Shown: piece by piece, positions 1 through 64,000 of the stretch
How the letters are laid out: every line of letters starts with the position of its first letter
How positions within the stretch are numbered: the first letter of the stretch is position 1
Assembly (NCBI RefSeq): GCF_963921235.1
Contig: NC_086097.1
Coordinates: 111,168,001-111,232,000 of the forward strand
Direction of reading: 5' to 3'
Origin: Mobula hypostoma
Lineage: Eukaryota
DNA: 64,000 nucleotides
The notes under the pieces: generated by a model
Database searches by the model: none
What the model was told of the DNA's origin: nothing
What the model saw: only the letters and a program-made list of their open reading frames with translations
Translations under genes and position numbers: made by a program

Positions 1-200
1 GTACATTTTGGATCACTGGGCTTTATCCAATGACCTTTCGATGAACATCAGTCATAGCCCCCTCAACTTCTTCCACTCCAGGGAAAACAGACGAAGATTC
101 TCCAACCTCTCAACAAAAATATAAACACTTCATCCCTTGTGACATCCTGCTGAATCTCCTCTGCACCCTCTCTAACACAATCACAACCTTCCTGAAATGT

Positions 201-493
201 CAAGCACAAGAAAATCTTCAGATGCTGGAAATCCAAAACAACACACACAAAATGCTGGAGGAACTCCGCAGGTCAAGCAGCATGTATAGAAAAGAGTAAA
301 TAATCAATATCTCAGTCCAAGACCCTTCATTCTTCACAGAGGGGGATCAGTGAGAGAGGGTTTCACTGAACTCCCAAAGGGAAGATTTAAACTTCTTCAG
401 GGTAGGCATCCCTTTGAAGAGACTTTGCAGTGGAGTAGTTTTCATAGATGCTGGCTGGCCTGCTGAGCTCCTCCACCATTTTATGTGTGTCGC
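201..493. mobile_element. Short Penelope-like terminal (pLTR) fragment with inverted ends
   Basis: acacacacaaaatgctggaggaactc..gcagg..gcagcat (241-290) recurs inverted at 445-492. Same terminal motif as the other PLEs in the window. Flanks ttcctgaaatgt / ttcctaaagtgt resemble a decayed TSD. Confidence 0.55.
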
Positions 494-813
494 TTCCTAA
501 AGTGTGATGCCCAGAACTGCATGCTGTACTCCAGTTGAGGCCTATCCTAAGATTTATAAAGTTGGACGATAATCTCCCTGCTTTTGTATTCACTGCTGTG
601 ACTAATCTGTTAATGCTGCTAACATGCCCACGTCAACCACCATTTCTGGCAGCTCAGTTCATATGCACACCATATCGCCCAGTAATTTCCATAACCTTCT
701 ACACTGTTCAACGTGAGCAATTTTAGTGTCGTCCACAAACCTAATGACCGTGCTTTGTACATTTACATCCAAATAATTTGTATAAAATTACAAACAACCC
801 CAGCACCAACCCT

Positions 814-927
814 TGTGGCACACCTCTAAACGTGTGGCACCCCTCTAAATGTGTGGCACCCCTCTAAACGTGTGGCACCCCTCTAAATGTGTGGCACCCC
901 TCTAAACGTGTGGCACACCTCTAAACG
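814..927. repeat. Minisatellite, 6 x 19 bp (tgtggcacMcctctaaaYg)
   Basis: Six contiguous 19-bp units with no spacers, derived from the GVPQG-coding part of the host CR1. Confidence 0.95.
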
Positions 928-1204
928 AAGGCCTCAAGTGCAAAAAACAACCCACTACATCACCTCTGCTTCTTACTACTGAGCCAATTTTGAATCCAAT
1001 TTTCCATGTCCCCCTGGATCCCACAGAATTTAACCTTCCAGACCATGTTAAAGACCTTACTGAAGCCAATATAATTGTCCACTGCCCTTCCCTCATAAAT
1101 GCTCTTGGTTATCTCCTCAAGGAACTCCATTATATTTGTAAGAAACAGCTTCCCACACACACAGCCATGCTGATTGTCCTGAATTGGACCCCAGTCTCTC
1201 CAAA

Positions 1205-1940
1205 TGTTGGAAGAAGGCATGGAGAGCCATCCTAACTGTAAACTGTGCCTACTGTTGTCAGGTCTTTTGCCATTGGCACCCAGCCAGCTGCTCCAACCCT
1301 GGGGATTGTGTCTGGCTGTCCACCTGAGATCTGCCCCTATGCACCGACTCCTGCAACCTCTCACCCCAGTTCATTGGTCCCATTAAGATTATCCCACTGG
1401 ATCAACCCAGTCACTTACTATCTACATCTGCCATCATCCCTTTGGGTCCCACATACCTTCCACATGTCCTACTTCAAGCATATTATCCACGGACCACTCG
1501 ACCCGCATGAATCTGCACCTCTGGAACCTTGGGTGGTGGAAGGTGGTCCAGTGTACACAGTTAACTGGTTGATGAATTCATGCCATTTTGGACAGGGTGT
1601 GCAGTATCTGGTTGAATGGGAAGGATATGGCTGGGGAAGAGATCTGGGGTGCCATCCAGTTACAACTTGAATCCAACCACCACACCCACCTGGATCGGCT
1701 TGGGCCATTGGGGGCCGGCCGTGGGGAGGGGAGAGGGTCCTGTCAGGTCTGCACAGGCAGGCACCTCCCAGTCTCCACCCAGCTAATGAACCACCCGCCA
1801 CTCGCTTCCAACCCATCACCTGCAGTCAGTTTAAACTCAGCTCTCACCCACAGTCCTTGTTCACTCAGAAGAACCAGCCACCCTCAACCAGATGCTCCTA
1901 GTCATCAGTTACATCTCATGATAAGTATTGGTTCTGTCAT
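1205..1940 (+). mobile_element. Gypsy/chromovirus 3' remnant: integrase C-terminus, chromodomain, PPT and start of 3' LTR (~1741)
   Basis: ORF 1245-1670 contains GPL..NPVTYYLHLP...PTFH.S..K and a chromodomain-like EGGPVYTV....GQGVQYLVEWEGYG. Purine tract ggggaggggagaggg is followed by tgtcagg at 1741. Confidence 0.8.
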
Positions 1941-2235
1941 GTTTTGCCCAGGCCTGCGCCCTGGAAATTTTCCTAGGTGAAAATCCATGGTCTCATGAGA
2001 CTAACAGATGCCTATATATATAAAAAAAAATCTGAGACATCCCTGACTCTGGCACCTGGGAGGCACAACATACCTTCTGGATGTCAGGGAATGTAGAAGA
2101 GGTTTGATCCACATGCACAACAGCAGAGACAATCTAGTGGTGAGATTCAAGAACAGTTACTATCCCTCAACCATCAGACTATTGAATAAAAGGGGATAGC
2201 TACACTCATTTAAGAACTCTTTTATCTTGTTATTT

Positions 2236-2980
2236 CAATGGTTCATGGTTCAGTTTATTATCAGAGAATATATACAGTACACAACCTGAAATACTTGTCT
2301 TCGCAGACTTCCATGAAAAACAGAACCCAAAAATAAGAGAGAAATGTTAGAACCACAGAGCCCCCTCTCCCACCTCCCCCATGCAACCTGCAGCGAGCAT
2401 CAACACAACAACCTCCTCCCTCCCCCTCCCCCAAACATTTCAGCAGCAAGTGTCAGTGCCCACCACCCACCAAGCAACGGCAAAGCATCCAAAGAGAAAC
2501 CATGCTCTGCAGTCAACACAAACTATTATTCACCCGACAGTTTGAGAGGCTCTCTCTCACTAACAAGGCACAGAGAGATATCACCCATTTTCACAGCGAA
2601 AGGGGAGACTGACAGTTGCTGTTACGATATTACAGTCTGCCGCGTCACTTTTCCATACATATGCCACAGCAAAATCCTGATGGTCCATCTCCCGCGACAC
2701 CTCAGTTGGCAACTCCAGCCTGAAATCAACCATCCTCAGGGCCGTGCAAGGCTGCACCCTGGAGGCGCCATCTTCCAAATCACGCCTGGAGAATGTTGGG
2801 AAACGGTTGGCCAACGAGCTCCAGGATTGGGAACTCAACCGTCATAAAAAAAAACGCAGTTTGAGTGTCACTTGCAAATCAGGACCTCGACAGAACCCCA
2901 ACTACCTTGAAAAGGAAAAAAAGAGACATTAGAGAGAGGAACCTGAGCTCAAAGAGGCAGCCACTTGGCGCCATCTTAAC
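2236..2980 (-). mobile_element. Non-autonomous LINE-derived (L2-like) element
   Basis: Minus strand starts aagatggcgcc (a typical LINE 5' end) and ends ctctgataataaactgaac(catgaac) tail. No coding capacity. Inserted in another L2-type 3' tail (2130-3160). Confidence 0.5.
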
Positions 2981-3365
2981 TCCACCCCATGCTCATTATT
3001 TATTGCTATTTACTTATATCTGGATTTCCACAGTTTGTTTACAGTTTACTTTTGCTGTTCTATAGATTTGCTAAGTATGTCTGCAGATAAAGAATCTCAG
3101 GGTTGTATGTGGTGACATGTCTGTACTTTGATAATAAATACTACTTTGAACTTTGAACTGATTAGTTTTGAGGGGATGATGGTATTAAATGCTGAGCTGT
3201 AATTGATAAAGAGCATCCTGATGTAGCATTTTTGCTTTCTAGATGTTCCAGGGTTGTGTGAAGAGCCAATGAGGTGGTATCTGCTGTGGACCTGTTGCTC
3301 TTTATATCTTTGTATCATCTGTGAATATACTAACCCACCCATCATACCATTATATATATATACTA

Positions 3366-3425
3366 GTATGGGATCTCTGCTGTTTATGATATATATATAT
3401 AGCATAAACAGCAGAGATCTCATAC
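3366..3425. repeat. 60-bp near-perfect palindrome with (TA)n centre
   Basis: gtatgggatctctgctgtttatg-(at)n-cataaacagcagagatctcatac; the arms differ at one position. Confidence 0.9.
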
Positions 3426-4816
3426 ATTCCCTGTGGAACAGTACAAGTCATGGACCTCCAGGCAGAATACAACCTCACCAATCACTTTGGTCACCTTCTC
3501 AAAAACTCAATGGTTGATGAGACATGACCTGTCCAGCACAAAATCATGCTGAGTGTCCCTAATTAAGATTTGCTCGTAAACCTCATCCTTGTGAATGCTC
3601 TCCAATAGTTTCCCTACCAATCACATGAGACTCAATGGCCTATAATTTACTGGAATATTCCTTTTTTTTTGAGGGAGAGGCAAGAGTCACAGTTTTTGAT
3701 TGGAGAGGTATATAGACTGAACCTGACGTTTAAGTGCCGGGCCGGATCAGCACAGTCCAGTACAGGCTGAATGGAGCTGGCAGGGTCTGGGCCCCAGAGC
3801 ATACCAAAGTGACTGAACCCTATATTTGGACAACAATTTAAGTGCTGGGCCAAATCAGAAGGGTCAGGTACAGGCCAAATCAAGGTGAGAGGGTCCAGGC
3901 CCCAGAGTGATTCAAAGTGGCTGAACCCTATGTTTGGATGATGATTTAGGTGCTGGGCCAGACTGAAGAGGTCAGTGTGTCAGGGCCCAAGGCAATGGAT
4001 GGGCCAATCCCAGGTTTACTCATCTCTGTGCTAAACTGAGGGTCTGTGGATGAACTTTCTTTGTGGATTTCAGTTCAGAATGCTGTTTGCTTGTATTTAT
4101 TGTTTGCCTGATTTGTTTTTATTTGGCCCACACATTGGGTGTTTGACGGTCATTTTTAATGGGTTCTTTTTGGGTTTCATTGTTTTATGGCTACTTGTTA
4201 GGAGACAAATCCCAAGGTTGTATAATGCATACATACTTTGATAATAAATGTATTTTGAACTTTGAAGAGGAATCATTTAGAAGGATAAATGCCAAAACTG
4301 GGCAAATGGGAATAGCTTAAATGGGAATCTTGGTTGGCATGGATCAGCTGAGCTTAAGGGTCTGTCTCCATGCTGTATTCCATCTGGAGCTCCTGATGGA
4401 TTGTGTCAAGGAACTGGAGCTGGAGCACTTCACGTTCAAAATCAACAGGGATGAGCATCATCGATTAGAGTTTGAGTGAGTGGGTTACACCCAAGGTGCA
4501 GGCTCCAGGTAACCAGATGACTACAAGAAAGGCAAAGGGCTGAGAGTGCAAAGGTCTCCTGTGGCCTTGCCTCTCAGCAGAGAAGGGTGCAGTCAGACAG
4601 AGTTACAGTGATAGGAGACTTGCTAGTTTGGGGACAGTCACGAGATTCTTGTAGACAAGATGCTAGGGTGTGTGTTGCTTTCTGGATGCCAGGGTCAAGG
4701 ATGTTTCTGGGCAGATGTGGAACATTCTCAAGGGGGAGGGTGAACAGCCAGAGGATATTGTGCACATTAGTACCAACATCAAAGGTAGAAAGATGGATGA
4801 AGCCCTGTATGGTGTA

Positions 4817-5516
4817 TGTAGCCCCCCTGGTCACCCTCAGGGTCGCTCGGCTCGCTGTCGTCTAGGGAAACAGCCTCGGCCCCGCCAAACTGGGTAATTC
4901 GTTTGTGTGGATGCTGTGTGAGGTATCCCACTCCGCCCAAATAACAGACAATACACCAGATGCAATTAAATGATTTACAGTTTATAGATATTACTAATTC
5001 TATGACATTAATATGCATTTGATACCGAGAGGAAAGTAATGGGGGAAAAAAAAAGGCGCCAACACTTATCAAAGTTCAATCTCGTCGTGCACAAAAACCG
5101 TTGGGAGCTCAAGGACCTCCTTCTTCACCCTGCGACCACCTCGACCGGCCGCCTGGGACCAACAACGGTGGTCGACCAGACGCTCCACACGAGTCCGTCT
5201 CCGTCTCCTCGCCGAACGTCCCGCTCGGGGTCCGACCCCGTTAGCGGACTCACAGCACCTGGTCCATCCTCTGTCTCGCTCTCCCACCTTCTGCCCCAAA
5301 CCCCCTCGCAAACAGTATCTTCAAATACACCAAAACCATAACAACTATCCCAATTGGTTAATAGCACCCTCTTATCACCCTCTAAACCACAATAAGCTGC
5401 TAGCGCAAACTTTCTCAGCGTTAAAGCACAACAAAGCCGCATTCTCCAGATTAACATAACAAAAACGCCATTTTAATTAGCCTCCGCAGTAACATAAAAG
5501 TCGAAACCCCCTTACA
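4817..5516 (-). mobile_element. Solo LTR (700 bp)
   Basis: TG...CA termini with short inverted ends (tgtagcccc / ccccttaca) and 4-bp TSD tgta (4813-4816, 5517-5520), inside CR1 ORF1. Strand is tentative. Confidence 0.8.
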
Positions 5517-6090
5517 TGTATAAAAGAAGTAAGGAGAGAATCTAAACAGCACGAACTGAAGAGCAGTAATCTTTGGTTTACGTCAAGTGTCACATGCTAG
5601 TTAGAGTAGAGAGATAGCTGACGTGAATGTATGCCTGAAGAGCTGGTGCAGGGGGCAGGGATTAAAATTCTTGGTTCTTTGGTATCTCTTCTGGGGTGGG
5701 GCTGACCTGTACAAGACAGAGGGGTTGCACCTGAGCGGGAAGGCTGGAGATTTGCATGTGCTACTCCGGAGGGTTTAAACCAGAGTGGCAGAGGGTAGTG
5801 CCCTGAGCAGTCGAGTGACTGATGAGTAATCAGGGAATAATACTGTAGACAATGGAGGAAATTTAGCTGTCAGGATAGACGGGGAGAGTAAAGGGAGAGG
5901 AAGAACTCTTAAATTTAAACTGCATTTATTTCAATGCAAGCGTTTGACAGATAAGGTGGCTGAACTCAATGTGTGGATTGGCTCTGGGAACTCGGATATC
6001 ATACCCATAATAGAAAACATGGCTGAGGGAAGGACAGGACCTGGAAGCTCACTGTACCAGGATATAATGTAGATACAAATATATTATACA

Positions 6091-7526
6091 TTTTAAAAAA
6101 GGAGGGAGAGAAAAATCGGGGAATTATAGACCAGTTAGCCTGACATCGGTGGTGGGGAAAATGCTACAGTCAGTTATTAAAGATGTGATAACAGCACATT
6201 TGGAAAGCAGTGAAATCATTGCACAAAGTCAGCATGGATTTGTGTAAGGAAAATCATGTCTGACGAATCTCATAGAATTTTTTGAGGATGTAACTAGTAG
6301 AGTGGATAGGGGAGAACCAGTGGATGTGGTATATTTGGATTTTCAAAAGGCTTTTGACAAGGTCCCATACAGGAGATTAGTGTGCAAACTTAAAGCACAC
6401 GGTATTGGGGGTAATGTATTGATGTGGATAGAGAATTGGTTAGCAGACAGGAAGCAAAGAGTGGGAATAAACGGGACCTTTTCAGAATGGCAGGCAGTGA
6501 CTAGTGGGGTACCGCAAGGCTCAGTGCTGGGACCACAGTTGTTTACAATATATATTAATGACTTAGACGAGGGAATTAAATGCAGCATCTCCAAGTTTGC
6601 AGATGACACGAAGCTGGCGGCAGTGTTAGCTGTGAGGAGGATGCTAAGAGGATGCAGGGTGACTTGGATAGGTTAGGTGAGTGGGCAAATTCATGGCAGA
6701 TGCAATTTACTGTGGATAAATGTGAGGTTATCCACTTTGGTGGCAAGAACAGGAAAACAGATTATTATCTGAATGGTGGCAGATTAGGAAAAGGGGAAGT
6801 GCAACGAGACCTGGGTGTCATTGTACACCAGTCATTGAAAGTGGGCATGCAGGTACAGCAGGCGGTGAAAAAGGCGAATGGTATGCTGGCATTCATAGCA
6901 AGAGGATTCAAGTACAGTAGCAGGGAGGTACTACTGCAGTTGTACAAGGCCTTGGTGAGACCACACCTGGAGTATTGTGTGCAATTTTGGTTCCCTAATC
7001 TGAGGAAAGACATTCTTGCCATAGAGGGAGTACAAAGTAGGTTCACCAGATTGATTCCTGGGATGGCAGGACTTTCATATGATGAAAGACTGGATCGACT
7101 AGGCCTATACTCTCTGGAATTTAGAAGATTGGGGGGGGGGGATCTGATTAAAACATATAAAATTCCAAAAGGATTGGACAGGCTAGATGCAGGAAGATTG
7201 TTCCCGATGTTGGGGAAGTCCAGAACGAGGGGTCGCAGTTCGAGGATAAAGGGGAAGTCTTTTAGGACCGAGATGAGGAAAAACTTCTTGACACAGAGAG
7301 TGGTGAATCTGTGGAATTCTCTGCCTCAGGAAACAGTTGAGGCCAGTTCATTGGCTATATTTAAGAGGGAGTTAGATATGGCCCTTGTGACTAAAGGGAT
7401 CAGGGGGTATGGAGAGAAGGCAGGTACAGGGTTCTGAGTTGGATGATCAGCCATGATCGTACTGAATGGTCGTGCAGGCTTGAAGGGCCGAATGGCCTAC
7501 TCCTGCACCTATTTTCTATGTTTCTA
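6091..7526 (+). mobile_element. Young 5'-truncated CR1 LINE (RT C-terminal half, 3' UTR, tttctatg tail)
   Basis: ORFs 6302-6676 and 6652-7437 contain [35 protein letters not shown], with one stop and frameshifts. Same subfamily as 10728-15248. Confidence 0.95.
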
Positions 7527-7889
7527 TACTCCAGGTATGAGAAAAGGGAGAGTTACCTTCTTGATGGAAGGGGACATAACAATGTTCCTTAGAGAGGATA
7601 ACCTTGTGAGAGTTATTCAGTGAGGCTATATGAATGGTAATAGAAAGGAGGCGGTCACTCTGATGGGATTCTTACAGCCCCCCTCCCCCTCATCAGTAGC
7701 TTGTGAGAATTGAAGGAGCATATATATACAGAGATTACAGCTAATTGTAAACATTATAGGGTAGCATCAGTGGGAGATACACTGTAACTTCACAAATATT
7801 GACTGGGCCAACCATTGTGTAAAAGGCTTAGATTGAGTGGAATTTGTGAAATGTGTCCAAGAAAGCTTTCTTGATCAATATATAGTGAA

Positions 7890-8710
7890 CAACGGTGCCA
7901 GGCAAATAACCTTTTCCTCAATGAAAAAAAGGAGATGGTTATCGACTTCAAGAGAACTTGCACCACTCACACCCCTCTTCACATCAGTGGCACCGTGGTG
8001 GAAACTCCTAGGAGAGCACATCTCACACAACTTCTCATGGACCCAGGACTCATTTCATACAATCAAAAAAGCTCACCAATGCCTCTACTTTCTGAGGAGG
8101 CTGAAGCAAGCTGGACTATGCACATATTGTAAGTATTCATGACCTTCTACAGATGCGAGCGAGAGAGCATCCTGACATGCTGTATCACTGCATCGTACAG
8201 AAACTATACTGTGACGGACAGGAAAGGTCTACAACAGGTAGTCAAAACAGCCCAGTGCATCACCAGCACCAGTCTACGCACCATCAGGGACACACTGTAT
8301 ATACAGAAAGGTGCTGGAAAAGGGCCAGTAACATCATGAAGGATCTCACTGTCACTGCTCATGGACTGTTTATCCCACTCGCATCAGGGAGATGGCCACA
8401 TTGCATCCACACCAGGAACCCAAACTCAAAAACAGTTACTACCCCAAGCAGTAAGGCTGATCAACACCACCACCCACTAACTCACCCCTTCACACCCCCA
8501 ACCACCAATACGTTCTCATTTCCTGTGCCCAGCATCACCTTATGAATATGCAATCAATCTATGTAAGTAAGCTGTCTTATGTATTTATATTTATTGTTTT
8601 TTAATTATTGAGTTCTTTATCGTATTTTTTTCATTTAGCACTAGATCTGGAGCAACAATCATTTCGTTCTCCTTTTCACTTTGTACTGGAAATGAATGAA
8701 GCAATCTTGA
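7890..8710 (+). mobile_element. Rex-Babar/L2-type LINE 3' fragment
   Basis: Broken frames MVIDFKR, IKKAHQCLYFLRRLKQ, FYRC..ESILTCCITA, and an AT-rich 3' UTR ending gcaatcttga. Confidence 0.7.
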
Positions 8711-9083
8711 TGACTTGATATAGGGGGACCCACTAGAGAGGATGCAACACTAGACGCCACCTGGGGAATGAGTTAGGGCAAGTGGTGGAAGTGTCAGCTG
8801 GTGAGCAATTCTGGTCCAGTGACCACTAGCATTAAAATAGTTAAGGAAAATAATGTGACCTGTTGAAGTTAGGGTCCTGAACTTGGAAAGAGCTAATTTT
8901 GAAGCCATTGGGCAGAATATAGCAATGGTTGATTAGGCAAGGTTGTTTTCAGAGAAAGAAGTGTCTGCCAAGTGGAAGTCTTTTAAAAGTGTGATCTCAG
9001 GAACCCAGGGCATGCATGTACCTGCAGGGTAAAGGACAAGGATGGAGTGCCTGGGATCCCTGGTTGACAAAAGATATTGAGGC

Positions 9084-10727
9084 AACACATACAAAATCCT
9101 GGAGGAACTCAGCAGGCCAGGCAGCATCTATGGAAAAGAATAAATGGTCCATGTTTCAGGCTGAGAGCTTTCATCAAGACTGGAGAAAAAAGAACTCAGG
9201 AAAGAAGGTGGGGGAGGAGAGGAAGAAGTACAAGGTGGTAGGTGATAGGTGAAACTGGGAGGGGTGAAGTAAAGAGCTGGGAAGTTGATTGATGAAAGAG
9301 ATAAAGGGCTAGAGTAGGGGGAATCTGATAGGAGAGGACACAAGGCCATGGAAGAAAGGGAATGGGGAGGAGCACCAGAGGGAAGTGATGGGCAGGTAAG
9401 GAGATAACGTGAGAGAGGGAAAAGGGGATGGGGATTGGTGAGGGGGGGGGGTGGCAGCAATACTGGAAGTTCAGGAAATCAATGTTCATGCCATCATTTT
9501 GAAGGCTACCCAGATGGAATACAAGGTGTTGCTCCTCCAACTTGAGTGTGGCAGTAGAGGAGGCCATGGACTGACATGCTGGAATGGGATTGGGAAGTAG
9601 AATTAAAATGGTGGCCACTGGGAGACCTGCTTTTACTAGCAAACAGAGCATAGGTGGTCAGCAAGGTGGTCTCCCAATTGACGTTATGTCTTACTGATAT
9701 ACAGGAGGCCACACCGAGAGTACTGGATATAGTAGATGACCCCAACAGATTTATAAGCGGTGTTGTCTTATCTGGAAGGACTGTTTGTAGTCCTGAATGG
9801 TAGTGAGGAAGAATGAGTAGGGGCAGGTGTGGTACTTGTTCCACTTGCAAGGGTAAGTACCAGGAGAGAGATCAGTGGGGAGGGCTCAATGTACAAGGAA
9901 GTCGCGTAGGGAGTGTTCCACGTGGAAAAGGGAAAGTGGATGTGGAGGCTAGTGGGGTGCTAGGTGTGGACAAGAGGAATCCTATCTCTGGTGGGGTGGT
10001 AGGTGGATGGGGTGAGGGCAGACATGCACAAAATGGAAGTGATGCGGGTGAGGGCTGTATTGATGGTGGAGGAAGGAAAGCCCCTTTCTTTGAAGAAGGA
10101 CAACATCTTAGTAATTCTGGAATGAAAAGCCTCATCCTGACAGCAGATGTGGTGGAGACGGAGGAATTGAGAGAAGGGGATGGCATTTTTACAAGTAATG
10201 GTGGGAAGAGGTATAGTCCAGGTAGCTGTGAGAGTCCACGGGTTTATAATAGACATCAATAGATAAGCTGTCTCCAGAGATAGAGACAAAGAGATCAAGA
10301 AAGGGGAGGAAGGTGTTTGAAATGAACCGGGTAAATTTGAGGGCAGGGTGGAAGTTGGAGCCATAAGGTGATGAAGCCGACGAGCTGGGCTTGGGTGCAA
10401 GAAGCAGCACCAATGCAGTTGTTGATGTACCATAGGGAAAGTTGGGGAATGATACCAGTGTAGATTTCGAACATAGACTGTTCCATGTAGTGAACAAAAA
10501 GGCAGAAATAGCTGAGACCCATGTGAGTGCTTATGTCTACACCTTTTGTTTGAAGGATGTGGAAGGAGCCAAAGGAGAAATTCTTGGGAGTGAGGGCCAG
10601 TTTTACCAGACGGAAATACACTACAAGATAATAATGACCAGCCCTGAGGAAGGGTCTCGGCCTAAAATGTCGACTGTTTATGCTTTTCCATAGATGCTGC
10701 CTGGCCTGGTGAGTTCCTCCAGCATTT
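9084..10727 (-). mobile_element. Penelope-like element (RT C-terminus plus GIY-YIG) with inverted pLTR at 10637-10727; last ~35 bp lie at 15249-15282
   Basis: Minus-strand remnants VYYKPVDSHSYLDYTSSH, CKNAIPFSQFLRLHHIC, KLEEQHLVFHLGSLQNDGMNIDF. 15-bp TSD (9069-9083 / 15283-15297). Split by the full-length CR1. Confidence 0.9.
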
Positions 10728-10824
10728 TAGAAACATAGAAACATAGAAAATAGGTGCAGGAGTAGGCCATTCGGCCCTTCGAGCCTGCACCGCCATTTAT
10801 TATGATCATGGCTGATCATCCAAC

Positions 10825-13800
10825 TCAGAACCCAGCCTTCCCTCCATACCCCCTAACCCCTGTAGCCACAAGGGCCATATCTAACTTCCTTTTAAACATA
10901 GCTAATGAACTGGCCTCAACAGTTTGCTGTGGCAGAGAATTCCACAGATTCACCACTCTCTGTGTGAAGAAGTTTTTCCTAATCTCGGTCCTAAAAGGCT
11001 TCCCCTCTATCCTCAAACTGTGACCCCTCGTTCTGGACCTCCCCAACATCGGGGACAATCTTCCCGCATCTAGCCTGTCCAATCCCTTTAGGATCTTATA
11101 CGTTTCAATCAGATCCCCCCTCAATCTTCTAAATTCCAACGAGTACAAGCCCAGTTCATCCAGTCTTTCTTCATATGAAAGACCTGCCATCCCAGGAATC
11201 AATCTGGTGAACCTTCTTTGTACTCCCTCTATGGCAAAGATGTCTTTCCTCAGATTAGGGGACCAAAACTGCACACAATACTCCAGGTGTGGTCTCACCA
11301 AGGCCTTGTACAACTGCAGTAGTACCTCCCTGCTCCTGTACTCGAATCCTCTCGCTATAAATGCCAGCATACCGTTCGCCTTTTTCACCGCATGCTGTAC
11401 CTGCATGCCCACTTTCAATGACTGGTGTATAATGACACCCAGGTCTCGTTGCACCTCCCCTTTTCCTAATCGGCCACCATTCAGATAATAATCTGTTTTC
11501 CTATTTTTGCCACCAAAGTGGATAACTTCACATTTATCCACATTAAATTGCATCTGCCATGAGTTTGCCCACTCACCCAACCTATCCAAGTCACCTTGCA
11601 TCCTCTTAGCATCCTCCTCACTGCTAACACTGCCACCCAGCTTCGTGTCATCCGCAAACTTGGAGATGCTGCATTTAATTCCCTCATCCAAGTCATTAAT
11701 ATATATTGTAAACAACTGGGGTCCCAGCACTGAGCCTTGCGGTACCCCACTAGTCACCGCCTGCCATTCTGAAAAGGTCCCGTTTATTCCCACTCTTTGC
11801 TTCCTGTCTGCTAACCAATTCTCCACCCACACCAATACCTTACCCCCAATACCGTGTGCTTTAAGTTTGCACACTAATCTCCTGTGTGGGACCTTGTCAA
11901 AAGCCTTTTGAAAATCCAAATATACCACATCCACTGGTTCTCCCCTATCCACTCTACTAGTTACATCCTCAAAAAATTCTATGAGATTTGTCAGACATGA
12001 TTTTCCTTTCACAAATCCATGCTGACTTTGTCCAATCCTTTCACCGCTTTCCAAATGTGCTGTTATCACATCCTTGATAACTGACTCCAGCAGTTTCCCC
12101 ACCACCGACGTTAGGCTAACCGGCCTATAATTCCCCGGTTTCTCTCTCCCTCCTTTTTTAAAAAGTGGGGTTACATTAGCCACCCTCCAATCCTCAGGAA
12201 CTAGTCCAGAATCTAACGAGTTTTGAAAAATTATCACTAATGCATCCACTATTTCTTGGGCTACTTCCTTAAGTACTCTGGGATGCAGACCATCTGGCCC
12301 TGGGGATTTATCTGCCTTCAATCCCTTCAATTTACCTAACACCACTTCCCTACTAACATGTATTTCGCTCAGTTCCTCCATCTCACTGGACCCTCTGTCC
12401 CTTACTATTTCTGGAAGATTATTTATGTCCTCCTTAGTGAAGACAGAACCAAAGTAATTATTCAATTGGTCTGCCATGTCCTTGCTCCCCATAATCAATT
12501 CACCTGTTTCTGTTTGCAGGGGACCTACATTTGTCTTTATCAGTCTTTTCCTTTTTACATATCTATAAAAGCTTTTACAGTCCGTTTTTATGTTCTCTGC
12601 CAGTTTTCTCTCATAATCTTTTTTCCCCTTCCTAATTAAGCCCTTTGTCCTCCTCTGCTGAACTCTGAATTTCTCCCAGTCCTCAGGTGAGCCACTTTCT
12701 CTGGCTAATTTGTATGCTACTTCTTTGGAATTGATACTATCCCTAATTTCTCTTGTCAGCCACGGGTGCACTACCTTCCTTGATTTATTCTTTTGCCAAA
12801 CTGGGATGAACAATTGTTGTAGTTCATCCATGCAACCTTTAAATGCCTGCCATTGCATATCCACTGTCAATCCTTTAAGTGTCATTTGCCAGTCTATCTT
12901 AGCTAATTCACGACTCATACCTTCAAAGTTACCCCTCTTTAAGTTCAGAACCTTTGTTTCTGAATTAACTACGTCACTCTCCATGTTAATGAAGAATTCC
13001 ACCATATTATGGTCACTCTTACCCAAGGGGCCTCTCACGACAAGATCGCTAATTAACCCTTCCTCATTGCTCAAAACCCAGTCCAGAATAGCCTGCTCTC
13101 TAGTCGGTTCCTCGACATGTTGGTTCAAAAAACCATCCCGCATACATTCCAAGAAATCCTCTTCCTCAGCACCTTTACCAATTTGGTTCACCCAGTCTAC
13201 ATGTAGATTGAAGTCACCCATTATAACTGCTGTTCCTTTATTGCACACATTTCTAATTTCCTGTTTAATACCATCTCCGACCTCACTACTACTGTTAGGT
13301 GGCCTGTACACAACTCCCACCAGCGTCTTCTGCCCCTTAGTGTTACGCAGCTCTACCCATATCGATTCCACATCTTCCCGGCTTATGTCCTTCCTTTCTA
13401 TTGCGTTAATCTCTTTTTTAACCAGCAACGCCACCCCACCTCCCCTTCCTTCATGTCTATCCCTCCTGAATATTGAATATCCCTGAACGTTGAGCTCCCA
13501 TCCCTGGTCATCCTGGAGCCATGTCTCTGTGATCCCAACTATATCATAATCATTAATAACAATCTGCACTTTCAATTCATCCACCTTATTACGAATGCTC
13601 CTTGCATTGACACATAAAGCCTTCAGGCACTCTTTTACAACTCTCTTAGCCCTTTTTAATGCTTGCCCTGGATTTGTCGGCCTGCCACTTTTACTTTTCC
13701 CCTTTGTACTTTTTGCTTCTACGCTCACTTTACACCCCTCTGTCTCTCTGCACTGGTTCCCATCCCTCTGTTGTGAACTAACCTCCTCACACCTAGCCTC

Positions 13801-13845
13801 TTTAATTTGATTCCCACCCCCCAACCATTCTAGTTTAAAGTCACC
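10825..13845 (-). CDS. CR1 ORF2: apurinic-type endonuclease plus reverse transcriptase (open frame ~1006 codons; first AUG at 13221)
   Basis: Uninterrupted frame with NARS, GITETW, VYRPP, MGDFN, LDWVL, SDH (EN) and [42 protein letters not shown] (RT). The frame opens at 13845 and overlaps the ORF1 end in -1. Confidence 0.97.
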   Translation of the reverse strand, partial: GDFKLEWLGGGNQIKEARCEEVSSQQRDGNQCRETEGCKVSVEAKSTKGKSKSGRPTNPGQALKRAKRVVKECLKALCVNARSIRNKVDELKVQIVINDYDIVGITETWLQDDQGWELNVQGYSIFRRDRHEGRGGGVALLVKKEINAIERKDISREDVESIWVELRNTKGQKTLVGVVYRPPNSSSEVGDGIKQEIRNVCNKGTAVIMGDFNLHVDWVNQIGKGAEEEDFLECMRDGFLNQHVEEPTREQAILDWVLSNEEGLISDLVVRGPLGKSDHNMVEFFINMESDVVNSETKVLNLKRGNFEGMSRELAKIDWQMTLKGLTVDMQWQAFKGCMDELQQLFIPVWQKNKSRKVVHPWLTREIRDSINSKEVAYKLARESGSPEDWEKFRVQQRRTKGLIRKGKKDYERKLAENIKTDCKSFYRYVKRKRLIKTNVGPLQTETGELIMGSKDMADQLNNYFGSVFTKEDINNLPEIVRDRGSSEMEELSEIHVSREVVLGKLKGLKADKSPGPDGLHPRVLKEVAQEIVDALVIIFQNSLDSGLVPEDWRVANVTPLFKKGGREKPGNYRPVSLTSVVGKLLESVIKDVITAHLESGERIGQSQHGFVKGKSCLTNLIEFFEDVTSRVDRGEPVDVVYLDFQKAFDKVPHRRLVCKLKAHGIGGKVLVWVENWLADRKQRVGINGTFSEWQAVTSGVPQGSVLGPQLFTIYINDLDEGIKCSISKFADDTKLGGSVSSEEDAKRMQGDLDRLGEWANSWQMQFNVDKCEVIHFGGKNRKTDYYLNGGRLGKGEVQRDLGVIIHQSLKVGMQVQHAVKKANGMLAFIARGFEYRSREVLLQLYKALVRPHLEYCVQFWSPNLRKDIFAIEGVQRRFTRLIPGMAGLSYEERLDELGLYSLEFRRLRGDLIETYKILKGLDRLDAGRLSPMLGRSRTRGHSLRIEGKPFRTEIRKNFFTQRVVNLWNSLPQQTVEASSLAMFKRKLDMALVATGVRGYGGKAGF

Positions 13846-14765
13846 TCAGTAGCCCCCGCTAATCTCCCTGCCAGGATATTGGTCCCCCTAGGATTTAAGT
13901 GTAACCCGTCCTTTTTGTACAGGTCACACCTGCGCCAAAAGAGGTCCCAATGATCCAAAAACTTGAATCCCTGCCCCCTGCTCCAATCCCTCAGCCACGC
14001 ATTTATCCTCCACCTCATCGCATTCCTACTCTCACTGTCGCGTGGCACAGGCAGTAATCCCGAGATTACTACCTTTGCGGTCCTTTTTCTCAACTCCCTT
14101 CCTAGCTCCCTATATTCTTCTTTCAGGACCTCATCCCTTTTCCTACCTATGTCATTGGTACCTATATGTACCAGGACCTCTGGCTCTTCACCCTCCCACT
14201 TCAGGATATCTTGGACACGATCAGAAATATCCCGGACCCTGGCACCAGGGAGGCAAACTACCATCCGAGTCTCTGGACTGCGTCCACAGAATCGCCTATC
14301 TGACCCCCTTACTATCGAGTCCCCTATCACAACTGCCCTCCTCTTCCTTGCCCTACCCTTCTGAGCTACAGGGCCAGACTCTGTGCCGGAGGCAGGGCTA
14401 CTGTCGCTTCCCCCGGGTAAGCTGTCCCCTCCAACAGTACTCAAACAGGAGTACCTGTTGTTAAGGGGCACAGCCGCCGGGGTACTCCCCATCACCTGCC
14501 TTTTCCCCTTCCCCCTCCTAACCGTGACCCACTTGTCTGCCTCCTGTGGCCCCGGCGTGACCACCTGCCTTCCACTCCTCTCTATCACCTCCTCGCTCTC
14601 CCTGACCAGACGAAGTTCATCGAGCTGCAGCTCCAGTTCCGTAACGCAGTCCCTTAGGAGCTGCATCTCGATGCACTTGGCGCAGATGTAGACGTCCGGG
14701 AGGCTTGGAGACTCCAGGGCCTCCCACATCCGACACCGAGAACAGCAAACTGCCCTCACAGTCAT
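13830..14765 (-). CDS. CR1 ORF1: zinc finger, leucine zipper, SGNH/GDSL esterase domain (311 aa)
   Basis: CCSRC..CAKC, LELQLDEL heptads, GDSIVRG, HIGTND and DGLHL motifs. ATG at 14765, TAG at 13830. Confidence 0.95.
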   Translation of the reverse strand: MTVRAVCCSRCRMWEALESPSLPDVYICAKCIEMQLLRDCVTELELQLDELRLVRESEEVIERSGRQVVTPGPQEADKWVTVRRGKGKRQVMGSTPAAVPLNNRYSCLSTVGGDSLPGGSDSSPASGTESGPVAQKGRARKRRAVVIGDSIVRGSDRRFCGRSPETRMVVCLPGARVRDISDRVQDILKWEGEEPEVLVHIGTNDIGRKRDEVLKEEYRELGRELRKRTAKVVISGLLPVPRDSESRNAMRWRINAWLRDWSRGQGFKFLDHWDLFWRRCDLYKKDGLHLNPRGTNILAGRLAGATEVTLN

Positions 14766-14927
14766 AATGCCCCTCTCCTCAAATAGCAACAGAAAATGAA
14801 TGTCAAACCTTCCTCGCCTCGCCCGCTTCCGCCTAAGCCCGGTAAGCCGAAGCCCTTAAGTCTTCACTCTGCTCCCGGCTCACTCCGCCGCCCGCAAACT
14901 ACGCTGCCCGCTCTCTGAGGCTCTGTT

Positions 14928-15248
14928 CCTTTTAAATCTGCCGCGCTGCACTGCCCGACGTCACACGCCTGCGCAGTCCCGCCTCTCAGAAAGCCGTTGG
15001 AGAAAAAAAATAACGAAAATTTCAAAAATCTCTTTCTCGGCACTCCCACTCAGACTCTCAGACTCCTTCTTCGAATCAAATCCGAAGCAGGATGTCTGCC
15101 CTTTTAAATCTGCCGCGCTGCACTGCCCGACGTCACACGCCTGCGCAGTCCCGCCTCTCAGAAAGCCGTTGGAGAAAAAAAATAACGAAAATTTCAAAAA
15201 TCTCTTTCTCGGCACTCCCACTCAGACTCTCAGACTCCTTCTTCGAAT
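14928..15248 (-). promoter_or_regulatory. Two tandem promoter-like monomers (period 172 bp) in the CR1 5' UTR
   Basis: 14928-15076 equals 15100-15248. Minus strand reads gaggcgggac (GC box), tgcgcaggcg (NRF1-like), tgacgtc (CRE-like), then gatttaaaagg (TATA-like). Function is inferred. Confidence 0.6.
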
Positions 15249-15999
15249 TTTGTATATGTCGCTTGGACTTCCATCATCTTATAAAAGATACTGAGGCGTG
15301 GTTAAGAAAACCGGGGTGGGGTGGGGGGCATGCACTGTGCTTAAGCAATTTGGAAGTCCGGTACCTCTTGACATCTAAACAAGTAGAGGATAGCACTGAA
15401 GGGTGGAGATTAGGAGGTTAAAAAAAGAACGAGTAGGATCTGGCAGGCAAACTGAGTCAGCTCCTACAGGTGTACTAAGAGTAAAGGGGATGGCCAAGGA
15501 CAGAATATGTCCCTTTGAAGCGTTGCTGACTGTATTTGGGACCAAAGGAAATTGAAAAGATTTTTATTGAGTATTTCTCTTTAGTTTCTACTGTAGAGAA
15601 AACAATGGGAGTTAACAAAAGGAGAGAAATAAGTATTGTTGTCTTGGACAATATATAAAAATAGCGAGGAGATGTTGGAGGCCTGAAAGTGCATTAAAGT
15701 GGATAAATCCCTCGAGCGTGACCTGGTGCAATCTTGGACCTTGTGGAAAACAAGAGAAGAGATTGTGGAAGCAGTTGCAGAGACTTCTGCTTCATCTCTC
15801 ATCACAGGTGAAGTTCCAGTGCATTGGACAGTGGCTAATGTCATCATTGTTTACTAAGGCCAGAAAAAATAAGGTATAAAACAACAGGCCAGTGAGACTG
15901 ATATCAGTGGTGGGTAAATTGCTGGAGGAGATCCTGAAGGACAGGATCTATCAACATTTGGAGACAGTTCCCTATTCGACACAGCCAGCATGTTTTTTC

Positions 16000-16990
16000 A
16001 TAGAGTCATAGAGAACTGCAGCATAGAAAGAGGCCCTTGGCCCATCTAGTCCCTGCTGACTTGATCTTCTGCCTTGTCTCATCTACTATATCCTTCCCTA
16101 TTCCTCTCATCAGTGTACCTAGCTAAATTTCTCTTATACGTTAAAATTGAACCTGCATCTTCCACTTCCATTGGTAGCTCATTTCACACTTGCTCCACCC
16201 TCTGAGTGAAGAAGTTCTCTCCCAGAATCCCATAAAATATTTCACCTTTCACCCAAAATGTATGACCACAGGTTTTAGTCTCACCCAACCTGGGTAGAGA
16301 AGGCCTGCATGCATTCACCCTAACTCTACCCCTCACGATTTGATATACCTCGATAAGATCGCCCTTCATTCTCCTGCACTCCAAGGAATAATCTATTCAA
16401 CCTTTCCCTATAACTCAGGTACTCAAGACCCAACAAAATCCTTGTAAATTTTCTCTGCACTCTTTCAATTGGTATTTTTCTTGTAGGTAGGTGACCAGAA
16501 CTGCACGCAATTATCTCACTTTGGCCTAACCAACGTCTTGTACAATTTCAACATAACAACCCAACTCCTGTACTCAATGAAGGTCAATGAAGCAAAAGCT
16601 TTTTTTACAACCCTATGTGTTTGCAATGCCACTTTCGAGGAATTATGGATCTGTATTTCCAAGCCCCTTTGTTCTCCCACACACTTCAGAGCCCTGACAT
16701 TCATTGTGTAACTCTTACCTAGTTGTATCCACCCTGAGTGATACATCTCACACTTAAATCCCATCTGCCATTTTTCAGCCTATTTTTCCAGCGGACCAAG
16801 GTCACACTGCAAGCATCGATAGACTTCCTTGCTGTCCACAATGCTTCCATTCTTGGTGCCATCCCCAAATTTGCTGACCACTTTACCACATCATCATACA
16901 AATTATTAATACAGATAAACAAAAACAGACCCAGCACCAATCCCTGTGACACACGTCCATTCAGAGAGACAACCATTTACTACCACTGTG
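16000..16990 (-). mobile_element. Old CR1 3' fragment
   Basis: Broken RT C-terminal frames (SQGLVLGL, VKKAF...EYRSW.VMLKLYKTLVRP, ECRRMKGDLIEVY) and a ctctatgactctatg tail near 16000. Confidence 0.8.
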
Positions 16991-18126
16991 TGTGTTGCTT
17001 GGATTTCCAGGACCTGCAGATCTTCTCGACTTCACTTTTATGCAGAATGGTGAGTGTGTGGAATGGGCTGCTGGCGACTGTGGTGGAGGCGGATACAATA
17101 GGGTCTCTTAAGAGATTCCTGGATAGATATGTGGAGCTTAGAAAAACGGAAGGCTATGGGTAAACCGCGGTAATTTCTAAAGTAAGTACATGGTCGGCAC
17201 AGCATTGTAGGCCGAAGGGCCTGTATTATACTGTCGGTTTTGTATGTTTCTCACATTGATCCAATTGGCTACTTCATCCTGAATACTCAGCGACTTAATC
17301 TACTGGACAAGCCTCCCATGTGGGTTGATGTCAAAGGCGTTGCTAAAGTCCATGCAGACCACGTCTGCCACCATTAACTCTCTTGGTAAATTCCTCTAAA
17401 AACTCTATGATTGGTTCAATGTGACTTCACAAAGCTATATTAATTATGATGATATTAAAGTACAAACGTTTGTAAGTGGTGACGTAGACAGTATGTGATA
17501 AAAACATTCGGGGATCGTGATTAGCTTGGATTGTAGGCTAAGGATTGGCAAAAGTATTTCATATGACAGGTATTACAGTTAGGGAGACCAAAACTTATAC
17601 AGTGAATGGTAGTGCCCTGGGGGTGTATTGGAACAGAGCGACCTCGGAGTCCAGTGCATAGTTTGCTGCAAGTGACATCACAGATGACAGGATGGTGATG
17701 AAGGCATTTGGCACGCTGGCCTTCATCAATTAAGCGTTGAATATAAGAGTTGGGAAGTCATGATGCAGTTATAAGCGATGTTAGTGGAACAGCAATGGAG
17801 TATTGACACAGATTTGATCTAGTTTCCCCAGTAGTTCACCCTCCCGTTCTGGAGTTCACCATTTACACACCCCAGGAGTAAAACAATCGCTAACTTGAAT
17901 AATCAGAACAATCCCTCCAGTTAACGCGCTCTACTGGTTTATAACTCATCACAGACACAGGCATTCCGAACAAATTCATTGATTTTCACTCACACCGTGA
18001 CATCGGTTTGTAAACAACGGGAAGACCCAAGGAAGAGGAATTCTGCAGATGCTGGAAATTCAAGCAACACACATCAAAGTTGCTGGTGAACGCAGCAGGC
18101 CAGGCAGCATCTCTAGGAAGAGGTAC

Positions 18127-18162
18127 AGTCGACGTTTCAGGCCGAGACCCTTCGTCAGGACT
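18127..18162 (-). ncRNA. Minimal type I hammerhead ribozyme in PLE pLTR (intact core)
   Basis: Minus strand reads AGUC-CUGACGA-A-GGG(UCUCGG)CCU-GAAA-CG-UC^GACU: conserved CUGAnGA and GAAA boxes, stem I, stem II and palindromic ACGU stem III. Confidence 0.8.
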
Positions 18163-18520
18163 AACTGAAGGAAGAGCTAGTGAGAGATTTGAAAGTGGGA
18201 GGGGGAGGGGGGAGATCCAAAATGATAGGAGAAGACAGGAGGGGGAGGGATGGAGCCAAGAGCTGGACAGGTGATTGGTAAAAGGGGTATGAGAGGATCA
18301 TGGGACAGGAGGCCCAGGGAGAAGGAAAGGGCAGGGGGGATCCCAGAGGATGGGCAAGGGGTATAGTCAGAGGGACAGAGGGAGAAAAAGGAGAGTGAGA
18401 GAAAGGAAGTGTGTATAAAAATAAATAACGGATGGGGTACGAGGGGGGAGGTGGGGCATTAGAGGAAGTTAGAGAAGTCAATATTCATGCCATCAGGTTA
18501 GAGGCTACCCAGACGGAATA

Positions 18521-20410
18521 GACCATAAGATAAAGGAGCAGAAGTAGGCCATTCGGCCCATCGAGTCTGCTCCGCCATTTTATCATGAGCTGATCCATTC
18601 TCCTATTTAGTCCCACTCCCCCGCCTTCTCACCATAACCTTTCATGCCCTGGCTACTCAGATACCTATCAATCTCTGCCTTAAATACACCCAATGACTTG
18701 GCCTCCACTGCTGCCCGTGGCAACAAATTCCATAGATTCACCACCCTCTGACTAAAAAAATTTCTTTGCATTTCTGTTCTGAATGGGCGCCCTTCAATCC
18801 CTAAGTCATGCCCTCTCGTACTAGACTCCCCCATCATGGGAAACAACTTTGCCACATCCACTCTGTCCATGCCTTTCAACATTCAAAATGTTTCTATGAG
18901 GTCTCCCCTCATTCTTCTAAACTCCAAGGAATATAATCCAAGAGCGGACAAACGTTCCTCATATGTTAACCCTCTCATTCCTGGAATCATTCCAGTGAAT
19001 CTTCTCTGTACCCTCTCCAACGTCAGCACATCCTTTCTTAAATAAGGAGACCAAAACTGCCCACAGTACTCCAAGTGAGGTCTCACCAGCACCTTATGGA
19101 GCCTCAACATCACATCCCTGTTCCTATACTCTATTCCTCTAGAAATGAATGCCAACATTGCATTTGCCTTCTTCACCACTGACTCAACCTGGAGGTTATC
19201 TTTAAGGGGATCCTGTACGAGGACTCCCAAGTCCCATTGCATCTCAGAACTTTGAATTCTTTCCCCATTTAAATAATAGTCTGCCCGTTTATTTTTTCTG
19301 CCAAAGTGCATAACCATACAGTTTCCAACATTGTACTTCATTTGCCACTTCTCTGCCCATTCTTCCAATCTATCCAAGTCTCTCTGCAGACTCTCCGTTT
19401 CCTCAGCACTACCGGCCCCTCCACCTATCTTCGTATTGTCAGCAAACTTAGCCACAAAGCCATCTATTCCATAATCCAAATCATTGCTGTACAATGTAAA
19501 AAGAAGTGGCCCTAACACGGACCCCTGTGGAACACCACTGGTAACCGGCAGCCAACCAGAATAGGATCCCTTTATTCCCACTCTCTGTTTCCTGCCAATC
19601 AGCCAACACTCTATATGTAACTTTCCCGTAATTCCATGGGCTCTTATCTTGTTAAGTAGCCTCATGTGTGGCACCTTGTCAAAGGCCTTCTGAAAATCCA
19701 AATATACAACATCCACTGCATCTCCCTTGTCTAGCCTACTGGTAATTTCCTCAAAAAATTGTAATAGGTTTGTCAGGCAGGATTTTCCTTTAAGGAATCC
19801 ATGCTGAGTTCTGCCTATCTTGTCAAAAACTTCCCAACCACCGATGTTAAGCTAACAGGTCTATAATTTCCTTTTTGCTTCCTTGCCCCCTTCTTAAATA
19901 GTGGAGTGACATTTGCAATCTTCCAGTCTTCCGGAACCATGCCAGAATCTATCAACTTTTGAAAGATCATCGCTAACGCCTCCGCAATCTCCACAGCTAC
20001 TTCCTTCAGAACATAAGGGTGCATTCCATCTGGTCTGGGAGATTTATCGACCTTTAGCCTATTCAGCTTCCTGAGTACTTTCTCTGTCGTAATTGTGACG
20101 GCGCACACTTCTCTTCCCTGCCGCCCTTGAGTGTCCGGTATACTGCTGATGTCTTCCTCAGTAAAGACTGATGCAAAATACTTGTTCAGTTCCTCTGCCA
20201 TCTCCTTATCTCCCATTACAATTTCTCCAGCTTCATTTTCTATCAGTCCTCTATCTACTCTCACCTGTCTTTTACTCTTTATATACTTGAAATTTTGATA
20301 TTATTTGCTAGCTTCCTTTCATAGTTAATCTTTTCTCTCTTAATGACCTTCTTGGTTTCCTTTTGTAAGGTTTTAAAAACTTCCCAATCCTCTGTCTTCC
20401 CACTAATTTT
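18521..20410 (-). mobile_element. 5'-truncated CR1 with internal deletions, inserted in the PLE arm
   Basis: ORFs 19815-20264, 18883-19716 and 18607-18882 are CR1 RT pieces, with a tcttatgg-type tail. Same family as 33256-36648. Confidence 0.95.
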
Positions 20411-22802
20411 AAGGTGTAATAAGGTGTTGTTCCTCCAACCTGAGTGTGGCTTCATCTTTACAGTAGAGGAGGCCGTGGATAGACATGTCAGAATGGGAAT
20501 GGGATGTGGAATTAAAATGTGTGGCTGCTGGGAGATCCTGGTTTCTCTGGCCGACAGAGCATAGGTGTTCAGCAAAATGGTCTCCCAGTCTGAGTCGGGT
20601 CTGGCCAATACATAGAAGGCCACATCGGGAGCACCGGACGCAGTATATCACCCCAGCCGACTCACAGGTGAAGTGTCGCCTCACCTGGAAGGACTGTCTG
20701 GGGCCCTGAATGGTGGTAAGGGAGGAAGTGTAAGGGCATGTGTAGCACTTGTTCCGTTTACAAGGATAAGTGCCAGGAGGGATATCAGTGGGGAGGGATG
20801 GGTGGGGGAACGAATGGACAAGGGAGTCGTGCAGGGAGCGATCCCTGTGCAAAGCGGGGGTGGCGGGGGGAGAGAAAGATGTGCTTAGTGGTGGGATCCT
20901 GTTGGAGGTGGCGGAAGTTATGGAGAATAATATGTTGGACCCGGAGGCTGGTGGGGTGGTAGGTGAGGACCAGGGGAACCCTATTCCTGGTGGGGTGGTG
21001 GGGAGATGGAGTGAGAGCAGATGTGCGTGAAATGGGGGAGATGCGTTTGAGAGCAGAGTTGATGGTGGAGGAAGGGAAGCCCCTTTCTTCAAAACAGGAG
21101 GACATCTCCCTCATCCTGGAATGAAAAGCCTCATCCTGAGAGCAGATTCGGCGGAGGTGGAGGAATTGCGAGAAGGGGATGGCATTTTTGCAAGAGACAG
21201 GGTGAGAAGAGGAATAGTCTCGATAGCTGTGAGAGTCAGTAGGCTTATAGTAGACATTAGTAGATAAGCTGTCTCCAGAGATAGAGACAGAAAGATCTAG
21301 AAAGGGGAGGGAGGTGTCGGAAATGGACCAGGTAAACTTGAGGGCAGGGTGAAAGTTGGAGGCAAAGTTAATAAAGTCATTTGCATTGTTTGCATTGACT
21401 TTTGCATTGCCAAAGTTTGCATTGGTGCTGCTTCCTGCACACATGCTGAGCTCATTTGCATTGGCGCTGCTTCCTGCACGCATGCTGAGCTCGTTGACTT
21501 TATTAACTTTGCCTCTAACTTTCACCCTGCCCTTGAGTTTACCTGGTCCATTTCCGACACCTCCCTCCCCTTTCCAGATCTTTCTGTCTCTATCTCTGGA
21601 GACAGCTTATCCACTGATGTCTACTATAAGCCTACTGACTCTCACAGCTATCTGGACTATTCCTCTTCTCACCCTGTCTCTTGCAAAAACGCCATCCCCT
21701 TCTCGCAATTCCTCCGTCTCCGCCGCATCTGCTCTCAGGATGAGGCTTTTCATTCCAGGACGAGGGAGATGTCTTCCTTTTTTAAAGAAAGGGGCTTCCC
21801 TTCCTCCACTATCAAGTCTGCTCTCAAATGCATCTCCTCCATTTCACGCACATCTGCTCTCACTCCATCCTCCCGCCACCCCACCAGGAATAGGGCTCCC
21901 CTTGTCCTCACCTACCACCCCACCAGCCTCCGGGTCCAACATATTATTCTCCGTAACTTCCACCACCTCCAACGGGATCCCACCACTAAGCACATCTTTC
22001 CCTCCCCCCCCTCTGCTTTCCGCAGGGATCGCTCCCTACACAACTCCCTTGTCCATTCGTCCCCCCATCCCTCCCCACTGATCTCCCTCTTGGCACTTAT
22101 CCGTGTAAGCGGAACAAGTGCTACACATGCCCTTACACTTCCTCCCTTACCACCATTCAGGGCCCCAGACAGTCCGTCCAGGTGAGGCGACACTTCACCT
22201 GTGAGTCGGCTGGTGTGATATACTGCATCCTGTGCTCCCAATGTGGCCTTCTATATATTGGCGAGACCTGACGCAGACTGGGAGATCATTTTGCTGAACA
22301 CGTACGCTCTGTCCACCAGAGAAAGCAGGATCTCCCAGTGGCCACACATTTTAATTCCACATCCCATTCCCATTCTGCTATGTCTATCCACGGCCTCCTC
22401 TAATGTAAAGATGAAGCCACACTCAGGTTGGAGGAACAACATCTTATACTCCGTCTGGGTAGCCTCCAACCTGATGGCATGAACATTGACTTCTCAAACT
22501 TCCGCTAATGCCCTACCTCCCCCTCGTACCCCACCCTTTATTTATTTATATATACACATTCTTTTTCCCTCTCTCCTTTTTCTCCCTCTGTCCCCCTCAC
22601 TATAACCCTTGCCCATCTTCTGGGCTTCCCCACCCCCTTGTCTTTCTCCCTTGGCCTCCTGTCCCATGATCCTCTCATATCCCCTTTCCCATCACCTGTC
22701 CAGCTCTTGGCTCCATCCCTCCCCCTCCTGTCTTCTCCTATCATTTTGGAGATCCCCCTCCCCCTCCCACTTCCAAATCTCTTACTATCTCTTCTTTCAG
22801 TT

Positions 22803-22838
22803 AGTCCTGACGGAGGGTCTCGGCCTGAAACGTCGACT
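22803..22838 (+). ncRNA. Hammerhead ribozyme motif, core mutated (CUGACGG)
   Basis: agtc-ctgacgg-agggtctcggcct-gaaa-cgtc-gact; inverted partner of 18127-18162. Confidence 0.6.
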
Positions 22839-23584
22839 GCACCTCTTCCTAGAGATTCTGCCTGGCCTGCTGCGTTCACCAGCAACTTTGATGTGTGTTG
22901 GAAGACCCAAGGGACAGTTTGGGGTGTCCTACAGGAATGCCTGGATCACTGGGAGCAGGTGCACCACAGCCTACTCAGACAACTCCACTGGTGGGGAGGC
23001 ATTATTCTTTTATGTTCATCTGAGCATGTGGACATGGATCTATGGTGGAGCTGAAGCACTTGTAGTGGATTAAAACTGTAGAATGTTAGAATCCCTGTTT
23101 AAAATATTCCAATTCTGCGCCTGAAATAATTATTCTGGTCTGGTCACGTGATTTACCCCCCCCCCCACAGACCAACAGTAGAATTTCCCGGTCCTTCTTG
23201 GCCCGGTGGAGGCAGATTTAAACCCCCAGTCTGACTTTGCTGGAGATGGAGAGGGGCGGAGGCTGGTCAGGATCTGACGGTCGATGAATAGTTATATTGG
23301 AAAGTTAAAGACAAAGTGTGTCATGGAGAAAGCCAATGTATAATTTGCAAACTTTTGTGTAAACATGTTTGTTTTCATTTGTCTGTTTGTAAATACTTTT
23401 ATTCTTCACAACTTTTGGGCAGTGTTTACATTTTTTTCCACCTGGCACTAAATAAAACCCCTTTGTACTAACGTGTTGGTGCACTTGCCATCTGTGTTTT
23501 TTCAACTGGTGACCCTCGTCGGGCACGCTTACCCGCACCTGATAGCAAGCTGTGATACTATTATAGGATAATATAGGTCAGTTG

Positions 23585-23995
23585 GGTGGCGGGGTGGAAA
23601 TATATCTCTGGCAAATGAGGTGTAAGGTGTGTCTTCCCTCGGCCAGCCTGCAGGACACCTCTGGGAAAGGTGTAGCACCTGCTTAGCCTCCCCATCAGGG
23701 TCACGTTAAACCATGGGAGCAGGTGGTAGATGATCGTGGGAGCAGGTGGTAGATGATCGTATGAGCAGCTGGTGCAGATCACAAGTCCTGGTTATGTGAC
23801 CACTGACACCAGGCAGACAATCTCTGAAGAGTATTGATAATGGCTGGGGTCACTCTAATCTAATCTAATCTTGTAAAGACACTGCCCAGAAGAAGGCAAT
23901 GGCAAACCACTTCTGTAAAAAAAATTTGCCAAGAGTAATCATGGTCGTGGATAGACTATGATCGCCTACAGCATACGACACAAACATAATAATGA
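23585..23995 (+). mobile_element. RTE-related SINE/non-autonomous element
   Basis: Contains gaaggcaatggcaaaccacttc..ttgccaaga..catgg, the motif typical of RTE-derived SINEs (Bov-A/Sauria type). Ends in ataataatga. Confidence 0.55.
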
Positions 23996-24130
23996 CTGAA
24001 GGAAATAATCGAAGCTAGAAAGAGTGCAGAAAGTATTTACCATGATGTTGTTTGGTGGAAATTGGGCTCCTGAGTCACAAGAAGAGGAAATTTAGATTAG
24101 CACTTTATTCCTTGGAACATATGAGATTGA

Positions 24131-24522
24131 TGTGGAGGATTTTGGCCAACTAGGGTTGGGTAAATACCTTTGTGAGACTATAGAATTGTCTGTCTGTATT
24201 GCTTAAGGCCTGGATCAGTAGAGAATCTTACAGCTACCTTCTGCCCCACTGCTGTAGATACAAGACTACCTGATGTTGACCACCAGCTGGACATCACGAG
24301 GCCACGTGACTTGTGTTTTCCCTCCAGCTGGCTCAAGACAACACCAAATATGGAAATGTTGAACATACCAAACCCGTTAGAATCAACCATAAAGGGGGTG
24401 CGTGTACTGATTGTAAGTGGAGTCGTTGATTCCCAGAGGGGCCGATCTCAGTTTCACGTAAATTAAGAGTCTTCTAATGAATACCTGGGTCTGAGGTCTG
24501 TGAAAGAGGAAATCCGCTAACA
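24131..24522 (+). mobile_element. ERV 5' LTR
   Basis: tgtggaggattt...aaatccgctaaca termini, homologous to the reverse complement of 30600-30975, and followed by a PBS. Confidence 0.85.
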
Positions 24523-24525
24523 ATT

Positions 24526-24543
24526 TGGCGACGATAATGGGAT
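24526..24543 (+). promoter_or_regulatory. Primer-binding site, tRNA-Ser(GCU)-like
   Basis: TGGCGACGATAATGGGAT, 3 nt after the LTR end; 16/18 match to TGGCGACGAGGATGGGAT, the complement of the vertebrate tRNA-Ser(GCU) 3' end as recalled. Confidence 0.75.
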
Positions 24544-24879
24544 CACTATATACGGGATCCAACTGAGCCCCGACCGGGTAATTGGCCCCTCGGAAAGGAA
24601 TCTCACACTTACCCGTGAGGCTTCCCTGAAAAAGGGAATCAAGTCTCATGAGTAGGTGTGGTGCCTAACCGGATTCCTTTATTCGTTTCACTTTACATTA
24701 CTTCCGTGATGTCACTATTGCATTAACTCTTTCTAAAAGTTTATTTATGTAATCTTGTAAATTGTCTGGCAGCCTTTTTGTTTTTGTTTTTCATTTGTTT
24801 TGTCTGTGCTCCACCTGGAGCTGTATTTCCTTTGTATTGTTTTGTCTATCTTCAATATATTTTGTCTTTGTAAAACTGA

Positions 24880-25016
24880 CGACACTGGTGCGAAACTGTA
24901 TGGGTCCTAATGCCCTTCCCTCGGACAACATGGGTGTCGTGGAGAGGGGAGACTTGCAGCATGGGCAACTGCTGGTCTTCCATACAACCTTGTCCAGGTC
25001 TCGCAAGACTAACGGA
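24880..25016 (+). mobile_element. Short SINE-like insertion in ERV leader
   Basis: 11-bp TSD tgtaaaactga (24869-24879, 25017-25027). The 3' end gagactaacRgatg is shared with the fragment at ~1940-2012. Confidence 0.7.
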
Positions 25017-25258
25017 TGTAAAACTGAAAACTGTAAATAAAGTATTAGGAAGAGGGAATCAAGAGCGGGTCCAGGGTGAGGCGTGAGAAAGGTGGTCCCT
25101 GACCGGCCGGTGACTAGTTCCTGAGCTCTGGTCAGAACGAGAAGGAAGCTGCGAGAGGGAGATCAGACCTAATAGAGATATATTTTTGTGAAAATTAACG
25201 TGACCCAGGTATTCGTATATGGTAATCAGCTGATTACGAAGCGCCGTTAGTATAGGAA

Positions 25259-28200
25259 ATGGAACATAGAATTCTACTAATACTAATAAATAAAACAGAA
25301 GTATGTGTTAAAATAAACCGGGCCTCTAAGTCTCTGGTCACGCCAACCCCAGCGGAAAAGAACAAGCGACGCTCGGTTTATCCGACTACGAAAGCCCCAA
25401 TCAATAAGGACACGGAGAGGAAAATTGCAAAGTACAAGAGACAAAGCAATTTGTTGGGCGACCCGCTTCCCCGCCCCGTTCGCCCGCCGATAAGGTTTGG
25501 TTGGAAACGGGACAGCAGGTACTCCATTACATTTTCCATTGATTTATATGGAGGTTATTGAAGTTCCAGAGGGATGGCAACAAGGGACCCCTGAACGAGC
25601 TCAGCCTGTGGCTGCACCGGCCGCTCCGTGGACCGGAACCCGCCCGATTCTTCCAGAGTTTACCGGCCGGGACGGACTCTCCGTTCGCGGAGAGTCGAGT
25701 TTCCACCAGACACCCGACAGCACCACAAGAGGAGGGAATTCTCAATTCCCCCGGGTAATGGTGGTCGATGTCCCTATTTTAAAACCCTGGACCCCGGCTG
25801 AGGTACGCAATGTGATCAGCGACGTGTGTGATCCTGATCCACTAAGAAAACCTGTAGCGCTTCCTCAGACCTGTCAAATATTGAACCCGCTGCCTGGCGA
25901 TTCACGGGCGCTCCTCCGTATACGGAACTTCATCGGCAGTGGTGGAGGCAACTTCCCGCTCACCAATGCTACTCCTGAGGAAGACTGGCGACCGGGATTC
26001 AGCGAGGATGCCCTACAGGCTATGGAAACGTGGGTGCGCGAAATTAGAATCCAAACCTTGTCACCGCCCGACAACATGGGAACTGCGGAGAAGTTAACCG
26101 GTGCATGTAAAAAAGAGAAGGGCCGCCACTGACTTCGTAGCTCGATTTAAAGACATCTGGGAATCAAACGCGGGAGTATCCCTGAACCAGCAAAATGCCC
26201 CGTTGGCTGTACAACCCTTCCTTCACTGTCTCCGACCGGAGGTCGCCCATTGCCTTTAAATTGGTCCAGTCTGAACAGGCAGACCCAGCAATGGAATGTG
26301 GAAACCCAGATTCTGACCAACACGGAGCGAAACCAGTTGCTTAAGGTCACGAGAAAAAGGAGACACTTTTTCCATAAGGGGAGTGGAAGGCGGGAGTTCG
26401 GCTAATGGTTTGCGACCAGAGACGGGACGTTGTGTAGGAAATTTGGGCGAAAGGGGGATTGGGCCAGAGAGTGCCGAGGCAAAGTGGAGGGACTGGATAG
26501 GAGAGGGCAGGGAGAAAAGATGTCCCGCAAAAATCCCCGGAACTGACACCTTTCACTCTGCGTGACCCCTTCGGGCCCCAACAGGGAGGCCACCAGGGAA
26601 AGGCGATACAAGAGGCTATGATCAGTCTCTGTGAGAGCCCTCAGGGGGATCTATTCCTGGAAACGGAAATAGCTAAGAAACGAGTACGGCCTAATTGATT
26701 CCGGCGCCACTATATCGTCCATAAGCCCCTCTGTAGACTGTAACAACCGTGGGGATAGCCGGAGTCCCCGTGACGAATCCACAATCTCAGCTCACAGAAA
26801 TTAGAGTAGAAGGTAGAGAGGCGAGGAAGCGTTTGTTATAGCCAGTAACTCACCCGTAATCCATTGCACTCCCGAGGGATTGTATCTGGAGCTGCCCAAT
26901 GAAAAGGTGCCCGAACTTCGTTATAAGATGCTCCAAAAACAACGGGACCCACAGAAACGCAGGCGGCTTTATATGTCTGGGATATAGAAGGGCTTCCCTG
27001 GGGAAACTGGCCGTGGCAATGAATAATGACAAACGTGAGGGTTCGGGGATTCTTGAGAGAATTCGTAAATTCCTGCAAGCTGGCAACTGCATTGCGCTGT
27101 CCCGCCGCCTTCCGAGACCCTGATCCCGGTGGTGATTATCGTAAAAAGGCAGGAAAGACTATTGCAGGCATTGGGTCCCTGAATACAGGATCTATGACGC
27201 GACCGTTCGGGAGCCTTTGATACAAACTGGACCGAGGAAATGGAAGCGACCTTCACCACGGCTCGCTGAACGAGCTAGGGAATGATGTTGCGAAGTAAAT
27301 CTAACCTCTCTTTTCAAAAAGCACTAGCCCGAAATCGTTCCCCCGCAATGCCTCTCCCTGGTCCTCCCAAACCCCATGATTGCCGGAAAGTAGTCGAGAT
27401 GATCACCTCGCTCGGGCCCGATCTGTTAGCTACTCCACTAGATAACCCGATCTTTTTAGACAATAGGTGCAGGAGTAGGCCATTCGGCCCTTCGAGCTAG
27501 CACCGCCATTCACTGTGATCATAGCTGATCATCCACAATCAGTACCCCGTTCCTGCCTTATCCCCATATCCCTTTTATTTTCTTTTTATGGACGGCTCCC
27601 CCTGCAAGCCCAATTATCATACGATCCTGGCAGGTTATATAATTGTCACACCCTTCGAGACACTGGAGGCAGCGGCCCATCCCCAGGCACAACCGCTCGG
27701 GCAGCTGTGCTATTCGCGTTAACCCGGGGCTGTGTCTTGGCCGCCGGTAAGACCGCCAATACGTATACTGACTCTCGTTGTACCTTTGGGGTGGTACACG
27801 ATTTCGGGACCCTGTGGAAAAACAGGTGATTTATTACCTCATCTGGGAAGACTGTACAACACGCCAGTTTGATCGCTAACCTGCTGCAGGCGGTGCAGCT
27901 GCCAAATAGTTCAGCGATAATCGAGAGCGACGCACCTACTGGTGCCACGGATCCCATAACACTGGACAATGCGGCAGCAGATACAGCAGCCAAGTAGGCT
28001 GCTGCTGGAGGCGTGCGCCCACAGGTCCCTGTCCAAGCTGTGTGTCAAATTGCAACTCCCCCCGGGGCCCACCCTAGAGGGCCTAGTAGCGGCCTAAAGA
28101 TCTGCCCCACCCTAGGAAAAGCTTGACAAGGCCAAATGTATTCCCGACCCCAAGGATGTGTGGCGCCACCCTGCTGGGCGGCCGGTTTGTCCCGAGAGTC

Positions 28201-28342
28201 GCCAACACGTCCTTGTTCGCAACATGTAGGAAGAGCAGGTGTCATACATCAGGTACTGTATCATCACGGTGGTTTGCACCGGGTCTAACGGCAGTGGCCG
28301 AGCACGCTGTACAAGGTTGTGAAATTTGCCAAACCTATAATA
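25259..28342 (+). pseudogene. ERV gag-pro-pol remnant (class I, epsilon-like): gag, protease, mostly deleted RT, RNase H, integrase zinc finger
   Basis: Gag KPWTPAEVRNVISDVCDP; decayed zinc knuckle CRKFGRKGDWAREC (26433-26474); protease LIDSGATISS (~26691); RNase H AVLFALTRGC..GKTANTYTDSR.FGVVHDFGTLWKNR; integrase CEICQTYN. Many frameshifts. Confidence 0.88.
27459..27580 (-). mobile_element. Tiny CR1 3'-end insertion at the start of ERV RNase H
   Basis: aataggtgcaggagtaggccattcggcccttcgag is the CR1 3' UTR in reverse. tcttttta is duplicated on both sides. Confidence 0.85.
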
Positions 28343-29493
28343 TGATGATTTTGCCAAATCATCTCGGGATTACTGTATGTACCACGTGACAGTATAGGAA
28401 TAGAATGAGGTGGAGGATAAATGCGTGGGCTGCGGGATTGGAGCAGGGGGCAGGGATTCAGATTTCTGGATCATTGGGACCTCTTCTTGGGGCAGGTGTG
28501 ACCTGTACAAAAAGGGCGGATTGCACTTGAATCCCAGGGGGACCAATATCCTGGCGGGGAGGTTTGCAAAGGCTATTGGGGAGAGTTTAAAAGGGGATTG
28601 CTGGTGGGTGGGAACCAAACTGAAGAGACGGAGGAAGAGGTGGTTGGCTCACAAATAGAGAAAGTTTGGAGACGGTGCGAGAGGGAGGATAGGCAGGTGA
28701 TAGAGAAGGGACGCGCTCAGACCGATGGTTAGAGATGTGTCTATTTTAATGCAAGGAGTATTGTGAACAAAGCGGATGAACTTAGAGCATGGATCAGTAC
28801 TTGGAGCTATGATGTTGTGGCCATTACAGAGACCTGGATGGCTCGGGCAGGAATGGTTACTTCAAGTTCCAGGCTTTAGATGTTTCAGAACGGACAGGGA
28901 GGGAGACAAAAGAGGTGGGGGCATGGGACTGTTGATCAGAGATAGTGTCACGGCTGCAGAAAAGGAGGAAGTCATGGGGGGGTTGTCTACGGAATCTCTG
29001 TGGGTGGAAGTTAGAAACAGGAAGGAGTCTATAGCTCTGATAGATGTTTTTTATAGACCACCCAATAGTGACAGGGACATCGAGGAGGAGATAGGGAGAC
29101 AGATTCTGGAAATGTGTAAAAATAACAGGGTTGTTGTGGTGGGTGATTTTAATTTCCCAAATATTGATTGGCATCTCCCTAGAGCAAGGGGTTTAGATGG
29201 GGTGGGAGTTTGTTAGGTGTGTTCAGGAAGGTTTCTTGACACAATATGTAGATAAGCCTACAAGAGGAGAGGCTGTACTTGATCTGGTATTGGGAAATGA
29301 ACCTGGTCAGGTGTCAGATCTCTCAGTGGGAGAGCATTTTGGAGATAGTGATCACAATTCTATCTCCTTTACCATAGCATTGGAGAGGGATAGGAACAGA
29401 CAAGTGAGGAAAGCATTTAATTGGAGTAAGGGGAAATATGAAGCAATCAGGCAGAAACTTGGAAGCATAAATTGGGAACAGATATTCTCAGGG
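28343..29493 (+). mobile_element. CR1-A, 5' part (ORF1 end, endonuclease), inserted in ERV integrase
   Basis: LHLNPRGTNILAG, NARS, YRPPN, GDFN and SDH motifs. Ends at NWEQIFSG, where an LTR element begins. Confidence 0.9.
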
Positions 29494-29886
29494 TGTCACA
29501 ATGGGGGCGCTGGTAGCAGACCCAAATGCAAGACACAGACACTGAAGTACAAGGAGCAGGACTTGACGAGAGCAGGGACGTGACAGGGTATAGACTAGGA
29601 GCAGGGACAAGAACGCAGACTTGGGCTGGGACCCTGAGCCAGAGACTGGACAAGGACCCAGAACCTGGGTCTTGCCTCGGGCTCGGACCCCAGAGCTAGG
29701 CAAGGACATGACATGGATACAGGACAGGATGAGGCTGGGGTCATGAGGCTTGCAGACAGGCTGGGGTCTTGGTGTCTTGAGGCTTGCAGACAGGCTGGGG
29801 TCTTGGGGTCTTGAGGCTTGCAGACAGGCTGGGGACTTGGGGTCTTGAGGCTTGCAGACAGGCTGGGGTGTTGGGATCTTGAGGCT
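29494..29886 (-). mobile_element. Partial LTR of the non-autonomous Gypsy array, with 4 x ~34-bp internal repeat
   Basis: tgtcacaatggggg.. is homologous to 37585 and 39299. Preceded by the TSD half caggg (29489-29493). Confidence 0.85.
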
Positions 29887-30490
29887 TTTGCTCCCGGTGT
29901 GGCTTCCTGTATATCGGAGAGACCCGACGTAGGTTAGGAGACCGCTTCACCAGGCACCTACGCACTGTCCACCAGAAGTGGGATCTCCCAATGGCCACCC
30001 ATTTTAATTCCACTTCCCATTCCCGTTCCGATATGTCAATCCGTGGCCTCCTCTACTGTTGCAATGAGGCCACACTCAGGTTGAAGGAGCAACACCTTAT
30101 ATTCCGTCTGGGTAGCCTCCTACCTGATGTCATAAACATCAATTTCTCGAACTTCCAGTAATGGCTCCCCCCTCTTCACCTTTACCCCTCTCACCTTATC
30201 TGCTTCCCTACCCATCGCCTCCCTCTGGTGCCCCCACCCCCCTTTTCTTCCATGGCCTTCTACCCTCTCCTATCAGACTTCCACTTTCCAGCCCTGTATC
30301 TCTTTCACCAATCAACTTCCCAGCTACTTACTTCATCCCTTCCCCTCCCAGTTTCACCTACCTTGTGTTTCTCTCTACTCCACCCACCAAACTTTTTTTC
30401 TCTCCAGTCCTGCCGAATGGACTCTGCCCAAAACATCGACTGTACTTTTTTCTGCAGATGCTGCACTTTATGTGTGTGTTGCGTATACCT
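29887..30490 (+). mobile_element. PLE 3' fragment (GIY-YIG plus pLTR); inverted duplicate of 40470-41064
   Basis: CSRCGFLYIGET..LGDRF. Shares a private pLTR deletion (gatgctgcactttatgtg) and a few flanking bases with the copy at 40470. Confidence 0.88.
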
Positions 30491-30599
30491 AAGTTCTCTT
30501 GTTTTTAGCATACTCTTCTTGTGAAAAAGACAATGTGCTTTCACCCTGCCTGTGCCTCTCTAAAGTGTAATTGCATATGTCTAGTATATCTCGATCAAG

Positions 30600-30975
30600 T
30601 GTTAGGGGATTTCCTTTACCACACAAGACTCAGACCCAGGTATTTGTTACGTGACACGGAGAACCTTCCCTCCGGAAAGCAAGACTCTGTTTACGAGCAG
30701 TACTCGCACCCCTTTTATGGTTGATTCTAATGGGTGTGGTTTGTTCAATATTTCCATATTTGGTATTGTCCTAAGCAAGCTGGAGGGAAAACACCTAACC
30801 TAAGTCGCGTGGCCTCGTGGAGTCCAGCTGTAGACTACAGGTTGACATCACGTAGTCTTGTATCTACAGCAGTGGGGCAAGGGGCAGCTCCACGATTCTC
30901 TGCTGATCCAGGCCTTAAACAATACAGACACAATTCTTTCGTCTCGCAAAGCTATTTACTCGACCCTAGTTGGCC
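30600..30975 (-). mobile_element. ERV 3' LTR (inverted relative to the 5' LTR), preceded by PPT at 30974-30985
   Basis: Reverse complement aligns with 24131-24522 and ends aaatcccctaaca. PPT aaaaaggagggg. The first ~15 bp of the LTR are lost. Confidence 0.85.
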
Positions 30976-30985
30976 CCTCCTTTTT

Positions 30986-32307
30986 GATTATTCTGATCAA
31001 TCCCCCTCCTCGGGAAAAAGGGATTCAATAGAAGGGAGAAGGGTGGCATGGCCAAACAGGCTTTCTTATCATACTCCGGACCGCTGGTCTGCTCCTTGTC
31101 AGACAGCTCAGGTCTCCTGGTGAACTGGGGAAAGATACCATTCCCAGAGGAGTGCTTTAAGCAAGAGGCCAGGAGGGGTACGACGTATTTTAATAAACTA
31201 ACCACCACAATTACTAAGAGGAAGATTAGGCCACAATGTGCAATTGTTGCCCCCCCCATCAAGTCCGTTAAAGGGCCACCACCCTCATTTCATGTCATGG
31301 AATCCCTCACCTACATCCCGAATTTGGTCTACGCTTTTCCTATGTGGTCAGCTAGATGGGTGATATTCTCAGATTCACTGGGACATAGGTGCAACATTCC
31401 TGTCCTACAATCGTGCAAACTCCTTTTTTGACTAGTATAAAATCTAAGCCCATCCTATTTGCAAACTACAGAATAGAAGTTGACGGGTATTTCGGCTTGC
31501 ACTGGGTACCATGGATTCAATCGGCCTTCCCTTCGAGTTTGAGTGCAGTTCAATTGACAAGGAGTGTCTGGTATGGTCCTTTACACCTGGGAGAGGGCGA
31601 ATCCTTTTTAAGTGTTTTTTTACATATACCATGTCACCTGGCATGAATGGATGAGTGTTTCCCTTTCCCGGTAGAGGTAGTTGCTGCCTTGACTTGTTTC
31701 TAGTTTACTCAAATGGCCTTGCCTAAGGCTTTCACTGCTTCAGTAGTGTTTCCATCTGTCCTCCTCACAATAGGGAGAAGGGGGACTGAATCCGACAGGC
31801 ATGGAGCGTCCCATTAGGACCTTGAACAGGGTGGGGTCACTTTAGTGTTTGGTTGGCCTGTTTTCGTAAGGTGTACAGGATGATAGGCAGTACATCGGAC
31901 AATTTTAACCCAGTTTCTTGATACGTTTTAGCCAGCGTATCTTTTCATACCCCATTCATTCGTTCCACCAAACTCAGGACTGAGGTTGATACGGGAGGTG
32001 GTATTTCCAGCTGAAACCTAGAGCCTGACTCAAATCCTTAATCAACTTCCCGGTAAAGTGAGTTCCCCTGTAACTACTGATTTGGTAAGGGACTCTGAAG
32101 ACGGGAATGATATTCTTCATTAGGGTCCTGATCACAATTCTGGTTCCGTATTTCCTGATCGGAAAGACGTCCACTCACTTAAAACACATATCAGCTATTA
32201 CTAACATATCCCACCCCACCCCCCCACTAGCTGGCATGTGTACAAAGGCAACCTGTAGGTTGGCGAAAGGAGCCTCTGCTGGAGCAGGTGATTTCCCTCT
32301 ATTATAG
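30986..32307 (-). pseudogene. ERV integrase core/C-terminus and short env-like transmembrane remnant
   Basis: APFANLQV.FVHMP, IIPVFRVPYQISSYRGTHFTG, WKYHLPYQPQS..VERMN, PGDMVYVK; then hydrophobic GLIFLLVIVVVSLLKYVVPLL (30966-31262). Confidence 0.85.
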
Positions 32308-33255
32308 AAACATAAAAAACCTACAGCTCCCTATTCCAGGCAACATCCTTTCAAATCTCCTCTGCACCCTTTCTATGGTTTCCATATCCTTCCTGTAATG
32401 AGGCGACCAGAACTGAACACAGTACTCCAAGTGGGGTCTGACCAGGGTCCAATCTGGCTGCAATATTACCTCTCGGCTCCTAAACTCAATTGCACGATTG
32501 ATGAAGGCCAATGCACCGTATGCCTTCTTTACCAGACAGTCAACCTGTGCAGCAGCTTTGAGTGTCCTATGGACTCAGACCCCAAGATCCCTCTGATCCT
32601 CCACACTACCAAGAGTCTTACTATTAATTCTATATTCTGTCATCATATTTGACCTACCAAAATGAACCACCTCACACTTACCTGGGTTGAACTCCACCTG
32701 CCACTTCTCAGCCCAGTTTTGCATTCTATAATTGTCCCGCTGTAACCTCTGACAGCCCTCCACACTATCCAGAACACCTCCAACCTTCGTGTCATCAGAA
32801 AATTTACCAACCCATCCCTCCACTTCCTCATCCAGGTGATTTATAAAAATCACGAAGAGTAGGGGCCCCAGAACAGATCCCTGAGGCACACCACTGGTGA
32901 CCGACCTCCATGCGGAATATGACCCATCGACAACCACTCTTTGCCTTCTGTGGGAAAGCCCAGTTCTGGATCCACAAAGCGATGCCCCCTTGGATCCCAT
33001 GCCTCCTTACTTTCTCAATAAGCCTTGCATCGGGTACCATATCAAATGCCTTGCTGAGATCCATATACACTACATCTACTGCTCTTCCTTCATCACTGTG
33101 CTCAGTCACATCCTCAAAAAATTCAATCAGGCTTGTAAGGCACGACCTGCCTTTCACAAAGCCATGCTGACTATTCCGCATCATATTATGCCTCTCCAAA
33201 TGTTCATAAATCCCGCCTCTCAGGATCTTCTCCATCAACTTACCAACCACTGAAG
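32308..33255 (-). mobile_element. CR1-A, 3' part (RT and tail), inverted
   Basis: [35 protein letters not shown]; the tttatgtttcta tail abuts the TSD ctataata. Confidence 0.9.
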
Positions 33256-36200
33256 TAAGGTCCTGAAGAGAGATTTCCAGGAGTTAGGAAGGAAGCTGAG
33301 AAGCAGGACCTCCAGGGTAGTAATCTCGGGATTGCTACCTGTGCCACGTGCCAGCGAGGGCAAGAGTCGTCGGATCAGGCAGATGAATGCCTGGCTGAGA
33401 GACTGGTGTAGGGGACAGGGCTTCAGATTCTTGGATAATTGGGATCTCTTCTGGGGAAAGTATGACCTGTTCAAAAAGGACAGGTTACACCTGAACCCGA
33501 AGGGGACCAATATCCTGGTGGGAAAGTTTAATAGAGCTGTTAGGGAGGGTTTAAACTAACTTGGCAGGGGGATGGGAACTGGAACGATAGGGCGGAGGAA
33601 GGGGAAAACAGAAATAAATCTAAGATAGTGAGCAGTAAAGATGTCAGGAAAGACAGGCAGGTGATAGGGCAAATGTGTAGCCATTGGGATGAGTTGAAGT
33701 GCAATAAAGTTGCAGTGAAATCAAAGCAAAAAGTATCAAATACTGGTCTTAAGGTCTTGTACTTAAATGCACGCAGCATAAGGAATAAGGTGGATGATCT
33801 TGTTGTACAGCTACAGATTGGCAGGTATGATATTGTGGCCATCACTGAGACCTGGCTAAAGGATGCATGTCTCTGGGAGCTGAACGTCCAAGGATACATG
33901 GTGTATCGGAAGGATAAGAAGGTAGGCAGAGGGGGAGGCGTGGCTTTATTGGTAAGAAATGATATTAAATCATTAGAAAGAGGTGATATAGGATCGGAAG
34001 GTGCAGAATCTTTATGGGTTGAGCTAAGGAATAGCAGGGGTAAAAGGACCCTGATGGCAGTTATTTATAGGCTTCCAAACAGCTGCAGGGATTGTGGACT
34101 ACAAATTACAACTGGAAATAGAAAAGGCTTGTCAGAAGGGCAGTGTTATGATAATTGTGGGGGATTTTAACATGCGAGTAGATTAGAAAAATCAGGTCGG
34201 CACTGGATCTCAAGAGAGAGAATTTGTAGAATGTCTGCGAGATGGCTTTTTAGAACAGCTTGTTGTTGAGCCCACTAGGGGATCGGCTGTACTGGATTGG
34301 GTATTGTGTAATGAACCGGAGGTGATTGGAGAGATTGAGGTGAAGGAACCCTTAGGAGGCAGTGATCATAACATGATTGAGTTCACCGTGAAATTAGAAA
34401 AAGAGAAGCCGAAATCTGATGTGTCGGTGTTTCAGTGGAGTAAAGGAAATTACAGTGGCATGAGAGAGGAACTGGCCAAAGTTGACTGGAAAGAGACATT
34501 GGCAAGAAAGACGGCAGAGCAGCAGTGGCTGGAGTTTATGTGAAAAATGAGGAATGTGCAAGACAGGTATATTCCAAAAAAGAAGAAATTTTCGAGTGGA
34601 AAAAGGATGCAACCGTGGTTGACAAGAGAAGTCAAAGCCAAAGTTAAAGCAAAGGAGAGGGCATACAGGGAAGCAAAAATTAGTGGGAAGACAGAGGATT
34701 GGGAAGTTTTTAAAACCTTACAAAAGGAAACCAAGAAGGTCATTAAGAGAGAAAAGATTAACTATGAAAGAAAACTAGCAAATAATATCAGAGAGGATAC
34801 TAAAAGCTTTTTCAAGTATATAAAGAGTAAAAGACAGGTGAGAGTAGATATAGGACCGATAGAAAATGATACTGGAGAAATTGTAATGGGAGATGAGGAG
34901 ATGGCAGAGGAACTGAACAAGTATTTTGCATCAGTCTTCACTGAGGAAGACAGCAGGATACCGGACACTCAAGGGTGGCAGGGAAGAGAAGTGTGCGCAG
35001 TCACAATTACGACAGAGAAAGTACTCAGGAAGCTGAATAGGCTAAAGGTCGATAAATCTCCTGGACCAGATGGAATGCACCCTCGTGTTCTGAAGGAAGT
35101 AGCTGTGGAGATTGCAGAGGCATTAGCGATGATCTTTCAAAAGCTGATAGATTCTGGCATGGTTCCGGAAGACTGGAAGATTGCAAAAGTCACTCCGCTA
35201 TTTAAGAAGGGAGCAAGGAAGCAAAAAGGAAATTATAGACCTGTTAGCTTGACGTCGGTGGTTGGGAAGTTGTTGGAGTCGATTGTCAAGGATGAGGTTA
35301 CAGAGTACCTGGAGGCATATGACAAGATAGGCAGAACTCAGCATGGATTCCTTAAAGGAAAATCCTGCCTGACAAACCTATTACAATTTTTTGAGGAAAT
35401 TACCAGTAGGCTAGACAAGGGAGATGCAGTGGATGTTGTATATTTGGATTTTCAGAAGGCCTTTGACAAGGTGCCACACATGAGGCTGCTTAACAAGATA
35501 AGAGCCCATGGAATTACAGGAAAGTTACATACGTGGATAGAGCGTTGGCTGATTGGCAGGAAACAGAGAGTGGGAATAAAGGGATCCTATTCTGGTTGGC
35601 TGCCGGTTATCAGTGGTGTTCCACAGGGATCAGTGTTGGGGCCACTTCTTTTTAAATTGTACATCAACGATCTGGATTATGGAATAGATGGCTTTGTGGC
35701 TAAGTTTGCTGACGATACGAAGATAGGTGGATGGAGGGGCCAGTAGTGCTGAGGAAACGGAGAGTCTGCAGAGAGACTTGGATAGATTGGAAGAATGGGC
35801 AGAGAAGTGGCAAATGAAGTACAATGTTGGAAAGTGTATGGTTATGCACTTCGGCAGAAAAAGTAAACGGGCAGACTATTATTTAAATGAAGAATTCAAA
35901 GTTCTGAGATGCAACGGGACTTGGGAGTCCTCGTACAGGATTCCCTTAAAGTTAACCTCCAGGTTGAGTCAGTAGTGAAGAAGGCGAATGCAATGTTGGC
36001 ATTCATTTCTAGAGGAATAGAGTATAGGAGCAGGGATGTGATGTTGAGGCTCTATAAGGCGCTGGTGAGACCTCACTTGGAGTACTGTGGGCAGTTTTGG
36101 TCTCCTTATTTAAGAAAGGATGTGCTGACGTTGGAGAGGGTACAGAGAAGATTCACGAGAATGATTCCGGGAATGAGAGGGTTAACATATGAGGAACGTT

Positions 36201-36648
36201 TGTCCGCTCTTGGACTGTATTCCTTGGAGTTTAGAAGAATGAGGGGAGACCTCATAAAAACATTTCGAATGTTAAAAGACATGGACAAAGTGGATGTGGC
36301 AAAGTTGTTTCCCATGATGGGGGAGTCTAGTACGAGAGGGCATGACTTAGGGATTGAAGGGCGCCCTTTCAGAACAGAAATGGGAAGAAATTTTTTTAGT
36401 CAGAGGGTGGTGAATCTATGGAATTTGTTGCCACGGGCAGCAGTGGAGGCCAAGTCATTGGGTGTATTTAAGGCAGAGACTGATAGGTATCTGAGTAGCC
36501 AGGGCATCAAAGGTTATGGTGAGAAGGCGGGGCAGTGGGACTAAATAGGATAAAATGGATCAGCTCATGATAAAATGGCGGAGCAGACTCGATGGGCCGA
36601 ATGGTCTACTTCTGCTCCTTTGTCTTATGGTCTTATGGTCTTATGGTC
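33256..36648 (+). mobile_element. CR1-B: ORF1 3' half and nearly complete, lightly disabled ORF2, (tcttatgg)n tail
   Basis: ORFs 33332-33559 (esterase), 33628-34170, 34304-34543, 34547-35746 and 35909-36544. Few frameshifts or stops. Inserted in CR1-A at NYRP. Confidence 0.95.
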
Positions 36649-37367
36649 TATAATTTCCTGGGCTCTCTCTACTCCCTTTCTTGAATAATGGAACAACATC
36701 CGCAACCCTCCAATCCTCCGGAACCTCTCTCGTGCCCACTGATGATGCAAAGATCATCGCCAGAGGCTCAGCAGTCTCCTCCCTCACCCCCCCATAGTAG
36801 CCTGGGGTACATCTCATCCGTCCCAGTGACGTATCCAACTTGATGCTTTCCAAAAGTCCTCTGTCTTAATATCTACATGCTCAAGCATTTCAGTCCGCTG
36901 TAAGTCATCCCTACAATCACCAAGATCCTTTTCTGTAGTGAATACTGAAGCGAAGTATTCATTAGGTACCTCTGATTTCTCCTCCAGTTCCATACACACT
37001 TTTCCACTGTCACACTTGATTGGTCCTATACTCTGAAGTCTTATCCTCTTGCTCTTCACATACTTATCGAATGCCTTGGAGTTTTCCTTAATCCTGTCTG
37101 CCAAGGCCTTCTTATGGCTCCTTCTGGCTCTCCTAATTTCTTTCTCAAGCTCTTTCCTGCTTGCCTTATAATCTTCTAGATCTCTATCATTACCTAGTTT
37201 TTTGAACCTTTTGTAAGCTTTTCTTCTTGACTAGATTTACAATAGCCTTTGTACACCATGGTTCCTGTACCCTACCATCCTTTCCCTGTCTCATTGGAAT
37301 GTACTATGCAGAACTCCACGCAAGTATCCTCGGAACATTTGCCACATATCTTCCGTATATTTCCCTG
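36649..37367 (-). mobile_element. CR1-A, middle part, inverted
   Basis: Continues IFSG|KYTEDMWQMF through to VPEDWRVADVVPLFKKG..PGNYRP. ccctg (reverse complement caggg) TSD half at 37363-37367. Confidence 0.88.
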
Positions 37368-40300
37368 TGTCATGGTCCGGTCCATGAAGTCCGCATTCTG
37401 GTTCACAGACCAGACCATGACAGTACCCCTCCTTCTATGGGAGCCTCTGGGCGACCGAAGAGGCTCTCCAGGACTAAGGACGACTCAGGCGGGTGGTGGG
37501 AGGTTTTGACACTAAGGAATCCTGGATGGCGAGAGTTCATCTCCAGTGTCTGTGTCGCTGGGTCCATGGATGGCTGGTTCATTCTGTCACAATGGGGGCA
37601 CTGGTAGCAGACACAAATGCAAGACACGGACACTGAAGTACAAGGAACAGGACTTGACTAGAGTAGGGCCGTGAAAGGATACAGACAAGGAGCAGGGACA
37701 AGAATGCAGACTTGGGCTAGGACATGGACTAGACAGGGAACCCGGACAAGGAACTATGAACTAGGAGCCTGGGCTTGGGAAAGCGGGTCCAGGACTAGGA
37801 ACATGAACTAGGAGCCTGGGCTTGGGAAAGCAGGACCAGGACTAGGAACATGAACTAGGAGCCTGTGCTTGGACTCCAAGCCAGAGACTGGACAAGGACC
37901 CAGAACCTGAGTCTTGCCTCGGGCTCGGATGCCAGAACTAGGCAAGGACATGACATGGATGCAGGACAGGACGAGGCTGGGGTGTAGAGGCTTGAGGCTG
38001 GGGGCTGGGGTCCTGGGTCTTGAGCTTGGAGGCAGGCTGGGGTCTTGAGACTTGAGCTTGGAGACAGGCTGGGGTCTTGAGACTTGAGCTTGGAGACAGG
38101 CTGGGGTCTTGAGACTTGAGCTTGGAGACAGGCTGGGGTCTTGAGACTTGAGCTTGGAGACAGGTTGGGGTCTTGAGACTTGAGCTTGGAGACAGGCTGG
38201 GGTCTTGAGGCTTGAGCTTGGAGACAAGCTGGGGTCTTGAGGCTTGAGCTTGGAGACAAGCTGGGGTCTTGAGGCTTGAGCTTGGAGACAAGCTGGGGTC
38301 TTGAGGCTTGAGCTTGGAGATGGGCTGGGGTCTGAGGCTTGAGCTTGGAGGCTGGAGCTCAGAGACAGACTGGGAACTGTATATCAGCATAGAGCCGGGA
38401 CTTATTCTTCGAAAAGTTGGGACTCATCTTTAACACGACACCAACATGAGACTGGACAGAACATAGACATAGAGCCGGGACTTATACTGAGACAAGCCAG
38501 GACTCAACTTCATCTCCACACCAAGGTGGGAAAGGTCCCTCCGTCGAGCAACGGCAGGCGGCCTGACTTACCCCACGGAGGCAAGGACAAAACAAGACAG
38601 ATCCCCCTGCAGGGCAACGGCAGAACGGCCTGATGTACCCCACGGAGGCGAGGATAAGAAGAGACAAACATCAAAGAACGACAGACAGTTCCATTTCTGC
38701 TTCGGGGTTGCTCCAAGTCGCAGTTACGGCCAGCGACCTCAGCTGGCTACAGAAACAGCCAGATCCCTACCTAGCTCGGAGTGGCTGATGGCCACTCAGC
38801 TGGCCCAGGAAATGGCCGAATCCATACCGCAATGGCAGCTCCAACTGACAACAAGGCTCCATGAGGGGATGTTTCCCCAACGCGGCCTAAAGATGGCAAG
38901 TGGCCACTTTAACCTTCCACCAGCAGGTTGCTCCCAGGGGATCTTGACAAGATGAACCAGCAGCTCACACTCGACCTCAAGGCCACCTATATTCCAAACC
39001 CCAATATGGGAATCAGGTGCCTATGATTAACTCAACCAAAACAAGGGACAGCTGGAAGACCCGGAGTCCTGAGTCCACAGACCAGACCGTGAACTGGAAT
39101 GGGGACTTCACGGACCGGACCATGACAGTAACCCCCCCCCTTTCTTATGGAGCCTCCGGGCAACCGAAGAGGCTCTCCAGGACTAAGGATGACTTGGGCG
39201 GGTCGGGGTGGGGGAGGTTTCGACACTAGGAAATTCTGGATGGCGAGAGTTCACCTCCAGTGCCTGTGTCGCTGAGTCCATGGTTGGCTGGTTCGTTCTG
39301 TCACAATGGGGGTGCTGGTAGCAGACCTAAATGCAAGACACAGACACTGAAGTACAAGGAACAGGACTTGACTAGAGTAGGGTCGTGAAAGGATACAGAC
39401 AAGGAGCAGGGACAAGAATGCAGACTTGGGCTAGGACATGGACTAGACAGGGAACCCGGACAAGAAACTATGAACTAGAAACCTGGGCTTGGGAAAGCGG
39501 GTCCAGGACTAGGAACCATGAACTAGGAGCCTGTGCTTGGACTCCAAGCCAGAGACTGGGCAAGGACCCAGAACCTGGGGCTTGCCTCGGGCTCAGACCC
39601 CAGAACTAAGCAAGGACATGACATGGATGCAGGACAGGATGAGGCTGGGGTCTAGAGGCTTGAGGCAGGCTCGGGTCTGAGGCTTGAGCTTGGAGACAGG
39701 CTGGGGTCTGAGGCTTGAGATTGAAGGCGGGCTGGGGTCTTGGAATGCGGAGGCTGATAACTCGGGGGCTGGAGCTTGGAGACAGACTGGGAACTGTATA
39801 TCAACGTAGAGCCTGGACTTATCCTTCAAAAAGCCTGGACTCAACTTCATCTCCACACCAAGTTGGGAAAGGTCCCTCTGTCGGGCAATGGCAGACAGCC
39901 TGACATACCCCACGGAGGCAAGGACAAGACAAGACAGATCCCCCCGCAGGGTAATGGCAGAACGGCCTGACTTACCCCACAGAGGCAAGGACAAGACAAG
40001 ACAGATCCCCCAGCAGGGCAATGGCAGAATGGCTTGACTTACCCCACGGAGGCGAGGACAAGAAGAGACGAACATCAAAGAATGACAGACAGTTCCATCT
40101 CTGCTTCGGGGTTGCTCCGAGTCGCAGTTAAGGCCAGTGACCTCGGCTGGCTATGGAAACAGCTGGATCCCTACCTAGCTTGGAGTGGCTAGCAGCCACT
40201 CAGCTGGCCCAGGAAATGGCCGAATCCATACCGCAATGGCAGCTCCAACTGACAACAAGGCTCCATGAGGGGATGGTTCCCCAACGCGGCCTAAAGATGG

Positions 40301-40469
40301 CAAGTGGCCACTCTAGCCTTCTACCGGCAGGTTGCTCCCAGGGGATCTTGACAAGACGAACCAGCAGCTCACACTCGACCTCAAGGCCATTTATATTCCA
40401 AGCCCCAAGATGGGAATCAGGTGCCTATGATTAACTCAACCAAAACAAGGGACAGCTGGAAGACCCGGA
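37368..40469 (-). mobile_element. Tandem array of non-autonomous Gypsy-type LTR elements: LTR ends (37368-37422), internal 37423-37584, LTR 37585-39127, internal 39128-39298, LTR 39299-40469 (truncated)
   Basis: LTRs have TGTCA..TGACA termini. Each ~165-bp internal carries gaaYgaaccagcc right after the LTR, a short gag-like start (MD.ATQ.LE.NSRHP) and a PPT. Confidence 0.85.
38015..38350. repeat. VNTR, ~10 x 32 bp (ggtcttgagRcttgagcttggagacaRgctgg) inside the LTR
   Basis: Direct tandem units with period 32. Confidence 0.92.
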
Positions 40470-41410
40470 GTAAGGTTTATGCAACACACACATAAAGTGC
40501 AGCATCTATGGAAAAAAGTACAGTCGGGCAGAGACCATTCGGCAGGACTGGAGAGAAAAAAAGATGAGTAGATTTTAAAAGTTGGGGGGGTAGAGAGAAA
40601 CACAAGGTAGGTAGGGGAAGGGATGAAGTAAGTAGCTGGGAAATTGTTTGGTGAAAGAGGCTGGAGAAGCGGGAGTCTGATAGGGGAGGGTAGAAGGCCA
40701 TGGAAGAAAAGGGGGGTGGGGGCACCAGAGGGAGGCAATGGGCAGGCAAGCAGATAAGGTGAGAGGGGTAAAGGTGAAGAGGGGGGAGCCATTACTGGAA
40801 GTTCGAGAAATCGATGTTCATGACATCAGGTAGGAGGCTACCCAGACGGAATATAAGGTGTTGCTCCTTCAGCCTGGGTGTGGCCTCATCGCAACAGTAG
40901 AGGAGGCCACGGATGACATATCGGAACGGGAATGGGAAGTGGAATTAAAATGGGTGGCCATTGGGAGATCCCGCTTCTGGTGGACAGTGCATAGGTGCCT
41001 GGTGAAGCGGTCTCCTAATCTACGTCGGGTCTCTCTGATATACAGGAAGCCACACCGGGAGCACCAGACACAATATATGACACCAACAGACTCACAGGTG
41101 AAGTTTCGCCTTATCTGGAAGGACTATTTGAGGCCTTGAATGGTAGTGAGGGAGGTGGTGTAGGGACAGGTGTAGCACTTATTCCACTTGCAAGGATAAG
41201 TGCCAGGAAGAAGATTAGTCAGGAGGGATGAATGGACAACGGTTTGCGCAGGGGGCGATCCCTGTGGAAAGCAGAAAGTAGGGGGAGGATAAGATGTGCT
41301 TGGTGGCGGGATCCCGATGAGATGGCAGAAGTTCCGGAGAATTATGTGCTGGGCACGGAGGCTGGTGAAGTGGTAGGTGAAGGCAAGAGGAACCCTATCC
41401 CTGGTGGGGT
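40470..41410 (-). mobile_element. PLE 3' fragment (linker, GIY-YIG, pLTR)
   Basis: RDRVPLAFTYH, CKWNKCYTC, CSRCGFLYI.ET on the minus strand. Confidence 0.9.
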
Positions 41411-42444
41411 TCCAGCCACTCTTGGGCAAAGATCCGAAATTCAATCACTTATTCGGCTGCTGGCCATCCCCCCAAAACCCCCTCCCCACCATCGAATCTT
41501 CATCAGGTGGTCTGATGGAACACCTTCCTCATGGCGACCCCCAGACTCTCCTGAGACCAGCAGCCAGACTTCTGCTCAGGGTAACATGGAGCCTTCAGGA
41601 AACTAGGTCCTACCTTCCAGGGACGGCAAATCGACTCCAGCCTTGGGCCTGTGCAGGTCCAGACCCGATCCAGGTCAGGAGTGCACTGGAACTGGATCTG
41701 TAGTTCAGAAGCAAACTAAGGAGATGTCCAAGTGATATGAAACTCTAGTAGCAAAGCCAAAGGGCTCCAGTCGCCAGGTCCCATCTAAGAGGAAGGCTCC
41801 AAAATGGAGAACCTTGGAGCTTAGTCCCAGGAGCCCGAGGACCATACGTCACTGCCGTTGTCTAAGGAGACGTATGAGGATTTGGACTGTGAGGTGGCCT
41901 CTGTTCTGTCTTGTGGATCTCTGGGGGAAGACTCTGGGGTCTGTCGAATCACCCCCCGCTGCTGACAGAATCTTAGGAGTCGTACTCAAGGGAAGGTTCA
42001 GGGATAATTGCAGCATTCAAGCCGGTGGAAATCCCTTCTGTCTTCAAGGATTTGGAAGAGGCCTTCGATAAGAAAAGGGCTCAACCTTTCCACTGCGCTG
42101 ATGCTGCTATTGATCTACTGCCTGGTGCTTGTCTTCCACGGGTCGATTATACATCCTCTCAGTCTCAAAGAGAAGCCCTATAGGATATATGAAGGAAGCT
42201 CTTGCCCTGGGCTTCATTGGGCCTACCACCTCTCTAGCCAGTGCTGGCTTCTTCTTTGTATGGAAGGACAGGAGTCTGCAGCCATGCATTGATTATAGAG
42301 GGCTGATTCGCAAAACGCAAAGAATCATTACCCTCCTTCACTCATGAACACTGCTTTCGAGATTCTCCAAGGGCCAAGAGTATTCTCGAAGCTAGACTTG
42401 TAGAGTGCATACCATCTAGTTCGCATAAAAGAGGGTGACTAGTG

Positions 42445-43953
42445 CAAGCAACACACATAAAAGTCGCTGGTGAATGCAGCAGGCCAGGCAGCATCTCTAG
42501 GAAGAGGTACAGTCGATGTTTCGGGCCAAGACCCTTTGTCAGGACTCACTGAAATAAGAGCTAGTAAGAGATTTGGAAGTGGGAGGGGGAGAGGGAGATC
42601 CAAAAGGATAGGAGAAGACAGGAGGGGGAGGGATGAAGCCAAGAGCTGGACAGTTGATTGGCAAAAGGGATATGAGTGGATCATGGGACAGGAGGCCCAG
42701 GGAGAAAGAAAAGGGGGAGGGGGGAATAAGCCCAGAGGATGGGCAAGGGGTTTAGTCAGTGGGACAGAGGAAGAAAACAGAGAGAGAGAAAAAGAATGTG
42801 TGTATATAAATAAATAACGGATGGGGTACGAGGGGGAGGTGGGGCATTAGTGGAAGTTTGAGAAGTCAATGTTCATGCCATCAGGTTGGAGGCTACCCAG
42901 AGGGAATATAAGGTGTTGTTCCTCCAACCTGAGTGTGGCTTCATCTTTATAGTAGAGGAGCCCGTGGATAGACACATCAGAACGGGACAGCTTATCTACT
43001 GATGTCTACTATAAGCCTACTGACTCTCACAGCTATCTGGACTATTCCTCTTCTCACCCTGTCTCTTGCAAAAATGCCATCCCTTTCTCGCAATTCCTCT
43101 GTCTCCGCCGCATCTGCTCTGAGGATGAGGCTTTTCATTCCAGGACGAGGGAGATGTCCTCCTTTTTTAAAGAAAGGGGCTTTCCTTCCTCCACCATCAA
43201 CTCTGCTCTCAAACGCATCTCTCCCATTTCACGCACATCTGCTCTCACTCCATCCTCCCGCCACCCCACTAGGAATAGGGTTCCCCTTGTCCTCACCTAC
43301 CACCCCACCAGCGTCCGGGTCCAACATATAATTCAACGTAACTTCTGCCACCTCCAACGGGATCCCACCACTAAGCACATCTTTCCCTCCCCGCCTCTCT
43401 CTGCTTTCCGCAGGGATTGCTCCCTACGCGACTCCCTTGTCCATTCGTCCCCCCCATCCCTCCCCACCGATCTCCCTCCTGGCACTTATCCTTGTAAGTG
43501 GAACAAGTGTTACACTTGCCCTTACACTTCCTCCCTTACCACCATTCAGGACCCCAGACAGTCCTTCCAGGTGAGGCGACACTTCACCTGTGAGTCAGCT
43601 GGGGTGATATACTGCGTCCGGTGCTCCCGATGTGGCCTTCTATACATTGGCGAGACCTGACGCAGACTGGGAGATTGTTTCGCTGAACACCTATGCTCTG
43701 TCCACCAGAGAGAGCAGGATCTCCCAGTGGCCACACATTTTAATTCCACGCCCATTCCCATTCCGATATGTCTATCCACGGCCTCCTCTACTGTAAAGAT
43801 GAAGCTCTTCCTTCAGTTAGTCCTGACGAAGGGTCTTGGCCGGAAACGTCGACTGTACCTCTTCCTAGAGATGCTGCCTGGCTTGCTGCGTTCACCAGCA
43901 ACTTTTATGTGTGTTGCTTGGAATTCCAGCATTGCAGAATCCCTCATGTTTGC
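42445..43953. mobile_element. Fold-back PLE inserted in Gypsy RT (minus arm 42445-42983, plus arm 42985-43953)
   Basis: 10-bp TSD gtgactagtg (42435-42444, 43954-43963). ORF 43154-43660 ends GVIYCVRCSRCGLLYIGET. Confidence 0.93.
43819..43854 (+). ncRNA. Minimal hammerhead ribozyme in PLE pLTR (core intact, stem II mismatch)
   Basis: agtc-ctgacga-agggtcttggccg-gaaa-cgtc-gact. A mutated inverted partner lies at 42511-42546. Confidence 0.7.
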
Positions 43954-46659
43954 GTGACTAGTGGAAGACGGCATTCAACACGCCGACAGGGCACTAGGAG
44001 TACCTGGTCATGTCCTTCGGCCTTGTGAACATGTCAGCAGCTTTCCACGCCTGATAAACGATGTGCCCCGGATGATCTCCATAAGTACACCTTCACCTAC
44101 TTGGACAGCATCCTAATTTTCTCAAAGTCCATGGAGGAGCACGTTGCTCACATCAGACATCCTAGAGAGGCTTTTTTGATCATAGACTTTACGCCAAGCT
44201 GGAGAAGTCTGAATTTCACGTAACCACCATTTCATTTTTGGACTTCATTTCTAATGGAGCCTAGCAGGACGCAGGCAGTAAGAGATTGACCACAACCATC
44301 CAGGATGAAACAAGTTCAATGCTTCCTGGGATTTACCAACTTTTACTGAAAGTTCATCAGAAACTTCAGCACAGTGGTGGCTCAGCTGACAGCCAAGAGA
44401 TCCACTGGTCCTTTTGTTTGGACTACCGAGGCGAAGGCTCCGTTCACAGAGTTCAAACAGCGGTTCGCGACAGTTCCCATTTTGGTTACGCCTAAACCGT
44501 ACCTTCCCTTCATCATGGAGATGAAAGCCTGAGGCGTCGGAGTAGGTGCAGTCGCCTCAGTGGACATCTTCGGACAATAAACTGCACCCGTGTGCGTTCT
44601 TTTCCAGGAGGCTATCCCCGGCAGAGGTGAACTATGACATTTGGAATTGTGAGCTTCTTGCAGTTAAGTTAGGTTTGGAGGAATGGTGTCACTGGCTAGA
44701 GGGGGCCAAGAACCCTTTTTATCATTTGGACAGGTCACAAGAACCTGGCTCATATTCAGCAGGCCAAGAAGCTGAATTCCAGACAGCCAGGTGGTATTTT
44801 GTTCCTTAACTGCTTTAATTTCATCCTGACCCATCGACTGGGGTCAAAGAACCAGAAGCCAGATATCTTGTCCTGTCAGCTTGACGAACCAGAACGAAAA
44901 GAGCAGCCTACTACCATTTTGCCCCAAACCAAGGCGGTAGCGTCAATTCGTTGGGGAAATCGAAACCCTTGTTCACAGAGCGCAAGTGCCACGGGAAATT
45001 CCTAAGAACAGTCCTCTGATTCAACTCTTTGTCCCATGTTCTGTCTGGTCCCAGATGGGGACATTCCTCGAATGGCCATTCACCCAAGGATTGCTAGGTC
45101 CCTTGAGTTTCTCAAGAGGAGGTATTTGTGTCCCAGAATGATGAATGAAGTTCAGCAATACGTGCAGGCATGCGAGGTGTGCGCTCGCAACAAGCAGCTC
45201 CATACCCAACCTCAAGGAGTTTTCCATCTCCACACCTGTTCTGTCAGACCATGGGCGCACATCTCCATAGACTTCGTCATGGGTCTTCCTCCTTCCAAGA
45301 GGAAGACCATTAGCATGGTAATTGTGGATCGTTTTTCGAAGGCCTTCATGTTCATCGCCTTGGAGAGACTACCATCTGCGGCAGAGACGGCCGAAATTGT
45401 CCTGCACTAGATCTTCATGATCCACGGTTTTCCGATGGATGTTGTGTCGATCGCGGTCCACAACTCACATTATACTTCTGGAGGGTGTTTTGCTGACTGC
45501 GGTAACAGCGAGTCTTTCCTCTGGGTTTCACCTGCAGTCCAATGATCAGACAGAGCGGGTGAACCAAGATATGGAATGTATCCTAAGATGCCTGGCCTCT
45601 GAAAGACCAAACAAGTGCAAGACCTCTGCCCATTTGACATGGGCGGAGGTCACCCACAACACGTTGCGGCATTCGGTGCTCGGGATGTCTCCTTTTGAAT
45701 GCCAATTTGGGTATTCTCCACCACTCTTGCCTGAGCAGGAGGCAGAGGTCAGGGTTCCTGTGTCCAAAGCTCTTGTCTGACGCTGCAAGGAGAGATGGAC
45801 TAGGACAAGGGAGATTTTGTTAGCTTCTGTCCATAAGGCTGAAATAAAGGCCAACCACAAGAGAAGACAGGGACCAGTTTTGTCGTCTGAGCCCTTGAGG
45901 TCTGGCTGTTGACTTGGGATTTGCCTCTCCGGATGGAGTTCAGGAAATTGGCGCTGAAGTTCATTGGACACTTCAAGATTCCCAGGAAAGTAAATTTGGT
46001 GGCCTACACCTTGCAGCTCCCCAAGACCCTCAAGATGAATCTCATTTTCCATATTTCCGAATTAAAGCCTGTGAGCACCAGACCTTTAGCCCATCAGCAT
46101 CAGTCCCACCGCTACCCTGGTTTGTCGATGGGGAACCGGTCTGCACCATGAGGAAAATATTGGATTCACGAACTATTCAGGGTGTTTGGTAGATCCTCAT
46201 GTGCTGGGAGGGATTCGGACCCAAGGAAAGGTGCTGAGTTCCTGAAAGGGACGTCTTGGATCGAACTCTCATCCATGACCACAACCCCCACTCTCTGAGC
46301 AGCCAGGACCGGCAGGAGCTGGCCATTGTGGGGAGGCTGAGTCCTGTTCTGACACGCACGCAACCACGGCAGCTTCTGGGGGTTAGACCTCAAATTCCCC
46401 AGAGTACGATAGCTGGCCGGCTCCTTTAGAGATTCAGCACCGTACTGCTAATTGGCAATCGTGTTTTGTGCACCAAGAATTGAGTATCTAAGGAGCACCT
46501 GCTCTGTGCTCAATTATTAGTGATATATGAGGAACTTACTGGTGACTTTTGTCCAGCATTTGTTTTGTGTTCAGTTCTCAATCCTTGACAATCTAGCACT
46601 TGGGTCCAAGTCAGCTTGGTTGAGGACCCTTGTCAGAGTCCTGGCTATCAATGTTTTAT

Positions 46660-49090
46660 ATGTGATAGGGAGGGAGGTGAAGGATTTGCATTACAAATCG
46701 GGGAGAATGTCAGAGCGGCGCTCAGAAGTCACACTGTGAGGCTTATCCACTGAAGCAATATGAGTGAAGCTCAGAAATAAAGTTCAATCCCTCTGGCATT
46801 GTACTTTCAGCTCTCAATAGACACGGGAAGGTAGGAGAACAGAATTATGGAAATGTGTAACAGCAACAGGACTGTCATAATGGGTGTCTTTAACTTTCCA
46901 TATATCGACTGGGACTAAATGGGACCGCAATTCTTCAGTGCATTCCAGAAGCATTCTTGAAAATGTTTGTGGGCAATTTATTTAGAGGAGGGTCCATGCT
47001 AGACTTTGTTCAGGAGATGAGCCTGGCTTGATGACTCTCAATCAGAGACCATTTTGGGAACAGTGACCCTAGCTCCTTGCATTTTAAGATGTTTAAGTTT
47101 GAACCTTGTGGGAAAAGTACTAAATTAGGGAGGGAAAATTACAACAAAATTAAACCATAGTTAGGAAGAGTTACTTTGGAGCAGCTGTTGCTGTGCCAAA
47201 CCACATCTGACATGGGAGTTGTGCGAAGATGAGCTGATCAAAGTTCAGGACCAGCATGTTCCAGTCAAGAGGGAGGACAAAGATGGCAAGGTAAGGGGAC
47301 CTTGGATGATGAGAGGGGTTGTGAATTTAGCCAAAAAGTAAAAGATGCAAATGCAAAGTTTAGGAAACTAAAATCAAACGGTCCTTGAGGAATTTAATAA
47401 AAAAAAGCAGGAAAAAATTCTCAGGCAGGGGAGTGACAAGGCTGAAAAGAACCATGTAATGCTCTTGGCCAGTTGGATTAAAGAGAATCCTGAAGCATTT
47501 CTGAGCTCATGGGAAGTGGCCACACAAAGTCGAGATTATTTTTATTTGTCATATGTATAGAGAAACCTCAAAACATACAGTGAAGTGTGTGATTTTGCAT
47601 CAACGACCAACACAGTCCAAGGAGCATGCTGGGGGCAGCCTGCAAGTGTTACAATGCTTCTGACACAGGCATGGTCACTAACTCTAACCCCTGGTGTCAC
47701 AGGAAACATACTCGCATGGATAGAAGATTGGCTGAGTGGGAATAAAGGGGACCTTTTCCGGTTGGCTGTTTGTGTCTAGTCATGTTCCACAGGTGTTGGG
47801 ACAATTCTTTTCATGTTATAGGTCAGTGATGTGGATGATGGAATTGATGGCTCAGCATTGAGGAAGCAGGGAGTCTGTAACAGGACTTACTTGTTACATA
47901 CACTTGTTAGGGTGCATTCTCCAGATACCTTATAAGGTAACCGTAGCCTTCAGCCAGGAGCAGGTGTCATCAGGTGGTTCCCAACCTTCACAGAGTGTTT
48001 TGACCCTTAACCACGACACTCACCATTTGGTGGGCCGGCAGTGGTGGCCAAATCATTGCCCATCTGTTCCTGGCATCCAGCTTTCCTCCCCTCGCCTACT
48101 CCAAATCCAGCAAGAGGCTTGTTCTGCCTCTTCCCCCATCCTACGAGCTGCTTGTTTTTTTGCTCCTTTCGTCCAGGCCCAGATCTGACAACAACCGCCA
48201 TGCTGATTTGGCTGGGAAACCTCTGCAGCCGACCTCCACAGGGAACAACCATGCCTGCCATCCCTTGTCTTTACACTCCTGCACTAAGGGCTGGTACTTC
48301 AAGGCCTTTCCCTCGTGGGCCTCTTCCCATCCCTCCTCCCACGGCATAGTCAACTCGACCAGAATTATTTTCTTGTCTTCGGTTGACCACAGTACAATGT
48401 CTGGGTGTAGGATTGTGTGCAGCACATCTGGGAACTGCAACCTCCTTCCCACATCGACCCTCATCTCGCAGGACCTGGCTGTTAGCAGCAGATTGGGCTT
48501 TGGTTGTTTGGTTACAAAAGGCCTAGCTCCCTCTTTGATGAAGGTGATGACCTTCCTCAAATCTGTGCCAGCCGTCCTCTTCTTGCATCTCTCCCGCTCT
48601 AGTGTGTCAGCAAGAGCCAGAAGCACCTTATGATGGCGCCACTTAAACAGATTAGGAGAATGAGTAAAGAAGTTGCAGATGGAATATAGTGCATGGTCAT
48701 GCACTTTAGAAGAAAGAATAAAGGTGTAGATTATTTTCTAAATGGGGAGAAAATTCAAAAATCAGAGGTGCAAAGAAACTTGGAAGTTCTTGTGTAGGAT
48801 TTTCTACAGGTTAACTTGCAGACTGAGTCAGTGGTAAGAAAGGCAAATACAATGTTAACACTGATTTTGAGAGGACTAAACTAGAAGCAAGGATGCAATG
48901 CTGAGGCTTTATAAGGCGTTAGTCATTGTGAGCAGTTTTGGCCCCCATCTAAGAAAAGGCTTGCTGGCGTTGCAGAAGGTTCATGAGAATGATTCCAGCA
49001 ATGAAAAGGTTAATATATGGGGAGCATTTGTTGGCTCTGGCCTTGTATTTGCTGGCTTTTAGAGGAACGAGATGGGGGCAGATCACCTTG
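46660..49090 (+). mobile_element. Old CR1 ORF2 fragments (endonuclease ~46660-47500; RT ~47690-49090)
   Basis: Decayed MG.FNFPYIDW, FGNSD, ILAWIEDWL and VVRKANTML motifs. Interrupted by HERO. Confidence 0.7.
47890..48640 (-). mobile_element. HERO-clade non-LTR retrotransposon 3' fragment (restriction-like endonuclease plus 3' UTR)
   Basis: WRH..VL ... PDIVLWS...ILVELTMPWEE..AHE.K..KY..L...GWQAWLFPVEVGCRGF. actta is duplicated at 47885-47889 and 48641-48645. Confidence 0.85.
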
Positions 49091-49730
49091 AAAGGAGGAC
49101 TACATTTACAATCCTCTAGTCATCAGGAATCTCAGTTGTCAGTGAGGATTTAAAAACTATCAGTTAATGCTCCAATGATCTCTTCCCTTGACTTCTACAG
49201 CAGTCAGGGAAAGACCTCATCTGATCCTTGGGAATTTATCTATTTTTATACCTGCTAAGGCTTTTAGTTCCTTCCATTTATTTATTGAGTCACTTTCTGT
49301 TCACCTTGCCCTTTGTTTAATTCTCCAGTGATAAAATCAATTTTTTGGTGAATATTGTTGTAAATTATTCATTTAGGACCACCGCTATACTTCATGGTTC
49401 CATGCACACATTGTCCCTACAGTCCTTAATGGTCCTTACACTTTGGCTTTAATATACTTGCAGTGTGTCACTGCATTAAATTAAATCTGCTCTTCCAGTG
49501 ATACTTTCTTTTAACCTCTTTGCCTTCCCGATTTCCTTTTTAAGCACCTCCCTATACTTCTTGCCTTCCTGATGGGTGTTATTTGCTTTTTTTCTGCTAG
49601 ACCTACCATATACAGTATTTCACTTTCTTTCACTTTATCCCAGCCTCTATTACCTTGCATATTCGTATTTCCTCATATTTGTCACCCTTGGCTTTTGCCC
49701 TGAAGGAACATGTTGGCTCTAAACCCTTGG

Positions 49731-50034
49731 TAAGGTAGAAGGAGATGAGTTATACCAATCTCGTTATATGCACGTGCAGCCCAACTCTTGGAGTGAAAAT
49801 GCGGAAAGTTTGAAGTTTCTCCTCATCTCCTTCTACTTTAGGCCACAAAATTATCAATCACCCCTGCTGTGGACCACTTTCTGGAGGTCCAAGATGCCGA
49901 CTTCTACGAAGAAGAGATCTGTCTGCTCCACGACTGCTGGACTACGTGTGTAAATGTAGGAAAAACAAATGTGCTAGGTTTTCTTCTTCTAGACTCCTTC
50001 CACCCTAGGCCACGAACTTATCAATCACCCCTCG
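49731..50034 (+). mobile_element. Mariner-derived non-autonomous element
   Basis: Transposase C-terminus FYEEEICLLHDCWTTCVNVG; right TIR ggccacgaacttatcaatcacccctcg followed by TA; a second TIR copy at ~49822-49865; left TIR truncated. Confidence 0.75.
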
Positions 50035-50295
50035 TATACAATATACATCCTAAAATTCTTTTTATCAAAAAGCATCCACGAAAACAGAGTGCCCCAAAGG
50101 ATGAATGACAGTTAAACGTTAGAACTTCAGCTCTCCCCTCCCACGCACAAGCAGCAGCCAGGCAACAACCCCCCTCCTTCACCAGCAAAAGAGCATCGGT
50201 GCCCACCACCGAGCACTGGTGTGCATTAAAGCATCAACAAAGACACAGACTTGCAGAACCCCAAAGACTGCTCACGCACCCAGTAATTCAACATA

Positions 50296-51961
50296 CCTCT
50301 CTCCCTCCCCCTCCCTCCCCTCTCTCCCACCTCTCTCTCCCCCTCTCTCTCTCCCTCTCTCTCTCCCTCCCTCTCTCCCACCCTCTCTCCCACCCTTTCT
50401 CTCTCCACCCTCTCTCCATCCCCCTCTTTCCACCCCCCTCTCCTTCTCTCCCTCTCCCTTCCCCTCTCTCTCCCCCCTCACCCTCTCTCCCCTCTCTCTC
50501 TCCCACCCTCTCTCTTTCCACCCTCTCTCCCCCTCTCTCCACCCCCCTCTCTCCACCCCCTCTCTCCCACACTCTCTCTCCCCCTCTCTCCCCCCTCCCC
50601 CCTCTCTCCCCCTTTCTCACCCTCTCTCTCTCTCCCCTCTCTCTCTCCCCCTCTCCCTCTCTCTCTCGCTCTCTCTCCCCCTCTCCCCTCTCTCCCCCTC
50701 TCTCCCCCTCTCTCCCCTCTCTCTCCCCCTCTCCCCTCTCTCTCTCCCCCTCTTTCCCCCTCTCCCTCTCTCTCGCTCCCCGCTCTCTCTCCCCCTCTCT
50801 CACCCTCTCTCTCTCTCCCACCCCCCCTCTCCCTCTCTCCTTTGTCTCTCCCCCTCTCTCTCTCTCTCCACCATCTCTCCCCCACCCCCCTCTCCCCCCA
50901 CCCTCTCTCCACCCCTCTCTCTCAATCCCTCTCTCACCCCCTTCTCTCCCCTTCTCTCCCCCTCTCTCTCCCCACCCCCTCTCTCCTCTGTCTCTCCCCC
51001 CCTCTCTCTCTCCACTCTCTCTCCCCTCCCCCTTTCTCCCCCTCCCTCTCTCCACCCCCTTTCTCTCACCCCCTCTCACCCCCTCCCCACCCCATCTTCC
51101 CCCTCTCTCCCACCCTCTCTCTCTCTCCAACCCCTCCCTCTCTCTCCCCTCTCTCTCACCCCTCTCTCCCCTTCTCCCTCTCCCCTCTCTCCCCCTCCCC
51201 CTCCTCTCTCTCTCCCCTCTCCTCTCTCTCACCCGCTCTCCCCTCTCTCTCCCCCTCTCCCTCTCTCCACCCACTCTCTTCACTCCCTCTCTCCCACCCT
51301 CTCTCTCCCCCCCACCCTCTCTCCACCCCCTCTCTCACCCCCTCTCCCCTCTCTCCCCCCACCTGTCTCTCCCCCTCTCTCGCTCACACCCTCTCCCCCC
51401 ACCCCCTCACCCTCTCTCCATCCCCTCTCTCCCCCTCCCCCTCTCACCCCCTCTCTCCTTTCTCCCCCACCTCTCTCTCCCCCTCTCTCGCTCACAGCCT
51501 CTCCCCCCACCCCCTCACCCTCTCTCCACCCCCTCTCTCCCCCTCACCCCTCTCTCTCAACCCCCCTCTCCCTCTCCCCCTCTCTCTCTCTCCCACCCTC
51601 TCTCTCTCCACCCTCTCTCCCCCTCCCCCTCTCTCTCCCCACCCCCTCTCTCTCCCACCCTCTCTCTCTTCCCCTCCCCCTCTCCACCTGCTTTCTCTCA
51701 CCCCTTCTTCTCCCCCTCCTTCTCCCCATCTCTCCCCTCCCTCTCCCCCTCTCTCTCCCCTCTCCCCTCCCTCTCTCCCCCCTCTCCCTCTCACCCCTCT
51801 CTCTCTCCCTCTCCCCCCTCCCTCTCCCCCTCTCTCCCCCTCCCTCTCCCCCCCCTCTCTCTCCCCCCCTCCCCACCCCCTCTCTCTCCCCCACCTCTCT
51901 CTCTCCACCCCCCTCTACCCCCTCTCCTTCTTTCTCCCTCTTTCCCCCTCTCCCTTTCTCT
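50296..51961. repeat. 1.67-kb polypyrimidine (CT/CCCT) low-complexity tract
   Basis: Almost exclusively C/T on the plus strand, with sparse A and rare G. Confidence 0.97.
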
Positions 51962-51989
51962 AAAGAACCTTGATATCGAAGGTGTTCTT

Positions 51990-53690
51990 AGCCGACCTTG
52001 GCCAGGCTATCTTATTCTGATGAAAATGGCTTTTCTGTAAATTGAGATGTTTATTTCTGGTCCATTCCTCACCTTTCTCTCGAGCTACTTTGAAATTGTA
52101 TAGAGTTATGTTCACTTTTCTCAATCTGCTTTCCCACCAACACTCCCTCCACATGATGAGCTTCATTTCTCAAGGTCTGTTCATCCTCCTTCCTTCATTA
52201 CTCTATCTACATACTTTGTCCAAAGGCTCTCTTGAACGTGAGTCAAAAATGTCTTGCCCTCTGGTCTACTACACTCAGGCAATCCATTTAATTTAATGGG
52301 AATTAAAATCACAGAGTAATGTAACCCTATATTTATTGTTTCTTTTTGGTATCTGCCTATATATCTTTTCCACCTTCTCTTGTTGAAACTAGGGAGGTGT
52401 GTAATCCAACTCAACTGCTCCACCCCACCCCCTCCCCACACCACAGAAAAGTGATTACACCCTTGTTGTTCTTGATCTGTACCCAGATAGCCTTGTTTGA
52501 GAAGCCTTCCAGGATATCCTCTCCCAATATCGAAGTAATTCAGTCATAGAGAGTGCAAAATCATTTCCTCTTTTCTTCCCCTACCATCATGCCTGAATAT
52601 ATTATCCCCCAAGATACTGCGTTTTCAGTCCTGCCCCTCCTTCATCTCAGTAATATTAATAGTCTCATTAATCTCCATGTAAATTACAGCTTTGTGTTCA
52701 TCTACCATTTTAGTTTGACTCTTTGTGTTAAGATAGAAGCAGTTTAGCTTTGCATTTCCCTGGTGTGCACTGTTCTTTCAAATGAGTGTACTAAATATTT
52801 CTTCTCCAGGTGATTATACCTCTCCGGCAGAGCATCAGCTCTGAACTCCATTCCGTACTGACTCAGTTGAAGCCTTACCCACACAGCACAAGCAAGTCTC
52901 CCCCACAAGGATGTTGGTGCTGTTCTGGTTAAGGTGTAATCTATTCTTACCCAGAAACAGTCCCAATGACCCAGGAACCTAAAGCCCATCCCTTTAGCTT
53001 CTGGCCTCTCCGACTCCAATATTCAGAGAAGGAACCCAGAGGTTATATGCTTTAGTGTTCTGCCCTTTAAATGGTTTCCTAGCTCTCTCAATTCTTTTTG
53101 CAGCATCTCACAGTTTCTCACCTCTGTTGTTGATGCCAGCAAATACCATGATGTCTGGCTGTTCACACTCCCCTTTCAGAATGTCCTGCTGCTGCTTGGA
53201 AACATCGGCCAGTACAAGGGATGCAACATACCAACCTGGAGTTTCTTTTGCAGCCATAGAAGCACCTGTCTGAAGATATCCCCTACCACTTCAGCTCTCC
53301 TAGTTCTGTTCCTCTCCTTCTGTGTAGCAGTGCCTCTGGGGTGCCACTAACTGGGCTGTTGCTGCTGCTTTCCTGTGAGGCTATTATACGCAACAGTGTC
53401 CAACACAGTATAGCCGTCTGAGAAGGGAATGACTACAGGAATGACTACCCCTCCTGATGGTCACCCATCTCCCTGCTTTCTCCACCTGCGGACCAATCAA
53501 CTCACTGCACATAATGCCCACCAAGTATTCTGTGTCACATTTACTCCACAAGGAGTCCATCTGCTGCTTCAACTGCTCTATGCAGTCTGACAGGAGCTGC
53601 AGTTGGACACACTTCCTGAGGATGTCTAGTCATCAAAGACAATGGATCCATTTCCCATTTGCCCATCCTGCAGAAGGGGATTCCACTACC
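51990..53690 (-). mobile_element. Old CR1 5' portion (ORF1 and endonuclease), decayed
   Basis: GRWVTIRRG, GFRFLGHWDCFW, FLTHVQESL..YVD on the minus strand. Confidence 0.7.
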
Positions 53691-54254
53691 AAATCTCCAA
53701 ATCTTGTACCCAAGTGCTTTTCTACAAGAGCAGAAAGTAAGAAATAGAAATTTCTTACATGGTTACTAGTCATTCTTGACAAGAAAGCAACTATTTCATC
53801 CTTGCATCACTTTGACATCAACAGCCTTTCACAAAATGGCTGTTGCACCTCTTTCTTGCACTCCTTCTATACCGCACAGCCACTGATGGACCCACAAACT
53901 CTGGCCTTGCCTTCCTCGCACTCAACAATTCCAGTAAAACCCACCTGCTGAGTATTTCCAGAACCTTCAGTTTTTATTTTAGGTTTCTAGCATCCACAAT
54001 TCTTCTTGATTTTGAATGGGACGTCAAAGGCAGATCAGAATGGATTGGAGTGGAGAACTAAAGTTACTGACAATTGCAAATTCAGGCAACAAACACAAAA
54101 TGCTGGAGGAACTCAACAGGTCAGGCAGCATCTATGGAAAAAAGTACAGTCAATGTTTTGGGCTGAAACCATTCTGCAGTCCTGCTCTAGCAGTTCCAGA
54201 AACACATTTAAGATGAAAACTAGATGTTAAAGAAGTGAAATAAATAGTTTTGTG

Positions 54255-54288
54255 GTTTATCCAGAAGATGTCAACCGAAGGAGCATTT

Positions 54289-54319
<31 letters not shown>

Positions 54320-54813
54320 CAATCCTATGGCCATTGCGAATGCAAAGTTCTGCTGCCGCCGATTTTTCCTTGTAACCCAATTGGCTACAGTTTCTGTGCT
54401 CCTTGATGTGGGTTTCCACTGTTCATCCAGTCTGGCTGATAGCACACATCAAGGAGCACAGGAGGTGTATCCGTTTGGGTTACCCAGAGAAATCGGCGGT
54501 AGCATAACATTCCATTCGCAATGGCCATAGGATTGACTTTGATGGCAGTAAACTACTGGGCCATGCCAGTGGTTTTTGGGACCGCCTGGTAAAGGAAGCC
54601 ATTGAAATAAAACTAGAGGAAAAAAAATTTAACAAAGACAAAGGTACTGCTCTAAGTAAGAACTGGAATTCAATGGTAAACATGGTGGGGGAGTAGAAAC
54701 TTGATTGGCTGAGGACTAACCAATCAGCAAGGATGGATGACGGGGGTATAAATACTACCAGATAAGACATGCCCAGGCATCATTTCTGATGAAGATGGCA
54801 GAGTTTTCATTGA
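54255..54813. mobile_element. Second PLE family (Penelope/Poseidon-type) 3' fragment with fold-back (54317-54537)
   Basis: HIKEHR..EKSAVA.H..NGHRIDF..FWDRLVKEAIEI..FNKDKG..LSKNW on plus, with an inverted copy on minus. Ends in ctgatga..gaa (truncated hammerhead). Confidence 0.8.
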
Positions 54814-55452
54814 ATGATTAGATTAGATTAGATTATGAGGACACGCAGTCCTCTTTTATCATCATTTAATAATGCATGCATTAAGAAATGAAACAATCTT
54901 TTTCCAGAATGATATCACAGAAACACATGACAAACCAACTAAAAAACTGAGAAAAACCACATAATTATAACATATAGTTACAACAGTGCAAAGCAATACC
55001 GTAATTTGATAAGAACAGACCATGGGCACAGTAAAAAATCTCAAAGTCTCTCGAAAGTTCCATCATCTCGCGCAGATGGTAAACCTCCAGCGCCGCCAAC
55101 TTGCCGATGCAGCATCCCGGAAGCATCTGACCACAGTCTGACTCCGAGTCCATCTGAAAACTCCGAGTCTCCGACCAGCTCTCTGACACCGAGCACCGAG
55201 TGCTTCGACCCCAGCCCCGGCAACAGGCAATAGGCAAAGCCGAGGAATTGGGGCCTTCCCCTCCAGGGATTCTCGATCACACAGTAACAGCAGCAGCGAA
55301 GCCGGCATTTCATAAGTTTCTTCAGGTGTTGCTCCGTGCTTCTCACGGCTGTCTCCATCAAATCAGGATTGTGCACGGCCCCCTAGTTAACACATACGAT
55401 ATTCATTTGAACGGCCGCACGCACTGCTTCGCGCCGCCATCTTCTCCTCCCT
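54814..55452 (-). mobile_element. Non-autonomous LINE-derived element with (ctaat)n tail
   Basis: Minus strand starts ggaggagaagatggcggcg and ends ataaaagaggactgcgtgtcctcataatctaatctaatc. No ORF. Confidence 0.6.
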
Positions 55453-55515
55453 CAGTTATAATGATCAGTTATAATCGATAGCACAAAATAATCTGCAGAT
55501 GCTGGGGTCAAAGCA

Positions 55516-55691
55516 ACACTCACAACACGCTGGAAGAACTCAGCAGGTCAAACAGCATTCGTGGAAAAGATCGGTCAACATTTCGGGCCGGAACCCTTTG
55601 TCCTGACGAAGGGTTCCGGCCCGAAACGTCGACCGATCTTTTCTACGGATGCTGCCCGACCTGCTGAGTTCCTCCAGCGTGTTGTGAGTGT
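55516..55691. repeat. 176-bp palindrome made of two inverted PLE termini
   Basis: 55516-55602 is the near-exact reverse complement of 55605-55691, with a 2-nt centre. Confidence 0.93.
55600..55633 (+). ncRNA. Minimal hammerhead ribozyme, intact core
   Basis: GUC-CUGACGA-A-GGG(UUCCGG)CCC-GAAA-CG-UC^GAC. Confidence 0.75.
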
Positions 55692-57029
55692 AGTTAAAAT
55701 CAATAACTGTTCGAAGCCCGAGAAGAGTTTATTCGTTTAAGAGAGCATAGGTTTAAGATCAAGTGTGAGACATGTAAAAGGGTCACCAGGGGCAGCATCT
55801 GTATGCAAAGGGAATTCAGAATGAGCTACCTGAAATAGTGATTGAGACAGGCACATTGGAAACATTTAAAAATCATTAAAATGGACTGGAGAGGGCTATG
55901 GAGGCAAATGGGACTAGCTCACTGTATGCATGGACAAGGTAGCCAAAGGGCTTGTTTCCATGCTCTATGACTCTATAATCTGTCCAAAGGTTTCTTTTTA
56001 ATGCTATTAATTTGCCTACCTTAACCATTTCCTCTCACAGCTCCTTCCATACACTGATCACCTTCTGGGTGAAAATGCTCTCCCTCATTTTCCTCTGAAA
56101 CCTCTCCTGTCTCTTGTTCTTGATTCTCCAAGTCTGGCAATCTGCTAATTTATTACTGAAACGACATATATTTTCTTCCAAGTCATTTATGTTATAATTA
56201 CAAATAATACATGTTGCAGCAGTGATCCTTGTGGTACACCATTTGTTACAGACTTCCAGTCAAATAATGCTATTCTCTGCCTCCTATTATAAGTCTAATT
56301 TTGGATGCAGTTTACCAACACATCTTGGATCCTTTGTACCTTAATACTCTGGACCAACTCATCATGTGTGACTTTGTCAAAAGCCTTAATATATTCATAT
56401 CAACCACGTCAACTGCTCTGCCTTCATAAGTTTTCTTAGGTTCCCCTCAAAAAGTTAAATTTAACATGAGCAGGAAGCAGCAATGTACTGAAAAAAGTAA
56501 TGATGAATGTTCTGTGTATCCCACAAAGAGCTGGACAAAGCATGGACTCCCACAGGTATGCATAGCTACAGCTTTATCAGGGATAGAGTGGAAATAAAAT
56601 TTGTACACCCTGGGATAAAGGGGAAGGCAATGACTGGGCCTCCAACTGTCTTGATGTGTGACAGAATTATGGGGAATCGGGCAGCCAACGGGAAACTGAG
56701 CCTGTTGGGGACTGGAAACTGGAAATCGTCCAAGTGATGGAAGGCATCAGCATTGTCACAGTCAGAAGAGATTTAAGGAGGGAAGGAAGAAGAGAGGCAT
56801 GGTTAGAATATTTTCTTTAGGATAAGGAGGTGTTGAAAAAATGGGTCGATGTTATAGACCTTAACTTCTGAACCTTAAGAAGGAGAATAATAAGATTGTG
56901 TCTGGTTAAGTATGGTGAAGTTGGAGAATAAAAGGAAAAGATCCAGAGGAAGCAACTCTCTAGCAAACATTGACATCACATTTTGTTAAGTGGTCTTAAC
57001 AAAGTTTTAACAAAATTTTGGTTAAAGGA

Positions 57030-57781
57030 GAAATAGTGCGGACTATTATCTAAATGGGAAGAAGGTTCAAACATCAGAGGTGCAGAGGGACTTAGGAGTC
57101 CTCATGCAAGACTCCGAGAAGGTTAATTTACAGGTTGAGTCTGTGGTAAAGAAGGCAAATGCAATGTTGGCATTTATTTCAAGGGGCATAAAATATAAAA
57201 GTAAGGAGATAATGCTGAGGCTTTATAAGACACTAGTCAGGCCGCACTTGGAATCAACAGTTTTGGGCCCCTTAACCCAGAAAGGATGCATTGTCATTGG
57301 AGAGAGTCCAGAGGAGGTTCACAAGGATGATTCTGGGAATGAAGGGGTTAACATATGAGGAGCATTTGGCGGCTTTGGGCCTGTACTCACTGGAATTTAG
57401 AAAAACACGTTGGGATCTCATTGAAACCCACAGAATGTTGTAAGGACTAGATAAGGTGGTTGAGAGGATGTTTCCTATAGTAGGGGTATCCAGAACTAGA
57501 GGGCACAGCCTCAAAACTGAGGAGCGACCTTTTAAAATAGAGTTAAGGAGAAATTTTTTTAGCTAGAGTGTAGTGAATCTGTGGAATGCTCTGCCACAGA
57601 CTGCAGTGGAGGCCAAGTCTGTGGGTATATTTAAGATGGAAGTTGATAGTTTCCTGATCGTTCGGGGGTGAGAAGGTAGGTGTATGGGGTTGAGTGGCAT
57701 CTGGGATCAGCCACGATGGAATGGCAGAACAGACACAGTGGGCTGAATGGCCCAATTCTGCTCCGATGCCTTATGGTCTTA
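57030..57781 (+). mobile_element. CR1 3' fragment
   Basis: QRDLGVLMQD..VVKKANAMLAFISRG..LVRPHLE; 3' UTR with cttatggtctta tail. Confidence 0.9.
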
Positions 57782-58169
57782 GTCTAAGGGAGTATAGGAT
57801 AAGGTGATTCTTATCTGATCTTTACTTCTGATCTGAACAACAACTGAACCTCGACCATGGCTTCATGCTTTTATCCATTGAGTTGCTGCCACATGATTGG
57901 TTGATGAGATATTTGCATTAATGAGGAGGTGTACCTAATGGAGTGGCCACTGAGTGTACGTGCATTTGATAAGGCAGTGTATGATGGGGGATAGTCAGCA
58001 CAACTTAGTGTGCAGAAGATCATGTTTCCCACACACAACGTCATGTTGCAGCAGACGGGAGGAGCCAGCAGCTTCAGAAAAGAAAGATTTTCTCATTTGA
58101 AAGCTTGTTTTTCTCCAGTTCCTTGGGTAGGATTGCCAATGAAATGAGAAATAGTTACCTTTTCTAGTT

Positions 58170-58540
58170 CAATAGGTGGCTGAGGAGCTGGTGAAGAGGG
58201 AGGTCTTCAGATTTATATTTCACTGCACTCTCTTCCAGGGCAGGTGGGACCAGTACAAGGACAATGGTTTGCATCCAAACTGGCTGGGAACCAATATCCT
58301 TGCTGGAAGATCAGCTTGTGCTTCTCCAGAGGATTTAAGCTGGAGTAGCAAGGGGATGGGAGCCACATCAGTGAGGTAACAGTGGGATAGGGTTGAGGGC
58401 AAGAAAGATGGCTGAATAAGTAACTTGGAAAGGAAGGACAGCAAGGGACAGGCGAGTAAAAATAGTGGGATTGATGGGCTGAAATTTGTTTATTTTAGTG
58501 TGAGGTGTGTTATGGGTAAGGAGGATGAACTTGGAGCTTA
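58170..58540 (+). mobile_element. Old CR1 ORF1/ORF2 junction fragment
   Basis: YKDNGLHPNWLGTNILAGR followed by a decayed ORF2 N-terminus. Confidence 0.7.
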
Positions 58541-59716
58541 AAGGCCAAGAAGCCTGGGGAAGGGGTGCAAGCCCATGATCAATTGTTTCTCACCAATTCC
58601 GCCGATTAAAGCGTCAAAGAAGATTGAAATCAACAAGAACAAGAGTGGAAGGTGGGACATTGTTGGTTGGCATGGAACAGCTGGGCTGAAGGGCCTGTTT
58701 CTGCACTCAGTGACCCCATGACCTGTGGATTATAAGATTATCAGGGGCATAGATAAATAGCAAGAAACTTTGCCCCTGGGTTGAAATATCTATTTCTGGG
58801 GGGTATGAATTTATGGTGAGAGAGTTTAAATTAAAGGAGGTAAGTTTTGTTTTACACAATGTGGAAGGTGCCTGTAATACCTTGCCTCGGATGGTGGTGG
58901 AGACAGTTTATGATAAAGGCATTTAAGAAGCTCTTAGTTAAGTCCATGAATATGCAGATGATGGAGGGGTATTGATATTATGCAGACAGAAGGAATTAGT
59001 TTAGTTAGTTTACTTAGAACAATGTACACCAAAAGGGCCTGTTCCTATCTTGTACTGTTTTATGTTCTCAAGCAAGCATGCCATATGCCTTCTTCACACC
59101 CTGTCTACCCATGTCACGACTTTCAGGGAGCTGTGAGTTAATACCCTTACATTCCTCTGTTCAGCAACATTCCCCAGGGCCCTTCTGTTCACTGTACATG
59201 TCTTACCCTGGATTACATTTTCAAAATACTTCAACTTCATACTTGCCTAATTAAATATCATCTGTTACTCCTTTGCCCACTTCCCTCACCATCCAGGCCA
59301 TGACCTCATCTCGATACTAACATTGGGCGGGAGGTACAGAAGCTTTTGGTTCCACAGCTCCAGGTTCAGGAACGGTTATTAACCTACAACTATCAGGCTC
59401 CTGAACCAGCAAAGATCACATCAATCACTGCACTCTGAAGTGATTCTATGACCTTCAGACTTACTTTCAAGGTCTCTTTACAACTCTTGTTCTCAATTTT
59501 TTTTTGTTTTGCCACATAGGCTGTTTGTCAGTCTTTGTCTATTTATGCAATTTTTAAAATGAAATTCTATTGTATTTCTTATTTTCCTGTAAAAGTCTGC
59601 AAGAAAATAAATCTCCAGGTAATACAGTGGATTCTGGTTATTTGGGACATATCAGGACCAGAACATTTTGGCCCAAGTAAGTGGCTGCTCAATTAGCCGA
59701 AATTTCATGGAAATAG

Positions 59717-61083
59717 ATCGATATTTTATTAATTCCAAAGGAAATTACAGTGTCACAGTAGCATTACACAGATATACGAACAAATATACAAATATTAGAA
59801 GAGAAGTAAGAAAAAAAATAAGTTACCTCAAACAGCCTAACAGGAGGGGGTTATCACTTCCCTGGCGATAGGTTGTCTCATTATAGAGCCTAATGGCTGA
59901 GGGTTAGAATGACCTCATTTAGCACTCTTTGGAGTAGCACAGTTATCTTAATCTATTATTAAAAGTGCTCCTGTGTTCAGGCAAGATGGCATACAGAGGG
60001 TGAGAAACATTGTCCAGAATTGCCAGGATTTTCTGTAGTGTTTTTATTCTACAACAGCCTCCAATGTGTCAAGTCTGACTCCTATAACAAGCCAGCCATT
60101 CTAATTAGTTTATTGAGCCTGTTGGGCATCACCTGTGTTGGTGCCATTGCTCCAGCAGTCCATCACATAGAAGATTGTACTGGTGACAACAGACTAACAG
60201 AACATGTGAAGGGGAGGCCTCAGTCTCCTCAGGAAGTAGAGGCGACTCTGGCCCTTCTTGTACACAGCCTCTGTGTTGGTGCTCCACTCAAGTCTGTCAT
60301 CCAGGTGCACCCCCAGGTACTTTTAGATCCTCACCACATCCATGTTCTCACCATCAATAGTACAGGGAGCAGTTCAGGCTTCGTCTTCCTGAAGTCCCTC
60401 ACCATCTCCTTCGTCTTACTAATGTTGAGCTGCAGATGATTCAGCTTGCACCATTTGACAAAGTCCTCCACCAGGGCCCTGTACTCATCCTCCCATCCTC
60501 CCTTTATACACCCAACTATTGCTGAGTCATCAGAGAATTTCTGCAGAAGACATGACTCAGTTTTGTATCTGAAGTCCAAGGTACACAGGGTAAACAGGAA
60601 GGGAACCAGTACAGTCCCCTGTGGGTCTCCAGTGCTGCTTATAGTCATGTCTGACACACAGCTCTGAAGCCGCACAAACTGTGGTCTGTCAGTCAGGTAG
60701 TCCATTATCCAGGATAGAATGGAGGGGCCAACCTGCATTGAACAGATCTTTTCCCCCAGCAATGAGGGCTGTATGTTATGAAAGGCACTTGAGAAATCAA
60801 AAAGCAGTCTCCCCACAGTGCTGCCCTGCTTATGCAGATGGGAATAGAGTAGGCTCTGTTCAGCAGGTAGATGACAGCAGCGTTGCCTCCAATGTGCTCC
60901 TTGTAGGCAAACTGCAGGGGATTGAGGGCTGATCTAACCAGGGGCCAGAGCTAAGCCAGGACCAGCCTCTCTATGGTCTTCATGATGTGTGAGGTCAGGA
61001 GCACTGGGCAGTAGTCATTCAAGACTTTCCGTTGGCTCTACTTGAGTACTGGGACTACACATGATGTTTTCCACACGTTTTCC
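59717..61083 (-). mobile_element. Rex1/Babar LINE, 5'-truncated
   Basis: FDFSSAFHNIQP, WIMDYLTDRPQFVRL, STGDPQGTVL.PFLFTL, QKFSDDSAIVG, LQLNISKTKEMV.DFRK; aataaa plus atct tail; TSD aatag (59712-59716, 61084-61088). Confidence 0.9.
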
Positions 61084-61141
61084 AATAGTTAAAAAGGTAT
61101 AAAAAAGAAAAAGAACTGAGGAACAAATTATGTATTTAAGC

Positions 61142-61974
61142 TGTGACGAGAATACACATAAAATTAAGATGTTTGCTGCCTGGGCTAGCATCAGTGGCAT
61201 CAGCAGTTGGTCTGCCACCTGCCCTCAGGGGAAGGAGAGATAAGGAACAATGGAGCAGCGTCTGAAGGGACGTGGGAGAGAGAGAGCTGTCTGGAGCGGC
61301 TCCCCCTTTGAACCCTGAACTGTTTGAAGTGATGGACAGGCGATACCCCAGCAGGGGGATAAAAAGAGACGGGTTCGCTAAGACAGACACACACGCCACC
61401 CGAGGTAACGAGACCCTGGAAGCGGTGCGCCTCTCACGAGTGGGTGAGAAGTATCAGACAACGACCAGGGTGGAAAGGTACGATCAGCGGGAACCCGGTG
61501 TGTGTCTGCCCTTGCCTGGGTGCCGGGTTCATTGCAGAGGATCGACCGCATCTGGAGGAGGGGGTCACAGTCGGTGACCTCAGGTGACATCACCAAGGAC
61601 CCGCCCAAAATCGCCGGTCTGTGAGTGAAGCCGTGCTGAATGATCAGTTGTTCCTGTTCTATCTCTCTCTTCCCCCCCACGTTGTCCATCGCCATGGCAG
61701 CGATTACTGCGAACTGAACTACTAACTGGACTGAACTTTGAGTCACTTTTAAATTTGGTCATTTACCCCTAGACAACGATAGAGCTTGATTGATGCTGTT
61801 ATCTTAATTCTGTGCACATGTGTGTTTATCATCGCTGAACTGTTGCATTTATTATCCTTTCGATTACTGTGTTGCTTGTTTCTTTAATAAAACTTTCTTA
61901 GTTCTAGTACTCCAGACTCCAATTGAGTGATCCATTTCTGCTGGTTTGGCAACCCAGTTACGGAGTACGTAACA
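61142..61974 (+). mobile_element. Solo LTR (833 bp)
   Basis: tgtgacg..cgtaaca inverted termini, gataaaa box near 61359, AATAAA at 61886-61891, flanks aagc/aagt. Confidence 0.8.
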
Positions 61975-63022
61975 AAGTGAAATGCAGAACAAATTAGAAC
62001 ACTATCAATACTACTACAGCATTATAAAACGAGTATTAGTTACTCAAAGTTATTGTCAGAGGAACTCATCCAGTGTATGCACTGAACAAAATTAGTGCTG
62101 CCACCTAGTGCAGATAATGACAACTGTCTTACAATGCTGTCGACGATTGCATCCTCCAAATCTTCATTTTCATTGTATCATTCAAGATGATTGTTGATAG
62201 ATACCTTCAAATGTTTTGTAGTTCATGACTTGTTGAAGTAGTGAAATCGTGTCATTTTCACTCCCAGCCATTTTTGACATCTCCAAGCCTGAATGCTTGA
62301 AACTGCAGAGAGCAAAGCTGTTCTGAATTGTCTTACTGCTTATTTCTTGCCAATCATCAGTGACAAAAATCACTGTTTTTTTTACATAAAACACATGCAC
62401 CGGATGCTCTTTTAAAACAGTTTGCTTTAAGCACAGTGTAGTGTCTAACAGCCACACAAGTGCGCATGACTGACACTAGTTAGAACCTGTTCAGCAGATC
62501 TCCTGCCCCAATCAAGTGCCATAGTGCTCCAAATAAATGAAAGGAATCCAGGCTATTTTCTCGATTTTTTTTTTAGTTCTTTCAGAGTTGTCCAAAATAA
62601 GTGGCTGTCCCAATTAACTGATGGCCCAATTAACCAGAATGCACCATATATGGTAACATATACTGTATGTAATGTACTTTGATAATAAATTTTCTTTGAA
62701 TCTTTTTACTGTCCTAGTTGATCTAGACCCTACTGTATCTTTGACAACCTTCACTGTCCAACCAACCAACAATTCTGGTGTCATCACTTTAGATAGCAAA
62801 ACAAAACCAATACTCTTGGCAGAAAGTCTGATGATAATAGTGCTATTGATTCGTCATGAGCAGAGTACAAAGAGTTATTTATTTATCTGCTTATTTAGAG
62901 ATACAGTCTGGAACAGGCTCTTCTGGTCCGATGAGCTGCACCACCCAGCAATCCACCTCACTAAAACTACGCTAAACATAGGACAATATACAAGGACCAG
63001 TTTGTCTTTTGACTGTGGGAGG

Positions 63023-64000
63023 TGTTGTAGCGTGGATGAAATCACTGGAGAGACAGAGTCACTGGTAGATACAAAGCAGCTTCTTTATTCGGCACAACAA
63101 GGTACAGCAGGCATCGTACGGACGGAGACGCTTTTGGTAGAAAGGTCTGCTAGCTCAATGTGGGCTCGATATTTATATGCTAAACACAAAGGCAATCACT
63201 ACTTAAAAAATTATAGACAATGTTTCCTTTTGAAGCTACATACAAACATCATACCTTCTGACTTCATCCTTTCCCTCTGATGCCAACATGTTTGGGTTTG
63301 TATCCACAGCCTTTAGGAATGCAAGTTAAATCCACAATACATTTATTTGGCATTTTACGTGCTAACATAGAAGACAATTAATATTTTTAAAGTATAGATA
63401 ATACTGTCTTCGAAACTACAGCATCTGGTCAAACTACGGCGCCAAAAGCATCTGGTATTCACACCTTTTTAGGAAGCGCATTGTTGTGGACTCAATCCAC
63501 AGTATTTTGTCAAATAGAAGTCTGGTGGCCAAAGTCATTTGTGTAAATGAATCATCTACCCCAAAAACACTCACTCTAACAGTCCCTCCTCTTAGCCCTC
63601 CTGGACAAAAATTAAATTTGTATCAGGAAAGGCCAACCTAGGAGGATTTGCTCAAATAGGGCAGCAAAAAATGCCCTGTCTCGAAAATCCCCCCCCCTCC
63701 CCCAATTTTGTATGCCTTGATATCTCTCCTAGCATTCCCTAATCGCTACCTACCAATGTTAAGCAGAGAGGCTGTTCCAAGTCTTTAGGAATGCAGCTCC
63801 TTTCGTGTGCCTGTCGACTCTTACCCTGCAGACTGACTGCAGCTTAATCACATTCCTTTGTCTTCAGCCCTTTATCCTCTGGTCTCTCAAACTCTCCTTC
63901 CAGGAGCACCTATAGGCTCTCTCATCAATGTACAGGAAGGGGTTGAGGTGGCCTCTATGTAAATGTCTGCAAGGACCTCTCCCCGGTGGCACCCCCTTCC
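63023..64000 (-). mobile_element. 3' LTR (63023-63581), PPT and internal sequence of an LTR element continuing beyond the window
   Basis: Minus strand: purine tract ggagggctaagaggagggac, then tgttagagtg..tataaat..aataaa..caaca. Confidence 0.7.

What the first reader, a model, noticed from the sequence alone, without database searches (positions are those of the whole stretch)
13824..13845. Conserved U_UUA_AAC slippery heptamer plus stop at the CR1 ORF1/ORF2 junction: candidate -1 programmed ribosomal frameshift
Seen: in the intact CR1, ORF1 ends ACT TTA AAC TAG (heptamer 13839-13833, in X_XXY_YYZ phase). The -1 frame (TTT AAA CTA GAA TGG TTG..) is ORF2 and stays open for ~1000 codons. The first in-frame AUG is at 13221, ~200 codons in and inside the endonuclease (MGDFN). 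The AUG just after the stop (13828) is in the third frame and closes after 8 codons. A different CR1 family has GGT TTA AAC TAA at 33548-33559, again with the -1 frame open into ORF2 (that family does have an in-frame AUG before EN). Older copies keep TTTAAAC (5774-5780), TTTAAAA (28586-28592) and TTTAAGC (58334-58340), although the sequence after them diverges apart from G-runs. Known: UUUAAAC is a canonical -1 frameshift site in RNA viruses, whereas L1 ORF2 uses termination-reinitiation. Inference: these CR1s make an esterase-EN-RT fusion by frameshifting, possibly stimulated by the adjacent stop and the G-rich downstream tract. I cannot check whether this has already been published.
Basis: partly seen in the sequence, partly recalled or inferred. 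Interest (0 to 1): 0.78.

Follow-up and report, generated by a model that had tools for sequence, protein, structure and literature searches.

The report
Ribosome slip signal in CR1 LINEs
In the most common vertebrate jumping gene (CR1), the first gene ends on a conserved seven-letter slippery sequence plus a stop, followed exactly ten letters later by five G's, and the second gene continues one base back, often with no start codon, so its copying enzyme is likely made by ribosomes slipping back one base.

Summary
Observation confirmed. The intact CR1 (about 15248-10728, minus strand) ends ORF1 with T TTA AAC TAG. The -1 frame opens 2 codons before the heptamer, runs to the ORF2 stop, and has its first AUG inside the endonuclease. 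Across 21 junction lineages (ray families, bird-type and deeper relatives) TTA AAC is kept in 21, the upstream wobble T in 19, and GGGGG exactly 10 nt after the heptamer in 19; flanks are about 40% identical. The linker to the endonuclease has 0 stops in 673 -1-frame codons; 6 of 14 lineages have no AUG before it. 135 of 190 ORF1 homologs end Leu-Asn; distant ones switch to Gly-Asn, Lys-Asn or Gly-Phe, fitting other strong heptamers (protein-level inference). No conserved RNA structure was found. Best reading: -1 programmed frameshifting giving an ORF1-ORF2 fusion (0.8), probably helped by the G-run. No product was measured; some lineages have an AUG next to the stop. Not found described for CR1 in the searchable papers; four key papers were not held. 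This scan noted the same site at least seven times before, on this and other genomes.

The parts
14928..15248 (-). 5' leader with a 172-nt unit in 1.9 tandem copies (start of the element)
   Evidence: Tandem Repeats Finder, 100% match; sequence
13830..14765 (-). ORF1, 311 aa plus TAG: N-terminal Cys pairs, SGNH/GDSL esterase domain at residues 146-294; ends Thr-Leu-Asn
   Evidence: Pfam PF13472 E 3e-16; 97% to a named Mobula hypostoma protein
13833..13839 (-). Slippery heptamer U_UUA_AAC in X_XXY_YYZ phase with ORF1
   Evidence: conservation
13830..13832 (-). ORF1 stop codon (TAG) directly after the heptamer
   Evidence: a stop at this place in 18 of 21 lineages (TAG 11, TAA 6, TGA 1)
13817..13822 (-). 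G-run (six G here; five G conserved) starting 10 nt after the heptamer; candidate 3' stimulator, not predicted to be in a conserved fold
   Evidence: folding z -0.35
13846..13848 (-). TGA that closes the -1 frame two codons before the heptamer, so ORF2 cannot start further upstream
   Evidence: (open frame begins at 13845)
13620..13833 (-). Linker of about 70 codons in the -1 frame, Lys/Arg-rich, stop-free and AUG-free, between junction and endonuclease
10825..13845 (-). ORF2 frame: APE endonuclease and reverse transcriptase; first AUG at 13221, inside the endonuclease
   Evidence: Pfam PF03372, PF14529, PF00078
10728..10830 (-). 3' UTR with terminal stem-loop and 8-nt tandem tail
   Evidence: fold z -2.2; 8-nt unit x3.4
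33550..33571 (+). Junction of a second CR1 family: TTTAAAC, TAA, 7 nt, GGGGG
   Evidence: ORF2 56% identical to the first
5774..5780 (+). Decayed copy: exact heptamer, stop mutated, G-run with one change
28586..28592 (+). Decayed copy: heptamer with one change, stop lost, G-run with one change
58334..58340 (+). Decayed copy: heptamer with one change, stop lost, four-G run at the same distance

Best explanation
CR1 LINEs keep a slippery U_UUA_AAC, a stop and a five-G run at the end of ORF1, and their ORF2 protein is likely made by -1 programmed ribosomal frameshifting as an ORF1-ORF2 fusion. Shown: the sequence layout, its conservation at synonymous sites, the open -1-frame linker and the frequent lack of an AUG. 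Inferred: most ribosomes stop at UAR and release the 311-aa ORF1 protein; a minority pause with tRNA-Leu and tRNA-Asn on UUA AAC, re-pair on UUU AAA and read on through the linker into the endonuclease and reverse transcriptase (predicted product 1313 aa). Least certain: the pause would come from the adjacent stop plus something that binds or folds on the G-run just outside the mRNA entry channel (a G-tract-binding host protein, ORF1 protein itself, or a G-quadruplex), not from a classical pseudoknot. The fusion would set a low, fixed ORF2:ORF1 ratio and tie the enzyme into the ORF1 multimer, as Gag-Pol does in retroviruses.
For: (1) Synonymous-site conservation in 21 lineages: heptamer positions 2-7 in 21 of 21; position 1 (an ORF1 wobble) T in 19 of 21 under seven different amino acids; flanks 39-40% identical. 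(2) Proteins: 135 of 190 ORF1 homologs that end near the last esterase helix end in Leu-Asn, including named shark, ray, coelacanth, frog, turtle, squamate and hummingbird proteins. The residue before Leu is one lacking a T-ending codon (E/Q/K/M/W) in 2 of 135, against 49 and 53 of 135 at the next two positions. (3) In a distant unnamed group the ends switch to Gly-Asn (11), Lys-Asn (3), Gly-Phe (2), Glu-Asn (2); Gln precedes Gly-Asn in 9 of 11 and Leu-Asn in 0 of 135, as G_GGA_AAC would need. [quoted passage not shown] (4) Endonuclease in the -1 frame in 14 of 15 recognisable lineages; linkers of 35-73 codons hold 0 stops in 673 codons against 46 and 74 in the other frames; no AUG before the endonuclease in 6 of 14; the -1 frame is closed within 6 codons upstream in 14 of 21. 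(5) GGGGG at spacer 10 in 19 of 21 lineages, including two ORF2 wobble positions that are G in 21 of 21; 10 nt is the spacing of the protein-bound arterivirus motif (PMC7618472 passage).
Against: No frameshift product was measured. No 3' stem-loop or pseudoknot: 100-nt folds have z between -2.4 and +1.2 with no common structure, and no conserved long-range partner for the G-run was found. 8 of 14 lineages do have an in-frame AUG before the endonuclease, four of them at codon 4-5, and 2 of 21 have an overlapping UAAUG. In published consensus sequences of named species the G-run is looser: exact GGGGG at spacer 10 in 6 of 18 junction-like rows, a run of four or more G starting at spacer 6-10 in 12 of 18 (read by eye; low-confidence consensus ends). 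About 40 of 190 homolog ends fit no obvious heptamer at the stop, and no DNA could be obtained for the Gly-Asn, Lys-Asn or Gly-Phe types. The lineages are related, so counts are not independent trials, and the heptamer was located by best match inside an 85-nt window. No natural in-frame ORF1-ORF2 family was found.
Confidence: 0.8

Rival explanations
1. Termination-reinitiation: ribosomes stop at the ORF1 UAR and restart in the -1 frame close by, at an overlapping AUG where there is one and at a non-AUG codon where there is not, giving a separate ORF2 protein as described for SART1 and L1. The conserved letters would be a reinitiation signal.
For: UAAUG stop-start in 2 of 21 lineages and 3 of 18 published consensus rows; AUG at codon 4-5 in 4 of 14 lineages. 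PMC2881922 (passage) says ORF2 of SART1 and L1 depends on ORF1 translation by reinitiation or recruitment. That L1 ORF2 tolerates loss of its AUG is recalled, not read here. An open linker is expected under this model too.
Against: It does not explain why the two codons before the stop and the wobble base before them form X_XXY_YYZ, nor the switch to other slippery-compatible ends. The window's family has its nearest AUG in the wrong frame and 15 out-of-frame AUGs before the first in-frame one. AUG position is not conserved (codons 4 to 39, or none).
Confidence: 0.12
2. The heptamer, stop and G-run are kept for a reason other than decoding: an RNA-binding or packaging site, an internal promoter (TATA-like TTTAAA plus G-box) or a splice signal that yields an ORF2-only message; Leu-Asn is kept for protein reasons.
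For: TTTAAA resembles a TATA variant and CTAG a 3' splice site (recalled consensus). G-runs are common protein-binding sites (recalled). No RNA run on record was available to test transcripts.
Against: An ORF2-only message would still lack an AUG before the endonuclease in 6 of 14 lineages. The AG is absent in the TAA and TGA lineages (7 of 21). The motif is always in phase with ORF1 codons and with the -1 frame, which a promoter or binding site would not need. A protein constraint cannot fix synonymous bases.
Confidence: 0.05
3. Both routes coexist: frameshifting is ancestral, and lineages that gained an AUG beside the stop make most ORF2 by reinitiation while the heptamer persists.
For: Four of 14 lineages have an AUG within 5 codons, somewhat more than the one or so expected from Met frequency (rough estimate, not computed).
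Against: Those lineages keep the exact heptamer and G-run, so the signal is still under selection there.
Confidence: 0.15

Closest known systems
Vertebrate canonical CR1 LINEs with esterase ORF1 (PMC13343379, section 15; PMC3905857 passages)
   Same: Esterase ORF1, APE+RT ORF2, 3' stem-loop with 8-nt tail; the same junction letters appear in that paper's CR1 consensus rows for alligator, crocodile, bowfin, bullfrog, chimaera, coelacanth, bearded dragon, sawfish, stingray, catshark and dogfish.
   Different: The main text of PMC13343379 has no occurrence of 'translat', 'slip', 'overlap' or 'start codon'; no mode of ORF2 translation is given in the passages seen.
Dictyostelium TRE5-A and TRE3-A (APE-type non-LTR elements)
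   Same: A review figure legend states that both require a -1 frameshift for ORF2 translation (PMC5911963).
   Different: Amoebozoan elements with a different ORF1 and a zinc-finger ORF2 end; the primary paper was not held, so whether the shift was measured, and on what signal, is unseen.
Retroviral and coronaviral -1 PRF (U_UUA_AAC of IBV; Gag-Pol logic)
   Same: Same heptamer class and phase; structural protein in the zero frame, polymerase in the -1 frame (PMC5009743 passages).
   Different: No stem-loop or pseudoknot 5-9 nt downstream; stop directly after the heptamer; no protease domain found to cut the fusion.
Protein-stimulated PRF of arteriviruses (nsp2 site, nsp1beta/PCBP on a C-rich motif)
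   Same: Short sequence motif 10 nt after the shift site instead of a fold (PMC7618472 passage).
   Different: Motif is G-rich, not C-rich; no binding protein is identified; the +1 frame is closed at once by a TAA inside the heptamer, so no -2 product.
SART1 and mammalian L1 termination-reinitiation
   Same: Bicistronic LINE RNA with ORF2 dependent on ORF1 translation (PMC2881922 passage); UAAUG occurs in a few CR1 lineages.
   Different: Most CR1 lineages lack a stop-start and instead keep a slippery heptamer; the two primary papers were not held.

Membership tests
Canonical vertebrate CR1 LINE | ORF2 with APE endonuclease and reverse transcriptase | tested here: met
   PF03372, PF14529, PF00078 above cut-off
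Canonical vertebrate CR1 LINE | SGNH esterase ORF1 | tested here: met
   PF13472 60.9 bits; groups with named vertebrate ORF1 proteins
Canonical vertebrate CR1 LINE | 3' stem-loop followed by short tandem 8-nt tail, no poly(A) | tested here: met
   the feature itself is recalled
Canonical vertebrate CR1 LINE | RT phylogeny inside the CR1 clade against reference elements | not tested
   No reference RT set was at hand; the junction matches rows labelled CR1
Canonical -1 PRF cassette | X_XXY_YYZ heptamer in phase with the zero frame, conserved at synonymous sites | tested here: met
Canonical -1 PRF cassette | Overlapping -1 frame that is open from the heptamer and lacks its own conserved start | tested here: met
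   0 stops in 673 codons; no AUG in 6 of 14, variable position in 8 of 14
Canonical -1 PRF cassette | Stem-loop or pseudoknot 5-9 nt downstream | tested here: not met
   (nested-structure folding and duplex scan; no dedicated pseudoknot program)
Canonical -1 PRF cassette | Transframe product shown | not testable with these tools
   no ribosome-profiling or proteomic data reachable
Protein-stimulated PRF (arterivirus nsp2 type) | Short unstructured motif about 10 nt after the shift site | tested here: met
   GGGGG at spacer 10 in 19 of 21 lineages; weaker in published consensus rows, 6 of 18 exact
Protein-stimulated PRF (arterivirus nsp2 type) | C-rich motif bound by PCBP with a viral protein | tested here: not met
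   motif is G-rich
Protein-stimulated PRF (arterivirus nsp2 type) | A trans-acting protein is required | not testable with these tools
   needs binding and reporter assays
UAAUG termination-reinitiation (SART1 type) | Overlapping stop-start at the ORF1/ORF2 junction | tested here: not met
   absent in the window's two intact-junction families; present in 2 of 21 lineages

The most novel reading that the evidence does not exclude
Esterase-type CR1 LINEs, from rays to birds and beyond vertebrates, make their reverse transcriptase as a Gag-Pol-like fusion through a -1 frameshift whose stimulator is a new kind: no RNA fold, but a stop codon plus a five-G run 10 nt downstream that is read by a protein (a host G-tract binder or ORF1 protein itself), which would let the host or the element tune retrotransposition at the ribosome.
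Probability: 0.3. Interest if true: 0.9.

Novelty: new variant of a known kind. Interest (0 to 1): 0.7.

Why it matters
CR1 is the dominant retrotransposon group in most vertebrates (PMC13343379 abstract), and how bicistronic LINEs translate ORF2 has been answered, in the review passages seen, only from L1 and SART1. A conserved frameshift would give a second answer, change what the CR1 enzyme is (an esterase-endonuclease-RT fusion inside the ORF1 multimer), correct ORF2 annotations that start at an internal Met, and guide construction of an active CR1 reporter. A structure-free, G-run-dependent stimulator would extend the short list of non-classical frameshift signals. The test is one reporter construct.

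Tried and rejected
Local 3' RNA structure: no conserved fold in 21 lineages, window z -0.35. G-quadruplex: lowered the energy in 4 of 21 lineages only, and the deep lineages have one G3 tract; not excluded as an intermolecular form. Long-range pairing of the G-run: best duplexes fell at different places; a hit on the 3' terminal stem-loop in the window's family was not kept in other families. Natural in-frame ORF1-ORF2 fusions: 4 long proteins among 799 candidates; two are nested insertions with RT before esterase, one a gene model over a copy with a shifted junction, one not read; weak search. DNA for non-Leu-Asn lineages: none in viral contigs, prokaryote genomes or the own genome at E 1e-45. 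Expression: no RNA holder listed; contigs of four runs cover the stretch in short pieces and showed no dominant joint across the junction among the rows shown, which says nothing firm about splicing. Stop-codon readthrough and -2/+1 shifting: rejected because the endonuclease is in the -1 frame and the other frames close. Polymerase slippage: runs of three T and three A seem too short (reasoning only). Dropped before the 21-lineage counts: 5 of 26 clusters (one false anchor, one rearranged copy, one interrupted 3 nt after the heptamer, two interrupted members of an already counted family); with them the counts are exact heptamer 22 of 26 and GGGGG at spacer 10 in 20 of 26. Papers not held: PMC1190309, PMC1356112, PMC7528939, PMC364087.

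Full report
Observation. The window holds an intact CR1-type LINE on the minus strand, from about 15248 to 10728. ORF1 (14765-13830, 311 aa) has an SGNH esterase domain; the ORF2 frame (13845-10825) has an APE endonuclease and a reverse transcriptase. ORF1 ends ACT TTA AAC TAG. The -1 frame is closed by a TGA two codons before the heptamer, so the two frames overlap by only 16 nt. Its first AUG is at 13221, codon 209, well inside the endonuclease, and 15 out-of-frame AUGs lie before it. The best named ORF1 match is a Mobula hypostoma protein at 97%, so the host is a ray; the genome is 3.48 Gb and the family has at least 150 copies identical over the queried 106 residues.

Conservation in proteins. 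Of 254 ORF1 homologs from two searches, 209 could be anchored at the last esterase helix and 190 end within 2-20 residues of it; 135 of these end Leu-Asn. They include named proteins of rays, sharks, coelacanth, frogs, turtles, squamates and a hummingbird. The residue before Leu varies over 13 amino acids but is one without a T-ending codon in only 2 of 135, against 49 and 53 of 135 one and two places further back. This is what U_UUA_AAC requires and what a protein constraint would not. In a distant group with no named member (40 rows, support 88 on a FastTree of the esterase domain without the tail; 131 of 185 eligible rows plus loci were used) the ends change to Gly-Asn (11), Lys-Asn (3), Glu-Asn (2), Gly-Phe (2) and Phe-Arg (4). 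Gln precedes Gly-Asn in 9 of 11 and never precedes Leu-Asn. [quoted passage not shown] This switch is inferred from protein ends only; about 40 of the 190 ends fit no obvious heptamer at the stop, and I could not fetch DNA for these lineages.

Conservation in DNA. Junctions were anchored with a profile that stops 12 columns before the ORF1 end. In 864 kb of unselected sequence (window plus 80 stretches) there were 18 anchors: 10 with an exact heptamer, 7 with one or two changes, 1 weak anchor with none (read by eye). With loci from own-genome searches and 47 metagenome loci, 160 anchors gave 150 segments in 26 clusters; 124 of 150 have the exact heptamer, but four young or top-scoring families make up 119 of them. 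At cluster level 22 of 26 are exact. After dropping five clusters (listed under Tried and rejected), 21 lineages remain: heptamer positions 2-7 are invariant, position 1 is T in 19, a stop follows in 18, while the 48 nt upstream and the 7-nt spacer are 39-40% identical between lineages. TTA makes up 29 of 186 Leu codons and AAC 60 of 140 Asn codons in the same elements. Four metagenome loci group with named hummingbird proteins; three fall outside all named vertebrate proteins, with ORF2 41-45% identical to the window's. One deep lineage has G_UUA_AAC, a variant the review notes for equine arteritis virus. The lineages are related and the heptamer was picked as best match within 85 nt, so the naive probabilities overstate the case.

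The G-run. Five G start exactly 10 nt after the heptamer in 19 of 21 lineages (20 of 26 clusters; 105 of 124 exact-heptamer copies). The first and fourth G are wobble positions of ORF2 codons and are G in 21 of 21, under Gln, Lys, Leu, Arg, Gly and Ser codons for the first, so this is a nucleotide signal. In 800 kb of unselected DNA only 4 of 199 TTTAAAC have it. In the consensus library of PMC13343379 (first 400 letters of each row only; rows found by the heptamer itself; 22 of 23 places shown) 18 rows look like junctions, from 12 named vertebrates; 6 have GGGGG at spacer 10 and 12 have four or more G starting at spacer 6-10 (read by eye). So the run is general but its exact spacing is less strict there, possibly because those consensus ends drop bases. 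No conserved local fold and no conserved distant partner were found. Classical stimulators lie 5-9 nt downstream; the arterivirus motif that binds nsp1beta/PCBP lies 10 nt downstream (PMC7618472 passages). A bound protein is therefore my preferred guess for the stimulator, at low odds.

The -1 frame is translated from the junction. In 15 of 21 lineages the start of the endonuclease was recognised; 14 have it in the -1 frame and one decayed copy in +1. The 14 linkers are 35-73 codons long and contain 0 stops in 673 codons, against 46 and 74 in the other two frames. Six of 14 have no AUG before the endonuclease; in the other eight it lies at codon 4, 4, 5, 5, 16, 29, 38 or 39. The endonuclease part upstream of the window family's first AUG is under purifying selection (dN 0.041, dS 0.187 against its sister family; pN 0.28, pS 0.78 between two AUG-less families), whereas the linker's amino acids are not. 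So translation enters the -1 frame at or just after the heptamer.

Mechanism. The simplest account is tandem slippage: tRNA-Leu and tRNA-Asn move from UUA AAC to UUU AAA, the next codon read is CUA, and the product runs Leu-Asn then Leu-Glu-Trp into a basic linker, for 1313 aa in all. Slippage with the stop in the A site would give the same peptide. Reinitiation next to the stop also predicts an open linker, and UAAUG or a near AUG occurs in a minority of lineages, so it is the real rival; it does not predict the heptamer. Steps shown: layout, conservation, frame. Steps inferred: the shift, the fusion, the roles of stop and G-run.

Comparison with what is known. Eight full-text searches on CR1 or non-LTR frameshifting gave no paper that describes this site. 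Seen as passages only: PMC5009743 (first 300,000 of 449,034 characters searched; no 'CR1'), PMC11835228, PMC2881922, PMC3905857, PMC4255032, PMC7618472, PMC5911963 (TRE5-A and TRE3-A 'require a -1 frameshift'). PMC13343379: passages, section 15, supplement part 1 and one supplement search. Not held: the SART1, L1, CR1-esterase and DRE primary papers. The original chicken and turtle CR1 papers and Repbase notes were not seen and may mention the overlap. This scan reported the same site at least seven times, one note mentioning a G-run; a search of the notes for a fixed-spacing G-run stimulator found nothing. Those notes are not independent support.

Verdict. A real, deeply conserved signal; most likely a -1 programmed frameshift in CR1 LINEs (0.8). 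It is a known kind of recoding in a family where I did not find it described, with an unusual candidate stimulator. Interest 0.7.

Noticed in passing
window 14928-15248 (-): The CR1 5' leader has a 172-nt unit in 1.9 perfect tandem copies, like the monomer promoters of some L1 families (comparison recalled).
   Followed up: partly
window 52866-52872 (-), remnant 52500-53614: A sixth, old esterase-ORF1 remnant (25-28% identity) whose end has two changes in the heptamer, a TGA and no G-run.
   Followed up: partly
window 20409-22185, 9960-10661, 42956-43660: ORFs with Cys-pair motifs resembling the RT end and GIY-YIG endonuclease of Penelope-like elements (resemblance recalled).
   Followed up: no
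window 48141-48737 (-): ORF resembling the C-terminal restriction-like endonuclease of R2/NeSL-type non-LTR elements (resemblance recalled).
   Followed up: no
window 50100-52050: About 1.9 kb pyrimidine-rich low-complexity array, GC skew -0.9.
   Followed up: no
window 29488-29946, 37808-38423, 39593-40150: A dispersed repeat with internal tandem units appears at least three times (translations).
   Followed up: no
window 25494-26132 (-): A 212-codon open frame of unknown kind, Pro-rich, not matched to any library here.
   Followed up: no
proteins P0036, P0056, P0140, P0255: Database proteins that run from the esterase straight into Phe-Lys-Leu and the linker: single copies or gene models in which an indel joined ORF1 to the -1 frame. 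Some CR1 pieces carry host gene names in RefSeq models, and one (P0021) is labelled as bacterial, likely contamination.
   Followed up: partly
L079 around 679: A deep lineage with G_UUA_AAC and the five-G run 3 nt closer (spacer 7), with an intact 973-codon -1 frame.
   Followed up: partly
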